Source: Gammaproteobacteria bacterium (GTDB lineage Bacteria > Pseudomonadota > Gammaproteobacteria > JBCCGL01). Taken from it: a stretch of DNA of 64,000 bases. The notes below the pieces were generated by a model that worked only from the letters and a program-made list of their open reading frames with translations, ran no database searches and was not told where the DNA came from. Numbering within the stretch: the first letter of the stretch is position 1; each line of letters starts with the position of its first letter. The DNA lies in assembly GCA_965277715.1 (NCBI GenBank), contig OZ255836.1, positions 4,096,001 through 4,160,000 of the forward strand, in the 5' to 3' direction. Below, piece after piece: positions 1 to 64,000 of this stretch. A program made the translations under genes and the position numbers.

Positions 1-254
1 AGCCCCAACGACTGCTGGATAAAATTAATGGCCGTGCCACCAAGTGGTTTGCCGTTGGCCAGCGCGCCCGTGGCGTCGTTGGGCAGTGCGTTGACCCCGG
101 CAAACCAAGTACCACCGCAGCGTAACCACTTGGCATGTTGCGGTTCAGTCACTGCCTTGCGCGCCCACGGCAATGCGTGCCTAGCCCAGTCGGCCAGTAC
201 TGGGTCGTAGGCAAAACGGCACCAGCCTTGTTGGTAAAATGATGCGGCGTTCAT
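1..254 (-). CDS. Conserved hypothetical protein, N-terminal part (runs off the window)
   Basis: Manual translation from ATG at 254: MNAASFYQQGWCRFAYDPVLADW...WLRCGGTWFAGVNALPND. The frame is open to the window edge and co-oriented 43 bp downstream of the sulfotransferase-like gene. Not in the ORF track. Confidence 0.7.
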   Translation of the reverse strand, partial: MNAASFYQQGWCRFAYDPVLADWARHALPWARKAVTEPQHAKWLRCGGTWFAGVNALPNDATGALANGKPLGGTAINFIQQSLG

Positions 255-297
255 GTAGGTTATTTTATGCAAGAGGGGCGGGTAATTCAGCCTCGAC

Positions 298-1038
298 CTA
301 AAGGATCAAGCAATACCCCAACAATTTTTCATAAGCGGGCATTGCCGCCTCAAGTACAGCCAGAAGTGATTTATCCAGCGCATGACGGCTTGGCTGTTGT
401 TGGGGCTGTTGTTGGCCAAACCCGGTGGTCTGCCACACGTTGGCATACCAGTGTTCGCCCCAAATACCGTCGCTCTCACGTTGACCCGCTGGCCAGGAAA
501 GCATCGACGGGTAAAACGCGATAGAAAAATGGGCACACACGGCGTTTAAATACGCTTCGGGCCTGGCCAGAAAGTGCTGTGCATCAAAAATCAGCGGGGG
601 TTGCCCATGCAGTTCACTGACGGCTTCAAATAAGGCGAGTTGCTGGATAATGCCAATATCGCTTAGTGTGGCGTTTTCCCGTTTTTGTGAATACGACAAC
701 AGCACATCACGCGGGTGGCGGAGCAGAAAGCAGTGTTGCAGTTTCTCCAGCCAGGCGTTTGAATAGTGTGGCAGTACGTGATGGGTCATGTGTTTTTGGT
801 AGTAGATGGCATTGCCATCAGGCGCATCGGCAACACAGTGGTCGATAACCTTTTCCCAATCATTTTCGTAGTGTGCGAGTATTGCTGCACGCATGGGATG
901 GTCGAGGCCGGTATCGCGTAAGTAGGCGGCGTATAGCGGCTCATCCCAAACGGCACAATCCGGTCGGTTCTCCCAGGCGCGCATCATGGCGGTGGAGATA
1001 TTACGTGGCCCTGACCACATGGCAATATTGGTGGACAT
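298..1038 (-). CDS. P-loop sulfotransferase-like protein (aminotransferase IV-associated family)
   Basis: N-terminal IAMWSGPRNISTAMMR motif, DEPLY, YQKHMTHH, LLRHP and MLSWPAG motifs. Confidence 0.8.
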   Translation of the reverse strand: MSTNIAMWSGPRNISTAMMRAWENRPDCAVWDEPLYAAYLRDTGLDHPMRAAILAHYENDWEKVIDHCVADAPDGNAIYYQKHMTHHVLPHYSNAWLEKLQHCFLLRHPRDVLLSYSQKRENATLSDIGIIQQLALFEAVSELHGQPPLIFDAQHFLARPEAYLNAVCAHFSIAFYPSMLSWPAGQRESDGIWGEHWYANVWQTTGFGQQQPQQQPSRHALDKSLLAVLEAAMPAYEKLLGYCLIL

Positions 1039-1046
1039 CAGTGTGC

Positions 1047-1961
1047 CTACCGGGCAATTTCACGCTCTATAAGAGCGAGGTAGAGTGTCTGGATGCGCGC
1101 TACCATTGGCCCGCGTTCGCCGTCACCAATCGTGCGTCCGTCGATACATTTAACCGGCGCAACGCCTGCAAAGGTGCCGGTGACGAAAGATTCCTCGGCA
1201 CCGTAAACATCCGTTAAGCTGAAGTTCTTTTCAAATACCGGGATGTTGTTTTCCCGGCACACGCGAATGATATTGCCACGGGTAATGCCACCCAGGCAGT
1301 AGTCGCCGCTCGATGTCCACACTTCACCCTGGCGCACGATAAAAAAATGGGTCGAGTTGCAGGTGGCGACAAATCCGTGTGGATCCAGCATTAGCGCCTC
1401 ATCCGCCCCGGCTTTGGTGGCCTGAATGCAGGCGGTGATGCAGTTTAGTTTGCTGTGGCTGTTAAGTTTTGGGTCCTGCACATCAGGGTAGCCACGCCGT
1501 ACGTGCACGGTAAACAGTGAGATGCCCGCGCTCAGGGTCTCCGGCCTGGCCTGTTTGTACTCGGGAATAATGACGATAGTCGCTGGGCCGATGGTGACGC
1601 GTGGATCCTGGTAGGGCGTGGCTTTAACTCCACGACTGATCATCAGGCGAATATGCACACCCTCGTACATTGCGTTTGCCTTTAACACAGCGTCTATATT
1701 TGCGGTGAGTTGTGCTTTGCTTATCCCAATATCCAGGTCGATTGCTTTGGCGCCCTCATAAATGCGCTGCAGGTGCAAATCCATAAAGGCGACTTTGCCT
1801 TTGTGAACACGCAACCCCTCCCAGACACCATCACCCAGTACGAAACCACTGTCAAATACTGAGACAACGGCCTTGTCACGGGGGAACATTTCACCGTTGA
1901 TGGAAATTAAAATAGTGGCATTGCGCGGGTCGTCAAGGTAGTCGTGGGTGCCTTTGGCCAT
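1047..1961 (-). CDS. Class IV PLP-dependent aminotransferase (BCAT/DAAT-like)
   Basis: VSVFDSGFVLGDGVWEG, KLNSHSKLN (PLP lysine region), DEALMLD, CLGGITR. Confidence 0.9.
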   Translation of the reverse strand: MAKGTHDYLDDPRNATILISINGEMFPRDKAVVSVFDSGFVLGDGVWEGLRVHKGKVAFMDLHLQRIYEGAKAIDLDIGISKAQLTANIDAVLKANAMYEGVHIRLMISRGVKATPYQDPRVTIGPATIVIIPEYKQARPETLSAGISLFTVHVRRGYPDVQDPKLNSHSKLNCITACIQATKAGADEALMLDPHGFVATCNSTHFFIVRQGEVWTSSGDYCLGGITRGNIIRVCRENNIPVFEKNFSLTDVYGAEESFVTGTFAGVAPVKCIDGRTIGDGERGPMVARIQTLYLALIEREIAR

Positions 1962-1988
1962 GGTGTTCTCTGTGTTGGGTCGGTAGGG

Positions 1989-2684
1989 TTAGTGGCGTCG
2001 TTTGCTGACGACGTGTTTGAGCGGCGACAGGTTGATTTCGTCAATAACGGCGCGAGTGCCGGCATTTAGCATCAGCATAATGGCATCCACTACATCATCA
2101 ATATGCAGGGCATTGGTATCGTCATCGCCAGGGGTGAATGTTTGTTGGTCGAAAAAGTGGCTGCGTACCATGCCGGGGTTGATAATACCAACATGCACAT
2201 TGCGTGAGGCACACTCCTGGCGCAATGACTGGGCAAAGCCACGCAGGCCAAATTTTGCCGCGCAATATAAACTGCCTTGCTGACTTCCCGTTAGTGCCGC
2301 CTCTGACCCCATAAAAATAATGTTGCTGTGCGAGCGCTTTTTCAGGCCGCTGATAAATGTGCGGGCAAGCAGTAAATGGCTGGTCAGGTTTTGTGCAATG
2401 GATTGTTCGATTTGTGTGGGTGAGAAGTTTTCCAGGCAACCGAACTGGCCGCCCCCTGCGATGCTGATAATTGCATCGATATCCGGGTGTTTTTTGGCGG
2501 TGGCCAGCAGGTGTTTGCTGGTACTGGGGGCTGCCAGGTCAATCGAAACAGGTGTTAGCGATGGGTGCTGGATGGGTATCCCGCGCCGTGCAATGCCGAC
2601 TACGCGGTGCCCCTGGTTGAGCAGGTGTTGTGTTGCTGCCAGGCCTATACCCGAGCTGGCTCCAGTGACGATAATATTACGCAT
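1989..2684 (-). CDS. SDR family oxidoreductase
   Basis: TGASSGIG cofactor motif and YCAAK catalytic motif. Start re-called to ATG 2684, which overlaps the upstream stop. Confidence 0.9.
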   Translation of the reverse strand: MRNIIVTGASSGIGLAATQHLLNQGHRVVGIARRGIPIQHPSLTPVSIDLAAPSTSKHLLATAKKHPDIDAIISIAGGGQFGCLENFSPTQIEQSIAQNLTSHLLLARTFISGLKKRSHSNIIFMGSEAALTGSQQGSLYCAAKFGLRGFAQSLRQECASRNVHVGIINPGMVRSHFFDQQTFTPGDDDTNALHIDDVVDAIMLMLNAGTRAVIDEINLSPLKHVVSKRRH

Positions 2685-3681
2685 CGGCAGGGTCGGCGGC
2701 GACAAATAATGTGCTTTCGGGGATATAGTGCAGGAGTTGTTGCCGACACCAGTCGAGCATTTCCCGCTCCAGTTCACGCGGGTATCCCGCTTGTTTATCC
2801 TGCACGGTTATTTTTGCGGCGAAGAGTGGTTCTTCCGGGTAGAGCGAAACCACTTTGCGAAAGAAGTGTTGCGGCAAACGAAATGCACCGAGGCTGGTGG
2901 AGTGAATGGTATCGGCATCGAGTTGTGAAAACACCTGCGAAAACAGTGCCTGGTAGGACTGCCGGTATTCCTGCGCATAAATCACCGGGTCAAAGCGCAA
3001 GCCAATCGGCCAGCCGGCTTTTTGCAGTGTTTTGAGTGCCTCCAGGCGTTTGCTTAGGGAGGGGGTTTTGTGTTCCAGCGCCTGGACTATATCATTTGGG
3101 TTGAGGCTGTAAGCCACTACGCAGTTTTGCATGGGGGGGTGTTTTAGCAGGGTGCGGATTTGGGTGCTTTTGGTACGCAGCTCAAGTTGTGCCTGTGGGC
3201 GTTGTCGAAAAAAATCCAGTGTCTCTCCGACAAAGTTACTCAGCGGTTCGAGTGCCAATGAGTCGCAATCGTAGCCGGAGAAAAACCACACGGGTTGATT
3301 TGGGTGTTGCGCCATGACGGTGTCGATACCCTGGTAAAAATCCTCATAGTTGACAAAAACCACGTAGTGGCCCGAGCGGTACATGCCCTGCAAAAAACAG
3401 TAGCGGCAGTCGTATACACAGTTCAGCATATGTGAAAAGTAGTAGTTGTACTGACCACCGATACCGTAACCCAGTGGGGTTGGCAGTACGGTTTGTCCGT
3501 GTTTGCTGGCGAGAATCAGCGAGGGTTTTATTTTTTGCAGGCGAAAATTTTGGGCGTTGCGGTTAAATACTTCGGTATATCGCTCGCAGTCAATGCGGCG
3601 CACCTGCGGGAAGCGCGCAAGAATGCGCCGGGTGCGCGGGTGATCGGCAACGGATGCCTCGATATATAGTGTGTCGATCAC
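2677..3681 (-). CDS. Spore photoproduct lyase-like radical SAM protein
   Basis: CVYDCRYC (CX3CX2C), DSLALEP, ELRTKS, EHKTPSLSKRL and GLRFDPVI motifs typical of the SplB-like family. Confidence 0.85.
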   Translation of the reverse strand: MIDTLYIEASVADHPRTRRILARFPQVRRIDCERYTEVFNRNAQNFRLQKIKPSLILASKHGQTVLPTPLGYGIGGQYNYYFSHMLNCVYDCRYCFLQGMYRSGHYVVFVNYEDFYQGIDTVMAQHPNQPVWFFSGYDCDSLALEPLSNFVGETLDFFRQRPQAQLELRTKSTQIRTLLKHPPMQNCVVAYSLNPNDIVQALEHKTPSLSKRLEALKTLQKAGWPIGLRFDPVIYAQEYRQSYQALFSQVFSQLDADTIHSTSLGAFRLPQHFFRKVVSLYPEEPLFAAKITVQDKQAGYPRELEREMLDWCRQQLLHYIPESTLFVAADPADA

Positions 3682-4547
3682 GCTGAACCCGTTCGGTATA
3701 GGTAGCTGGGGGTCAGCGCCTCGACGTGTTGACGCAGTGTGTCAATGGCTTCGCGTGTGTTGCCGGGTGCCTGCAAAAATGCTGTGGGTAATACGGTGTC
3801 GGCAGTCAAGGTACGCCAGCGGCGCAACAAATCCAGGCATTGTCTGCGTTGTGTTACCGTGAAGTGTAGGTGTTGCAGGCATTCGGGGAGGGTCACCGCG
3901 TCAACGGGCAGATGCCGGGCGAGCTCACGCAATTGGTCAGCGGTATGCTGTATCAGATCGGTGGTGTTTGTCATCCATTGGCTTGTCTGAGAGGCGGTGA
4001 TATGTTCATGTGAATGGTGTTCGTTATCGGATATCACTTTTATTGAATGCACCAGCTCAGCGGTGGTGTAGCGGTTGGCGATAGCAAAAAATGCGCTGGC
4101 TTCCCTGTCGAGTGCGGTATTTTTGGGGTAGTGGGCGCTGACTGTGTCAACGCTTAAGATCGCTTCACTGCGGCACGCGGGCTTAAATACGATAGGTGGA
4201 TACCATTTTTGCCCACTGCTGGCGTCTTCAATGGCGTGCGCTATCAGTGTATCCCCCAGTGCCAGTGTCGTGTGCCCGGCGATGCCGGTATTGATCCATA
4301 TCGCTGTTTGTGGAGCGCACAGGTTGTGCAAATGTGCGCAGGCCGCCGCCGCGTTGACCTTGCCAATACCGCTGACAATCAGGCTGGTTTTTTCATTATG
4401 TCGGCCACCTTTGCCGTCTTTATGGGGGCTGTGGTAAACCGGGAATGCGCGGCTATGGGTATTGCGTTGCATACGCCAATGATCAATTAACGGGCGCGCC
4501 TCACAGGGCAGGGCGGTGACGATAAGTACTTCGGTTTGGGGGGCCAC
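3678..4547 (-). CDS. Nucleoside phosphorylase / MTA-SAH nucleosidase-like protein
   Basis: IVTALPCEARP, SGIGKVNAAAA, INTGIAG, DREASAF (DME-like) and KVISDN motifs. Start re-called to GTG 4547. Confidence 0.8.
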   Translation of the reverse strand: MAPQTEVLIVTALPCEARPLIDHWRMQRNTHSRAFPVYHSPHKDGKGGRHNEKTSLIVSGIGKVNAAAACAHLHNLCAPQTAIWINTGIAGHTTLALGDTLIAHAIEDASSGQKWYPPIVFKPACRSEAILSVDTVSAHYPKNTALDREASAFFAIANRYTTAELVHSIKVISDNEHHSHEHITASQTSQWMTNTTDLIQHTADQLRELARHLPVDAVTLPECLQHLHFTVTQRRQCLDLLRRWRTLTADTVLPTAFLQAPGNTREAIDTLRQHVEALTPSYLYRTGSA

Positions 4548-4563
4548 GCTGCGTTTTTGGCCC

Positions 4564-5118
4564 TTACGCGTGGCCAGCGACAGTCGATAGCTGCATGAGG
4601 TCGATACCCAGCGTTGCGGCGGCGGCGTTGAGTTTTTTTTCGCTGCCGACATTAAAAATAATTTCAGGGTTGGCCTGGCAGGTGAGCCACTGGTTTTGCT
4701 GGAGCTCGTGTTCGAGTTGCCCGGCTGTCCAGCCTGTGTAGCCGAGTACAACAATGGCCTGTTTGGGGCCACTGCCGTTTGCCAGTGACTCGAGTACTTC
4801 ACGTGAGCTGGTGAGGGTGACGCCTTTGCCTGTGCGGATTGAATTGCTCCAGGCAACATCGGATGAGTGCAATACGAAGCCGTGCTCTTGATCTACCGGC
4901 CCGCCCAGGTAAGCCGGGTGGTGGGCGATTTCGTGGTCGTTTGAGGCAATATTCATCTGTGCGAATATTTCACCGACAGTCAGGTTGATTTTACGGTTGA
5001 TTACTAACCCCATAGCGCCGTTTTGGCTATGCTCACAGATGTAGGTGAGTGAGTGTGCGAAAAAACTCGTCTCTGGCACGTGGGGCATCGACAGTAGGAA
5101 GTGGTGTTTAAGTTGCAT
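4564..5118 (-). CDS. yqgE: YqgE/AlgH family protein
   Basis: YICEH..GAMGLVINR, GGPV, GFVLH, LGYTGW..GQLE and C-terminal AGHA. Confidence 0.95.
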   Translation of the reverse strand: MQLKHHFLLSMPHVPETSFFAHSLTYICEHSQNGAMGLVINRKINLTVGEIFAQMNIASNDHEIAHHPAYLGGPVDQEHGFVLHSSDVAWSNSIRTGKGVTLTSSREVLESLANGSGPKQAIVVLGYTGWTAGQLEHELQQNQWLTCQANPEIIFNVGSEKKLNAAAATLGIDLMQLSTVAGHA

Positions 5119-5159
5119 ACGCTTAGTTTAGCTGCCTTGAATGCCCGATGCACCCACAG

Positions 5160-6050
5160 TCAGTGTGTGGACAGGTGTTGTCGGCTGGAAAATTCCCAGG
5201 TGCGGGTGATATACAATACATCGATCTGCTCGGCGAGTTTGCCGGTCAGTGGGGCAAAGGGCGCTGACAGTTTGACGATATTGCGTGCCGCATCGTCGAG
5301 CAGTTGGTGGCCAGATGAATCTCGCAGGATCAGTTCATTGATAGAGCCGTTTTTATTGATGCCTACCACGAGAATCAGTGAGCCTGAGAGTTTGTCCCGG
5401 CGTGCAGCATCTGGGTAATTCAAGTTGCCGATGCGCTCTATTTTACGCACCCATTTATGCATATAAGCGGCGAAAAGTGCTTCTTTGGTGCGTGCGGTAA
5501 TAAATTTCTTTTTTGGTCGTTTGGCATATTGTTCCAGTTCCTGGCTAATTTCGGCGCTGAGCCGGGCGATTTCGAGGTTTTGTTCGTTGACCTGATCGCT
5601 GGCGTGCTTTTTTGGGGTATCAGCCTGTTGCGGTTTATCACTTTGTTGTACCGGTTGTTCAGCGGCAAGTTGCGTTAATAAGCGTTGTTGTGCCTCAGCT
5701 TGCTGGCGTGGCGAAGCGGCAACCAATGGAATGGGCGCAATGCCATCGCCAGTAATCTTCTCTGGTGTTGTGAAAGGTGTTTGTGGCCGATTGCGTTGAT
5801 CGCTCTGGCCACCGCCGTCCTGTGATACCTGTGCCAGGTAATCGGCTTCTTCAGGGGGCTGTGAATTTTGGTTCTGCACTAAAATAACATCCAGTAGTGG
5901 GGAGGGCTGAGGTTTATCGCTGATCGATTGAAACCCCACACCGAGGATGATAATGCCATGCAGTGCGGCAGCCATAAAGAGTGTCAGGCCAAGCCTGTCA
6001 TTGGTAGTGGTCAGGGGATAATTTGGCAGGGTGAGTGTGTGCTCAGGCAT
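5160..6050 (-). CDS. tonB: Energy transducer TonB family protein (TonB3-like)
   Basis: N-terminal TM helix with His, C-terminal KIERIGNLNYP...SSG..LLDDAA..APFAP...ITRTW. Lies in the usual gshB-tonB-yqgE context. Confidence 0.85.
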   Translation of the reverse strand: MPEHTLTLPNYPLTTTNDRLGLTLFMAAALHGIIILGVGFQSISDKPQPSPLLDVILVQNQNSQPPEEADYLAQVSQDGGGQSDQRNRPQTPFTTPEKITGDGIAPIPLVAASPRQQAEAQQRLLTQLAAEQPVQQSDKPQQADTPKKHASDQVNEQNLEIARLSAEISQELEQYAKRPKKKFITARTKEALFAAYMHKWVRKIERIGNLNYPDAARRDKLSGSLILVVGINKNGSINELILRDSSGHQLLDDAARNIVKLSAPFAPLTGKLAEQIDVLYITRTWEFSSRQHLSTH

Positions 6051-6259
6051 GGCGCGTGATTATAGCGTGCTTGTCTTTAATTAATCAGCTAAACCTATTG
6101 TGAACGTCTAATGCATTGAATATAAAGCGCTTTAGATTCTGTGCATTAGGTGGTCGCAGTAGATTCAACTGCGGAATTTAGGTTTAAATGTTCTCGCTAC
6201 AATTTGACTGATACTATATCGGGTGTGTGCCAGGTTCCTGCGCCAGTTGTCGGTTGTTT

Positions 6260-7234
6260 TCATTTTTGCCGACTATGTAGTTGCCGTTCAATGGCATCCA
6301 TCAGTTGCCCACCGATATTCAATGCGTGGGCCGCATCCAGCTCGCGAATACAGGTCGGGCTGGTGACGTTGATTTCAGTCAGGTAGTCGCCAATGACATC
6401 GATACCGACAAATAACAGTCCGCGAGCGCGCAGTGCGGGGGCAAGCTCGGCGCAAATCCAACGTTCGCGCTCACTCAACGGAACAGCGACGCCAGAACCA
6501 CCAACCGCCAGGTTACCACGGGTTTCACCTGCTGGCGGGATCCGCGCCAGTGCGTAGGGAACGGGTTCGCCATCAATCAATAGTATGCGTTTGTCGCCCG
6601 CAGTGATTTCAGGAATATAGGCTTGCGCCATCGTTTGGCGGAGGTTTTTACGTGTGAGTGTTTCCAATACTACATTGAGGTTTGGGTCGTCGCTGCGCAA
6701 CCGGAAGATGGATTCGCCACCCATACCATCGAGCGGTTTGACGATGACATCATGCTGCGCTAATACAAAGGCTTTCAGGCGCGCCTGGCTGCTGCTGACC
6801 AGTGTGGGTACACAGCACTGGGGAAACCAGGCTGTGCTGAGTTTTTCGTTGGCATCGCGCAGGCTGGCCGGTTTGTTGACAACGAGTGCGCCACGGGTTT
6901 CGGCCAGTTCGAGGATATACGTGGCATAGATATAGTCCATATCAAACGGTGGGTCTTTGCGCATCAAAATCACATCCAGGCTATGCAGTTCCCGCTCAAC
7001 GCCGACGCTGAGCTGGTGCCAGTCATCATCGCTATCCGCAACCTGCATCGCTTGTGTGTACGCCATTGCCACGCCATCGCTCAGGTATAGATCGGCTTGA
7101 GTCATATAGTGCAGTGCCCATCCTTTATGCTGCGCTGCGCGTAGCATCGCCACGCTGCTGTCTTTGTAGGCGCTGATGGTCTCGATTGGGTCCATTACGA
7201 TACCGAGTTGAACAGGGTTGAGTGATGCGGGCAT
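6260..7234 (-). CDS. gshB: Glutathione synthetase
   Basis: IVMDPI..KDSS, MRKDPPFD, KPLDGMGG, RGNLAVGG, TEINVTSPT. Confidence 0.97.
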   Translation of the reverse strand: MPASLNPVQLGIVMDPIETISAYKDSSVAMLRAAQHKGWALHYMTQADLYLSDGVAMAYTQAMQVADSDDDWHQLSVGVERELHSLDVILMRKDPPFDMDYIYATYILELAETRGALVVNKPASLRDANEKLSTAWFPQCCVPTLVSSSQARLKAFVLAQHDVIVKPLDGMGGESIFRLRSDDPNLNVVLETLTRKNLRQTMAQAYIPEITAGDKRILLIDGEPVPYALARIPPAGETRGNLAVGGSGVAVPLSERERWICAELAPALRARGLLFVGIDVIGDYLTEINVTSPTCIRELDAAHALNIGGQLMDAIERQLHSRQK

Positions 7235-7461
7235 GGGGCCTCCAGTAAACGCTGTTGGGCAGCGGTGGTATCCTCGTACTTAGCCAAATTTAAATCAATG
7301 CCAAAATTTGCTGCGTTCTTCCATATTAGTATATGTGTCAGCGCTGGGATAGATTACAATGCAGAAGAGTGCTGCACTGCAAAGCTCACTAAATTTGTGG
7401 CTAAGTGGCATATCTACGTGTAGGTGCCCGTGGTTAAATAATTGGACTGATTGCTTTAGAT

Positions 7462-7869
7462 ATGAGTGAGAATATCGATACTGTAGAAAGTAAAAGCGCG
7501 TTTGCCGATTTGACTGTAATGGTTATTGACGACAGTAAAACGATTCGTCGCTCGGCAGAAAACCTGCTAACCCGCGAGGGTTGCACCGTGATTACCGCTG
7601 AAGATGGTTTTGAGGCGCTGGCAAAAATTGCCGAGCACAAACCGGATATTATCTTTGTCGATGTCATGATGCCCCGTCTCGATGGTTACCAGACCTGCGC
7701 GTTGATTAAGCACAACAGTACCTTTCGCAGCACGCCCGTTATTATGTTGTCCAGTAAGGATAGTATTTTTGATAAGGCACGCGGTAAGATTGTCGGCTCG
7801 GAGCGTTATCTCACCAAGCCGTTTACCCGGGATGATCTCCTTGGGGCGATCAAAACCTACGTTAGCTGA
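7462..7869 (+). CDS. pilG: Twitching motility response regulator PilG
   Basis: VMVIDDSKTIRR, DVMMPRLDGYQTCALIK, MLSSKD..FDKARG. Divergent from gshB. Confidence 0.95.
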   Translation: MSENIDTVESKSAFADLTVMVIDDSKTIRRSAENLLTREGCTVITAEDGFEALAKIAEHKPDIIFVDVMMPRLDGYQTCALIKHNSTFRSTPVIMLSSKDSIFDKARGKIVGSERYLTKPFTRDDLLGAIKTYVS

Positions 7870-7964
7870 TGTTGTCGGCTGGCCTTGTGAACCCGTGAGG
7901 TGCCTGCCCTGGTTTCACTGGATATAATTATTATAATGATGCAATTAATCTGGAGCTTAACTCA

Positions 7965-8330
7965 ATGACCACTGTTCTTGTCGTCGATGATTCGCCCACC
8001 GAAGTGCATGTTTTTCGGTCTACGCTTGAGAAACATGGTTATAGAGTGGAAGTGGCGACTACGGGTGAAGAGGGTTTAAAGTCGGCCAAACATTTCAAAC
8101 CGGATGTCATCCTGATGGATGTGGTGATGCCAGGTATCAATGGTTTTCAGGCTACCCGTCAGTTGAGCAAATACCCCAGTACCAGTGAAATCCCGATTAT
8201 TCTGGTGACCACAAAAGATCAGGAAACTGACCGGGTGTGGGGTATGCGCCAGGGTGCCAGCGACTATCTGGTCAAGCCTGTACGGGAAAAAGAGCTGCTC
8301 AGCACCCTGCAATCGGTGCTGGTTGAATAG
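7965..8330 (+). CDS. pilH: Twitching motility response regulator PilH
   Basis: VDDSPTE, MDVVMPGINGFQATRQL, TTKDQETDRVWGMRQGA. Confidence 0.95.
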   Translation: MTTVLVVDDSPTEVHVFRSTLEKHGYRVEVATTGEEGLKSAKHFKPDVILMDVVMPGINGFQATRQLSKYPSTSEIPIILVTTKDQETDRVWGMRQGASDYLVKPVREKELLSTLQSVLVE

Positions 8331-8353
8331 CGGCCAGCCTGTGTAACTGCGTT

Positions 8354-8896
8354 ATGCCCGCCAGTCAATCCCCGTTCGGCCTTCTGTTATCTTACCAGCA
8401 ACGCGCTCTGGCGATTCGTGCAGATATTCCCCAGGAAAACAGTGAGCGTGAGGTGTGGTCGGGTTTGGCGTTTCGCTTGGGGGAGCAGGTTTTATTGGCA
8501 CCAATGGTAGAGGTTGAAGAGATTGTCGACGCGCCTGTCTGTACACGGGTACCCAATACCCAGCCCTGGTTTTTAGGCATTGGGAATGTTAGGGGCAATT
8601 TGGTTGCGGTAAGTGATTTGTACGCATTTGCCTATCGGGCGGGTATGCTGGACAGGCGCGAATCACGCGTGCTTATCTGTAGTAGTGGCGATTCGACCAT
8701 TGGCATTGTCGTCGACGAGATATTGGGTTTGCGGCGGTTTTTTGTTGATGAAAAAGTGCGCTATAAAGGCGGGGTGTCTGAGGTTTTGCTGCCCTTTATC
8801 AAGAGCGCATTCGAACGTGAGCAACAAATCTATCCGCTGTTTCAGTTACAGCAGTTTATAAACAGTAGTAATTTTTTACGGGTTGAGAAAGCATAA
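8354..8896 (+). CDS. pilI: CheW-like adaptor PilI
   Basis: TRVPNTQPWFLGIGNVRGNL CheW motif; operon position. Confidence 0.9.
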   Translation: MPASQSPFGLLLSYQQRALAIRADIPQENSEREVWSGLAFRLGEQVLLAPMVEVEEIVDAPVCTRVPNTQPWFLGIGNVRGNLVAVSDLYAFAYRAGMLDRRESRVLICSSGDSTIGIVVDEILGLRRFFVDEKVRYKGGVSEVLLPFIKSAFEREQQIYPLFQLQQFINSSNFLRVEKA

Positions 8897-8975
8897 TGGG
8901 TGATTTTGTCTTGGCTTCAGTCAATGTTAAGGCGTCGCTGGGGTCAGCCCGGCGCAATGAGTGGGGAAAGCCACT

Positions 8976-11063
8976 ATGAAAGCACCTGTCGACCGATTTT
9001 CTTTTTTCAGACTGGAGTCAGGCAAGCTGATTGTCGCACTGGTTGTCGCGTTACTGATTGGCCTGATAGCCGTGGCAGGGAGTTTTATTTATACCACTTA
9101 TCAAAGCCGCAATAACAATGCATACCAGTCCCTGGTGGGTGAACAACAACTGCTCTCCCAGCGTATTTCCACCAACGCATTGGAAGCGTCACGGGGTATG
9201 GCGGCACCGGGGGCACGGCTCAACAATTTTATTTCCCGTTTTGACGAGACTTTGCGGGTTTTTCGCAATGGTGATCTCGGCAGCGATCTACCACCTATAG
9301 GGACTAACCTGCGCGAGCCACTGGCAGCACTCGAACGCGAGTGGCGCAATAGCCGGGAGTTGCTGGCATTGATCAGTAATGGTTTGCCGACTATCAGATC
9401 GATAAGCGAGCTGGGTGCCAGCGCCGATCAGCGCATACCGCGCCTGATTGAGGAGTCAAACCAGGTTATTTCACTGCTTATCAAAAATGGTGCATCACGA
9501 CAGTTGGTTGCCATTGCCAGTTACCAGTTGACGTTGATTCAGCGTATGTCACATAGCATTTCCGTGATTATATCTGGCGGCAGTGACACGCTTAATGCCA
9601 GCGAGCAACTGCAGCAGGATTTGGTTGAGTTTGGTGAGGTTATCAATGGCATGTTGGGGCTTGGTGCCAACCCTCTGCAGATTACGCCGGTGACCGACCC
9701 TAAAGTAATCGATGGGTTGCAGCGTACCCAGGAACTCTATGAAGTGTTTGCCCGGGGGGTAGATGAAATTAACCGCCTGGCACCAGGTATGTCTGAGGTT
9801 GGCGATGCGGCACACGCGGTTGCTGAACAGGGAACGTTGCTGTTGTCGTCGACGACTACCTTGCGTGAAGCATTGAACCACAGCACAGCGGGGCTTGGCC
9901 TGATTTATCTGGTGGGTGCTGGCGGTGTTGCCCTTGTTATTTTGTCGTTGATTGCATTAGCGTATGTTTATTGGCTCGATTCTGAGCGCCGTATTCAGGC
10001 TACCAGTGAACAGAATCGCCGTAATCAACGGGCAATTTTGCGGCTGCTTGATGAAATGACCAACCTGGCAGATGGCGATTTATCTGCACACGCAACGGTA
10101 AGCGAGGACATCACCGGTGCGATAGCAGACTCGGTTAACTACGCTATTGATGCCTTGCGGAGCCTGGTTGCAACGATTAACCATACATCGGTGCAGGTTT
10201 CCAGCGCGGCTGACCGCACACAATCCACAGCGGCGCGGCTGGCTGATGCAAGTAATCTACAAACCCGCCAGATCACCTCTACCAGTTCGTCGATAAATGA
10301 AATGGCAGAAACGATGACACGCATGTCTGAAAGTGCGGCTGACTCACAAAGTGTCGCGTTGAATTCAGTGGCTATCGCAAATAAAGGGGCGGAAACTGTG
10401 CGTCGCAATATTCAGGCGATGGACAGTATTCGCGAACAAATCCAGGAGACCTCCAAGCGCATCAAGCGACTGGGCGAATCGTCACAGGAAATTGGTGACA
10501 TTATTGGGTTGATTAACGAAATTGCTGACCGAACTAATATTCTGGCGCTGAATGCCGCTATTCAGGCTTCTACTGCGGGTGAGGCAGGTCGTGGGTTTGC
10601 GGTGGTTGCCGATGAAGTACAGCGTTTGGCCGAGCGCGCCGGTGATGCTACCAAACAGGTTGAGGCGTTGGTCAAGGCGATTCAGGTTGATACCGGTGAA
10701 GCGGTTGCGTCAATGGAGCAAAGTACGAGCGGTGTGGTAAGTGGGGCGCGTTTGGCCGAGGATGCGGGCAGTGCGCTGACAGAGGTGGAAACGGTGTCTC
10801 AACAATTGGCCGCCCTGATTCAGGATATTTCCAGAGAAGCGAGCCAGCAGGCAGATATTGCAACAACACTCTCCAGTAATATGAGTGTATTGCGTGAAAT
10901 TACGGTACAGACGTCGAGCGGTACCACCGAAACAGCTAACTCAATTGGAAAATTGACGGCATTGTCAAATGAGCTGCGGGAATCTGTAGCCGGTTTTCGA
11001 CTGCCGGACGAAGAAGAAAATATGTTGGACAGTATTGTTATGCCGGTGAACCTGGATGAATAA
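8976..11063 (+). CDS. pilJ: Methyl-accepting chemotaxis protein PilJ
   Basis: Two TM segments, [18 protein letters not shown], and the MCP hairpin [27 protein letters not shown]. Confidence 0.95.
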
Positions 11064-11128
11064 TGCTATCGCCAGGCATTGTAGTTTAAGCAGGTTGTGA
11101 GGCGTCATCTGCTGGTTATGCGCAATTG

Positions 11129-14100
11129 ATGAATACCAAATCGAATGTTGATCTCTCTTCAATAAAATGGGTGCTCAGGCAGCTGGTGCCGATTTTGGGC
11201 GAAGTTCAGCGTGCTATCGTCAATTATGTTGAAGTAGTTGATCAGGTAAATGCTCAGGCAGATTTACAGGCAAACTCAGTGGAGAGCATTGTCGACATGC
11301 TGCGCAAGGTTCACGGCATTGTGCATATGCTTGAACTTCATGGTGCCGCCAGGCTGACCGAAGAAATGGAATTTATGGCACTTGCTTTGCGCGACAATGT
11401 GCCTGAAGACCGCGAATCTGCATTAGAAATATGGATGCGTGCGGCGCTGCAACTGCCCGATTATCTGGATCGTATTAAAGCGGGCAGCCCTGACGTACCC
11501 CTGGTCTTACTGACTTTACTGAATGATTTACGCGCTGCCCGTGGCGTAACCCCGCTACCTGAAGTCGACCTGTTTATACCCGACCTATCGCCTATTCCCG
11601 ACTTATCCACTGTTGAAATCAATGAAATTGCTCAAAGTGAGCAACTACTGACAGAAACCGTAAATGGTTTACGCCGACGTTTTATGCGTGCCTTACTGGA
11701 CTGGTATCGCGATGAACAAAATATCGAACCACTTGGGCGTATGTCGCGGTTTATATTTGAAATTGAACAGGTAGTACGCAGTCAAAGTGTGCGAAAAGTC
11801 TGGTTGGTTTGTCGTGCAATGGTGGATTCGCTCTATCACAAAGGCTTAAGCCCCAACGCTAACATTAAACAGTTGCTTGGGCAGATTGAACGCACGATGA
11901 AGGATTTGTTGGATTGGGGCGAGATTGCCTTTGCGCGTACACAACCAGAGGGGTTATTGACAAACCTGCTCTACCTTATCGCCCGTTCCGATGCACAAAG
12001 CCCACTGATTAACGAAATCAAGCGTGAATACCGCCTGGCGGAATTGTTGCCACATCAGGATAAACTGGTGCGTGCACGGCGTATTTTACAGGGGCCAAGT
12101 ATCGAGCTATTGCAGGTGACCAACCAGGGTGTGCGCGATGATATTTCCACGATCAAAGATATCATCGAAGTCTATGTACACGCTGATAACCGTGAACTGG
12201 CTATGCTCGATCCTATCAGTGGTTTGCTGCGCCGTGTCAGCGATACATTGTCGATGCTGGGCATCGATAAAGCCTATCGCTTATTACAACCACGGCAACA
12301 GAGTCTTCGCGAAATTATCGACCACCACGGTGATCCAGGCAGTGAACGTTTATTTGACATTGCCACGGTGCTACTTAGGATCGAGGGTATGCTCGACAGT
12401 CACATCAGTGACCAGGTTGGCCTATTGGGGCCGGAAATAGCGCCTACAGTTGCCACTAAGACCGGTAACCCGACCCTGAAAGATTTGCCCGAACGCGAAT
12501 ACCAGGCACTGATACAGTCGGTTGTTAAAGAGTCATTGCGTGCATTTGCGCGCATACGCGAAGCACTGATCGACTATGCAGACCAATCTGAAAATGCACA
12601 TAAAATAAAACATGTGCCTGGTTTGCTTAATGAGATCACCGGTGTATTCCATATTATGTCGGATAATCGGGTATCGTCCATGTTGGCGGATTTATCCTCT
12701 GCGATTCAGTCTAAATATGTCGATGGGGGCGTGATTCCCGGTCTTGCGGAACAGGAAAAAGTGGCTGATACCATTGCGGGTATTGAATACTATTTTGAAT
12801 CGATACTCGAAAATGATGAGGTGCATGAGTACGATGCGGTACTTGGTATGATTCGTTTGGCACTGGATCAATTGATGGCAAGTAACGTCGATGATGCCGG
12901 TGAACAGGTCGCTACAGAACAACAGGCTGACACAGGTGACACCGATAGCCTTGTCAGTGAGCACAATAGGGATGATGCATTAGCAGATAGTGATAATGCC
13001 ACTGACAATAACGCAACTACACGGCCTCAACATACCGATCCACTTATTTCGGGTGACGTTTCTGTCGCTGCAGAACCAATACCACAAACCGCCTTAAAGA
13101 TAATCAGCGAAGATCTGGATGAGGAAATCCTTGAGATATTTATTGCCGAGGCACTCGACGAAATGGGTGTTATCAACGAATGCCTGCCGAAATGGAAAGC
13201 CGATAGTACGGATGAGGCGTCATTAACGCGTATCCGGCGCTCTTTCCATACACTCAAAGGCAGTGGTCGGCTTGTCGGTGCGCAGATCATTGGTGAATTT
13301 GCCTGGAGCAACGAAAACCTGCTGAATTATGTCTTGCGTGGTGACCTGCAAGCCAATGACAAGCTATTTGAGTTACTTAACGAATCCGTTAGCGTATTGC
13401 CGCAATTAATTGCCCAACTTCGTGGCCAGGATAGCCAGGTGGAATATGCCGGGCTAATCGATAGCATCAACGCACTGACGCAGCAGAGCATTAACCGGCA
13501 GGGAGTACTGCCGACGTCTCATACAAAACCGGACCCGGTATCACCTAAAGACCCTGGATCGGAATTGGGCTTAGGGGGTGTCGAACTAGAGGGCATCGAT
13601 TCAAATCCAAACCTGACTGATGAGACCTCCTCCGCAAAAGACAACACGATAGAAGCGTTCACCGATACTGAGTTGCCAGGTATCTCACTGTTTGGTTTTG
13701 ATGAGGGTGGGTTGGGCGTAAACGACTTCATCGAGATTGCTGCGCCTGAACCAGAGGCACCTGATTTAGGTGCCTCTGAACCGACTATACCTGTGTTGGC
13801 CCTGTCTGAATTGTCTATATCCGAATCGGATGATGCGGATATGGATACCGACAGAACCGAAGATGCCCGCGATAAATCGGTTGAGATACCTGCGGCGATT
13901 GATACGTCAATCGACCACGGTATCGACCCTGTATTACTGGATATTTTTTCTAAGGAAGCGCGGGTGCACCTGGATACACTGGAAGACATCTTTCAACAAT
14001 CCCGCGAGCTGAGCGGCATTATTCAACCAAGTGATAAGTTAATCCGTGCTTTACATACCTTAAATGGCAGTGCACAGACCACGCAGGTTTACCAGATTTC

Positions 14101-17100
14101 CCGGCTGAGCGGGCCTCTTGAGCGGGTAGCTAAATACAAACTTGAGTTGGGGCAGGCATTCAGCGTCGGGGAAAGTGGTTTATTAAAACAGTCTATTGAT
14201 GCTGTATCCGCGACCCTTGATGCACTATTGGGCGCCTGGAAAATACCTGAATCGGTCGGTGTGATGGCGCAGCGTGTCGAGGCCTACGCCACTGAAATAC
14301 TCGCTGAAATAGAGACCCAGACAAGTAATCGAGGTGATCAGGAGCTGCGCAAAATCTTTATTGAGGAAGCGGAGGAATTGGTCGATGAGAGCGAGAAAAT
14401 TATTATCCGGTGGCGTGCAGCGCCAGAGGATCATCAGCCTATCGCCGACATTAAGCGCCAGCTTCACACCCTGAAAGGGGGCGCTCGTATGGCGGGTTAT
14501 GCCTCAATGGCAGACCTGACTCATGCATTGGAATCATCGGTTATTGCCCGTGAAGTCCAGGGTATAACGCCTTCGGACCGCTATTTTGATTTGCTCCAGG
14601 AAACCATTGATGCGCTGGTCGTTAATATTGAGCAGGCAAAGAATGACCAGGAGATCGGGCATTTTGATTGGATTATCAGTAACCTGAATATGGGTATAGA
14701 TGAGCGGGAACTCGTTGACTTACCTGGGGCGTCCACACCGGCTGAAGCGGCAGTGGCAACAGAAAATGAACATGCCGACGACCTCTCCGCACTTATTCTG
14801 GAAATGGAACAGAGCGAAGCGGAAACGACACCGCCAACGTTTACTCTGGAGGAAGATGCAGCAGAAGAGACGTATGTTGGCGCTGAACCCGCTACTCTTC
14901 AGGCAATGGAGCAGCGCGAACAGGTGACCGACCTGTCAATGCCTGCATTAGAAGAGGAAGAGGTGCCAGAGGAGGCCGGGTTGCCAGCCCTGACATTGGA
15001 AGAGGAGGTGGCACCAGCGGATGGCGACGCTGAAATTGTACACTATGAACCTGAACCGGCGCCCGGCCATGATGAACCTGTCGATGAATTGACGGCGCGC
15101 TCACCTCAACTACCGACTGACACAGGGGGTGCGGAATACGCTGCTCAACCGCTGTCTGTATCGATTAAACCTGACGATGCTGTCTCGCAACAAGCAACGT
15201 TGGTCGGGCAGGGCATGACAATGGATGCGGCACCGGTTGTTGTAACAGAGGAGGAGAAAGAGGCGGCGCATCCGCTAACAGAACCGCCTCGTGAAGACAT
15301 CGATGCGCTTGCGGTGGCGGAACCTGAAATGCCGGTTATCCCCCCTATCGTGAGTCCAGTAGCATCAAAATCGTCATCGGAATCGATTGGTGAAGCGCTT
15401 AAAGATCACATTGACGCACCGCCTACTGCCCGCCGTCTCCCAGACAAACCCAGTGATCAGGTTCGCGTGCGTTCTGAACTACTGGATAACCTGGTTAACA
15501 ATGCCGGTGAAGTGAGTATCTATCATTCGCGCTTTGGCCAGCAAATAGGTGATATGCGTTTTAACCTGAATGAATTGGAGCAAACGGTTGTGCGTTTGCG
15601 TGGGCAATTGCGTTCAATGGATCGGGAAACCGAAGCGCAAATACTGTATGGCTACGATAAGCAAAACGAGCAGAGCGACCGTGAATTTGACCCATTGGAA
15701 CTGGACCGTTATTCGCGCCTTCAGGAACTGTCGCGGGCCTTGCAGGAGAGTGTCTCAGACCTGGAAAACATTCAGGATACCTTAACCAACCTGACCCGTG
15801 ATTCTGAAACCCTATTGATGCAGCAATCGCGTGTTAGCACCGAGCTGCAAGAGGGGTTGATGCGCACCCGCATGGTGCGATTCGATGGTATCGAATCCAG
15901 GTTTTCACGCATCGTGCGGCAAACCGCACAGTCCTTAAATAAAAAGGTTGCATTGGCTATCGCGGGCGGTGAAAACGAAATTGACCGTGGTGTTCAGGAA
16001 CGCATGATTGCGCCGCTTGAGCACGTTTTGCGAAACGCAGTGGCACACGGCATTGAAATGCCATCTGTGCGTGAGGCGGCAGACAAGCCGACTACAGGCA
16101 AGGTCATGATACGGCTGGCGCTGGACGGTGGTGATATTTTGATCCGTGTAGTCGATGATGGTGCGGGGATCGACCTTGAATCTGTGCGCCGTGCGGCGAT
16201 TGAACGCAATATGATTGACGAAAACGCACAGCTTAACGAGCAAGAAGTACTGCACCTGTTGCTGGAACCAGGGTTCAGTACTGCCCGGGAAGTGACACAA
16301 ATTGCCGGGCGTGGTGTTGGTCTCGATGTCGTCGCCCGTGAGATAACACACCTGGGCGGATCGCTGTCGCTGGAAACAGAAGTGGGTGTTGGCACATTGT
16401 TCGTCATGCGTTTGCCGCAAACACTTGCCATCAGCCAGGCATTACTGGTGGAGGCAGCAGGTGAAACCTATGCGCTACCCATTAACAGTGTGCGCGGTGT
16501 TAGTCGAATCAGTTTCGCTGAGCTTGAGCAGCATTATGCAAACCCCGAAAAGAAATACCTGTACGCAGATGAAGCTTATCAGCCGGTTCGGTTAACCAGC
16601 CTGCTAAATGCAGAGCCTGTTCGGATAAAGTCCGCTGCTGATGAGCAAATACCGTTACTGATGGTACGTTCTGGTGAGGTGCGGGTTGCGGTGCAGATTG
16701 ATGATCTGATCGGTCGGCGTGAAATTGTTATCAAGAGTGCCGGTCAGCAACTGAGTATGTTGCGTGGAATCGCTGGTGCCACCTTGTTAAGCGATGGCAA
16801 AGTGGCACTGGTGCTGGATATTGGTGGTTTATTGCAAACGATGGAAGGCGGCAATGTGACGCGGGAACTGGCCAGCCTAGGCACCACCCCGGTAGCCGAC
16901 GTCAATGCCTCTCCAACTGCCCTGACGATTATGGTGGTGGATGATTCGGTCACCATCCGCAATGTGACTGCGCGCATGTTGGAGCGCTATAATTTAGAGG
17001 TGGTAACGGCTAAAGACGGTGTCGATGCGGTTTCACAGCTTCAGAAGCAAAAACCGGACCTGATATTGCTCGATATCGAAATGCCGCGGATGGATGGTTT

Positions 17101-17296
17101 TGAAGTGGCCGGTTTTGTGCGTGCTGATGCGCGCCTGAAAGATCTGCCCATTATTGTTATTAGCTCGCGGACAGGTGAAAAACACCGCCAGCGTGCATTT
17201 AACCTTGGTGTGAATGAATGCCTCGGTAAACCTTATCAGGAAACAGGCTTAATCCACCTGATGTCCAAATTGCTCAACGTAGAACTGAAAGGTTGA
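11129..17296 (+). CDS. chpA: ChpA/PilL hybrid CheA-like kinase (multiple Hpt domains, HATPase, CheW, receiver)
   Basis: Hpt motifs FHTLKGSGR, LHTLNGSA and LHTLKGGAR; HVLRNAVAHG, DDGAG, GRGVGLDVV; C-terminal receiver DIEMPRMDG. Confidence 0.93.
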   Translation: MNTKSNVDLSSIKWVLRQLVPILGEVQRAIVNYVEVVDQVNAQADLQANSVESIVDMLRKVHGIVHMLELHGAARLTEEMEFMALALRDNVPEDRESALEIWMRAALQLPDYLDRIKAGSPDVPLVLLTLLNDLRAARGVTPLPEVDLFIPDLSPIPDLSTVEINEIAQSEQLLTETVNGLRRRFMRALLDWYRDEQNIEPLGRMSRFIFEIEQVVRSQSVRKVWLVCRAMVDSLYHKGLSPNANIKQLLGQIERTMKDLLDWGEIAFARTQPEGLLTNLLYLIARSDAQSPLINEIKREYRLAELLPHQDKLVRARRILQGPSIELLQVTNQGVRDDISTIKDIIEVYVHADNRELAMLDPISGLLRRVSDTLSMLGIDKAYRLLQPRQQSLREIIDHHGDPGSERLFDIATVLLRIEGMLDSHISDQVGLLGPEIAPTVATKTGNPTLKDLPEREYQALIQSVVKESLRAFARIREALIDYADQSENAHKIKHVPGLLNEITGVFHIMSDNRVSSMLADLSSAIQSKYVDGGVIPGLAEQEKVADTIAGIEYYFESILENDEVHEYDAVLGMIRLALDQLMASNVDDAGEQVATEQQADTGDTDSLVSEHNRDDALADSDNATDNNATTRPQHTDPLISGDVSVAAEPIPQTALKIISEDLDEEILEIFIAEALDEMGVINECLPKWKADSTDEASLTRIRRSFHTLKGSGRLVGAQIIGEFAWSNENLLNYVLRGDLQANDKLFELLNESVSVLPQLIAQLRGQDSQVEYAGLIDSINALTQQSINRQGVLPTSHTKPDPVSPKDPGSELGLGGVELEGIDSNPNLTDETSSAKDNTIEAFTDTELPGISLFGFDEGGLGVNDFIEIAAPEPEAPDLGASEPTIPVLALSELSISESDDADMDTDRTEDARDKSVEIPAAIDTSIDHGIDPVLLDIFSKEARVHLDTLEDIFQQSRELSGIIQPSDKLIRALHTLNGSAQTTQVYQISRLSGPLERVAKYKLELGQAFSVGESGLLKQSIDAVSATLDALLGAWKIPESVGVMAQRVEAYATEILAEIETQTSNRGDQELRKIFIEEAEELVDESEKIIIRWRAAPEDHQPIADIKRQLHTLKGGARMAGYASMADLTHALESSVIAREVQGITPSDRYFDLLQETIDALVVNIEQAKNDQEIGHFDWIISNLNMGIDERELVDLPGASTPAEAAVATENEHADDLSALILEMEQSEAETTPPTFTLEEDAAEETYVGAEPATLQAMEQREQVTDLSMPALEEEEVPEEAGLPALTLEEEVAPADGDAEIVHYEPEPAPGHDEPVDELTARSPQLPTDTGGAEYAAQPLSVSIKPDDAVSQQATLVGQGMTMDAAPVVVTEEEKEAAHPLTEPPREDIDALAVAEPEMPVIPPIVSPVASKSSSESIGEALKDHIDAPPTARRLPDKPSDQVRVRSELLDNLVNNAGEVSIYHSRFGQQIGDMRFNLNELEQTVVRLRGQLRSMDRETEAQILYGYDKQNEQSDREFDPLELDRYSRLQELSRALQESVSDLENIQDTLTNLTRDSETLLMQQSRVSTELQEGLMRTRMVRFDGIESRFSRIVRQTAQSLNKKVALAIAGGENEIDRGVQERMIAPLEHVLRNAVAHGIEMPSVREAADKPTTGKVMIRLALDGGDILIRVVDDGAGIDLESVRRAAIERNMIDENAQLNEQEVLHLLLEPGFSTAREVTQIAGRGVGLDVVAREITHLGGSLSLETEVGVGTLFVMRLPQTLAISQALLVEAAGETYALPINSVRGVSRISFAELEQHYANPEKKYLYADEAYQPVRLTSLLNAEPVRIKSAADEQIPLLMVRSGEVRVAVQIDDLIGRREIVIKSAGQQLSMLRGIAGATLLSDGKVALVLDIGGLLQTMEGGNVTRELASLGTTPVADVNASPTALTIMVVDDSVTIRNVTARMLERYNLEVVTAKDGVDAVSQLQKQKPDLILLDIEMPRMDGFEVAGFVRADARLKDLPIIVISSRTGEKHRQRAFNLGVNECLGKPYQETGLIHLMSKLLNVELKG

Positions 17297-17754
17297 TAGG
17301 TTTGACTGAAGAAACACAGGTTAAATGTTTGTTATTGCCACTACACCAGCGGCTGCTTTTGGTGCCCAATGCAGTCGTTGCCGAAGTACTGAGTGATCAA
17401 CTGCTCGCCCCGGCACCGGCAGGTGCGCCAGACTGGCAGATGGGCCAAATAGGCTGGCGCAGTGAGCGTGAGCTGAAAGTTATTTCATTTGAGGGGGTTT
17501 GCGGTGAGATGCCATCAATACCTACAGAAGTTGCCAATGTGGTGGTAATGTACTCGATTGATGGTACCCGGAAAAACCGCTTTTACGGTCTTTATATTAC
17601 CGGCACACCCAAATTTCAAATGATTGATGCAAACACACTGTCACTATCTTCAAATCAGCCGGGTAACGCCAATTGTATAGCGAGCCGTATCGTTATCAAT
17701 GGCGCAGAAGGGTATATCCCCGAACTTGATGAAATTGCGCGTTTGATCGCTTGA
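17293..17754 (+). CDS. chpC: CheW-like protein ChpC
   Basis: LLVPNAVVAEV and WQMGQIGWR motifs; overlaps the chpA stop. Confidence 0.8.
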   Translation: MIGLTEETQVKCLLLPLHQRLLLVPNAVVAEVLSDQLLAPAPAGAPDWQMGQIGWRSERELKVISFEGVCGEMPSIPTEVANVVVMYSIDGTRKNRFYGLYITGTPKFQMIDANTLSLSSNQPGNANCIASRIVINGAEGYIPELDEIARLIA

Positions 17755-17901
17755 TTGAGTTATGTTGCGACAGGCGCCTGGATAAAAATATCTATCTACT
17801 GAAAGTGGGGGAATCTGTCTGATTGTTTGCATCGCCCTGGTTGCAGTAATTAATCCACGGCCTTTTTTGTGCTAGAAATAGAGGAAATGGGGGGAGTTAA
17901 A

Positions 17902-18591
17902 ATGACGTATTTAAAAACCTGTGGTTTAGCCACTATCGGCGTAATGATGGCGACAGTGATTAATGTCGCTGATGCATCCTGCTCAGATAAGCGCGCACCG
18001 GGTGTTGATTGGTCAGGCTGCAAAAAATCCCGCAAGATGCTCGATGAGGAGGATTTCTCGGGGGCACGCTTTGATGGGGCCAATTTTAGCGCGAGTACAA
18101 TGGATGGCAGTAATTTTTCCAAGGCCAGCCTGGTCAAGGCCGATTTAACCCGTGCCAGCCTGAGTAAAGCTAACTTTGAGCGGGCGAACCTCAGTAAGTC
18201 AGTAGGGTATCGTGCGCAGTTTGACCAAGCCAATTTTACTGAGGCCTTACTGCAAAAATCAGAGTTTTCGCGGGCGAACTTTCAGGGGGCAACATTCCTT
18301 AATGTCGACTGGTCCCGCGCAGAGTTGGGGCGTGCCAACTTTTCTACAGCAACACTGAACAGCGTAGTGTTTGAGTACACCAATATGGCGCGTGCAATAT
18401 TCACGGATACCCGTTTAAATAAGGTCGACTTTGCTGGTGCCTATACATTTTTGACACGCTTTGAAGGCGTGGATTTACGCAACACCCAGCAGTTGACGCA
18501 GACGCAACTGGATATTGCCTGTGGCGATGACGAAACGCTGTTGCCGGAAGGTTTATCCAGGCCTTTGAGTTGGCCGTGTGTCGAGGGGTGA
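17902..18591 (+). CDS. Exported pentapeptide repeat protein
   Basis: Signal peptide followed by A(N/D)(F/L)xx pentapeptide repeats, with Cys-containing caps. Confidence 0.9.
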   Translation: MTYLKTCGLATIGVMMATVINVADASCSDKRAPGVDWSGCKKSRKMLDEEDFSGARFDGANFSASTMDGSNFSKASLVKADLTRASLSKANFERANLSKSVGYRAQFDQANFTEALLQKSEFSRANFQGATFLNVDWSRAELGRANFSTATLNSVVFEYTNMARAIFTDTRLNKVDFAGAYTFLTRFEGVDLRNTQQLTQTQLDIACGDDETLLPEGLSRPLSWPCVEG

Positions 18592-18642
18592 AGGGGGAAG
18601 GGGGAAATATTAACTTTATCTTCGCCTTCCCCCTTTTTATTT
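18591..18642. terminator. Putative bidirectional terminator between convergent genes
   Basis: AAGGGGGAAGG...CCTTCCCCCTT inverted repeat followed by a T-rich tract. Confidence 0.6.
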
Positions 18643-20664
18643 TTACAACAGAGGGGCAATTACCAGGCTGACGATTGCCATTACGTTAATCAGGATATTC
18701 ATTGAAGGCCCGGAGGTGTCTTTGAACGGGTCGCCAACGGTATCACCGACTACTACCGCTGCATGGGTTTCTGATCCCTTGCCACCAAGGTTGCCCTTTT
18801 CGACATATTTCTTGGCATTGTCCCAGGCACCACCTGCGTTTGCCATCATTAACGCCAACAGAATACAACCGAGCAAACCACCCGCGAGCATACCGCCCAA
18901 TGCCTCGGCACCAATAATAAAACCCACCAGTACCGGTGCTGATACAGCAATAATGCCGGGAAGAATCATTTTCTTGAGCGCTGCCGTTGTGGCGATATCC
19001 ACGCATTTGTTGTGGTCTGGGTCTGCATTGCCTTCTTTAAGGCCAGGAATTTCACGGAACTGACGGCGGATTTCCTCGATCATTTCCATCGCCGCATCAC
19101 CAACAGCCGTCATGGTAATGGCTGCGATAAGAAAGGGCAGCAGGCCGCCAATAAACAACCCGACTAATACCAATGGATTGGCGAGTTCCAGCGAAAAATC
19201 GGGGTTTTTAACGGACATGGTTTCAACAAAAGCGGCAATGATTGCCAATGCGGCCAATGCGGCGGCACCAATGGCAAACCCTTTGCCGATAGCGGCGGTG
19301 GTGTTGCCCACTTCGTCCAGGCCGTCGGTGATCTTGCGCGTATCTTCACCCAGCCCGGCCATCTCAGCGATACCGCCTGCGTTATCGGCTACCGGGCCGT
19401 AAGCATCCAATGCCATGGTCATGCCCACTGTGGCAAGCATGCCCACAGCGGCGATGCCGACACCGTATAACCCGGCCATCCAGGTAGAGACAAAAATAAT
19501 TACACAGATAGTCAATACGGGGATGACCACCGATTCCATACCGACAGCCAGGCCCGTGATAATAACGGTGGCGCTACCGGTTTTGCCAGATTCGGCGATA
19601 CGCCGGACTGGTTCGGCTGCTGTGTAGTACTCGGTAACCAAACCAATCACAATACCACCGGCGGTGCCGACCAGAATCGCCACCCACACCTGCCAGGAAA
19701 CACCGAGCATTTTTACCAGCATAAAACCACCGACAATGAGTGCGAAAGCCGATATCTGATGGCCCATACGCAGGGCTTTTTCCGGTGCGCTGGATGAGCT
19801 GGATTTAACAATAAAGATACCGATAACCGAACAGATCAGGCCGAGCGAAGACAGCGCCAGCGGCAGGAACATCAGTGCACCACGATCACCGTTTGCCAGG
19901 GCATCAACGCCGTTGCCAGTGCTCATGGCCAGTGTCGAGGCTATGGCCATAGTGGCAATCATCGAACCGCAGTAGGATTCAAAGATATCCGAACCCATAC
20001 CGGCGACATCACCCACATTATCCCCCACGTTATCGGCGATAACACCGGGGTTGCGGGGGTCGTCTTCGGGGATGCCCTCTTCAAGCTTGCCCACCAGGTC
20101 GGCGCCGACATCGGCGCTCTTGGTGTATATACCACCACCAACGCGTGAGAATAGTGCCACCGAGGAAGCCCCCATACCAAAACCGTGAATAGCGTGGGCA
20201 GTGGCCGGGTCACCCCCGAAAAACCAATACAGAAAACCAAGGCCCAGCAGGCCCAGTGAAGCGACGCACAGGCCCATGATCGAACCGCCAAAAAAGGCGA
20301 CGGTCAGCGCGCTTGCCTGGCCGCTGTCATGCGCGGCCACCGTTGTGCGCACATTCGCTTTGGTGGCTGAAAACATGCCGAGGTAGCCAGCGGCTGCAGA
20401 GGCGCTGGCGCCAACCAAAAACGATAGCGCCGTTTGCCAACCCAGCGGTGAGAGAAAAATAAGTACTAATAAAACCCCGGCAAATATACCCAGCATTTTG
20501 TATTCGCGATGCATGAATACCATTGCACCCTGGTGAATTGAATTGCCAATGTCGGCGATTTTGCCGTCACCGCCCGAATAGGCCAGCAGTGCTTTGTAAA
20601 TTGCAAAGGCGACAATCAGGCCCGCCACGCCAAATAACGGTGGCAGGATTAAAAGGTCACTCAT
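18643..20664 (-). CDS. hppA: Membrane-bound ion-translocating pyrophosphatase, K+-dependent type
   Basis: [47 protein letters not shown]. Confidence 0.95.
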
Positions 20665-20943
20665 GTAAGTTTCTCCTCAGTGGTAGTCATGGTTTCTGAA
20701 CGCCCGCAATAGGCCACCACAATATAATTATATTGCTCATGGTCGATCTCGGGACAAAACGCGAATGATAACCAACTCCGGCCCGGAAGTTTGATAAATT
20801 TGTGCGATAATCGTATGAATCTATCGAAACCGCCAGGCTATGCTGCAAATTTGGGTAACAACAGGCTTAATCGCAACGCTGTACGCGCACTGTCTGGTAT
20901 TTTAGGTGATGCGTTATGCCTGTAACACAGTGATGCCCCTTTC

Positions 20944-22791
20944 ATGAGTCGGCGTGACCCCATTCGCAACCATGTGCTTGAAGGCGCGCTGTTTAGGCGG
21001 CGGGTCATTATTTCGCTGTTGTTTGGTCTGCTGCTGGTGGGCGTACTGCTGACACGCTTGGCGTATTTGCAGTTAGTCAGTTTTGACCACTATTCGACAT
21101 TATCCACCAATAACCGTATGCGTTTGCAGGCTGTTGCCCCACCACGCGGTTTAATTTTTGACCGCAATGGTGTTGTGCTGGCTGAAAATCTGCCCACCTA
21201 TCGACTGGAGATAACCCCTGAGGAAGTCGGTGATATGGATGAGACCCTGGAGGAACTTGCCGGGGTAGTCGATGTTTCCAAGCGTGAAGTGCAACGCTTT
21301 CGCAAAGCACTCAAGCGTGCGCGCCCGTTTGAAGATATTCCGCTGCTGTTTAATCTCAGCGATGAACAAGTGGCACGCATAGCGGCGGTGCGCCATCAGT
21401 TTCCCGGTGTTGAAATTAGTGCGCGTTTGAGCCGTCACTACCCCCAGAACGCTGTTGCCGGGCACACGATCGGTTATGTTGGGCGTATCGATGAGCGCGA
21501 GCTTAAGGCAGTCGATCAAACCAACTATGCGGCGACTAACCATATTGGTAAAGTTGGTATCGAAAAGTATTACGAGGAGCGTTTGCACGGCAAGGTTGGT
21601 TACCAGCGTGTTGAAGTGAACGTCGCGGGGCGCGTATTGCGGGTGCTTGAAGAGCAGGCGCCTATCGCCGGGCAAAACTTACACTTAACGCTGGATATTG
21701 CCCTGCAAAAAACAGCCGAGCAGGCAATGGGTGAACACAGCGGATCGGTGGTAGTGCTCGACCCTGAGAACGGCGATATATTAGCGATTGTCAGTCAGCC
21801 GACCTTTGATCCCAATTTGTTTGTCAATGGTATTTCACACGAAAACTACGCGATACTGCGCAATGACAAAGCGCAGCCACTCTTTAACCGGGCATTGACC
21901 GGGCAGTACCCACCTGGCTCGACGATCAAGCCGATTATTGGCCTGGCCGGGTTAAGCAGCAAAGTGCAAAAACCCCGGCAGCGTATCTTTTGCCCTGGCC
22001 GCTATTCGCTACCTAACGATGAGCGCAAATACCGGGACTGGAAAAAGACAGGGCATGGCTCTGTGAATCTCACTGACGCCATTACCCAATCCTGCGATGT
22101 ATTGTTTTACGATATGGCGTTGCGGATGGGGATCGACCGCATTTCGCCCGTACTGGAAATCTTTGGTTTGGGCACGGCAACCGGGGTCGATACCACGGGC
22201 GAGGCAGACGGTATACTGCCATCGCGGCAATGGAAAAATGCCGTTAAAGGGCAGTCCTGGTTTCCTGGTGAAACCCTGATTACGGGCATTGGGCAGGGGT
22301 ATATGCTGGTGACGCCTCTGCAACTGGCCAGCGCGACGGCTATGTTGGCAACACGGGGGGAACGGGTCAAGCCCCGCCTGTTGTACCGTGTACAGGCGTC
22401 TGCGGATGAATCGGTAGAGATGCAGGCTCCCACTGCGCCGGTCAAGGTGGGGGTATTTGACGCGGCACATTGGGAGTATATTCACAAGGCGATGGTGGAC
22501 GTTGCCCACACCCCCCGTGGAACGGCGTATCGTGCCAACCGTGGGACCACTTATCGCGTTGCGGCGAAAACGGGTACGGCGCAGGTATTTGGCATCGCCC
22601 AGGATGCAAAGTATGAAGCGGACAAACTCAGCAGAAAACTGCGTGATCACGCTGTGTATATTGCCTACGCCCCCGCCGATGCACCGCGTATTGCCATTGC
22701 GGTAATTGTTGAACACGGTGGTAGTGGTGGTAGCGTTGCCGGCCCGATAGCCCGTGAGGTAATGGATGCTTATCTGGTTGGCCAGCATTAG
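20944..22791 (+). CDS. mrdA: Penicillin-binding protein 2
   Basis: PPRGLIFDRNG, YPPGSTIK (SxxK), SCD (SxD), KTGTAQ. Confidence 0.97.
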   Translation: MSRRDPIRNHVLEGALFRRRVIISLLFGLLLVGVLLTRLAYLQLVSFDHYSTLSTNNRMRLQAVAPPRGLIFDRNGVVLAENLPTYRLEITPEEVGDMDETLEELAGVVDVSKREVQRFRKALKRARPFEDIPLLFNLSDEQVARIAAVRHQFPGVEISARLSRHYPQNAVAGHTIGYVGRIDERELKAVDQTNYAATNHIGKVGIEKYYEERLHGKVGYQRVEVNVAGRVLRVLEEQAPIAGQNLHLTLDIALQKTAEQAMGEHSGSVVVLDPENGDILAIVSQPTFDPNLFVNGISHENYAILRNDKAQPLFNRALTGQYPPGSTIKPIIGLAGLSSKVQKPRQRIFCPGRYSLPNDERKYRDWKKTGHGSVNLTDAITQSCDVLFYDMALRMGIDRISPVLEIFGLGTATGVDTTGEADGILPSRQWKNAVKGQSWFPGETLITGIGQGYMLVTPLQLASATAMLATRGERVKPRLLYRVQASADESVEMQAPTAPVKVGVFDAAHWEYIHKAMVDVAHTPRGTAYRANRGTTYRVAAKTGTAQVFGIAQDAKYEADKLSRKLRDHAVYIAYAPADAPRIAIAVIVEHGGSGGSVAGPIAREVMDAYLVGQH

Positions 22792-22931
22792 CGGGCCGGA
22801 ATTAATTCAGTTGAACCATGGTGAGAACACTTTACCTTCAGTGTATTGACATCTAAATGTGTGAAGTAAACTCAACTTATTGGTTTAGCGTTAAATGACA
22901 ATCTGTTTTTAGCACTGTGGGTGAATAACCT

Positions 22932-24062
22932 TTGTTTCGAAATGAACCATTAAACCAACGGCGTCATCCGGCGGCGGCCCGTATGTTAGGTGCTTTGCCC
23001 CGGCTGGACTATGTACTGTTATACAGTTTACTGGCGCTGGCGTTGGTCGGCTTAACCGTGCTGTATAGCGCATCCGGGCATGATCTCGATCAGATAATGC
23101 GCCAGTGCATACGTCTGGGTATTGGTTTTGTGGTTATGCTGCTCATTGCGTACATCAACCCGGATACCCTGCGTTTTTGGTCTCCCTGGTGCTATTTGCT
23201 GGGTTTGTTGATGTTAGTTGCTGTGCTGTTTTTTGGTGAAGTGGGCAAGGGTGCACAACGCTGGCTGGATATTGGTGTGATGCGCTTTCAGCCTTCTGAA
23301 TTGATGAAACTGGCGGTGCCGATGATGGTGGCTTGGTTTGTCAGCGAGCGCCCGTTACCCCCTAAATTTTTATGGTTGCTGGGGGCCTGCAGTCTGGTCG
23401 TGGTGCCCGCACTGCTCATCGCCCGGCAGCCGGATCTGGGCACTGCTTTACTGGTCGCCAGCGCCGGTTTTTTCGTGTTGTTTTTAGCGGGGATGCGCTG
23501 GCGGGTACTGCTTGGTGTCGTGGTTACGACAGCGGCAGGTATGCCTGTTCTGTGGCATTTTATGCACGACTACCAGCGCACTCGGGTGATGACACTACTG
23601 AACCCGGAATCCGATCCACTGGGGGCGGGTTACCACATCATACAATCAAAAATTGCCGTGGGCAGTGGCGGTGTTTTTGGCAAGGGTTGGCTCAACGGCA
23701 CGCAATCGCACCTGGATTTTTTACCCGAGCGATCCACCGACTTTATTTTTGCTGTGTTTGGCGAAGAGTTTGGCTTTATCGGTGCAGTGGCGCTCATTGC
23801 GTTATACCTGTTTATTATTGCGCGTGGTCTGTATATTGCCTCTACCGCCCAGGGCAGTTATGCCCGTTTATTAGCGGGCAGCTTATCACTCACTTTTTTT
23901 ATTTATTTACTGGTGAATATTGGTATGGTTATCGGCCTGTTGCCCGTGGTGGGTGTGCCGTTACCCATGATCAGCTACGGCGGCACATCGGTAGTGACGT
24001 TGATGGCGGGTTTCGGTATTCTTATGTCGGCCCAGGCACACAAACGATTACTTTCTGAATAA
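22932..24062 (+). CDS. rodA: Rod shape-determining SEDS protein RodA
   Basis: GAQRW, FQPSE, QPDLGT, GYHIIQS, TDFIF, GVPLPMISYGG. Confidence 0.97.
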   Translation: MFRNEPLNQRRHPAAARMLGALPRLDYVLLYSLLALALVGLTVLYSASGHDLDQIMRQCIRLGIGFVVMLLIAYINPDTLRFWSPWCYLLGLLMLVAVLFFGEVGKGAQRWLDIGVMRFQPSELMKLAVPMMVAWFVSERPLPPKFLWLLGACSLVVVPALLIARQPDLGTALLVASAGFFVLFLAGMRWRVLLGVVVTTAAGMPVLWHFMHDYQRTRVMTLLNPESDPLGAGYHIIQSKIAVGSGGVFGKGWLNGTQSHLDFLPERSTDFIFAVFGEEFGFIGAVALIALYLFIIARGLYIASTAQGSYARLLAGSLSLTFFIYLLVNIGMVIGLLPVVGVPLPMISYGGTSVVTLMAGFGILMSAQAHKRLLSE

Positions 24063-24077
24063 ACGGTACAGCTTCTT

Positions 24078-25064
24078 ATGCGATCTACCTCATTGTTATT
24101 ATGTTTATGTCTATGTTCTTGGATCACCGGGGCACATGCCGACTATTCCAATAACGATAAAGCACGGCAATTTATCACGGATATTACTGCCAGACACTCG
24201 CTCAATGCCGCCGAGCTTAGAGGGTTGTTTAAACAGATAGAACGACAGGACAGTGTTATCAAGGCTATTTCCCGGCCCGCTGAACGCGTGTTGAAATGGA
24301 AGGGCTACCGGCCTATTTTTATTACCGATAAACGCATTGCGGCAGGTGTAAAATTTTGGCGTGAACACCGTGAACTGCTCGATAAAGTTGAGCGGGAATA
24401 CGGTGTTCCCAGTGAAATTATTGTGGCCATTATCGGTGTCGAAACCTTCTTTGGCCGTTATAAAGGCAAGTACTCTGCACTCGCCTCGCTGGCCACATTG
24501 GCATTTGACTACCCACCGCGCAGCAAATTTTTTCGCAGCGAACTGGAGCAGTTTTTACTGTTGGTAAAAGAGGAGTCACTCGATCCTCTGGCGGTCAAAG
24601 GCTCGTATGCCGCCGCGATGGGAATGCCGCAGTTTATATCCAGTAGCTACCGCGAGTATGCCGTCGATTTTGATGGCGATGGCCGCCGCGATCTGTGGAA
24701 TAACATCGCCGATGTCACCGGGAGCGTGGCCAACTATTTTCGCCGTCACGGCTGGCAACGGGGGCAGCCGATTGCCGAAAAGGTCAGCCCGGACGGCGAA
24801 CGCTATAAACCGTTGATTGCTAAAAAACTCAAACCCACTGTCAGTAATGCCCAGTTACAGGCGGCGGGCATCGAATTAAAACAACCATCAAAGGGCGATA
24901 AGTCGCTGTACCGTTTGATTGGCAGCAAAGGTGAGGAACTATGGGTTGGCCACAAAAATTTTTATGTCATCACCCGCTACAACCACAGCAAACTTTACGC
25001 GATGGCGGTATTTCAACTCAGTCAGCGTATCGCGGCGGCAATGGCCTCGCCATCAGCTAACTGA
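24078..25064 (+). CDS. mltB: Lytic murein transglycosylase B
   Basis: IIGVETFFG, GSYAAAMGMPQF, DFDGDGRRDL EF-hand, ITRYNHS. Confidence 0.95.
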   Translation: MRSTSLLLCLCLCSWITGAHADYSNNDKARQFITDITARHSLNAAELRGLFKQIERQDSVIKAISRPAERVLKWKGYRPIFITDKRIAAGVKFWREHRELLDKVEREYGVPSEIIVAIIGVETFFGRYKGKYSALASLATLAFDYPPRSKFFRSELEQFLLLVKEESLDPLAVKGSYAAAMGMPQFISSSYREYAVDFDGDGRRDLWNNIADVTGSVANYFRRHGWQRGQPIAEKVSPDGERYKPLIAKKLKPTVSNAQLQAAGIELKQPSKGDKSLYRLIGSKGEELWVGHKNFYVITRYNHSKLYAMAVFQLSQRIAAAMASPSAN

Positions 25065-25082
25065 TCAAATAATAGTGAAACC

Positions 25083-26024
25083 GTGAAATCGCTTCTCTTA
25101 CAAAAATGCCCGCTAAGCTGTAGAGCGTGTCTTAAAAGTGCCCCACCCTCAGAGCGAGGGGTTGGGGTGAGGAACTTTTCCGACATCCTCTGTGCGGGAG
25201 TGGCGGGGTTTCTGCTCGTTGCGGTACTGCTGTTGGGTGCCTGCTCGACTACCGATGTAGGTAATGTCGATGAAGATAAAGATGGGCCGGGTGGCCATGT
25301 TGATGCCGATGCAGTTGACGACGCTATAGCACGGCGGGAACCGTTTAGCCGCTATGGTAACCCCCCTTCTTATGAAGTAAACGGTGTTCGCTATACCGTG
25401 CTGGACAGCAATAAGGGTTATGTGGAAAAGGGCAATGCCTCCTGGTATGGGAAGAAATTTCATGGCCGCAGAACCTCCAGTGGCGAGGTGTTTGATATGT
25501 ACAAGGCGACGGCGGCACACCGCAGTTTGCCATTGCCGACCTATGCGTATGTCACCAACCTCGACAATGGCAAGACACTGCTGGTTAAAATCAATGACCG
25601 TGGCCCTTTTCACAGTGACCGTATCATCGACTTATCCTATGCAGCGGCGGTAAAACTTGGCTTTGCCAATGCCGGTATTGGTCATGTGGAGGTACGCGCT
25701 ATTAATTTTGATCAGGCATCGGCAAAAGCCCCTCCGGCCACTGATGAAACACCCGGCACTGCCCGCGTACCACTCCCCGCAACGCCCCAACAGACGTACA
25801 TACAGATAGGTGCTTTCAAATACCGGGTGAATGCACAGGCAGCCGGTGAGCGTTTGCAAGCGGCTGGGTTTTCTGCGGTATCTGTTGACCAGGCGCAATC
25901 GCTAAACGGTGACCCACTCTACAAAGTGCGCATGGGGCCTTATGACAGCCTGGCGGAAACGGACGCGGTTATCAGCCAGTTGCAGGCGGCGGGAATAACC
26001 GGCTTTAGCCTGCTGGATAATTAA
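25083..26024 (+). CDS. rlpA: Septal lytic transglycosylase lipoprotein RlpA (true start probably further downstream)
   Basis: Lipobox LLGAC, ASWYG..FHG, AAHRSLPLP, INDRGPF, C-terminal SPOR domain. Confidence 0.93.
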   Translation: MKSLLLQKCPLSCRACLKSAPPSERGVGVRNFSDILCAGVAGFLLVAVLLLGACSTTDVGNVDEDKDGPGGHVDADAVDDAIARREPFSRYGNPPSYEVNGVRYTVLDSNKGYVEKGNASWYGKKFHGRRTSSGEVFDMYKATAAHRSLPLPTYAYVTNLDNGKTLLVKINDRGPFHSDRIIDLSYAAAVKLGFANAGIGHVEVRAINFDQASAKAPPATDETPGTARVPLPATPQQTYIQIGAFKYRVNAQAAGERLQAAGFSAVSVDQAQSLNGDPLYKVRMGPYDSLAETDAVISQLQAAGITGFSLLDN

Positions 26025-27202
26025 TGAAATACAAGAGGGTATTCAGTTTTACTATGTACTTTTTGACTCGACCATTTTATTTTCTTGTCGCACTTGGCGT
26101 CATATTTACGCCCTTATTTGCCGTTGCTGCGCTACCGGCACCGGCTGCCCCCAAGATCGCTGCCATCAGTTATCTGCTGTTGGATTTTAACAGCAGTGCA
26201 GTGATTGCCGGAGAGAACATCGATATCAAAGTAGAGCCTGCCAGCCTGACCAAAATGATGACGGCATATATCGTTTACAGCGAACTGGCGAGTGGCAGCT
26301 TATCCAAAAATGATGTGGTATTAATCAGTGAAAAAGCCTGGCGTATGGGTGGGTCACGCATGTTCATCGAAGTGGACAGCCAGGTGTCGATCAACAATTT
26401 GGTGCGTGGTCTCATTGTGCAATCGGGTAACGATGCGAGTGTCGCGCTGGCTGAGGCTATCGCGGGTAGCGAGCAGCAGTTTGCAGTGTATATGAATGAC
26501 TATGCCAAAAAACTGGGCATGAGCGGTTCACACTTTGTCAACAGCACCGGGCTACCGGATGAACAGCACTACACTACGGCGCGTGATATGGGGCTGCTGG
26601 CCCAGGCGTTGATTCGCGATTTTCCCGATGAATATAAACTCTACGCCGAGCGTGAATTTACCTACAACAACATTCGCCAATACAACCGCAACAAATTGTT
26701 GTGGCGTGATAAAACGGTCGATGGCATTAAAACCGGGCATACCCAGAGCGCGGGATACTGCCTGGTCGCCTCTGCACTGCGCAATGATATGCGCATTATC
26801 TCCATAGTGTTGGGCGCTAACAGCGATAAATCCCGCAACAATGAAAGCCAGCGGTTGCTCGAATATGGCTTTCGTTTTTTCCAGACAAAACACCTTTACA
26901 GCAAAGACCAAATACTGGAATCACCGCGTATCTGGAAAGGCGAAGTAGACGTATTACCGCTAGGGTTGGCAGAGGATTTATACATCACCCTGCCGAGCAG
27001 TCACAAGGGAGCGCTGAAGACATCATTGCAATACGATAATGACATTATTGCACCGGTCGCGGCGGGGCAGATGGTAGGGGTATTACAGGTTACCTCTGGT
27101 GACGAGCTCATTGCCGAGCGGCCACTGGTCGCATTGACAGGGGTGGCAGAGGGTAGCTTTTTGGGGCGCATGGTGGATACCGTGTTGCGCTACTTCTACT
27201 GA
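26024..27202 (+). CDS. dacC: D-alanyl-D-alanine carboxypeptidase (PBP5/6 family)
   Basis: PASLTK, SGN and KTG motifs. Confidence 0.92.
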   Translation: MKYKRVFSFTMYFLTRPFYFLVALGVIFTPLFAVAALPAPAAPKIAAISYLLLDFNSSAVIAGENIDIKVEPASLTKMMTAYIVYSELASGSLSKNDVVLISEKAWRMGGSRMFIEVDSQVSINNLVRGLIVQSGNDASVALAEAIAGSEQQFAVYMNDYAKKLGMSGSHFVNSTGLPDEQHYTTARDMGLLAQALIRDFPDEYKLYAEREFTYNNIRQYNRNKLLWRDKTVDGIKTGHTQSAGYCLVASALRNDMRIISIVLGANSDKSRNNESQRLLEYGFRFFQTKHLYSKDQILESPRIWKGEVDVLPLGLAEDLYITLPSSHKGALKTSLQYDNDIIAPVAAGQMVGVLQVTSGDELIAERPLVALTGVAEGSFLGRMVDTVLRYFY

Positions 27203-27243
27203 AAAACACAGTGTTAATCGATTAAATGGCTGAGTGATATACC

Positions 27244-28107
27244 GTGACAACTGATTCCCCCGCGTACTTTAATGGTGCCTTTTTACCTTTATCCCAGGTG
27301 AGCATTTCACCGCTGGACCGTGGCTTTTTATTTGGTGATGGCGTCTATGAAGTCATTCCCGCCTACGGTCGGCAGTGCCTCGCTCTCGATGCACACCTCG
27401 ACCGGCTGGCAGACAGCCTGGCGGGTATTGCTTTAAACAATCCCCACACCCATGCGCAATGGCGCGGGATTCTGCAACGGCTGGTCGATGCAGAACCCGC
27501 CATCGACAAGAAACTCTACCTACAGGTGACACGCGGTGTACAGGTGGTGCGCCACCACGATTTTAATGGCGATGAACAAGCCACCGTGTTTGCTATGTGC
27601 TCGCCGCAGGCAGCACCGACTGACGCCGTATTGGAAACCGGCGTTAGCGTCTACACACAAGCGGAAATGCGCTGGGCGCACTGCAACCTGAAAGCCATTT
27701 CACTACTACCGAATATACTGCTTAAACACGCCTCTTCACAGCGCGGCGGCGCAGAGACCCTGGTACTCAAAGGTGACCGTGTGATTGAAGGCTCGTCCAG
27801 CAACGTATTCATCGTCACCGGTGGGGTAATACACACCCCGACTATCGGTACTGAAATACTCCCCGGTGTTACCCGCACTTTATTGATTGATATGGCCGGA
27901 GCATTGGGTTTTCAGGTAATACAGGCTGACGTACTGCTCGCGGACCTGATGCGTGCAGATGAAGTGTGGGTCAGCAGCTCCACCCGGGGGGTTATCGCAG
28001 TCACGCGTGTCGATGACATCACCATCGGCGACGGCAGGCCGGGGCCGGTGTGGAAACAACTGTACGATCGATACGCCCAACTGCTCGATAGCCTGCGCAA
28101 TGGCTGA
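27244..28107 (+). CDS. dat: D-amino acid aminotransferase
   Basis: DRGFLFGDGVYEV, YLQVTRG, RW..CNLKAISLL, EGSSSN, ILPGVTR; dac-ybeD context. Confidence 0.85.
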   Translation: MTTDSPAYFNGAFLPLSQVSISPLDRGFLFGDGVYEVIPAYGRQCLALDAHLDRLADSLAGIALNNPHTHAQWRGILQRLVDAEPAIDKKLYLQVTRGVQVVRHHDFNGDEQATVFAMCSPQAAPTDAVLETGVSVYTQAEMRWAHCNLKAISLLPNILLKHASSQRGGAETLVLKGDRVIEGSSSNVFIVTGGVIHTPTIGTEILPGVTRTLLIDMAGALGFQVIQADVLLADLMRADEVWVSSSTRGVIAVTRVDDITIGDGRPGPVWKQLYDRYAQLLDSLRNG

Positions 28108-28366
28108 AGAAGAGACACTGCTCGAATTCCCCTGCCAGTTTTCAGTTAAAGCGATGGGCATCAACAGCCCCGATTTTAACCCGCTGATATATCAACTGGT
28201 TGCCAGCCATGTCAGCGGTTTGACAATGGGCGCACTGACCAGCAAGCCGAGCAGCAAGGGCAAATACACCTCGGTAACCGTCACCTTCACCGCCACCAGC
28301 AAAGCGCAGCTAGACACCATCTACCGGGCGCTAAGTGGCCATGAAAAGGTATTGATGGCACTCTAA
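28100..28366 (+). CDS. ybeD: YbeD/DUF493 family protein
   Basis: LLEFPC.FSVKAMG and SSKGKYTSVT; start re-called to ATG 28100. Confidence 0.92.
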   Translation: MAEEETLLEFPCQFSVKAMGINSPDFNPLIYQLVASHVSGLTMGALTSKPSSKGKYTSVTVTFTATSKAQLDTIYRALSGHEKVLMAL

Positions 28367-29031
28367 TGCCTACACTTAACTGCCGTCGCCTGGCGTGCGT
28401 ACCCTACAGCGAGGCATGGCGGGCGATGCAGGCATTCACCGATAACCGCCACCCTGAATCTGATGATGAATGCTGGCTGCTCGAACACCCACCGGTCTAT
28501 ACCCTTGGGCAGGCGGGGCGCCGCGAACATATACACAACACAACCGGTATTCCGGTGGTGGAAAGTGATCGTGGTGGCCAGGTCACCTACCACGGCCCAG
28601 GCCAGCTTGTACTCTACACCCTCTTCGACCTGCGCAGGCTCGGTATTGGTGTGCGCAACCTGGTTATCCGCCTGGAAAACACCGTGATTCAACTACTGCA
28701 GCAGCAGGGCATTCACGCTGCAGGTCGGCGTGATGCGCCCGGTGTCTATGTCGATAAGGCAAAAATTGCCGCGCTCGGTTTACGTGTGCGCAAGGGGTGT
28801 TGTTACCACGGGCTGTCACTTAACGCACACATGGACCTCACCCCGTTTGCCGGTATCAATCCCTGTGGTTACCCTGGCTTGCGCGTTACCCAATTGTGTG
28901 ACCTGGGTGTCAACACCACACTGGATGACATCGGTGGGCAACTCATCGACTGCCTGGCGGTCGAATTTGGCTACAATGTCGCCAGACCTTTTACTTCCCA
29001 CTGGCCGTCCATCGCTCAGGAAACCCTATGA
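28366..29031 (+). CDS. lipB: Octanoyltransferase
   Basis: [35 protein letters not shown]. Confidence 0.97.
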
Positions 29032-29999
29032 ACAGCTATACCGCTCCCTCACGCACAGACACAGACAAGCACCAGCGTGGCGCTGACAAGCTATCGCGTA
29101 TACCAGTAAAAATAGCGCGCAGTGACGGCCCGCTGCTACGCAAACCCAACTGGATTCGCGCCAAAGCCCACACCCACCCGCGTGTTAAAGAAATCAAACG
29201 GATTATGCGGGAGCAAAAACTGCACTCAGTGTGCGAAGAGGCCAACTGCCCTAACCTGGGCGAATGTTTTAGCCACGGCACTGCAACCTTTATGATTATG
29301 GGGGACATCTGCACCCGGCGTTGCCCGTTCTGTGATGTATCGCATGGTCGCCCCGACCCGTTGGATGCAGACGAGCCGCGCAGGCTGGGGCAGACAATTG
29401 CGACGATGGGGCTCAGTTATGTCGTCATCACCTCGGTTGACCGCGATGATCTGCGCGATGGTGGGGCGGCGCATTTTGCCGACTGTATTCGTGAAACGCG
29501 TGCGGCCAGCCCGGCTATCCAGATTGAAGTGCTGGTGCCGGATTTTCGGGGGCGGCTCGAAAAAGCGCTGGATGCATTGTCGGCAATGCCAGCGGACGTG
29601 TTCAATCACAACCTTGAAACCGTTCCACACTTATACCGTGCTGCGCGGCCAGGGTCTGATTACCAGTGGTCGTTAAATTTATTGAAGGCACACCGTGTGC
29701 GTTTTCCCCGTGTGCCGTGTAAATCCGGTTTGATGCTGGGTTTGGGAGAAACCCTTGATGAAGTGCGGGAGGTCATGCGTGACCTGCGTGCACATGGCGT
29801 GGAAATGCTGACCTTGGGGCAGTATTTGCAACCATCGCGTGACCACCTGCCGGTTGCGCGTTTTGTCACGCCGGGTGAGTTTGACCAGCTTGCGGTGGAG
29901 GGGGAGGTGATGGGGTTTACCCATGTGGCGAGTGGGCCGATGGTGCGCTCTTCTTATCATGCCGATATTCAGGCGGCGGAGGTGTTGCGGGAGGCGTGA
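29028..29999 (+). CDS. lipA: Lipoyl synthase
   Basis: [24 protein letters not shown]. Confidence 0.98.
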
Positions 30000-30031
30000 G
30001 TGGTGCTGGCGGTAGAATGTAGGGTTGCGGG

Positions 30032-31996
30032 CTAACCCTGCAAACCCGCAGTAAATGTTTCAAGGTCATGCCGAATGTCGTCAATAAACTGTTCGACAAT
30101 GGGCAGTTGTTGATTAGTGTACTGTGTTGCCTGGTCGACATTTTCGTAAGTATTACTGTGTGCATAAATATATAACAGAGCATTTTTTATAACAGCACCG
30201 AGAATAATTTGCGTCGCAAACAGGTTATTGCTGTTGTGTACACAAAAATAAATCGCATCCAATGTGTCAATAATATCAGCTCTGTCTACACAGGGTGTTT
30301 GGGTCTGCCGCTGGATAGCGCGCTGAACCGATTTAATCTCTGTACACATTTTCCCCATGCCATCAGTAAAGTGCTTCAGCGAGTAAGACGAACGTGAAAA
30401 ACAGGACGCGATAGCGTTGCGGACACGCGCACGGGGAACCGAAGCAGTGGGTAGCAGCAGTGCATTTGCCGCGAGGCTATGCGTACCACTGATGTAGGCA
30501 CCATCACTGCAGTTATAGACCTTTTGTGTAGGAAATACCGCCGTTGCCTGCGACAAGGTTTTTATACCCCAAGTGTAGAGGTCATTGCACAAAACAGCGC
30601 CGCCAAAATTCCCCGCCACTTCACTGTCGGTAATGGGTTTATAGGCCGCCATAGTGGCGTCTTTTTCTGTCATTTCGTAGATCGTGCCATCGGCATGGTG
30701 CTTGCCGGCTGATTTCATGCCCATATCCACGCCAAACAGGTAGATCGATTTAAACCCTAATGTGAGTGCCAATACGCTGCCAAAATTGGCCGCTACCGGG
30801 TGCGTATAAGATAAGCGCGGTAGTGCAACGGGAAACAGGCTGCTGCCGCTGTCATCGTTCTTCAATGCCAGAGAGCAGGAGGCAAAATGGCGGCTGACTT
30901 CAGGGCAGACGACGTTGAGTGCAATCAGGTGGATTTGTTTGAGTTTTTCTGTCTGCGCCAATAGGGTCAGTGCGCGGTCAACATAGGGTAGGCGCTCCTG
31001 CTCAATATGGATATCCGGCACGATGTTGTGGTGTAGCAGGGCGCCAATAGCAGTACCGCAGGAGATGAGTATAACCTGCTCGCGGTGTTTGCGAAGGGTG
31101 GCTATCCGGGTATCGAGTGATGGCCCCGCCGCGACGATGAATACAGGAAAATTCCGGTATTTTTTTAATGCGCTATTGAGTAGTGGGTGCCGGTTGCGCA
31201 GGTTTTGTGCGGTGTGTTGTAGGCCTTGCTTTTCATCGTCATAAAAGCCAAAACCGCGTGCCGCCAAGGGTAGTATTTTTTTTAATTGCAAGCGTAGTTC
31301 TGTGTAGTAGTCACCGGCGATGTGATGAAAAAATAAATACTGCGTGGCGAATATCGGGCTGTGCTTACGTACACTGGTGAGTGTTTGCTCACAGGCGTGT
31401 TCGATATTGTCACCGAGGATAATATCGAGCTGATGGTGTGGCTTGATAAAGTGAGCAAATACCTGGCGCCAGTCGATGCAATAAAGCGAGGCCAATAAAA
31501 ATTCGACATTCGCTTCATACAGTACCAGGTGGCGCAATTTTAATTTTTTACTGAGATGTTCCAGGTGGTAGCCGGTGCCAATACCAAAACAAATTAATAA
31601 TGGGGTGTTGTGCCGGTCGTATTGATAGGCAGTAATCGCCTGCGGTATGTTTTTCTGCATAGGAATAATGTTTCGCAGAAAAGTATTTTGACAATTGGAG
31701 TCTGCTGAAGGTGCCAGTGGGTACAGCGCAAAAGAGTCCGGGTTTACCAGAAAATCATTAACCTGCTGTCGGCTGACGTGCCAGGGATCATCCGGGTACA
31801 CCGAGTGCCCGTGGGTTAATAAACGCATACCGTGTTCGCTTAGGTCGACCTGGGTATGCTGGAGGGTACGTTGCGCGATATGTGCATGTAGCGCGGGTTG
31901 GTGTAGCGAGAACTGCTGTAGGTTATCGATATAACGGCGTTGCATTTGCCCGGCCATTTGTTGCAGTTCATCGAGTGTCTGAGCGGTTGCAGCCAT
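30032..31996 (-). CDS. Maf-family (DUF115) flagellin glycosyltransferase-like protein
   Basis: FGIGTGYHL, IVAAGPSL, CGTA, PDIHIEQER, IYLFGVDMG, YNCSDGA; divergent from fliC. Confidence 0.85.
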   Translation of the reverse strand: MAATAQTLDELQQMAGQMQRRYIDNLQQFSLHQPALHAHIAQRTLQHTQVDLSEHGMRLLTHGHSVYPDDPWHVSRQQVNDFLVNPDSFALYPLAPSADSNCQNTFLRNIIPMQKNIPQAITAYQYDRHNTPLLICFGIGTGYHLEHLSKKLKLRHLVLYEANVEFLLASLYCIDWRQVFAHFIKPHHQLDIILGDNIEHACEQTLTSVRKHSPIFATQYLFFHHIAGDYYTELRLQLKKILPLAARGFGFYDDEKQGLQHTAQNLRNRHPLLNSALKKYRNFPVFIVAAGPSLDTRIATLRKHREQVILISCGTAIGALLHHNIVPDIHIEQERLPYVDRALTLLAQTEKLKQIHLIALNVVCPEVSRHFASCSLALKNDDSGSSLFPVALPRLSYTHPVAANFGSVLALTLGFKSIYLFGVDMGMKSAGKHHADGTIYEMTEKDATMAAYKPITDSEVAGNFGGAVLCNDLYTWGIKTLSQATAVFPTQKVYNCSDGAYISGTHSLAANALLLPTASVPRARVRNAIASCFSRSSYSLKHFTDGMGKMCTEIKSVQRAIQRQTQTPCVDRADIIDTLDAIYFCVHNSNNLFATQIILGAVIKNALLYIYAHSNTYENVDQATQYTNQQLPIVEQFIDDIRHDLETFTAGLQG

Positions 31997-32263
31997 TGTT
32001 TTCAGCCTTTTTTTACAGCGTGGGCTGTATGTTTTGGGTGCCGGTATGTTGTTGCAGGGCGTGGCGGATTATGTCCCCTCTCTGGCCGAAACCTGCCGCC
32101 TGGAAATACAACTCCTCTCTATTTTTAGCGTTGAAGTTATCGGTGTTGACGCCGTTATCTATCGCTGTGTTGGCTGTCGCCATATCGTTATCTGCCTGAT
32201 GAGGTTAACAACGTAAAGCAATTAGGTTGCCAGCCGTTCAATTGATCCGGGTCTTGATTGAGT

Positions 32264-32290
32264 TAAAGGTTTTTTACAGTGTGTCGATAC
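32264..32290 (+). promoter_or_regulatory. Sigma-28 (FliA) promoter of fliC
   Basis: TAAA-N15-GTCGATAC against the consensus TAAA-N15-GCCGATAA, about 105 bp upstream of the flagellin start. Confidence 0.75.
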
Positions 32291-32395
32291 CCCCCACAGA
32301 GTGACAACAAACTGCGGGATAAGGCCGCTACCTGTGTACTCCCTGGGGCCCGATGGGGCTGCCAATAAACTAAACAGTGATTTTGGAGAAAGACA

Positions 32396-33862
32396 ATGGC
32401 ATTAACGATTAATACAAATGTCGCCAGCCTGAATGCGCAGCGGAACCTGACGGGGACTCAGCGCGATTTGGGTACGGCGTTACAACGGTTGTCGTCTGGT
32501 TTGCGCGTTAACAGCGCAAAAGATGATGCAGCGGGCCTCGCTATTGCCGCCCGGTTTACCGCACAAATCCGGGGTTCAGATCAGGCAGCGAGAAATGCTA
32601 ATGACGGTATTTCTGTGTTACAGATTGCTGAAGGTGCCTTGAATGAAGTGTCTTCTAACTTACAGCGTATTCGCGAGCTGGCCGTGCAATCGGCCAATGC
32701 CAGTAACTCCAGCAGCGACCGTGCGAAGCTGAATAACGAGTCCGCACAGTTAATTGCTGAAATAGACCGCGTTGCAAGCAACACGAATTTTAACGGGTTA
32801 AATTTGCTGGATGGCACTTTTACCGGCCAGCGGTTACAGGTGGGCGCCGATTCGAACGCATCTAACCAGATTAGCATAACGCAAATTGCCAGTGCACGTT
32901 CTGGCGCGTTAGGGGTGGGTGGCCAATCGTCTTATTCTACGACCGTTACCGGCGGGGCGGTAACCGCTGCGACTGCCCTGGTTTCAGGTGGTATTACTAT
33001 CAACGGTTTTCAGGTCGGTGCCAGTATTGCCGATGGGGTGTCATTCAATAATTCCACCGGTAGTGGTATTGCCAAAGCGGCGGCGATTAACGCGATCTCT
33101 ACCAATACTAATGTTGTTGCCACTACATCGGCGACAACACTGACTGGAACGGTTAATACCGCAGCAACAACAGACAGCGATGGCGCTACCCTCAATGGTG
33201 TGGCACTGGGCACGGTTGTCGCTGTAGGTGCGGCCAACCTCGATCAGAAGGTGACTAACTTCACCGCCGCTGTTAACGCCATTAGCAGCCAGACGGGTGT
33301 AACGGCAACGATTACCAATGTCACGGCAGGTACGTATACGCTGACTGCAGCAGATGGCCGGAATATCGATTATGTTGCTGACACAACCACCAATGGTTCT
33401 GTCGGTGGCGCGGCCGATGCCTCAGCTACCAGTAATATTGTACTGACCTCGACAAGCTCTACCGGCATCACCATCGGTGGTACTGCGGCGCAAATTGCCG
33501 CCGCAGGCCTGACCGGTGGCGCCAATGCTGCCACAGTGACCGTTAGTGCAGGTGTCTCCGCGCTGGATTTATCGACGGTGACAGGTTCTACCTCGGCACT
33601 GGGGGTCATTGATGCGGCGATAGAGAACATCGCCAACAGCCGGGCATCGCTGGGTGCATTCCAGAACCGCTTGGAATCGACCATATCCAATCTGCAGATT
33701 CAATCTGAAAACCTCAGTGCGTCACGCGGTCGGATTCAGGACGCGGATTTTGCCGCTGAGACGGCGAGCCTGTCGCGTTCACAGATTCTGCAACAGGCGG
33801 GTACGGCCATTCTGGCACAGGCTAACGCCCTGCCACAAAGCGTCTTGTCACTGCTACAGTAA
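32396..33862 (+). CDS. fliC: Flagellin
   Basis: MALTINTN...RLSSGLRVNSAKDDAAGLAI and C-terminal RIQDADFA.E...QQAG...AQAN. Confidence 0.98.
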   Translation: MALTINTNVASLNAQRNLTGTQRDLGTALQRLSSGLRVNSAKDDAAGLAIAARFTAQIRGSDQAARNANDGISVLQIAEGALNEVSSNLQRIRELAVQSANASNSSSDRAKLNNESAQLIAEIDRVASNTNFNGLNLLDGTFTGQRLQVGADSNASNQISITQIASARSGALGVGGQSSYSTTVTGGAVTAATALVSGGITINGFQVGASIADGVSFNNSTGSGIAKAAAINAISTNTNVVATTSATTLTGTVNTAATTDSDGATLNGVALGTVVAVGAANLDQKVTNFTAAVNAISSQTGVTATITNVTAGTYTLTAADGRNIDYVADTTTNGSVGGAADASATSNIVLTSTSSTGITIGGTAAQIAAAGLTGGANAATVTVSAGVSALDLSTVTGSTSALGVIDAAIENIANSRASLGAFQNRLESTISNLQIQSENLSASRGRIQDADFAAETASLSRSQILQQAGTAILAQANALPQSVLSLLQ

Positions 33863-33939
33863 CAAACGTTTCCGCATGAGGCGGGGTGAGGTATCAGCCT
33901 GATACCTCACCGCCGCTGAAACGCAAGAGAGTCAAAGCC

Positions 33940-34356
33940 ATGAGAATTGAAACACAAAATGCAGTTGCCCGGGATTCAGCTACACAGGCACAAAGTGGCC
34001 CTGCTGTGCTTGCACCGGTAATCCGGCTCGATCCCACAGCGCGGCAATCACCTGCAGGTACTGAACAGGCCTTGCCGGGAAATGCCGCTTTGGATAGCTC
34101 TGGGGCAGAAACTGAGCAGCTAAACGCCGCCGTGCGCAACATTAACGATTACGTACAGCGCTTGCAGCGCACCCTGCAGTTTTCTGTTGATGATGATACG
34201 GGCACCACGGTTGTCAAAGTGCTCAATGCGGAGACTGATGAGCTTATTCGTCAGTTTCCCCCGGAAGAAGCGCTGGCATTGGCCCGCCATTTGCAGTCGT
34301 CTCAGGAAACGCAGGCGCTTGACAATAGTGGTCTGATCTTACGTGCCCGTGCCTGA
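33940..34356 (+). CDS. flaG: Flagellar protein FlaG
   Basis: LQFSVDDDTGTTVVKV...ELIRQFPPEE. Confidence 0.92.
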   Translation: MRIETQNAVARDSATQAQSGPAVLAPVIRLDPTARQSPAGTEQALPGNAALDSSGAETEQLNAAVRNINDYVQRLQRTLQFSVDDDTGTTVVKVLNAETDELIRQFPPEEALALARHLQSSQETQALDNSGLILRARA

Positions 34357-34394
34357 TGGGGTGTTTGAAATGGGGTTTTATAACGCACGCCAAT

Positions 34395-34422
34395 GGGGTA
34401 AACCGTCGTGTTTACCCCGTTT
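34395..34422 (+). terminator. Putative terminator hairpin after fliC-flaG
   Basis: GGGGTAAAC-cgtcgt-GTTTACCCC, a perfect 9-bp stem with only a short T tail. Confidence 0.5.
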
Positions 34423-34431
34423 AGAATGGTT

Positions 34432-34478
34432 CAGGTGTTAATGACCCAGGTGTTAATGGCCCAGGTGTACTAATGATC
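34432..34478 (+). repeat. Three tandem copies of a roughly 15-bp unit (CAGGTGTTAATGRCC) upstream of fliD
   Basis: caggtgttaatgacc / caggtgttaatggcc / caggtgtactaatgatc. Confidence 0.7.
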
Positions 34479-34494
34479 TGGGCGTACTTTTGCA
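34479..34494 (+). promoter_or_regulatory. Possible sigma-54 promoter for fliDST
   Basis: TGGGCGTACTTTTGCA has GG-N10-GC spacing, about 110 bp before fliD. Confidence 0.4.
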
Positions 34495-34604
34495 TCAGCG
34501 GGCTGAGACGCCAACAAACCTTTTGCAACACACCTGGCGGATTCGTATAGGTCTCACCGAACAATCAACGTGTGCGCGGTATTTGACGCACATTGGATTT
34601 AACC

Positions 34605-36011
34605 ATGATCACATCGGCTGGTATAGGCTCCGGGCTTGATATTGAAAATATAATAACGCAGCTGGTAACCGCTGAAGGTCAGCCTGCTGCGCAGAGATTG
34701 GATCGACGTGAAGCGGGATACCAGGCTGAATTGTCTGGCTTGGGGCAAGTGAATTCAGCGCTCTCGCAATTTCGAACAAGTGTCACCACACTGCAAAATT
34801 TTGGCACTTCACAGCCGCGTGTGGCAACGGTGAGTGACAGCACTGTATTCACTGCATCAGCGACTGGCAGCGCGGTTTCTGCAAGTTACCAGATCCAGGT
34901 TAATGCGATTGCCGAAGCGCACCGTGTGAGCACAGCAGGCGTCGCGACATCCAGTACCGCAACAGGCACTGGCACGCTGACAATCACCACCAACAGCAAA
35001 TCGTTTAATGTGGTGGTCAATACCACTAATAACACACTGGCCGGCATTCGCAGTGCCATTAATAGTGCTCAGGACAACACGGGTGTGAGTGCAACGATCG
35101 TCAATGTCGACAATGGTACGGGTGGTACGGAGAGTCGGCTGGTGTTAAGTGCGACTAACACGGGCACCCTGCACAACATCACCGTCTCAGCGGATGACGA
35201 CGACAACAATGATACCGATACCTCGGGCTTATCAATTATTTCCACGGCCAATTTGAGCGTGCTGAATGCGGCAGTCAATGCCAGTATTAGCATTGACGGG
35301 CAAACGGTTACCCGCGCTTCAAATACCATTAGTGATGCCATCGACGGGGTTTCATTGACGCTGCAAAAAGCCGATGTCGGCGTCAATAAAACCTTGACTG
35401 TCGGGCTTGATAAAGCGGCGGTCCGCACGGCTGTATCCACATTTGTCTCCACCTACAATTCGTTGCAGGGGACGTTAAACCAATTGACATTTTACAACGC
35501 CACCAATAACACCTCTGGGGCGTTGCTGGGGGATGCCACATTGCGTAATGTGAGGAACCAGATATCACAACAACTGAGCCAGACGGTGGCCGCTGTCAGC
35601 GGTACATTTAATAGCCTGCCCAGTATTGGCATTGTTTCTGATGCCAGCGGCAACTTTCAACTGAATAACACCGTGTTCAACGCCGCGCTGGACAGCAACT
35701 TTAATGACATCAATACATTGTTTGCCGACGGCACAAATGGGATTGCCGTCAAACTGAGAACACTGCTCGATTCCTATCTTGGCAGCAGTGGCATCTTGCG
35801 AACACGCACCGATGGGTTACAAACCAGCATTAGCTCGATCAGCGATTCACGCCAACAACTGAGTGATCGATTGATACGTATTGAAGCGCGCTTTCGCACG
35901 GAGTTTACCGCGCTGGATACGCTGGTGGCCAATTTCCAATCAACCGCAAATTTTCTTACGCAACAACTGGCGAACCTACCAGGGTTTACCCGTGCCCGTA
36001 ATAACAGTTAA
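34605..36011 (+). CDS. fliD: Flagellar filament cap protein
   Basis: ITSAGIGSGLDI N-terminus, GALLGDATLR, C-terminal FTALD. Confidence 0.95.
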   Translation: MITSAGIGSGLDIENIITQLVTAEGQPAAQRLDRREAGYQAELSGLGQVNSALSQFRTSVTTLQNFGTSQPRVATVSDSTVFTASATGSAVSASYQIQVNAIAEAHRVSTAGVATSSTATGTGTLTITTNSKSFNVVVNTTNNTLAGIRSAINSAQDNTGVSATIVNVDNGTGGTESRLVLSATNTGTLHNITVSADDDDNNDTDTSGLSIISTANLSVLNAAVNASISIDGQTVTRASNTISDAIDGVSLTLQKADVGVNKTLTVGLDKAAVRTAVSTFVSTYNSLQGTLNQLTFYNATNNTSGALLGDATLRNVRNQISQQLSQTVAAVSGTFNSLPSIGIVSDASGNFQLNNTVFNAALDSNFNDINTLFADGTNGIAVKLRTLLDSYLGSSGILRTRTDGLQTSISSISDSRQQLSDRLIRIEARFRTEFTALDTLVANFQSTANFLTQQLANLPGFTRARNNS

Positions 36012-36090
36012 GTGTCGGTTATGTCTTGCAGGTGATGACTGAAAACAACCGGTGTTACGCCAACCAAAATAAACGATTAAGAGGACTATT

Positions 36091-36519
36091 ATGAGTGTTA
36101 CAAACCCAGGTGCGCTGCACGAATATCAACAGGTGGGGGTTTTTTCTGGCGCGGCCTACGCCGATCCGCACTATTTGATTACCATGCTGATGGAAGGTGC
36201 GCTGGAACGCATTGCATTGACCAAAGGAGCGATAGCCAAAGGGGATGTGGTGGAAAAAAGTCGATTGATTGGTAATGCCATTACCATTGTGGAAGGGTTA
36301 AAGGGGTGCCTGGATTTATCCGTTGGCGGCGAATTGGCGCAAAACCTGGCAGACCTATACGATTACATGACGCGCCGCTTACTCAATGCCAACCTGAACA
36401 ACGATATACAGATGCTCGATGAAGTAGCCAGTTTGTTGCACGAAATAAAAGTCGCCTGGCAGCAGATTCCGCAAGTGCACGAAAAACCCAAAAACCTGGA
36501 ACGTATGGCGGTGAGATAG
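36091..36519 (+). CDS. fliS: Flagellin export chaperone
   Basis: ADPH.LI.MLMEGAL, GGELAQNL..LYDYM..RL. Confidence 0.96.
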   Translation: MSVTNPGALHEYQQVGVFSGAAYADPHYLITMLMEGALERIALTKGAIAKGDVVEKSRLIGNAITIVEGLKGCLDLSVGGELAQNLADLYDYMTRRLLNANLNNDIQMLDEVASLLHEIKVAWQQIPQVHEKPKNLERMAVR

Positions 36520-36530
36520 CGTGAAAACAT

Positions 36531-36896
36531 GTGTTCGATTTACATTTGTTCGATTCAACGGGGGCTTTTAGCTTGAACTACAACGCATTGATCCAGGATA
36601 TCGTTGACCTAAGCCAACAGATAGAGGATTTAGCGCAGAGCGACGACTGGCTGTCGATGCAAAACCTCGCCGACCGGCGTATGCGCGGTCTGCACACACT
36701 ATTCGCCGCATTAGCATTGGATCAGCCTGTACAACTGTCGGTGCTGGATTGTAAAAAACTAAACCATGTCCTCGATGCCAACCAACGCATTTTGGCCCAT
36801 ACCCGCCGTCGGCGCGATGCGGTAGTAATGGCGGTTGCTACACAGCGCGCCGCTACCGCTGCGCAGCGGGCATACACGGCCTGTCCTCAATACTAA
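36531..36896 (+). CDS. fliT: FliT-like flagellar chaperone
   Basis: Short helical ORF after fliS with AQSDDW..MQNL...R and C-terminal AY; called mainly on position. Confidence 0.6.
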   Translation: MFDLHLFDSTGAFSLNYNALIQDIVDLSQQIEDLAQSDDWLSMQNLADRRMRGLHTLFAALALDQPVQLSVLDCKKLNHVLDANQRILAHTRRRRDAVVMAVATQRAATAAQRAYTACPQY

Positions 36897-37170
36897 CAAG
36901 CCAAATCTGGTCCTTCCAACGGGTAACAGGGATAAATTTGGTGAGAAATATGCGCTAAATTTTTGTAATACTGTTTATTTTGTCTAATATTATAATGAGT
37001 TACAAAAAACCTTATATTAGCAATGCCTTGAATTCACTGTGCAGCCAGCCCAACGCAGTCTGCATTCGCTTCAGCCGCGTTCGGTAGGCTATCTCCGCCA
37101 TCCAAGTATGACCGGAAGACCTTCAGAATGTGAAATTCCAATCGGTAGACCGGTGATACGACACAAATAA

Positions 37171-38628
37171 ATGACCAAAAAAACACTAAAGAAAGTACTT
37201 GTAGTTGATATCGATACGGAGCGAACACGATCACTGGCCACCTTGCTGAATTTTCTGGACTACAATGCCCAGGTACTCAGTAGCCCCGCACTCTTGCGCG
37301 AATTGACAGACCTGGCGGATTACGGCGCCCTGTTTCTCTATGAATCAAAGCAGGCACTGGCAATTGCTGCAGAGCTTGCCGAGAAATTGAGCCAGTGCCC
37401 GCCGTTGGTGCTGGTCGGTGATCACTTTGCCAATGAGCCGAGTGAAGGGGCACTGCCACCGGGGTTTATCGCCGCCATGAAAACGGACATCAAATACCCC
37501 GAGTTGAGCAATTTACTGCACCGTACTGAACTCACCGCAAAACAACACAACAAAGACCTGCCACAATCGCTGGAGTTATTCCGCAGCCTGGTGGGCAACA
37601 GCCGCACTATCCGTCGTGTGCGCAAAATGATCGAACAGGTTGCCAGTACTGAAGCCACTGTCTTGATTTTGGGTGAATCCGGCACGGGTAAAGAAGTGGT
37701 TGCGCGCAACATCCACTACTACTCAACACGCAGAAACAAACCGTTTGTACCCATCAACTGTGGCGCTATTCCCGGTGATCTGCTGGAAAGCGAACTGTTT
37801 GGCCATGAAAAGGGAGCGTTTACCGGCGCCTTGAGTGCCCGTCAGGGGCGTTTTGAACTGGCTGAAGGTGGCACTATCTTTCTCGATGAAATCGGGGATA
37901 TGCCGTTGAACATGCAAGTCAAATTGTTACGGGTGATTCAGGAGCGCTCATTTGAGCGCGTTGGCAGCAACCGCAGCATCAAAACCAACGTGCGCATTAT
38001 CGCGGCAACCCACCGTGACCTGGATGTATTGATCGAGCAGGGACAATTCCGTGAAGATTTGTATTATCGACTCAATGTCTTCCCAATCGAAATGCCGGCA
38101 ATGCGTGATCGACTCGAAGATCTGCCCTTGCTGGTCAACGAATTAATCACCCGGCTCGAACACGAAAAAAGTGGCTCGGTACGCCTGACGCCCGCCGCAA
38201 TCGCCACCTTGTGCAACTACCGCTGGCCGGGCAATGTACGTGAGCTGGCCAACCTGATTGAACGGTTGGCGATTCTCTTCCCCTACGGTGTGGCGGATGT
38301 CAAAGACCTGCCCGCCAAAATAGTGCCAACGCAAACCAGTGGAGAACTTATCCCGCATGATGCAGTGGCGCTTGAGTATCCCGTCACTATGAGCTCAGGG
38401 GGCATGGCTAACCTGGAAATCCTCAGTAGTGAGCCACGCCTGCCGCGTGAGGGCATTGATCTAAAACAACACCTTACCGATATTGAAGTGAGCTTGATTA
38501 AGCAAGCCCTCGACGACACCGATTGGGTTGTCGCGCACTCGGCAAAGCGCCTGCGTATCCGGCGCACCACCCTGGTGGAAAAAATGCGCAAATACAATAT
38601 CGTGCGGACTGAAGAGCTGTTGTTATAA
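37171..38628 (+). CDS. fleQ: Sigma-54-dependent flagellar master regulator FleQ/FlrA
   Basis: [30 protein letters not shown]-terminal [14 protein letters not shown]. Confidence 0.95.
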
Positions 38629-38661
38629 CATCTGCGTATTGCCTACGCGATTATTCAGGTT

Positions 38662-39034
38662 CTGCGTTGCTCTACCTCCTGTGTCCCTACAGTCGTCGGC
38701 AACTGCTCCTGCGTTGCTCTACCTCCTGTGTCCCTACAGTCGTCGGCAACTGCTCCTGCGTTGCTCTATCTCCTGTGTCCCTACAGTCGTCGGCAACTGC
38801 TCCTGCGTTGCTCTATCTCCTGTGTCCCTACAGTCGTCGGCAACTGCTCCTGCGTTGCTCTATCTCCTGTGTCCCTACAGTCGTCGGCAACTGCTCCTGC
38901 GTTGCTCTATCTCCTGTGTCCCTACAGTCGTCGGCAACTGCTCCTGCGTTGCTCTATCTCCTGTGTCCCTACAGTCGTCGGCAACTGCTCCTGCGTTGCT
39001 CTAGCTCCTGTGTCCCTACAGTCGTCGGTAACTG
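38662..39034. repeat. Tandem array of 8 x 47-bp hairpin-containing units without spacers
   Basis: Unit CTGCGTTGCTCTA(C/T/G)CTCCTGTGTCCCTACAGTCGTCGGCAACTGCTC starts at 38662, 38709, 38756, 38803, 38850, 38897, 38944 and 38991; the last copy decays. Confidence 0.97.
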
Positions 39035-39257
39035 TTTCTGTGGAAAACAGGCTGGTGATGGTTACTGATGGTGTGAGATTGTGCTCTGATGTATTGCCTG
39101 CCGGAGACAACATTCAGTGTTTGATAGAGCTGAAAACATATCGCACACCTGCAAGATATGAGCGTGCTATGTATCGTCACGTATGCTACGTTTATTTGGT
39201 TACATCTACATTTGTAGAGTGTCTTCAGGTCTTTGTTGCACATTATTAGGAGGTTCG

Positions 39258-39389
39258 TTACCCGCTTTTGGGTGGCGGAGGAGGCGGAGGCGGAGGAGGC
39301 CGTTGCGCTGTTGAGGGTGGGTTAATACCTCTGGCGAAATTATTTTCCTGTCTTCGTGGCGGTGGCGGGTTTGACGCTTTTTTAGACAT
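39258..39389 (-). CDS. Unannotated 43-aa proline-rich peptide
   Basis: Manual translation MSKKASNPPPPRRQENNFARGINPPSTAQR-P10-KSG*; the ATG lies 10 nt after the stop of the upstream membrane protein gene. Confidence 0.65.
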   Translation of the reverse strand: MSKKASNPPPPRRQENNFARGINPPSTAQRPPPPPPPPPPKSG

Positions 39390-39399
39390 AGTCAATTCA

Positions 39400-39990
39400 T
39401 CACTTTTTCATAAATTCAACAAACACTACAGCCGAGCCGTTGATAAGAATGCTTTCAACGTCGGATAAGGGTATTTCCGTATTTTCGCTATCAAGCCAGC
39501 TCGCCTCCCTGAGTAGAAAATGGCCGCTATGCGGTTCAGTTGGCCATTCTGAAGGCCAGCCGTATATTCTTCTACCATCATCCAGGTGCAATACAACATA
39601 GGTTATATTGTCGGCAAAGGCGCTAAACCACTCGGACGCATAAGATGTTTCGCGGGTGATAGCGAGTTTTCTCATCAGCGCGTGAAACTTATCATTGTTT
39701 GCAAAATAAGCAAACACTAGACCCAATAGCAATGATGTTATTAAGGCGCTGAGTAATTCGGTATTGGTATTCCATTCTATCCATCCGGGGTGTAGGCCCG
39801 TTACATTGGCCAGTGCTTTAAACAGAAACCCTAAACCCTGGATAATAATAGTAAATATGAGTGCTTGAACAACCCGTTCAAAATGGGATTGCTTGGGGTA
39901 GGAGGTAAAGGCATAAAAAATCCACGCGGTGACGAAGCCGGGCAGCAGATATTGCAATAGTGATATAACACCGGTGTTGATTAAATCCAT
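39400..39990 (-). CDS. DUF6338-like membrane protein
   Basis: YLLPGF first helix, three TM segments, then EW..AF...YVVLHL.DGRRIYGW...W. Confidence 0.7.
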   Translation of the reverse strand: MDLINTGVISLLQYLLPGFVTAWIFYAFTSYPKQSHFERVVQALIFTIIIQGLGFLFKALANVTGLHPGWIEWNTNTELLSALITSLLLGLVFAYFANNDKFHALMRKLAITRETSYASEWFSAFADNITYVVLHLDDGRRIYGWPSEWPTEPHSGHFLLREASWLDSENTEIPLSDVESILINGSAVVFVEFMKK

Positions 39991-40123
39991 AATGATACGC
40001 CATTAAGTGCCCTTCACTTATTAAAGCAGTTTTCTTATCCGCAGAAAATACTAAACTCAGTACATAAAATCCAAAATATATACTTCTATAAAAAAATCAT
40101 AACGCTACACGAGTAATACACCA

Positions 40124-41593
40124 ATGGAACAGCACAATATTTTGATACTCGGCGCCAGCCCCTGGAATCTTCACCGGGTTAGCCATGATGTAGAAATTCG
40201 TAATATACAAAAAGCCATAAAAAAAAGTAGTGGCGCAGATGCATTCTCTATCGAAACCAACTCCGCCGCGCAGTATCAGGATTTAGGCGAGGCGGTTTTG
40301 GCGCAGCAACCGCATATCCTGCATTTCTGTGGGCATGGCGGGGGTGATGTGGGGTTGGTTTTTGTGGATGAAGATAACAACGCCCAGCTCGCGGATAACA
40401 CGGCTATGGAAAAACTCATCCGTATGCTGGGCAATCATGTGCGCTGTGTGTTTCTCAATGCCTGTTACAGTGAGGTGCAGGCAAAGTTACTAATTCCTCA
40501 TGTCGACTATGTTATTGGCGTGCAGGGCACAGTGGGTGATGCCGACGCTCAGGCGTTTAGCACGGCATTTTATGAAAAACTGGGGGCTGGTTACCCGCTT
40601 ACCTATGCTTTTGAGTTGGCCTACAACGACCACTACCACGCCGAGCACTGTCGGCCAGTGTTGCTCAGCCGCAGTGAGCACCGCCTCTACCACAGTGATC
40701 TCGATACCCTCAATGAAATAAGCCAACGGTTGCAAACCGTCACCCCTGGTATTGCCCTCCTGGGCCAGGCGGGCCGTATCAGTGCTGCTTTGCCTCCAGC
40801 ACTGCGAGCACGGATGCAGGGAACCTTTGGCCCTGAACGGGTATTAACACTTAGCCCCGTCAGTGACGACAAACAACAAGGTGCATTTTTTGCCCATCTC
40901 GCCGAGCAGGCGCAGTCTGATCAGGTCGACTTTAGCGGGTTAGCAACCGTCTTACAGCACCGGGTGGAAGACGGTAGCCTGCGCTGCCTGTTGCTAGGCC
41001 ATTTGCAGCGCGGTAGCGCTGAAGAGTCCCGGCAACTGGCCGAGTTGTTGCGCAATTTATGTGAAGGGGGGCGGTTAAAGGTGGTGATTTACGGTGAGCG
41101 AAGACTGCGCGATTTAATGGTGCTTAACGGTGCGCTATCACCGCTGAATATGTTGGATTCACTCTACCTTGCCGAGTTGGGTGTAGAGGATGTTCTCAAG
41201 CTTGAGCCAGAGTTGAAGAGAGAAGAAGCCGAGGATTTGTTGGCGCTGTCTGGCGGGCACCCACGGCTGTTGCGTGAAGCGCTGTTTTGCTATCGCCAAC
41301 AACCCAATCTGAATAAGGTAGCCGAGCAGTTGCAAACTGCGGTCGATGATATTGTCGATCAATGTCTTTGTGATTTTCGGGGGCAGGAGGATAGTATGGT
41401 GTTGTTAGCGGATTGCTTGCGTGAAGAACGGGCGGGTTACCGAGCAGACTTGATAGGTGATGAAGTGTTGGCGGCTTTATATTGGCATAACTTGCTGCGG
41501 CAGCAGGGGCATCAGTTGTACTGGCGTTGTAGTTTATTGCGTGAGACGGTGGAAGCAGTAGCGGCCAGCCTGGCCCGGCGGGCGGGGGTGTGA
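40124..41593 (+). CDS. CHAT (caspase-like) protease domain fused to a degenerate AAA/STAND-like domain
   Basis: HFCGHG (40322) and FLNAC (40451) give the catalytic dyad, followed by AFY. The C-terminal half has LSGGHPRLL (GxP motif) but no recognisable Walker A or B. Confidence 0.85.
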   Translation: MEQHNILILGASPWNLHRVSHDVEIRNIQKAIKKSSGADAFSIETNSAAQYQDLGEAVLAQQPHILHFCGHGGGDVGLVFVDEDNNAQLADNTAMEKLIRMLGNHVRCVFLNACYSEVQAKLLIPHVDYVIGVQGTVGDADAQAFSTAFYEKLGAGYPLTYAFELAYNDHYHAEHCRPVLLSRSEHRLYHSDLDTLNEISQRLQTVTPGIALLGQAGRISAALPPALRARMQGTFGPERVLTLSPVSDDKQQGAFFAHLAEQAQSDQVDFSGLATVLQHRVEDGSLRCLLLGHLQRGSAEESRQLAELLRNLCEGGRLKVVIYGERRLRDLMVLNGALSPLNMLDSLYLAELGVEDVLKLEPELKREEAEDLLALSGGHPRLLREALFCYRQQPNLNKVAEQLQTAVDDIVDQCLCDFRGQEDSMVLLADCLREERAGYRADLIGDEVLAALYWHNLLRQQGHQLYWRCSLLRETVEAVAASLARRAGV

Positions 41594-41594
41594 T

Positions 41595-44500
41595 GTGCAG
41601 TTGAGACTTAGCGTGGCGTTACGCTACGGCTTACTATTGGGTTTGTGTGTGGGGTGGCTGCCGTTGGGGGTAGTGGCGGATGCTGTGCGACCGGCTTTGG
41701 TGCCTGCGGGTGAGCAGTTGGCTAGTGGTGAAGGGGCGTTGGATAGTTTGGCTCGGCGTTTGAATACACGCTTGGGCACTGTCCATCACGCGGCCTTCAG
41801 CCCGCAGGGAGATCGCATCGTTACGGCATCGAGTGATAACACTGCGCGGCTGTGGAATGCAGACAATGGCGAACTGATTGTGGTGCTTGAGGGGCATACG
41901 GATTGGGTTAATCACGCGGCTTTCAGCCCGCAGGGAGATCGAATCGTTACGGCATCGGATGATAATACTGCGCGGTTATGGAACGCAGACAATGGCGAAC
42001 TGATTGCGGTGCTTGAGGGGCATACGGGCAGAGTTTATCACGCGGCCTTCAGCCCGCAGGGAGATCGCATCGTTACGGCATCGGGTGATGATACTGCGCG
42101 GCTGTGGAACGCAGACGATGGTGAACTGATCGATGTGCTTAAGGGGCATACGGATTGGGTTAATCACGCGGCTTTCAGTCCACAGGGAGATCGAATCGTT
42201 ACGGCATCGGATGATAATACTGCGCGGTTATGGAACGCAGACAATGGCGAACTGATTGCGGTGCTTGAGGGGCATACGGGCAGAGTTTATCACGCGGCCT
42301 TCAGCCCGCAGGGAGATCGCATCGTTACGGCATCGGGTGATGATACTGCGCGGCTGTGGAACGCAGACGATGGTGAACTGATCGATGTGCTTAAGGGGCA
42401 TACGGATTGGGTTAATCACGCGGCTTTCAGTCCACAGGGAGATCGAATCGTTACGGCATCGGATGATAATACTGCGCGGTTATGGAACGCAGACAATGGC
42501 GAACTGATTGCGGTGCTTGAGGGGCATACGGGCAGAGTTTATCACGCGGCCTTCAGCCCGCAGGGAGATCGCATCGTTACGGCATCGGGTGATGATACTG
42601 CGCGGCTGTGGAACGCAGACGATGGTGAACTGATCGATGTGCTTAAGGGGCATACGGATTGGGTTAATCACGCGGCTTTCAGTCCACAGGGAGATCGAAT
42701 CGTTACGGCATCGGATGATAATACTGCGCGGTTATGGAACGCAGACAATGGCGAACTGATTGCGGTGCTTGAGGGGCATACGGGCAGAGTTTATCACGCG
42801 GCCTTCAGCCCGCAGGGAGATCGCATCGTTACGGCGTCGAGAGATAACACTGCGCGGCTGTGGAACGCGGGCGATGGCGAACTGATCGCGGTGCTTGAGG
42901 GGCATACGGGCAGAGTTTATCACGCGGCTTTCAGCCCGCAGGGAGATCGCATCGTTACGGCATCGAGAGATAACACTGCGCGGCTGTGGAATGCAGACAA
43001 TGGCGAACTGATTGTGGTGCTTGAGGGGCATACGAGTTGGGTTTATCACGCGGCCTTCAGCCCGCAGGGAGATCGCATCGTTACGGCATCGAGAGATAAC
43101 ACTGCGCGGCTGTGGAATGCAGACAATGGCGAACTGATTGTGGTGCTTGAGGGGCATAGGAATAGGTTTTATCACGCGGCCTTCAGCCCGCAGGGAGATC
43201 GCATCGTTACGGTATCGGGTGATGATACTGCGCGGCTGTGGAATGCAGACGATGGTGAACTGATCGATGTGCTTAAGGGGCATACGGATTGGGTTAATCA
43301 CGCGGCTTTCAGTCCACAGGGAGATCGAATCGTTACGGCATCGGGAGATAACACTGCGCGGCTGTGGAATGCAGACAATGGCGAACTGATTGTGGTGCTT
43401 GAGGGGCATAGGAATAGGGTTTCTCACGCGGCCTTCAGCCCGCAGGGAGATCGCATCGTTACGGCATCGGGTGATGATACTGCGCGGCTGTGGAATGCAG
43501 ACAATGGCGAACTGATTGCGGTGCTTGAGGGGCATAGGAATAGGGTTTCTCACGCGGCCTTCAGCCCGCAGGGAGATCGTATCGTTACGGCATCTAGGGG
43601 TAAGACTGTGCGGCTGTGGAGCGCAGACGATGGCGAACTGATCGCGGTGTTTGAGGGGCATACGGATCGGGTTACTCACGCAGCCTTCAGCCCGCAGGGT
43701 AATCGCATTGTCACCGCCTCATTCGATGGCAGTATAAGACTATGGGACACAGATACAGCTAAACCGCTACGGCTTATGGTGGCCACCAGCAACGGCCAAT
43801 GGCTAAACTGCCAGGCGAACGGCCATTGCTTACGCCACGACGATGGCACATTGTTTTGGCCGCCTCTACCTCCCCAGGCCACAGGCGGTAAACTGAGCCT
43901 GGAAAATCTGCCCGAGGCGACAATCGACACCTGTATGTCGCTGCCTTGCGAGCCACGCGACTTTGTTGTCGGGATTCGCAATACCGGCACCGCGCCACTC
44001 TATTGGCTACAAGTGGTCTCGGCAGAAAGCGGCCCTGTCTCACTGTCATTACCCCCACCGCCGTTACCGCCATTGCACCCCGATGATCATGTTGAGCTAA
44101 GCATACGCCTGGCCAGCGTAGCACCCACACAGCAACCCCAGCGCCAAAACACCAGTATAAAATTGGCTATTCGCCACGCCCATGGCGAATTACCAATAGA
44201 CCTGCCAGTAACCGTGCGCACCCCAGAGATTACTCTGCTGGAAGCCAGCCTGACAGAAAACCGCGAAACCATCGCAGTGCAGGTGAGTAACCACGGCGGG
44301 GTTTCACTATCCCAGGCGGTTGCAGAGGCCGCCATCAATGGCCAGGCGATACCCGGTAGCCTTAACCTTCCAGTGCTTCCGGGCAATATGTCGAAACCAC
44401 AACAATTGGCTTTTACGGCGCCCGCAGATTTTAACTACCCGGACGACACTGAGTTCACTTTGCAGTTGCGCAACGCCAACTACCCCCATTATCAGTGGAC

Positions 44501-46217
44501 ACTCAAACACCCGCTCACCCTGCCCTGGCAACTCTATACCTTGCTGGCAGCACTGATTCTGGTGCTTGGCGGGCTGGCCTGGTTTGTCGGTGTGCGCTGG
44601 CATCCACTGGTGCGGCTGGCGGTTAATCAAGGCCCCACCGCGCTGGCACTGCCCCAGCTGGGCCAGGCGCGCCGCTGGCTGCAACGCGCCCGCCTGTGGC
44701 GGGATACCGTGCAGGCGCAAGGGCTGGCAGCGCGCTGGCAAAGCGCCGAGGCGTTTTTGGCCTGCCCTGACCCGGTGCAGCAAATCGAACAACTGGCCGG
44801 GCGTTTACAGGCCGAGGTGTTGCCCGCGAATGAGGCTACCCCCACCTGGCTGGCCACCTTGCGTCTTAACGAAGGCTTTATCCTGCGCTTACCACAGTGC
44901 ACGGTGGCGCTGCCCGGCGCCGATCATTCTATCGACCAGATCACCACTCAGCTACGCCGTTGCGAAGGTGTATGCCTGCTAATCACCACAGACCCGGATC
45001 AACAGGCCGCGCTGCGCGCCGACCGCCAGGCCACCTGGGTGATACCGGACAACCAGGCTTTGGTGCGCCTATGGCTGGCAGCGGCGGATAAGGTTAACGA
45101 TCAACTGGCCTCTATTATCGCCGAGCAGGTCGATACCCGTAGCCTTTCGCCCTGGCGCACTGGTCACGGTATGGAGGATATGACGATGTTTTTTGGCCGC
45201 GACCAGTTACTGCGCGATATCCTCGAACGACCACCGCGTAACTACCTGCTGGTTGGGGCGCGGCAGCTGGGTAAAACCAGTCTGCTGCAAAAACTGCAAC
45301 ATCTCTGCGATCAGCGCGATACATTGCGTGGCTTTAAAATCTCGCTGGGCTCCGGCCATTTTGCCATCGATTTGCAACGCATCGCTGGGCAGTTGGCGTT
45401 GGCGCGCAACGCCTCTTTGCCAGACATTCTCACTGCGTTGGCGCACCCGCCCGCCGGGATCCATCACTGGTTGTTAGTCGACGAGGCCGACGAGCTGGCG
45501 GGCAACCACACCCCGGAAAATGCAGCGGTTTTAGATCAAATGCGCAACCTGAGCGCCGAGGGCCGCTGTCATTTTATCCTCGCCGGGTTTTGGGGCCTGT
45601 ACCGTGAGGCGATACTGGAGTACCAATCAAAACTGAAAAACTTTGGTGACCTGCTGCTGTTGGATGCTCTGGAAGACAAGGCCAGCCGGGCGCTACTCAC
45701 CCGGCCTATGCACGCCTTGCAGATTCACTACCAGGATGACACCCTGGTAACGCGGATTCTGCACGAGACCGGCGGGCGCACTAATTTGCTGGCTATTGTC
45801 GCCGATGACCTGGTGCGCCGACTTGGCAATCAACGCCGGGTGATTACCGATGAAGATATCAGCGAAGTGCTAAACGATGCGGTGTTTCAGGATCGCCTGC
45901 TCGACTGGAAAACACTATCAGGGAATATACTAGATCAAATACTGGTATACGCTAGTATCGACCTCAACCCACTAGAGCAGGGTTTTACCGAGGCTGAATT
46001 ATGGCAACGGTTGGATGAATTGGGAGACGAAGTATCCGATGATGCCGTACAAAATTCGCTGATTCGTTTACGGCTGGGATTTATCATCAAACGCGTTGGT
46101 GGACGTTACTACTATCGCGTGCCCGTGCAAGTACAGCAAATCCTCGACAGCGAACCGGAGCGTGCCTTGCGTAGATTGCTCAATTCTTTAGTCGGTGATA
46201 TATCGAAACAATGTTGA
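41595..46217 (+). CDS. Signal peptide - 16 WD40 repeats - beta-rich domains - TM helix - STAND/AAA ATPase receptor-like protein
   Basis: Hydrophobic N-terminus ending VVA-DA; GH...WN repeats; TM helix LYTLLAALILVLGGLAWFVGV (about 44530-44595); FFGRD, Walker A GARQLGKTS (45255-45281), Walker B LLVDEAD, TGGRT. Confidence 0.88.
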   Translation: MQLRLSVALRYGLLLGLCVGWLPLGVVADAVRPALVPAGEQLASGEGALDSLARRLNTRLGTVHHAAFSPQGDRIVTASSDNTARLWNADNGELIVVLEGHTDWVNHAAFSPQGDRIVTASDDNTARLWNADNGELIAVLEGHTGRVYHAAFSPQGDRIVTASGDDTARLWNADDGELIDVLKGHTDWVNHAAFSPQGDRIVTASDDNTARLWNADNGELIAVLEGHTGRVYHAAFSPQGDRIVTASGDDTARLWNADDGELIDVLKGHTDWVNHAAFSPQGDRIVTASDDNTARLWNADNGELIAVLEGHTGRVYHAAFSPQGDRIVTASGDDTARLWNADDGELIDVLKGHTDWVNHAAFSPQGDRIVTASDDNTARLWNADNGELIAVLEGHTGRVYHAAFSPQGDRIVTASRDNTARLWNAGDGELIAVLEGHTGRVYHAAFSPQGDRIVTASRDNTARLWNADNGELIVVLEGHTSWVYHAAFSPQGDRIVTASRDNTARLWNADNGELIVVLEGHRNRFYHAAFSPQGDRIVTVSGDDTARLWNADDGELIDVLKGHTDWVNHAAFSPQGDRIVTASGDNTARLWNADNGELIVVLEGHRNRVSHAAFSPQGDRIVTASGDDTARLWNADNGELIAVLEGHRNRVSHAAFSPQGDRIVTASRGKTVRLWSADDGELIAVFEGHTDRVTHAAFSPQGNRIVTASFDGSIRLWDTDTAKPLRLMVATSNGQWLNCQANGHCLRHDDGTLFWPPLPPQATGGKLSLENLPEATIDTCMSLPCEPRDFVVGIRNTGTAPLYWLQVVSAESGPVSLSLPPPPLPPLHPDDHVELSIRLASVAPTQQPQRQNTSIKLAIRHAHGELPIDLPVTVRTPEITLLEASLTENRETIAVQVSNHGGVSLSQAVAEAAINGQAIPGSLNLPVLPGNMSKPQQLAFTAPADFNYPDDTEFTLQLRNANYPHYQWTLKHPLTLPWQLYTLLAALILVLGGLAWFVGVRWHPLVRLAVNQGPTALALPQLGQARRWLQRARLWRDTVQAQGLAARWQSAEAFLACPDPVQQIEQLAGRLQAEVLPANEATPTWLATLRLNEGFILRLPQCTVALPGADHSIDQITTQLRRCEGVCLLITTDPDQQAALRADRQATWVIPDNQALVRLWLAAADKVNDQLASIIAEQVDTRSLSPWRTGHGMEDMTMFFGRDQLLRDILERPPRNYLLVGARQLGKTSLLQKLQHLCDQRDTLRGFKISLGSGHFAIDLQRIAGQLALARNASLPDILTALAHPPAGIHHWLLVDEADELAGNHTPENAAVLDQMRNLSAEGRCHFILAGFWGLYREAILEYQSKLKNFGDLLLLDALEDKASRALLTRPMHALQIHYQDDTLVTRILHETGGRTNLLAIVADDLVRRLGNQRRVITDEDISEVLNDAVFQDRLLDWKTLSGNILDQILVYASIDLNPLEQGFTEAELWQRLDELGDEVSDDAVQNSLIRLRLGFIIKRVGGRYYYRVPVQVQQILDSEPERALRRLLNSLVGDISKQC
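41778..43750 (+). repeat. Intragenic 126-bp WD40 tandem repeat, 16 copies, including a 252-bp higher-order repeat
   Basis: The HAAFSPQG codons recur from 41787 to 43677 (15 x 126 bp). Repeats 2-8 alternate A-B-A-B-A-B-A. Confidence 0.97.
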
Positions 46218-46339
46218 GGAGCGCATAACGGTAGACTGTAAGCGCCCTTAAATCAGCCTCTATTCCAAGGTAATGTCCAAAACGACATTCCAAGGTAGCA
46301 AGGCCTCTATCTTTTCAAGGAAAAAAAAAGAAAAAAAAA

Positions 46340-46440
46340 GGGGTCAAGGCAGTTATTTCCTATATTTCTTGCTGGAAATCACTGTTTTTATCCGTATTAG
46401 TCGTTGTATGGTGAATAATAAGCCTGACCCCCTTGCTTTT
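46340..46440. repeat. 92-bp REP/MITE-like element, copy 1, with CTTGCTTTT tail
   Basis: GGGGTCAAGGC...GCCTGACCCC ends; near-identical to the copies at 50414 and 53242. Confidence 0.92.
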
Positions 46441-46818
46441 AGGCTACGCAAAATTAGCCACAGCAGAAATACAATACCAGCGAGCTGGATGGTTATACCG
46501 AGAACAGCATTCATAAGGGGTTTCTCCAGATTACGCCGGGGGAACCTCCTTCCCTGCCGGGAAGAAAAACCCCGGCAGGGTGGTTAAAACAAAATAAAAA
46601 CAAAAAATAATGGGCTGCTTCTTTTGAGAGACCAGCTATCTCTTAGGGCATACCTATCGGCAACGCCCTGACACTGACCGGGGTCAGCAATAAGTAGAAA
46701 CCAAGATAGCGTGTCCTGCTAGAACGGGCAGTGAAGAAGATGGCAGTTTTTAACACCTATCGCACCGCCACAAAAATACACTGGTACTACCCTGATATTT
46801 TTATCTGGTGGCAATGTT

Positions 46819-47403
46819 ATGGCATCTAAAACCCCCTATTCTCGTCCAACCTTTGAACAATCTTTTACGCTGCACAGCCTTCAGGCCCAGCGGGTGGTGC
46901 AACGGGTGCTGAGGCGTACCGTACACGCCTTATACGGCATTGAAGTAATTTTACGGATTATTGGGGATGAAAAAGCCATTGACGAAGTGGACGGCATTAT
47001 CCGGGACGCGGTAACTCATGCCGCCAGCGAACTGGAGCAGGAACAAAGCCGACTGAATCTTTTAATGGAAGAAAACGGCATTGATGAGACGCCAAACTAT
47101 ACCCACCCGTACACCTTTACGGCCAAAATCAGTTCGCCGCAAATCGGTCAGTTTATAGGACTGATACGCAAACTGGATGCCGTGATGATTGCCCGTGATA
47201 CGCTTTGGTTAACCGGGGTTATCAGCAATCAACAGAGGGCAGATGGGAATTTTGATGGGCAGCAAAAACTTACCCTGCTGGCACGGCATATTATTGATAT
47301 TGAAACGCGAGCAAGGCAATCGGCGAATAGCCAAGGTAAGCAGGAAGAAGTGGAGGCGGTGGTGCCGGTGATGGAGGAAGTACTGGAAGCTGAAGAAGAT
47401 TGA
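46819..47403 (+). CDS. DUF1845/AcaB-like protein of conjugative elements
   Basis: YSRP...SLQAQRV, VILRIIG, LMEENGI, SPQ..QF..LIRKLD, DTLWL recalled from IncC/SXT-type DUF1845 proteins. Confidence 0.75.
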   Translation: MASKTPYSRPTFEQSFTLHSLQAQRVVQRVLRRTVHALYGIEVILRIIGDEKAIDEVDGIIRDAVTHAASELEQEQSRLNLLMEENGIDETPNYTHPYTFTAKISSPQIGQFIGLIRKLDAVMIARDTLWLTGVISNQQRADGNFDGQQKLTLLARHIIDIETRARQSANSQGKQEEVEAVVPVMEEVLEAEED

Positions 47404-47568
47404 GAAGATTAAATAACCACCAACTAAAGTCGGTAAGTCCAATATTGGCTAAGCCGCCATCAGACTTCACATGTCCAATTAACTATCCAGTGGTTGACCT
47501 GCATTACCGGAAGGGACTCTCATCTATTGGAGATTTTGACTTGATTGCATACCCATTTATTTGATCGA

Positions 47569-48714
47569 TTATTCAGCGGTACAGCTAATCGTTTTGTTAG
47601 TCCACGGAGCACCATTCCAAGAATCTTCGACTCCTGGAGAAACTCGGCTTAATAGTTCATCAGATACTTCGCCGTCTCCACCACATTGCTCAAAACTAGT
47701 CTGCACACCATGTACGAATAGGCTTGCAGAATCTCCACAAAGCACTGGCTTATCAATTGATGTCAGCACTGAGCTAGAGAGAAGTACTAACCTGTACACA
47801 GGGTTCAGATAGGCATCGAAACCTGGAATGATATACTGTCCAGCTGGCAATTGAGCAAAGCGTCGAAAACCGGTAAGGGTTTGAAACGCTATCATGTCAG
47901 AAGCAGCCCGCTGTGCAAATGTTTCTAATACACCGTCATCCTCCCAATCTGTAATTGGGTTTGAATGAAGCGCTTCGACTTGACGGGCAGCACATCTGTC
48001 CGCATTGATTTCATTCGGGTTTGGATTGGATGCACAAAACAAATCGTTCGAGGTTTGGAGAGCCAGGATGTGTTGAAACAAGCCAGACGTTTCCATACGC
48101 GACTTTGTGCTTACGGGGCACTTTTCGTTGTTAATGTGATACGTCTCATGACCCACCAGTGAGGCCAGATTGAACGCCATTATGCGATTTTGAATAACTG
48201 CTATTCTGCGTAGATTAGCTGAAACATTGTTCTGCTCAATGCCTTGAAATTGATTGTCAATGAACGTGCGAAGTGGCTCTTGCATCGCCGCAACGTTATC
48301 TGCATGAACGGTCTCGTCTGCATATCCGAACGCCAGTTTGACAGGACGGTCAAACGCAATTCGAAATGACTCATAGTCTGGGTAAGCGCCTTGAACAAAT
48401 TGTATTGCATACCAGCTTGCTACCATGTTCATTCGCTGGAAGGCTGATTGGCGACAGAACATCTTCCCAGGTATTGCTGCGCAAACTGTATCAGGCATGC
48501 TGTCATTGCAAACTGCTCTTCGGATTTTCAAATCCAGTTTTTCACTACCACCTTTTAGAATCGAAGTTAATTGAATCATACTTATGTGTTGCCAATTCGA
48601 CCCGCCAAATGTTTCCTCGTGACAGATTGAAAGTTCAATCTCTGCATTTACCCGTTGAACTGACAATATTTGCACAATCGCAACAAAAAGCAGAATTGCT
48701 CTTGAGCTAATCAT
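47569..48714 (-). CDS. Exported Cys-rich protein with an HExxH zinc-metallopeptidase motif
   Basis: Signal peptide from ATG 48714 (ATGA overlap with the upstream gene), GHETYH and downstream EINAD (M48-like). Confidence 0.65.
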   Translation of the reverse strand: MISSRAILLFVAIVQILSVQRVNAEIELSICHEETFGGSNWQHISMIQLTSILKGGSEKLDLKIRRAVCNDSMPDTVCAAIPGKMFCRQSAFQRMNMVASWYAIQFVQGAYPDYESFRIAFDRPVKLAFGYADETVHADNVAAMQEPLRTFIDNQFQGIEQNNVSANLRRIAVIQNRIMAFNLASLVGHETYHINNEKCPVSTKSRMETSGLFQHILALQTSNDLFCASNPNPNEINADRCAARQVEALHSNPITDWEDDGVLETFAQRAASDMIAFQTLTGFRRFAQLPAGQYIIPGFDAYLNPVYRLVLLSSSVLTSIDKPVLCGDSASLFVHGVQTSFEQCGGDGEVSDELLSRVSPGVEDSWNGAPWTNKTISCTAE

Positions 48715-49055
48715 TTCAGTGCACCAATTAATGTGTCGAGTACCCCCTCGCAATTACCAACATGTATCTGGACGGCGCTTGTCAGCCCCTGTAAGTCTTG
48801 ATTTGGCAATTGGCTTAAGCTTTTTGTTCGTTTTAAGCTGGTCAGACAGTTTTCAACCGGGCCGACTTGTAAGCTTGCCAATTTGCTTACTCTTTCTCCA
48901 CCTGGAGGAAATGCAACAGCAAGAGTCACCCCAGCAGTTAAAAACGCCGATAGAATTGTCCATACATAGGTTCGCTTCTTCCACTTGTCCTCAAGGGCCA
49001 GCTTCAGTTTCTCCAACTCAAATTTGGCATTTTCTAAGTCAGGTTGATTGTCCAT
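48711..49055 (-). CDS. Small hypothetical single-TM protein
   Basis: Coiled-coil N-terminus, one TM segment, two Cys; coupled to its neighbours. Confidence 0.6.
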   Translation of the reverse strand: MDNQPDLENAKFELEKLKLALEDKWKKRTYVWTILSAFLTAGVTLAVAFPPGGERVSKLASLQVGPVENCLTSLKRTKSLSQLPNQDLQGLTSAVQIHVGNCEGVLDTLIGALK

Positions 49056-49068
49056 CAGCTTAAGGTTC

Positions 49069-49587
49069 TTAGGTCTGACCACATTTTAGTGCCGCATCCA
49101 GGTTATCCTGCAAACCTGCTATATCCCAGGTTTCCAGCAAATCTCTAATAAGAGTAGGATCAAGCTCTGTGCCATCTTTTTTTAGGTAATACACCGACGT
49201 ACGAGCACGTTCACGATTGATATCCACCTTATAAGTTAATTCAAAAACTCCTTCGATATTATCACCGGTTGCGTGAAAAAAAATACTGCCAAGGGTTTTC
49301 TCGCGCCTCGGCAAAACCAAACCCTTCAAATTCGTCCAGGCCACAAAAACGCTTTCTATTTTGTCTGTACAGTCAGCCAACTTTGGGATAAAACGGTTTT
49401 GAAAATAGGATGTCTGATCAAAGCCACCGCCGATACCTGGATCTTCAGGATCAGGTGCTGCGTCCAGTGATGAGACCGCCCCGATACTTGTCAACGCAGT
49501 TTTTGAGGTATTATCAGCAAGTGCAAGACCTACATTGGCAAGTAAGCTGATAGTCAACACGACCAGAAGACAAGGAATGTTCAACAT
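49069..49587 (-). CDS. Hypothetical exported protein
   Basis: Signal peptide MLNIPCLLVVLTISLLANVGLALA; first gene of a three-gene unit. Confidence 0.6.
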   Translation of the reverse strand: MLNIPCLLVVLTISLLANVGLALADNTSKTALTSIGAVSSLDAAPDPEDPGIGGGFDQTSYFQNRFIPKLADCTDKIESVFVAWTNLKGLVLPRREKTLGSIFFHATGDNIEGVFELTYKVDINRERARTSVYYLKKDGTELDPTLIRDLLETWDIAGLQDNLDAALKCGQT

Positions 49588-50000
49588 AGATATTTTTTCA
49601 ATTCGTTTGAACAACTAATTATAACTTAACTATTTTGTTTCTGTAGGCCCAAATTATTAACATGTGTTGTAAAAACCAAAGTTCGGTAGACGGTAAGTAT
49701 ACAGTTGTATTTAACCCTAATTCTTAGATAGGAACGTTTAAAGGTTATTGGGAAATGCTTTAATGGCCTGTGACGATTTGGTTTGCTATATTGTGTATAA
49801 ATATACTTTTAGCTTTGCTATACCATCAAAATTAAATTGTTTACTCAACAATATGGTTCCCGATGTGCTCGTACTTCAGGTGTGGCTGACCAAGCATGGA
49901 AAAATAAATATGCAAAGAGTTTACAGCAACAAGTGATTGTTTTCATTCAATTACGAGGCGAGCCATATGTTAATCATTTGCGTTTTGAAGGCTGAAAGTT

Positions 50001-50411
50001 GTGACTGATTTCTTGTTTAAGCACAGCACCACGGTTGGCCAGCCCGGCTATTTTTTGCATGGTTTGTTATTAGACGGAAACCCCACATTCAGTGAAGGCG
50101 TGTACAGGCTTAACCATTGGGCCGTGCGCTTAGGCCGCGATGCGCATTCAGATGAAGCCCGCATGGCTTCTTTGCACGAAATGTATCATGCGACATTGAA
50201 CGACAGTACTGCATACGGAACGTTAATGCATGTGGTGGGATTATTTTGCCGCACCTATCCAGAAGAGAACCAATGGCCGAATCTTTTGCAGGCGCTTATC
50301 GACTCAGCGTTGCGCTGCCATGAAACCTATGCAACCTACGCGTCTGTATTTGTTGTTGGTAAAGGCTCGCCGAACAGAGCTGTGCTCGAACAGTATCCTG
50401 AAAGTCATTAA
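50001..50411 (+). pseudogene. HExxH metallopeptidase-like gene, probably 3'-truncated
   Basis: LHEMYH plus downstream HETYATY; the frame stops 2 nt before element copy 2. Confidence 0.55.
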
Positions 50412-50413
50412 AA

Positions 50414-50514
50414 GGGGTCAAGACAGTTATTTCCTATATTTCTTGCTGGAAACCACTGTTTTTATCCGTATTAGTCGTTGTATGGTGAATAATAAGCCTG
50501 ACCCCCTTGCTTTT
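50414..50514. repeat. 92-bp REP/MITE-like element, copy 2, with CTTGCTTTT tail
   Basis: Two substitutions relative to copy 1. Confidence 0.92.
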
Positions 50515-50736
50515 CAAATTATGCGGGCGCATGCGAATCTCACTGGTGCAGATGCTGATGGTTGGCTGACATCTCGTCAGGTTGCTGGATATCATCATGA
50601 CGTATTTGCAACATATGGATTACCTGCCAGGACTTTTGGTGGAACGCCAATAACAAGCGCTTTGTGGGAGTCAAACATTAATTTTGGAGGTTTTTTGGGC
50701 TACCGATATTGGTGTGATGGATGTGCTTCTCAATGA
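50515..50736 (+). pseudogene. Putative orphan polymorphic-toxin (Rhs-type) C-terminal fragment
   Basis: QIMRAH...YHHDVF..YGLP..TFGGTP...WCDGCASQ* begins right at the element tail; its stop overlaps the next ATG (ATGA). Confidence 0.5.
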
Positions 50737-51437
50737 ATGGGCGTAGTTTACTGATTAGTTGTTTTTTTGTATTGCTTACAGCTATTTCGGTTGGCACGTA
50801 TGCTTTTGACGTAGAAGAAATGAAACTGACACTTGGTGAGCACCAATTAAGTATTCCAAAAAGCAATATTATTGATCCCAATGTACCGTTCTGGCTGCGT
50901 TTAATTCCGGGTTTAGCTCCCAGCACTGGAGAGATTCTGCTCTTGATAGATGCAGAAGATATTGCTAATCAGGTCGAGGGGTATCAAGCGTATGATGGCG
51001 AGTTAAAAAACAATATACATTTGCGTATATCAGTGCTTGATGTGAACGCGTTAAATCAAATTTTAGACCCTCAAATGCATGTCTATAGCGATGCTTGGTA
51101 TGGGCGGGGATTATTGGAAGGTCGTACTATAGAGCTGCATGAGAAGTCTAGATTTTATAAGCTGTACAGAGGAGATGACACATTTTGGACAGCTGTAAAA
51201 ATTTCACCTGATGCTTCTCAGCCTATACCTGACGATCCTTTTGCTTTTTGGGTTGCAAGTTGTCATAAAGGAGAAGCTCCATTGACGAAATCAGGCTTTA
51301 TAACAAGTTGTCTCACCAAGATGGTATATGACAATCTTCTTTTGGATTTTAGTTTAAATGGAATAAATTTAGGTGTAGTAGATGGTGTGAAGACTATGCT
51401 GTCTCGCCAGCTTTTATTATGGAAAAATCAGAAATAA
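50733..51437 (+). CDS. Exported hypothetical protein, candidate immunity protein
   Basis: Signal peptide MNGRSLLISCFFVLLTAISVGTYA; AT-rich; coupled to the upstream fragment. Confidence 0.6.
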   Translation: MNGRSLLISCFFVLLTAISVGTYAFDVEEMKLTLGEHQLSIPKSNIIDPNVPFWLRLIPGLAPSTGEILLLIDAEDIANQVEGYQAYDGELKNNIHLRISVLDVNALNQILDPQMHVYSDAWYGRGLLEGRTIELHEKSRFYKLYRGDDTFWTAVKISPDASQPIPDDPFAFWVASCHKGEAPLTKSGFITSCLTKMVYDNLLLDFSLNGINLGVVDGVKTMLSRQLLLWKNQK

Positions 51438-51477
51438 AAATAAACATTTAGTTGAATGTCAAAACTGAGTTCAAAAT

Positions 51478-51503
51478 CCCTAGCGGCTTGCTAGGGCTTT
51501 TTT
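51478..51503 (+). terminator. Intrinsic terminator, probably bidirectional
   Basis: CCCTAGC-ggctt-GCTAGGG-CTTTTTT, preceded by AAAAT. Confidence 0.75.
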
Positions 51504-51507
51504 GCTT

Positions 51508-51654
51508 TTACTCTTCGCTAGTCAACACCAAACACCCGTCCATCACTCTGACCTTCACTGGCGAATCAATCTCAAATCCCGCTTTGATTAACCAATGGCC
51601 TTTGAGGTGAATCTCGCCAATGGGTGTGCGCTGTCGGCAGTTCTGGCTGAAATA
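51508..51654 (-). pseudogene. symE: SymE-family toxin, 5'-truncated remnant
   Basis: Manual translation ...IHLKGHWLIKAGFEIDSPVKVRVMDGCLVLTSEE*; the upstream part is replaced by a GCCTGACCCC element end and the IS. Confidence 0.75.
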
Positions 51655-51675
51655 AAAGGAAAAGGGGTCAGGCTA

Positions 51676-53241
51676 GAATGGCACTTCCTTAAGCTCTAAG
51701 TACATGAAAAATATGGAAGTACTTTCATTGTAAATGACCTATTTCTGTTTTTTGGGATGGCCATATTTTTTAACAACACTTCTGGCCACGTCCCTTGGCT
51801 GCATCAATAAAGGATACGGTTTGGGTCTTCGTTTAACCACTCTTGGTTCAATACGCCCCGGTCGATTACCCACACAGTTTTCTGCAATCAACGCACATAG
51901 CGCCAACACCTTATCACTACCCAGAGGGCTACCGCCTTTCTGATAACGATACGTTACCCAAATTTGTAACGTATGCTTAAAACTTATCTGTCGAGGCAGT
52001 ATGTCCACTAGTAAGGCAGATTGCGCCATTAATAAGCGAATAAGGTTGTAAGCTAATATGTGTACCCACATTTCCTTCTCAACCATTTCTGGCGTCTTAC
52101 AACGGAAAGTGTGCATCTTCATTGTCGTTTTTATATGGCGTAAATCAAGTTCGACATGCCAGCGTTCTTTGTAGAGCTGTTTAAGCGCCTCTTTAGACGC
52201 CGATTTAACTGATAACAACGTTGTCACCAACAGTTTTTTACCCACTTTCAGTTCACGTATAACCACTTCATCAGCAGCCGCTTCATAGGCTTCTTCGCTC
52301 ATCCACTCTGGTCTCTTCTTGGGCTTTGTATAACAAATCAGATGATCCTTCGATCCAAGCCTTTTGCCTTCTCGAAAATCTGTGGATTTACGCCGCGCAC
52401 CATGCGGCTCAAATACACCGTCTACTCCTTGCTCTATAAGGTTTGCTAGAAAAAAATAACCCGCAAAATAGGCATCACCCACCACAATATCACCCGGTTT
52501 AAGCGCATTTTGTATTTTTCTCAATAACGTTTGCTCATCCGCTCCCTTACCTTTAAAAGGACCCATTGCCGCATCGAGAACACCACCACTGGCTAAACAA
52601 ATAATTCCTACCCAGCGACAAAGAGGAAAACCGATCCCCACTTGCTGGCCTGACTGTTGCGGATAAACTACCTGATTTTCAGGCGTATCGGGCATTGTCA
52701 CAGTGGTGCCGTCAACCAATTTAACTGAACGCCCTTGCCAGTGCCAGTGACTGGCCGCTTCATTCGCCACACACTCGCCTGTACAACGGGCAAGCCCTGA
52801 GACGAGGGGGGTTGGCAGCCTTTGTCGCGCTTTACAATAACTCCCTGTATACGTATTACTCACTGATAAACCTTCACTTAATCGCTGTACAGCGAGTGTG
52901 TTGACAGCTTGTTGGCAGGACTGATCTGCACTCATTGTTTGGTATAAAAACAGCGATAAGGTATCTAGAGGAGGATAGCGACGCGCTCGAAAATCCGGTT
53001 GTAATTCTTCCAGTTTCGTAAGTAACTGAGAGGATGTCAGCAAGTGATAAAAACTCAATGCATCCGAGGATTGAGCTCGGCTTTTGATGCGACGTTGAAG
53101 AATGTTGACTTTTACATTACTCTGCATGATGGCTGGTTCCTGTGGGATAAAGGGTATTTGTGTTGGCAACAAATAACCTACCATAGAACCAGCTTTTTTT
53201 GTAATTACTTCAAATACTTACAGCTTAAGGAAGTGCCATTC
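51676..53241 (-). mobile_element. IS4-family insertion sequence
   Basis: Perfect 20-bp terminal inverted repeats GAATGGCACTTCCTTAAGCT / AGCTTAAGGAAGTGCCATTC, extending imperfectly to about 33 bp and enclosing one transposase. Confidence 0.92.
51739..53127 (-). CDS. IS4-family DDE transposase
   Basis: LVDGT, VGDAYF and Y..RW.VE...R..K (YREK signature); C-terminal RPGRIEPRVVKRRPK. Confidence 0.93.
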   Translation of the reverse strand: MQSNVKVNILQRRIKSRAQSSDALSFYHLLTSSQLLTKLEELQPDFRARRYPPLDTLSLFLYQTMSADQSCQQAVNTLAVQRLSEGLSVSNTYTGSYCKARQRLPTPLVSGLARCTGECVANEAASHWHWQGRSVKLVDGTTVTMPDTPENQVVYPQQSGQQVGIGFPLCRWVGIICLASGGVLDAAMGPFKGKGADEQTLLRKIQNALKPGDIVVGDAYFAGYFFLANLIEQGVDGVFEPHGARRKSTDFREGKRLGSKDHLICYTKPKKRPEWMSEEAYEAAADEVVIRELKVGKKLLVTTLLSVKSASKEALKQLYKERWHVELDLRHIKTTMKMHTFRCKTPEMVEKEMWVHILAYNLIRLLMAQSALLVDILPRQISFKHTLQIWVTYRYQKGGSPLGSDKVLALCALIAENCVGNRPGRIEPRVVKRRPKPYPLLMQPRDVARSVVKKYGHPKKQK

Positions 53242-53359
53242 GGGTCAAGGCAGTTATTTCCTATATTTCTTGCTGGAAACCACTGTTTTTATCCGTATTA
53301 GTCGTTGTATGGTGAATAATAAGCCTGACCCTCTTGCCTCCCTTGCCTCCCTTGCTTTC
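53242..53359. repeat. 92-bp element, copy 3, abutting the IS end, with a reiterated tail
   Basis: GGGTCAAGGC...GCCTGACCC followed by CTTGCCTCC-CTTGCCTCC-CTTGCTTTC. Confidence 0.9.
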
Positions 53360-53440
53360 TAATAGTAATCTCCAAAGTGCACACGGTGATAATCGGACTA
53401 CACGCAGAGGAGGTTGTTTTGTTTATTGGGGAGGGCCGAG

Positions 53441-53941
53441 ATGTTGAATTTATGTAGAACACTTCAATCTTTATTTCTATTTTTTGGGGCAAGTTATATA
53501 TCCGTGTGTGATGCTGAACTGAACAAAAAATATGAAAAAGTCATCGATAAAAATATTCTTGGGCAAGAAATAGCCACTCTCTACGATAAATTTGGTTACC
53601 TTAAACTTGAAGTTGACAATGAATATGCCGATCTAGATAGGTTAGAAAGATATTGGTTGGCTATAGACTCACATTATGAGTTTCTAACCTTGCGTACAAT
53701 AAATGATCTTGTTGTAGAAGTAATCATTCGAAACCCGGACATAAAGACTGAGCGCGGAATAACAGTTGGAAAAAAACTGGATGAGTTTATCAAGTCTTAT
53801 CCAGATGCAAATAAGCTTAACACGTACACAAGTGGTATAAAGAGGCAGTTAATCGCTTATTGTGTTGAGAGTGAGAAACTAGAGGTAGAGTTTTACGAAG
53901 GTAAGATATTCGTTTTGAAAATTCTCGATGAATGTCATTGA
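53441..53941 (+). CDS. Exported hypothetical protein, candidate immunity protein
   Basis: GGGGAGG RBS, signal-like N-terminus, KTERGITVG...YP motif; AT-rich. Confidence 0.65.
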   Translation: MLNLCRTLQSLFLFFGASYISVCDAELNKKYEKVIDKNILGQEIATLYDKFGYLKLEVDNEYADLDRLERYWLAIDSHYEFLTLRTINDLVVEVIIRNPDIKTERGITVGKKLDEFIKSYPDANKLNTYTSGIKRQLIAYCVESEKLEVEFYEGKIFVLKILDECH

Positions 53942-54190
53942 TATAACCTAAAAGGAAAATGTAGCGTACCGCTTTCTGATCGTATAAATTCCCAAATTAT
54001 CGATCATAATATTTTTCAGTTTTTCGACGTTTTTGCCACACTCTGATCATAACAAAAAATATTTTTACCCTATTAAAATCTGACATTTTACCTATCTATA
54101 TCATACCGGTACGATAACGTCGGCTGGCAACGATACTCTCGTAGGCTGCTCTTTATGATGTCATGGGTTAATTTGTAACAGGGAGCACAT

Positions 54191-54213
54191 AGCCTGACAC
54201 AGGGGGTCAGGCT
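54191..54213. repeat. Short palindrome made of two element-like ends
   Basis: AGCCTGAC-acagggg-GTCAGGCT. Confidence 0.7.
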
Positions 54214-54500
54214 TTGTCTTATAACGCAAAACTACCCCATGGTTGGGTAGATGTTGCGACATTTGCCCGCCTAAATCCTAAAATTAAAGGCGTGGGTACT
54301 AGTTTGTTTCAAGCCACTACGGACTTTGCACGAGGTAAGGACTTTGAATATATCAATGCAACCATAAGAGCGGATAATACAGCAGGGCTTCATACTATTC
54401 CAAAATGGGGTTTGTCGATTATTCGGTCGCTAAAGATGTCCCTTTGCAGGACGGCACACCGGTTGATCGTATCTCTAAAAAATATAATTTGCTGACCTAA
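54214..54500 (+). pseudogene. GNAT acetyltransferase remnant (5'-truncated, frameshifted)
   Basis: GVGTSLF...INATIRADNTAGL, then after a frameshift near 54390 YYSKMGFVDY...DGTPVDRISKKY. Confidence 0.75.
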
Positions 54501-54525
54501 TCGTGTTGTAATTAACAGTTTTTGA

Positions 54526-54900
54526 CTACTGCGAAAACTCACTTCGCTGCCTCACTGCTTTACGTAAATTTTTTAGTTTAGTTGAATTATGTTCTCTATA
54601 CATAATCTCTGAACCATGCTCAAGCTCTTCATAGATTGGCAGTAGTTCGGTTACACCTTCAAAAATCCATTGCACGGGAATTCCTTCAGACCCACCCTTG
54701 TATGGTTCTGTTTGATATTTAGCTTCTTCAGTAATTTTATCGTAAGCATCTTCTAAATTTTCTGCTTGGATGATTATTGTATTTTCCCAAGCCGTAAATC
54801 TTTTTTCTGGATCTTCGTTTCCCTGTTCTTCTAACGCTACAAAGCGAATTATGTAGGAAGCAACATACCATCCAACTGGGGAAATATTCTTATCACTCAT
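54526..54900 (-). CDS. DUF4288-like protein
   Basis: MSDKNISPVGWYVASY, WEN..IIQA...AYDK, W.FEGVTELLPIYEELEHGSEI. Confidence 0.7.
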   Translation of the reverse strand: MSDKNISPVGWYVASYIIRFVALEEQGNEDPEKRFTAWENTIIIQAENLEDAYDKITEEAKYQTEPYKGGSEGIPVQWIFEGVTELLPIYEELEHGSEIMYREHNSTKLKNLRKAVRQRSEFSQ

Positions 54901-55173
54901 GCTTATACCTAACGCTCGCGATTGTAATATCACACCAAGGTTGGTCGCTGCAATATTATTGTCAGTTATATAGGGGGCAAGTATCATATTGAACGCTATA
55001 GATTAAATCACGTAAAATCGAAATAAAAGAGCTCGAATATATTTAATTTTTTAAAAAATATTTTCAGTAGAAATTTGTGTTACCACATTATCGTTATAAC
55101 GCAGTGATGCTACTATGATCATAATATGGTTGAAAAACGCTGGTTTGTACAACAGTCGTTTGGTAAGTAACAT

Positions 55174-56334
55174 TTATTTATAAGGATCAGCCGCATCTCG
55201 CAAACCATCACCAAAAAAGTTAAACGCTAAAATAATCAACACGACAGGCACTACGGGAAACATTAACCACGGGTACAGTGCGACTACATTGATATTTTGC
55301 GCTTCGTTGAGCAGCACGCCCCAACTGGTGATCGGTGGTCGCAGGCCGAGGCCAAGGAAGCTCAAGGCGGTTTCACCGAGTATCATCGCCGGAATAGAGA
55401 GTGTCGCCGAGGCGATCAGGTGGCTCATAAAGCCGGGTAATAAATGGCGTCCAATAATCCGCCCCGGTTTTGCGCCCATCAGTTCAGCCGCTGTGCAGTA
55501 ATCCTCCTCGCGCAATGCCAGTAGTTTGGAGCGAACGGCGCGTGCCAGCCCAGTCCAGTCGAGCATGGCGAGGATGACGGTGATGCCAAAGAAAATGAGA
55601 ATCGGGCTCCAGTTGACGGGCAGTACCGCCGAGAGTGCCATCCACAGAGGCAGTTCAGGGAATGAGCGGATAATTTCTATACAGCGCTGCACACTCGCAT
55701 CAACCCAGCCACCGTAGTAACCCGCCAACCCGCCAATCAGTATGCCGAAGGCAAAACTGATGAAGATGCCAACCAGGCCAATCGTCAATGAAATACGCGC
55801 ACCATAGGTGATGCGGGAAAACATATCGCGCCCCAAACGGTCGGTACCCAGCAGAAAGAAGGTGCCGTTCTCTGGGGGACAGACGATATGGAAACTACCT
55901 TCAAACAGACCCCAGAACTGGTAGCTGTCGCCGCTGCAAAAAAACCGCAGAGGTTGCACGTCATTAGGCCTTTCTGGGTAGTTGCGTTTGAGAATTTCCA
56001 TATCCAGTACGTAGTCACGCCCATAAACAAAGGGGCCGATAAATTCGCCATTGTGGAACAGGTGCACGCTTTGTGGCGGCGAGTAGATATAGTCGGTATT
56101 GCGTGTATGCAGGTTATATGGTGCGATAATTTCGCTAAATAATACCGAGCCGTAGTTGAGCGCGAGGATAATGCCGCAGATAACCGCCAGGCGGTGGCGT
56201 TTGAGTTTCCACCACATCAGCATCCATTGCGAGGCGAGGTAGTATTTTTCCTGTGCCGGTGTTAGCGATTCGATTGACTGCGGGTCAAAGGTCGCGCTGG
56301 ACACATAGTGTTCTATACGGTCTTGTCGGCTCAT
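55174..56334 (-). CDS. Peptide/nickel ABC transporter permease (DppC-like)
   Basis: LGTDRLGRD, GARISL, EAA-loop region, ETALSFLGLG, GDGLRDA.DP. Confidence 0.95.
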   Translation of the reverse strand: MSRQDRIEHYVSSATFDPQSIESLTPAQEKYYLASQWMLMWWKLKRHRLAVICGIILALNYGSVLFSEIIAPYNLHTRNTDYIYSPPQSVHLFHNGEFIGPFVYGRDYVLDMEILKRNYPERPNDVQPLRFFCSGDSYQFWGLFEGSFHIVCPPENGTFFLLGTDRLGRDMFSRITYGARISLTIGLVGIFISFAFGILIGGLAGYYGGWVDASVQRCIEIIRSFPELPLWMALSAVLPVNWSPILIFFGITVILAMLDWTGLARAVRSKLLALREEDYCTAAELMGAKPGRIIGRHLLPGFMSHLIASATLSIPAMILGETALSFLGLGLRPPITSWGVLLNEAQNINVVALYPWLMFPVVPVVLIILAFNFFGDGLRDAADPYK

Positions 56335-57329
56335 TTCGCCAGGTCTCCCTGTAAACGGATGCGCGGATCAAGCAGGGCCAGCGCTATATCGGAAACCAGT
56401 ACACCGAATACGGTGAGTACAGCGAGAAACATCAGGAAGGAGCCCGCCAGGTACATATCCTGGCTTTGCAGCGCTGCCAATAGAATCGGCCCGGTGGTGG
56501 GAAGCGACATGACCACTGCGACGATCTCAGCACCTGAGATTACAGTGGGCAGTAAATTGCCAATGTCGGCAATAAAGAAATTCAGCGATACCCGCAAAGG
56601 GTATTTCCTCAGTAGTTTACCCGGTGGCAGGCCTTTCGCCCGGCCCGTCACTACGTATTGTTTTTGCAGTTCGTCGAGCAGGTTGGCACGCAACCGGCGG
56701 ATCATACCGGCGGTTCCCGAGGTGCCGATAACAACGACTGGTATCCACAGGTGTTCCAGCACCGAGATTAGTTTGTCGACGCTCCACGGTGCATCGATGT
56801 ACTCGGCTGCCATCAGGCCGCCAATCGAGGTGCCAAAATACACATTGGCAAAGTACAACATCACCAGTGCCAACAGAAAATTGGGTGTGGCCAGGCCGAG
56901 AAAACCCAATAGTGATAAACCGTAATCGCCCCAGCTATATTGGTGTGTCGCCGAGTAGATGCCAATCGGGAAAGCCACCGCCCAGGTGAATAGGATCGTG
57001 ACGGCAGAAATCAGCACGGTGAGAAACAAGCGGTCACCGACGACATCGGTAACGGGCAGGTTGTATTCAAATGAGTAGCCAAAATCACCTTGCAGCATAC
57101 CGGTGACCCAGAAAAAATATTGTTTGTAGAGTGGTTGATCCAGTCGGTATTGCTCGCGGAGAAAGGCGATTTTTTGTTCGTCGACAGACTCACCCTGGCT
57201 TTGCAGCTCGGCCATATAGCTTTCCAGGTAGTCACCCGGTGGCAATTGAATGATGACAAACACCAGTATGCTGATGACCAACAGCGTGGGGATCATCGTC
57301 AACAGACGACGAATAATATAGGTGGCCAT
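56331..57329 (-). CDS. Peptide/nickel ABC transporter permease (DppB-like)
   Basis: YIIRR, PPGD, GDFGYS, RAKGL, LDPRIR. Confidence 0.95.
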   Translation of the reverse strand: MATYIIRRLLTMIPTLLVISILVFVIIQLPPGDYLESYMAELQSQGESVDEQKIAFLREQYRLDQPLYKQYFFWVTGMLQGDFGYSFEYNLPVTDVVGDRLFLTVLISAVTILFTWAVAFPIGIYSATHQYSWGDYGLSLLGFLGLATPNFLLALVMLYFANVYFGTSIGGLMAAEYIDAPWSVDKLISVLEHLWIPVVVIGTSGTAGMIRRLRANLLDELQKQYVVTGRAKGLPPGKLLRKYPLRVSLNFFIADIGNLLPTVISGAEIVAVVMSLPTTGPILLAALQSQDMYLAGSFLMFLAVLTVFGVLVSDIALALLDPRIRLQGDLAK

Positions 57330-59242
57330 TAGCGTCGTGCCTCGTCGAACCAAAAAGTATCGGGTTTATAAATACCAAAATAAGCGCCGGGTTCGATGTC
57401 GTAAAAACCCTGTTTTGGCACGTTGTGCAGGTGGTTATTCACCACCACCGGGTGTTGTACACCGGTGATGATGCCAATGCTGAATAATTGATCCCGGTGT
57501 ATCGCCAGCATACGGTGCCATATGCGTTCACGCTCCGCTACGGTGGCCGCCTGTCGCCATGCTTTGTTTAAACTCACCAGCTCTATAGCACCTGGCAGGT
57601 TGGGTGGTTCGCCACTTGCGCCGCTGCTCTCGTAGTATTGTCCCCATTTGGGCCACTGGTATTGGTATTTAGAGGTGGGTGCCAGATCCGCCGGACTGGA
57701 GTTGGGGGTTGGCAGGGCGTTAGCCAGGCCAGACCAGATCGACATAACCGCGTCGCCGGAAAAGATACGGTTGCGAAATACTTCGCGGGTTGAGGGGATG
57801 CTGTAGAGCTTGATACCGACCTTTAGCCAACTGTCGTGGATCAATTCGAGTACATCGGTTTGCTCGGTGCTCTCGCCAGCGGTTTGAATCAGAATTTCCA
57901 ATGGGCGACCATCTGGCATCAGGCGCACACCGCGATCATCGCGTTCGGTGAGACCGAGTTCGTCGAGTAGGGCGTTGGCTTGTGCCAGGTCGTATTCGAT
58001 CCAGGATTTTTGGTATTCCGGTTTAAACATTGGGCATTCAGGTAATACTGTGTTGTTGCTTTCCATCACCAGGCGAAAATAGACTACCTGATTGATTTCG
58101 TAGCGGTGAATGGCCAGGGATAGCGCCCGCCTGAAACGCACATCGCGTAGCAGGGTGCGGATGACTTCATCGTTGGTGTTCAGGTTGGGAAACAGTGCAA
58201 TGTGCGAGCCTTTGGCCGTTTTCCACAGGCGCACATCAAAGTTGTTGCGCTTGGCCGATTGCTTAAGAAAGGTGTAGTTGTCCATGCGCAGATAGCGGGC
58301 CTGTAGGTCTGCCTCACCTGCACCGGCTTTGGCTGGTACCAGTTTACTGGAGGCAATGTTGATGGCGATGCTGTCGATATACGGCAATTGACGGCCATTA
58401 CTGTCGATGCGGTGGTAGTAGGGGTTGCGCTTGAAGATAAACCGTTCTGATGGTGGATAGGTGGTATTCACCCAGGGTTGCAGTGTGGGTAAGTCCGGGT
58501 TGGTGGCTTTGTAGGGACGGTCATGGTTGACGTGTACCCCCATCCAGTTGCGCGCTTTGTACTGCTCAATCAGTTCGGCTATGCGGGCCTCACTTTGGTA
58601 GCGTTTGTGAAATTGGCGCAGGTAGTGGGCGGGCTTGTAAATGTATAACGGGCGGGGGGCTGCCAATGCCGGTAGAAAAAACGGGTTTGGTTGCGACCAG
58701 CTATAGCGCACTGTGTATGCGTCGATAAATTCGACTGTGGGTGCTTCACCGTCGATTAATAATTGTTTGGGTGGCCCGCCTTTGGCAAGCTCCGGGTCGT
58801 TGGCGATGTCTTCCCAGTAGTAGCGAAAATCATCGCTGGTGAATGGGTGTCCGTCTGACCAGCGGTGGCCTTTGCGCAGGTGCAGAGTAAAAATGCGCTC
58901 CTGCTCAATGTCGATGCTTTCCAGAATATCGGCTTGCAAGGTCAAGTCAGGGGTGTAACCCACCAGGCGTGCGTAGCCATAAATCACAATTTGGCGGATG
59001 TCTTTCTGTTTGCCCATCAGTAAGCGCATTTGCCCACCGTGCTTACCGGGTTTGAATTCACCTTCGAAGGTCACTAGCTGCGCCTGCTTGGGGATGCGTT
59101 CACCGACCGGTGGCAACTCACCACTGTCCACCTGTTGTTGCAGTGATGGGGTTTCGATGAGTGTCGCAGCGCCTGCCGGTTTATACACGGTGCCAGGCAA
59201 TACGGTACTGGCGACGATCAGGGTAATAGCTAGGTACTTCAC
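57329..59242 (-). CDS. Family 5 ABC substrate-binding protein
   Basis: Signal peptide, [39 protein letters not shown]. Confidence 0.93.
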
Positions 59243-61137
59243 GCGGCCAGCTCCGAGGGGTTGCAATGGGCGGCGACACGTACAAAGTGCCCGTCACCCA
59301 ATGGCAGAAAGGTCATAGGCGAATTGCCATCAATGGTAAAAGGGGGGTGCCATAGCGAAGGGTCAGAGGCGGCACCGTCGGTAATGGCCGTAAAATCGAG
59401 CGGTTGGTTCAACTCGGGGTGCGGTACGGCGGAGAGTAAGGCCTGTGTATAAGGGTGTACTGGGTTGGCGAACAATACCTCGCGGGGGGCCATTTCCACC
59501 AGCCGACCACGGCACATTACGGCAATGCGGTCGGCGATATAGTTGATGACGGCCAGGTTGTGTGAGATAAAAATATAGGTTAACCCCAGTTCTTGTTGCA
59601 GGTCTTTGAGTAAATTCAGCACCTGTGCCTGAATCGATACATCGAGCGCCGATACCGGCTCATCACAGATCAATAAATCGGGTTGTAGTGACAGTGCGCG
59701 GGCGATACCGATGCGCTGTCGCTGGCCGCCGGAGAAGCTGTGTGGGTAACGGTTTAAGAAGCGTGGGTCCATACCCACTAAGCGCATCAGCTCGGTGGTG
59801 GTGTCGCGCTGTGAAGCGTGATCCCCCATTTTATGCACGACCAGAGGTTCACGTAAAATATCAAAAATAGTCATTCTGGGGCTAAGCGCGCTGAAAGGGT
59901 CCTGGAAAATAAACTGCATTTTGCGACGGAAAGCCGATAAGGCATCACCTTTGAGAGCACGCACATCGATCAGTTGCCCGCGATCATTGTATTCGATTTT
60001 ACCTGTATCGGGTGTAATGGCGCGCATGATGATTTTGCTCAATGTGGTCTTGCCACAACCGCTTTCACCCACCAACCCAAAGCACTCGCCCTGCTTTACA
60101 TCGAAAGATACATCGTCGACCGCCAGCAGTTTTGAGGCCTGATTGCCGAACCAGCTGCCACTGTGCAGCGTATAGGCTTTGCTGATGCCCTGAATGCGCA
60201 GGTGCGGTGTATCGGCACTGTTTTCCGGCCAGGGCGTTTTATTTTTACCGATAGAGCCAATTTCATATTTGATTTCCCGCACGGGCACCAGGCGCTCCCC
60301 CTCGTCCATATCAAAGCGCGGCACCGCGTGCATCAGGGCATTCAGGTAAGGGTGCTCAGGTTTGCTGAACAAGGTATCCAGCGGGCCGCTCTCCATGATC
60401 TTACCGTGGTACATCACAACAACCTGATCGGCCATATTGGCGACTACCCCGAGGTCGTGGGTAATCAGTAGCAGGGCCATGCCCAGTTCGTTTTGCAGTT
60501 CTTTAATCAGCTTGAGAATACGCGCCTGAATGGTGACATCCAGTGCAGTGGTGGGTTCATCGGCAATCAGCAGCGTGGGGCGGCAGATCATCGCCATCGC
60601 AATCATGGCGCGTTGGCGCAGCCCGCCGGACAGTTCAAAGGGATACATGCGCAATGCACGGCGGGGGTTGGGGAAACCGACCTGACCGAGCATCGCCTCG
60701 GTAAGTTTTAAGCCCTCCTGGGGGCTGGCATCGCGGTGTAGAAACAGGGCCTCGCTAATCTGGTCGCCAATGGTATGTACGGGGGACAGCGAGGTCATGG
60801 GCTCCTGGAAAATAATGGAGACGCGGCCACCGCGAATCTGGCGCATGGCGGCACTTTCCGGGTCGAGTGCTGCGATATCGGTAAACGCATCGCTGTTATC
60901 ACCCTGATGATTGTTGGCGAGGTCATTATTCGCCAGTAGAATATGACCGGCAGTAATGCGTGCGGCACGCGGCAAAATGCCCATTATCGCCTGCGAAGTG
61001 ACCGATTTGCCAGAGCCGGATTCCCCTACCAGCGCGACCGTTTCACCGGGGTTTATGCCAAACGATACGTCGCTGACCGCAGCAATTGGGTTGCCGTGTA
61101 GATTGAAATCGACGGCTAAATTTTCTACTGACAACAA
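59239..61137 (-). CDS. Fused double-domain peptide ABC ATPase
   Basis: Two Walker A motifs ([16 protein letters not shown]), two signatures (LSGG, FSGGQ), HPY motifs. Confidence 0.95.
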
Positions 61138-61416
61138 GGCGGATTGTTTTGTTGTGTTGTTAATAAATCGCTCCTCATTTGGCCTGGCGGTTGGCTATCT
61201 TGCTTGTTTGGCACATTTAGATACCCGGTTGTTATATCACCATAAAGCCGCTTATTTTACCGTGCTGATGCCATTTACACAGCCACGGTATTTTTAGTGT
61301 GATCCTTTATAACGGATTTTTGGTTTTGGTTCGACTTAATATTGATTTTTTACGCTAGACGCCATGTATTTACTTGGTATTTGCTTGTGTACAAGTTAAT
61401 ACATGGGGTCTAGATC

Positions 61417-62505
61417 TTAGGTATTGAGTAGCTTTACACCTAACCCCGACGCCCGGGTCGTGCGCATATACCCCTCTTCTATTTTAAAGCCGCCACTGAC
61501 AATATCACGCGCCAGATCAAGGCTGCCATCCAGGTCGATATAGCGCGTTGCCGGTGATGAAAATGCGGCGTGCAAGGCGGCACTGATACTGACAATGCTC
61601 TCGTCCATGCACCCCCACATCAATTTAATACCGGCGATATCGGCAATATCGGCGATGCGTCTGGCGCTGTATATGCCACCGCATTTCATTAGCTTGATCA
61701 CAAAAATGCCACAGGCCCCCACCATTTCGTTATCGTGCCGGTTGGCCAGCCGCAATGCATCGGACTCATTGAGCAGGCTCTCATCGGCGGCGATCTGCTG
61801 ACGTCTGGCAGTGGGTAGCCGCCACAGTTTTTCATCGTATTTTGTCGACATGGGCTGTTCGATAAATTCGAGGTTGAGCGCCCGTGTTTCACGGCTAAAA
61901 CGCACCAGATCCTCGGGCGAATAGCCCTGATTGGGATCGACCCGGATCGCCACCGTCTTTTTGTAGCGCTCGCGGAGTTTGTGCAGGCGCTCGATATCAT
62001 CTTCAACCGCGTGGCCGAGTTTGACTTTCAGTGCGCGAAACCCCCGGCCAACATACTCTTCGGCTTCGGTGAGTGTTTCCCGCAATGGTTTGATACCGAT
62101 GGTGATGGATGTGGGCAGGGTATCGTGTGACCGACCGAGTACCTCGACCAGTGGCCGTTGCAAATACTGGCCCAGCAGGTCGTGCAGGGCAATATCAATG
62201 GCGGCGCGTGCCGCAGGTGTTTTCGGCATAAGCCGGGCCAGTTCTCGACTGATTGCATGGATGCTGCGTATATCCCGGCCAATCAGCCAGGCCAATGGGT
62301 CGGGCGCGAGCGCTTCGCTACAGGCGCTGGGTGTCTCGCCAGTGACGTGAGGCTCAGGGCTGGCGGTGCCGATGCCAATAAGACCAAGATTGGTGTCGAT
62401 TTCAACAACATTATTTTGCACAGCCTCCACCTTACGAAAGGCAATTTCATAGGGGCGGGTCAGTTTGAATTGCTCAACACGGCTGCGAATGGCAGTGATT
62501 TTCAT
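61417..62505 (-). CDS. Enolase-superfamily dipeptide epimerase / N-acyl-amino acid racemase (DgcA-like)
   Basis: KVK, DPNQ, EQP, ADES, KLMKCGG, GCMDES, DLDG. Confidence 0.9.
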   Translation of the reverse strand: MKITAIRSRVEQFKLTRPYEIAFRKVEAVQNNVVEIDTNLGLIGIGTASPEPHVTGETPSACSEALAPDPLAWLIGRDIRSIHAISRELARLMPKTPAARAAIDIALHDLLGQYLQRPLVEVLGRSHDTLPTSITIGIKPLRETLTEAEEYVGRGFRALKVKLGHAVEDDIERLHKLRERYKKTVAIRVDPNQGYSPEDLVRFSRETRALNLEFIEQPMSTKYDEKLWRLPTARRQQIAADESLLNESDALRLANRHDNEMVGACGIFVIKLMKCGGIYSARRIADIADIAGIKLMWGCMDESIVSISAALHAAFSSPATRYIDLDGSLDLARDIVSGGFKIEEGYMRTTRASGLGVKLLNT

Positions 62506-63575
62506 GGTTTTGCTTCCTGTATATAGGCTTGTATCGGTGCTATCAGTGCATCGATATTATCAAACAATGGGCAAACTATCGGGATATTATGATCAGCCTG
62601 CAGGCGCTGCTGGTTATCGCGCAGCTCCTCGTCAGACAGGTTTTCACCATTGAGGGTAATGGCCAATACTCTGGCGCGGTAATAGCTGATCAAGGCGATT
62701 TCGCTCTCCAGCGAGGGGATAGCAAAACCTTCCTGTTCATAGCCTTCAAAGTGCTTACGCCCTGGCGCGTGTTGTAATATCACAGCGTGCGCCTGGGCCG
62801 ATAGCAGTAGCTCAGACCCGCAGGGGCCGCTGGGGTTGCGCAGGGAGGATTGTCCTTCTACCAGCATTACATCGGGGTGGGTTTCCCTATCACAACAGAC
62901 CACAGCGTGCTCCAGCTCACCGCTGACAAAATCGTTGGGTGTTGCGTCCAGTACAAAACCGTAACGGCTGCCCTGCATCCAGCCCGTTTGGCCTGTGTAG
63001 ATCATCTCTGCACAAATGCCATGTTGTTGCAGCCGATCAGTGAGCATACGCGTCGTCGTGCGCTTACCGAGCGCGCAATCGGTGCCGATAACGGCGATGC
63101 GCGGCGCTTTCACATGGCGGATGTCGCCATTCCAAAAATGCAGTTGTTGTATTGGGCGGGGTTTGCGCAGGTCGATAATCTCGCCCCCGTTGGCTTCACA
63201 TGCCGAGCGGATCGCAGCGTCTTCTGAAGCGGGATCGTGCAGACCGTTGACAATGCTCATCCCTCGTTCAGCGGCATCCAGTAGCATTCCACGCAGTACT
63301 TGGGTAAGTCTGCCACCGTGGGTTGCAATGCCGATAATGCACCATTTGGGTCTCTGTGGGAGCGCGGCCAGTGCGGTATCCAGCGATGCGAAAACGGGTA
63401 TATCACGGTGTTGGCCGTCGAGTAATTCACCGGCATCGTGGCCTGCGTTATCGGGATCGATGATACCGCGAATCGCAAATCGGTCGCTGCGCCGCAATAG
63501 CCCGTGGGTTACTTTGGCCTGTGGGGTCTGTAGTTCCCCAGGCGCCAGTACAATGGCATCTTCCCGTTTATTCAT
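62502..63575 (-). CDS. DUF1611 family protein (DgcN-like)
   Basis: NGLH, GTDCALGKRTT, TGQTG, DFVSG, VEGQ. Confidence 0.9.
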   Translation of the reverse strand: MNKREDAIVLAPGELQTPQAKVTHGLLRRSDRFAIRGIIDPDNAGHDAGELLDGQHRDIPVFASLDTALAALPQRPKWCIIGIATHGGRLTQVLRGMLLDAAERGMSIVNGLHDPASEDAAIRSACEANGGEIIDLRKPRPIQQLHFWNGDIRHVKAPRIAVIGTDCALGKRTTTRMLTDRLQQHGICAEMIYTGQTGWMQGSRYGFVLDATPNDFVSGELEHAVVCCDRETHPDVMLVEGQSSLRNPSGPCGSELLLSAQAHAVILQHAPGRKHFEGYEQEGFAIPSLESEIALISYYRARVLAITLNGENLSDEELRDNQQRLQADHNIPIVCPLFDNIDALIAPIQAYIQEAKP

Positions 63576-63777
63576 AGTGTTGGATTTTTATCGTGTGTTG
63601 ACAGCAAAGTGCGCAGTATCCTGTTTGTATTAACGCCATGCAAGTCATGGTGTGATAAGTGCCAGATCGTACAACTGGTTGTAACGCAACAGAGAAAAGC
63701 CTGGTGAGGCTATATCTTGTTGATAAAAGAAAATAAGGAGTAACGTATAATTCTCAGCTTTGGCTTAAAGATTTAAA

Positions 63778-64000
63778 GTGGAAAACTCCCCTCGTTATCG
63801 GCGCTCTGGCACAGAGTGTTTGCAGTGGCATACCTTGAATGGCCATTCGGCACGGCGCCTTCCGGAAAATATCCGCTGCTGGCTGGGTGATCGGGATTCG
63901 CTGACCCGGCAGGTAAAGCGCGCCTGTGATGGCGACTTTCGCGTTCAGGTGTTGCAGCAGTGTTGGACGCGGGCGCACCGTGATGAAGCGCGGGTGCTGG
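63778..64000 (+). CDS. ubiC: Chorismate pyruvate-lyase, 5' part (runs off the window)
   Basis: Manual translation from GTG 63778: ...WLGDRDSLTRQVKRACDGDFRVQVLQQCW....DEARVL, the UbiC N-terminal pattern. Confidence 0.75.
   Translation, partial: MENSPRYRRSGTECLQWHTLNGHSARRLPENIRCWLGDRDSLTRQVKRACDGDFRVQVLQQCWTRAHRDEARVL

Follow-up and report, generated by a model that had tools for sequence, protein, structure and literature searches.

In the available text of Kaur, Iyer, Burroughs and Aravind (2021, eLife, PMC8195603), canonical nSTAND1 conflict proteins combine a PF20703 NTPase with WD40 sensors and caspase or TIR outputs, and the same text presents a two-gene operon of an active and an inactive STAND protein with GT4 or HEPN effectors, for which a hetero-multimer was proposed. 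An ATPase-dead STAND protein is likewise a constant component of the iSTAND and iSTAND2 ternary conflict systems which, in the accessible parts of Kaur et al. (2020, 2021), have a MoxR-vWA pair as their defining feature and iSTAND as the proposed sensor. The Avs and bNACHT proteins are soluble single chains with the usual STAND order, i.e., effector-NTPase-sensor. ‘Transmembrane STAND ATPases’ are named in passing in one 2025 preprint, and we found no experimental test of such a layout in the searchable literature.

The gene pair analyzed here lies in a 64,000-nucleotide stretch of DNA from a Gammaproteobacteria bacterium (hereafter the window). It has the PF20703 NTPase, the WD40 sensor and the caspase-type output in common with the canonical nSTAND1 proteins, but compared with them it is inverted (sensor first, NTPase last), carries a transmembrane (TM) helix between the two and has its output on a separate protein. 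Gene 2 therefore departs from the usual single soluble chain of STAND proteins, and the inverted order, predicted to be split by the membrane, agrees with the original prediction. The domain composition, the predicted topology, the conserved pairing with swapped outputs and sensors, and a heterodimer model were computed, and we consider it probable that the two genes form one membrane-spanning STAND (NLR-like) signaling system, most likely of conflict or immunity, in which the sensor is extracytoplasmic and the outputs can be swapped. Both genes are on the forward strand and are separated by 1 nt, in agreement with the two-gene operon that had been described (Table 1), and domain matches of this kind in open frames as long as 489 and 1540 codons far exceed chance. 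Note that P0023 (1534 aa), the database entry for gene 2, uses the following in-frame GTG (41613) as its start, and the gap is then 19 nt; the hydrophobic N-terminus of the product is kept with either start (41595 or 41613).

Table 1. Features of the gene pair (positions in the window)
Feature	Position	Strand	Details or evidence
Gene 1, CHAT protease and inactive STAND module	40124..41593	+	ORF 489 aa, ATG, P0001
CHAT (caspase-fold) domain, gene 1	40124..40690	+	Pfam, 8tl0 alignment, motifs
His motif HFCGHG, CHAT	40322-40339	+	residues 67-72
Cys motif FLNAC, CHAT	40451-40465	+	residues 110-114
Inactive STAND-like adaptor module, gene 1	40691..41590	+	16-partner alignment, hhalign, Foldseek
Gene 2, predicted membrane-spanning receptor	41595..46217	+	ORF 1540 aa, GTG, P0002
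Signal-peptide-like N-terminus, gene 2	41595..41687	+	Arg4, Arg10, hydrophobic core, VVA/DA
16 WD40 repeats, gene 2	41766..43781	+	42 aa (126 bp) each
Stalk, gene 2	43782..44531	+	residues 730-979; two Cys pairs, weak CARDB-like match
Conserved Cys loop WLNCQANGHC in stalk	43800-43829	+	
Second Cys pair in stalk	43926-43949	+	
Single TM helix, gene 2	44532..44600	+	residues 980-1002; then RWHPL, positive cytoplasmic flank
Juxtamembrane domain, conserved, of no named family	44601..45146	+	helical bundle and small alpha/beta unit
nSTAND1 NTPase with helical and winged-helix parts, gene 2	45198..46214	+	Pfam PF20703, Foldseek
Walker A GARQLGKT, gene 2	45255-45278	+	residues 1221-1228
Walker B LLVDEAD, gene 2	45471-45491	+	residues 1293-1299

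Residues 15-176 of the gene 1 product matched Pfam CHAT (PF12770; E 5.2e-9, 36.4 bits vs a curated cut-off of 24) and aligned in sequence with the solved SAVED-CHAT protease 8tl0 (E 6e-11), with HFCGHG and LNAC falling on HFIGHG and LNAC of 8tl0, motifs that we take to contain the catalytic residues of that enzyme. These His and Cys motifs are also conserved in P0003, P0004, P0006, P0016 and P0018. In the AlphaFold2 (AF2) model of the whole product (pLDDT 88.2, pTM 0.77), the N-terminal part matched 8tl0 by Foldseek (E 3.5e-9, rmsd about 3.3 A over about 195 columns), and in PADLOC-DB v2 gene 1 was matched by CHAT models only (E 8.5e-8 and 3.5e-6), the SAVED_CHAT match spanning the CHAT part alone. 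Judged from its sequence, the CHAT protease encoded by gene 1 has the His and Cys motifs that an active SAVED-CHAT enzyme shows, and the intact dyad (HFCGHG/FLNAC) reported earlier is borne out.

The remaining 300 C-terminal residues of gene 1 gave only a weak Pfam match to AAA_35 (E 3e-3, below the cut-off), and in the AF2 model this part matched STAND/ORC-type ATPases (2qen, 2fna and CED-4) by Foldseek. The sequence reads LLGQAGRIS at the Walker A place and CLLLGHLQ at the Walker B place, and also has a GxP-like SGGHPRLL motif and a winged-helix-like C-terminal end (LYW...LYWRC). Since neither GxxxxGK[ST] nor hhhhDE occurs in the gene 1 product or the 15 partners aligned with it, the earlier description as a degenerate NTPase was right. 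Partner and receptor modules are collinear over 245 columns in hhalign (E 3e-4, with a probability of just 39%), and 2qen and 2fna are the best ATPase matches common to both gene products. The family of this inactive STAND module comprises 498 representative clusters.

The gene 2 product has an N-terminal hydrophobic segment (residues 9-31), followed by VVA/DA and a conserved mature N-terminal motif (ALVPAGEQLA in gene 2, PPLVPEGEQLA in homologues). Such a segment was found in 15 of 16 receptor homologues, the exception (P0031) having a non-start first residue and an apparently cut N-terminus. In 16/16, there is one TM helix with an Arg-rich stretch of the RxxRHPL type after it, an arrangement that fits the positive-inside rule. 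The ectodomains contain few cysteines (0-7; an even count in 13/16 receptors), with a conserved CX5C loop, and the stalk of gene 2, earlier proposed to be beta-rich, has two Cys pairs and gave only a weak CARDB match below the Pfam cut-off (E 0.029). Based on hydropathy, the positive-inside rule and conservation, the WD40 sensor is predicted to be extracytoplasmic, in agreement with the signal peptide-WD40-TM-NTPase topology first suggested. Propellers of this type are mostly known from cytoplasmic proteins, and the ORFs of four loci (L009, L010, L012 and L019) start inside the WD40 repeats without a signal, which would fit a cytoplasmic WD40 region in a STAND protein that is ordinary apart from its membrane tether and whose N-terminal hydrophobic stretch is no export signal. 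We regard this as very improbable: those ORFs begin where a contig ends or within repeats, which assemblies often break, the two hydrophobic segments (the first with its conserved mature motif) have their positive flanks on the outer ends, which places the intervening region across the membrane from these flanks, and the alternative NHL and Reg_prop ectodomains as well as the CARDB-like stalk are typical extracytoplasmic modules.

The predicted extracytoplasmic sensor contains the 16 WD40 repeats counted in the original prediction, both by Pfam (E 1.1e-172) and by our own parse, while TRF gave 15.3 copies of a 126-bp unit. Repeat identity reaches 0.81 inside the protein vs 0.35 to the repeats of other receptors, and variation is concentrated at positions 3-7, 23-26, 33-34 and 39. 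Repeats 3, 5 and 7 are 100% identical to one another in DNA, as are repeats 4, 6 and 8. It should be noticed that these exact 252-bp copies might mask an assembly error in repeat number.

On the cytoplasmic side, the juxtamembrane stretch had no Pfam match; its domain is modeled by AF2 in blocks of pLDDT about 90, and its best Atlas score of 0.84 is a lead only. Residues 191-404 of the cytoplasmic piece matched nSTAND1 (PF20703) above the cut-off (E 1.3e-9, 38.7 bits vs 27.1), and since this match is weak, the NTPase belongs to a divergent nSTAND1 branch. The G, K and D columns of the Walker motifs are invariant in 23 sequences, which agrees with the STAND-type ATPase with intact Walker A and B that had been announced. 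The AF2 model of the cytoplasmic part (pLDDT 80.4) is predicted to contain the NTPase core, helical domain and winged helix of the STAND/ORC-type fold, with Foldseek matches to 2qen, 2fna, ORC/Cdc6, CED-4, Avs4 and ZAR1 (E 1e-8 to 2e-5). In PADLOC-DB v2, the NTPase part had no match at E < 0.01, and gene 2 as a whole gave WD40-driven matches and PDC-S01 at E 0.011-0.039.

Modeling the two NTPase modules together, as had been recommended, supports a contact between them, with a median score of 0.73 for the partner module and the receptor cytoplasmic part vs 0.01 for the best of 3 controls. This score is the confidence of the model itself; of 80 solved complexes, 58 came up to this mark, as did 2 of 110 mismatched pairs, counts that hold only roughly for our pair because our own alignments were used. 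At least 82% of the contacts are the same between runs, and the partner pLDDT is at least 85. Structures have been solved for the AAA+/STAND heteromers ORC/Cdc6, CED-4 and RFC, so part of this result may reflect likeness at the level of the fold. Overall, the modeling supports binding of the dead STAND module of the partner to the cytoplasmic part of the receptor. Residues by the receptor P-loop (243-245 of the modeled part), the linker and the C-terminal helix all belong to the large predicted interface, which could as such block homo-oligomerization; the partner would then be a brake, its dead module capping or poisoning receptor oligomers or holding the protease inactive, with the heterodimer as the off state and activation as dissociation. 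Inactive paralogues as dominant negatives are indeed discussed for related systems in the available text of Kaur et al. (2020). We nevertheless judge a brake improbable, on the indirect grounds that the module carries proximity-dependent outputs (TIR, caspase-fold) and that the active and inactive STAND pair in the accessible text of Kaur et al. (2021, PMC8195603) was read as an effector-carrying toroidal hetero-multimer.

A survey of the pair across genomes, also proposed earlier, covered 34 related loci, and in 17 of them a same-strand partner gene was found upstream of the receptor. Among the 17 partnerless loci, 13 have no upstream DNA to examine, and four (L007, L018, L019 and L034) have ample upstream DNA and no partner; L034 (Nocardia) encodes a canonical caspase-nSTAND1-WD40 protein (nSTAND1 E 2e-104). 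In the reverse direction, all six partner homologues found in 5 genomes adjoin a receptor, and of 6 other neighbors of the window pair none recurs in the related loci (0 hits). Swapped ectodomains, which the original prediction had suggested looking for, were found as WD40, NHL and Reg_prop propellers. The outputs are swapped as well: of the 108 family representatives, 50 have TIR (TIR_2) as their N-terminal output, 5 have CHAT, 4 SEFIR, 4 HTH_3 and 2 EAD2, with trypsin, phosphoesterase and others seen once each, and the 10 long family members include a kinase (P0162), CHAT+TIR and TIR+caspase. The constant element of the partner is thus the inactive STAND module and not CHAT, and the proposed coupling to a caspase-like protease would apply to this pair, CHAT being a minority output in the family. 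In three of the 10 long members, the module is followed by an ABC/OLD-type ATPase, and the adaptor is therefore not exclusive to the TM receptor.

HTH and kinase outputs indicate that the platform is not just a protease activator, and they would also fit plain signal transduction. The same architecture might serve as a general transmembrane STAND transducer of environmental or envelope cues, or as a device of kin or self/non-self recognition and programmed death in colonial bacteria, with outputs ranging from transcription (HTH) and phosphorylation (kinase) to death (TIR, CHAT). The partners in L008, L014 and L013 have weak HTH matches, the first two with NHL ectodomains in their receptors, and sulfur bacteria that are large or colonial (Thiomargarita, Parabeggiatoa, Thiotrichaceae and Chromatiaceae) account for many of the loci. 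Fungal HET-E-type allorecognition receptors have WD40 repeats of high internal conservation, which the highly self-similar repeats of gene 2 resemble. In addition, the window offers no defense-island context: no phage or defense genes flank the pair. On the other hand, the pair lies at the edge of a low-GC stretch containing a transposase, a position that is frequent for mobile defense genes. The prevailing outputs (TIR, CHAT, SEFIR, trypsin and EAD2) also belong to the conflict-system vocabulary in the available text of Kaur et al. (2020, 2021), and we consider a role outside immunity unlikely. The immunity label itself is given by analogy, because of the missing PADLOC match of the NTPase and the missing phage or defense genes in the flanks.

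Altogether, what had been observed in this locus is confirmed, and its interpretation is supported by each computational test run. As regards ligand, oligomerization, activation, substrate and biological role, we can only infer. The signal peptide would export the receptor, and the WD40 repeats and the Cys-stabilized stalk would therefore be periplasmic, with two propellers' worth of fast-evolving repeats as the sensor, one helix spanning the membrane, and the juxtamembrane domain and active nSTAND1 ATPase in the cytoplasm. There, the partner, i.e., an output domain (here the CHAT caspase-like protease) on an ATPase-dead STAND paralogue, would dock through its dead module on the receptor. Ligand binding by the propellers would alter the state or clustering of the receptor, the ATPase would turn on, receptor-partner units would oligomerize, and the output domains, once gathered, would become active through proximity in the manner of the CED-4/CED-3 apoptosome, TIR assemblies and SAVED-CHAT filaments. 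Tentatively, and with a chance somewhat short of even, such pairs may represent a widespread, undescribed class of bacterial transmembrane NLR-like receptors, in which rapidly diversifying periplasmic propellers pick up invaders or foreign cells at the envelope, the signal passes through the membrane to the STAND ATPase and the latter co-assembles with a dead-STAND adaptor bearing interchangeable TIR, caspase-like, kinase or DNA-binding outputs. If so, invaders would be sensed at the envelope, ahead of cytoplasmic entry.

Compared with described systems, the GT4/HEPN operon is alike in joining an active STAND protein to one with eroded motifs fused to variable effectors, but it belongs to another STAND family (RNA12/CR-ATPase-like per its authors) with other effectors, and its description in the available text mentions no membrane span or extracytoplasmic sensor. 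In contrast to the iSTAND systems as set out in the accessible text, the dead module carries the output here, and a Pfam scan of 10 window neighbors found no MoxR or vWA. CHAT-gasdermin systems have an adjacent gasdermin gene, whereas no gasdermin family was found among the window neighbors scanned, as had been noted from the sequence. Avs4 (8dgf) is among the fold matches of both gene products. The closest solved relative of the gene 1 CHAT is the SAVED-CHAT of type III CRISPR (8tl0), which is active as an assembly, since the entry is titled as an activated filament; gene 1 differs in that it lacks a SAVED domain and is not in a CRISPR context. By Foldseek, both gene products matched CED-4 chains, among others, and the CED-4/CED-3 and Apaf-1/caspase-9 apoptosomes (4m9s, 8jol) have a STAND oligomer activating a caspase-fold protease by proximity, as the pair would do here, but they are cytoplasmic without a membrane span and recruit the protease via CARD-CARD contacts and not via a dead ATPase module. 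Toll-like receptors, which have no NTPase, would share the repeat sensor outside the cytoplasm, the single membrane crossing and the TIR domain (the commonest output of the family), a likeness that we read, by analogy, as one of layout and not of descent. If our interpretation is true, the outside-sensing layout of Toll-like receptors and the oligomerizing switch of NLRs and the apoptosome would be combined in one prokaryotic system.

Our analysis confirmed the sequence observation of the original prediction, which had described a two-gene pair with a 1-bp gap, and supported its interpretation with one correction, namely that the constant link of the system is a dead STAND module. The unit is the gene pair, since none of six neighbouring ORFs recurs beside related systems; the DUF6338 gene, for example, was not kept there in the neighbour comparison across loci. 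In addition, neither a gasdermin nor another conserved third gene was found by the Pfam scan of the window neighbours and the neighbour comparison with related loci, in agreement with the initial remark that no gasdermin was visible. Promoter and terminator scans gave no excess over shuffled controls (9 vs 7.3 and 10 vs 8.1). Note that the database copy of the gene 2 product has a start 6 codons later (1534 aa). Upstream, the best named relatives of the FleQ-like regulator are 'Pseudomonadota' or 'Gammaproteobacteria bacterium' MAGs (at most 79% identity); the host is a flagellated gammaproteobacterium. The long overlapping ORFs in the 47-bp repeat tract are repeat artefacts. Downstream, the low-GC stretch also holds several ORFs without Pfam families, and the ORF translations of 46273-46587 and 50230-50736 have a ~35-residue stretch in common, suggestive of a repeated DNA element.

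Features of the gene pair and its surroundings (positions in the window)
Feature	Position	Strand	Details
Flagellin, FliD, FliS-like and FliT-like genes, FleQ-type sigma-54 activator gene			upstream of the pair
47-bp tandem repeat	38662-39034		7.9 copies, 99% matches; situated between the genes for the FleQ-type regulator and the DUF6338 protein
DUF6338 membrane-protein gene	39400-39990	minus	divergent, just upstream of gene 1
Gene 1 (partner)	40124-41593	same as gene 2	ORF, 489 aa
Gene 2 (receptor)	41595-46217	same as gene 1	ORF, 1540 aa; 1 nt after gene 1
Low-GC stretch	about 46000-56000		GC 0.42-0.46 (elsewhere about 0.52); immediately follows the pair
DDE_Tnp_1 transposase	51739-53184	minus	inside the low-GC stretch

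The gene 2 product has the composition that had been proposed. Its N-terminus (two Arg, a 17-residue hydrophobic core and VVA/DA) resembles a signal peptide and is followed by 16 WD40 repeats of exactly 42 residues each, a region that contains two Cys pairs and matches CARDB weakly, one predicted TM helix (980-1002) with RWHPL behind it, and a cytoplasmic part of 540 residues. An nSTAND1 NTPase forms the C-terminal end of this part (Pfam E 1.3e-9, above cut-off); its Walker A and B motifs are intact (GARQLGKT and LLVDEAD). The AlphaFold2 model of this cytoplasmic part (pLDDT 80.4, pTM 0.50) suggests a confident juxtamembrane helical and alpha/beta domain, a disordered linker and an ATPase-helical-winged-helix module, the last with a predicted fold like those of the solved STAND/ORC-type ATPases 2qen and 2fna, Cdc6/ORC, CED-4, Avs4 and ZAR1. 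Against solved-structure sequences, the receptor profile gave P-loop matches at chance level only (E 0.16 or worse), and the best score of the juxtamembrane domain in the Atlas fold search was 0.84, under the level that counts.

A word-indexed search recovered eight proteins that share this layout, with 38-41% identity in the cytoplasmic part and widely differing WD40 numbers, as well as one Reg_prop-TM-NTPase form and one form on an FtsW-like membrane domain. Scanning one genome per species then gave 34 receptor loci, mostly from Thiomargarita, Parabeggiatoa, Thiotrichaceae and Chromatiaceae, with Desulfococcaceae, Syntrophobacteraceae, Planctomycetaceae and others among the remaining hosts. 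Ectodomains are indeed swapped, a point that the original prediction had named for checking: most loci carry WD40 repeats and two (L008 and L014) carry NHL propellers. An N-terminal hydrophobic segment was present in 15 of the 16 receptors examined (the exception, P0031, looks N-terminally cut), directly followed in many of them by a conserved PPLVPEGE-type motif. Each of the 16 contains just one TM, whose NTPase-facing flank is rich in Arg. Taken together, these sequence features predict that the propellers lie outside the cytoplasm, which agrees with the periplasmic WD40 domain of the original prediction. The weakest match of the locus scan (L034, Nocardia) has the canonical caspase-nSTAND1-WD40 form and illustrates the usual domain order.

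As regards gene 1, Pfam placed a CHAT domain at residues 15-176 (above cut-off), which matches the solved SAVED-CHAT protease 8tl0 in sequence (E 6e-11); the expected HFCGHG/FLNAC dyad is intact, its HFCGHG and LNAC motifs aligning with HFIGHG and LNAC of 8tl0. Only a sub-threshold AAA_35 match was returned by Pfam for the remainder. In the AlphaFold2 model (23 input sequences; pLDDT 88.2, pTM 0.77), the N-terminal part resembles 8tl0 and the C-terminal part appears to share the fold of the STAND/ORC-type ATPases 2qen, 2fna and CED-4. The P-loop and the acidic Walker B are absent from the alignment of 16 partner modules, in which a GxP-like SGGHPxLL motif and an LYWxNLL...RLxWRC C-terminal end are conserved. 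The missing motifs and the modelled fold together argue that the module is an ATPase-dead STAND, in line with the degenerate NTPase first described. The partner-module profile gave no match among solved-structure sequences at E values up to 10, NCBIfam gave nothing useful, and the near-length search returned a single full-length CHAT-type relative of gene 1 (P0003, 30% identity).

The pair is conserved in other genomes, as the original prediction would have it. Indeed, in 17 of the 34 loci the partner-module profile identified a gene on the same strand immediately before that of the receptor (15 complete, one frameshifted in L009 and one cut by the contig end in L030), and 13 of the 17 loci without a partner call lack upstream DNA. 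The partner is absent despite ample upstream DNA in four loci (L007, L018, L019 and L034). In the reverse direction, the partner profile gave six matches in five genomes, all adjoining a receptor. The spacing is variable: one extra gene separates partner from receptor in L001, L006 and L021 have the ectodomain in a frame of its own, and a gap of about 1.5-1.9 kb occurs in L004, L005 and L013. Such extra genes between partner and receptor (L001:7166-7834 and, on the minus strand, L041:10423-11478) encode 222-351 aa in Thiomargarita/Thiotrichaceae-type loci. About 4 kb upstream of the partnerless receptor of L007, a canonical soluble CHAT-NB-ARC-TPR protein of 1316 aa was observed (L007:336-4286).

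A coupling of the receptor to the CHAT protease, as originally proposed, stands as far as gene linkage and the modelled contact are concerned; the dead STAND module forms the constant link, with CHAT as only one of many outputs. In the single-sequence search, only the C-terminal module was common to the partners, and the CHAT half of the gene 1 product (P0001) matched none of them. At the N-terminus, 10 of the locus partners have TIR_2 (the broken L009 included), three give a weak HTH match and three have an unassigned domain; among the last, the N-termini of the L001 and L041 partners resemble two TM helices in place of an enzyme domain. The NHL-propeller receptors of L008 and L014 are paired with partners having weak helix-turn-helix matches at the N-terminus, which suggests a transcriptional output in that branch. 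An exhaustive profile search extended the adaptor family to 498 representative clusters at 50% identity (236 at E 1e-30 or better). Pfam scanning of the first 108 of the top 150 representatives found TIR_2 in 50, CHAT in five, SEFIR and HTH_3 in four each, EAD2 in two, and Trypsin, Metallophos, ParA-like and alpha/beta hydrolase domains in one each. Moreover, 10 long members include protein kinase, CHAT+TIR, TIR+caspase and ParA+TIR forms, and three of them (P0147, P0078 and P0126) carry an ABC/OLD-type ATPase (AAA_15/AAA_21) C-terminal to the module. For the dead STAND module, cooperation with a different type of NTPase is therefore also possible. The 498 clusters and their many outputs indicate a sizeable unexplored group and not a single oddity.

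The putative relationship between the partner and receptor STAND modules is seen by profiles and folds only. Direct BLASTP of the partner C-terminal half against the receptor cytoplasmic part gave nothing (best E 0.62); the two module profiles are collinear over 245 columns (E 3e-4, probability 39%), an alignment in which the Walker B and GxP positions and the winged-helix end coincide, and the two models have the same best ATPase matches. Modelling both NTPase domains together, as had been recommended, favoured a complex: the receptor cytoplasmic part and the partner module scored 0.75, 0.73 and 0.73, compared with 0.01, 0.00 and 0.00 for three controls, a score to which solved AAA+ heteromers may contribute. 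Of 80 solved complexes, 58 attain the mark used, as do 2 of 110 mismatched pairs; these counts are only rough because our own alignments were used. At least 82% of the contacts are common to the runs, with a partner pLDDT of at least 85. The predicted interface would involve, on the receptor side, juxtamembrane residues, the linker, residues beside the P-loop, the winged-helix and the C-terminal helix and, on the partner side, surfaces including an invariant Arg (Arg310 of P0001). The model therein supports binding of the partner module to the receptor cytoplasmic part.

The WD40 repeats of gene 2 offer a natural handle on the evolution of specificity, as they are near-identical with few variable positions. 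Repeats 3, 5 and 7 are 100% identical in DNA among themselves, as are repeats 4, 6 and 8, forming a 252-bp double unit in three copies; it should be noted that such exact repeats could hide an assembly error in repeat copy number. Mean repeat identity is 0.81 within the protein vs 0.35 to the repeats of other receptors, which show the same tendency (0.42-0.80 within vs 0.44 between proteins). The differences cluster at positions 3-7 (just after the GH dipeptide), 23-26 (around the Asp of the SxDxT turn), 33-34 and 39, which presumably sit on the top face of the propeller, the usual ligand-binding side of WD40 propellers.

Altogether, our computation establishes composition, predicted topology, gene linkage, swappable sensors and outputs, and a supported heterodimer model. 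In the mechanism we propose, the periplasmic propellers would bind a ligand, the signal would cross the membrane via the single helix and the juxtamembrane domain, the nSTAND1 ATPase would be turned on, receptor-partner units would oligomerise, and outputs would be activated through proximity. CED-3 on CED-4 and TIR assemblies are established cases of activation by proximity. For CHAT, the title of the nearest solved entry (8tl0) describes an activated filament. To our knowledge, every experimentally characterised STAND/NLR immune receptor senses inside the cytoplasm. If true, an outside sensor combined with an output split onto a dead-ATPase adaptor would mean that STAND switches can pass a signal across a membrane, would provide a bacterial counterpart to surface pattern-recognition receptors, and would offer a simple modular two-gene system to study how ligand binding outside leads to ATPase oligomerisation inside.

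Literature searches found no description of the receptor family, of its adaptor or of an experiment on such a topology, the last in keeping with the original prediction, which knew of no characterised system of this kind, with supplementary tables, which may list architectures, outside the search. In the available parts of the respective texts, 'transmembrane STAND ATPases' are mentioned in passing among sensors fused to Pepco-linked proteases (10.1101/2025.11.14.688446), and one periplasmic NACHT-lectin target is predicted (Dore et al., 10.1101/2023.09.22.558884). Several known systems were considered and rejected: Craspase or SAVED-CHAT membership (SAVED domain and CRISPR context both lacking), a gasdermin pair (none among the scanned neighbours), iSTAND ternary systems, which as presented in the accessible part of Kaur et al. 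2020 require MoxR and vWA (neither occurs among the 10 scanned window neighbours), and the EACC1 two-gene membrane system, whose components, as outlined there, differ. The window pair probably belongs to the STAND conflict systems, and what appears unusual, on sequence and model evidence, is its predicted extracytoplasmic sensor, its proposed signal across the membrane and its inactive-STAND adaptor family of ~500 clusters. In the accessible sections of Kaur et al. 2021 (PMC8195603), nSTAND1 is named for soluble effector-NTPase-sensor proteins, and a two-gene operon combines an active and an inactive STAND of another family with GT4 or HEPN effectors; within that scope, the docking logic of the window pair has its closest precedent in this operon.
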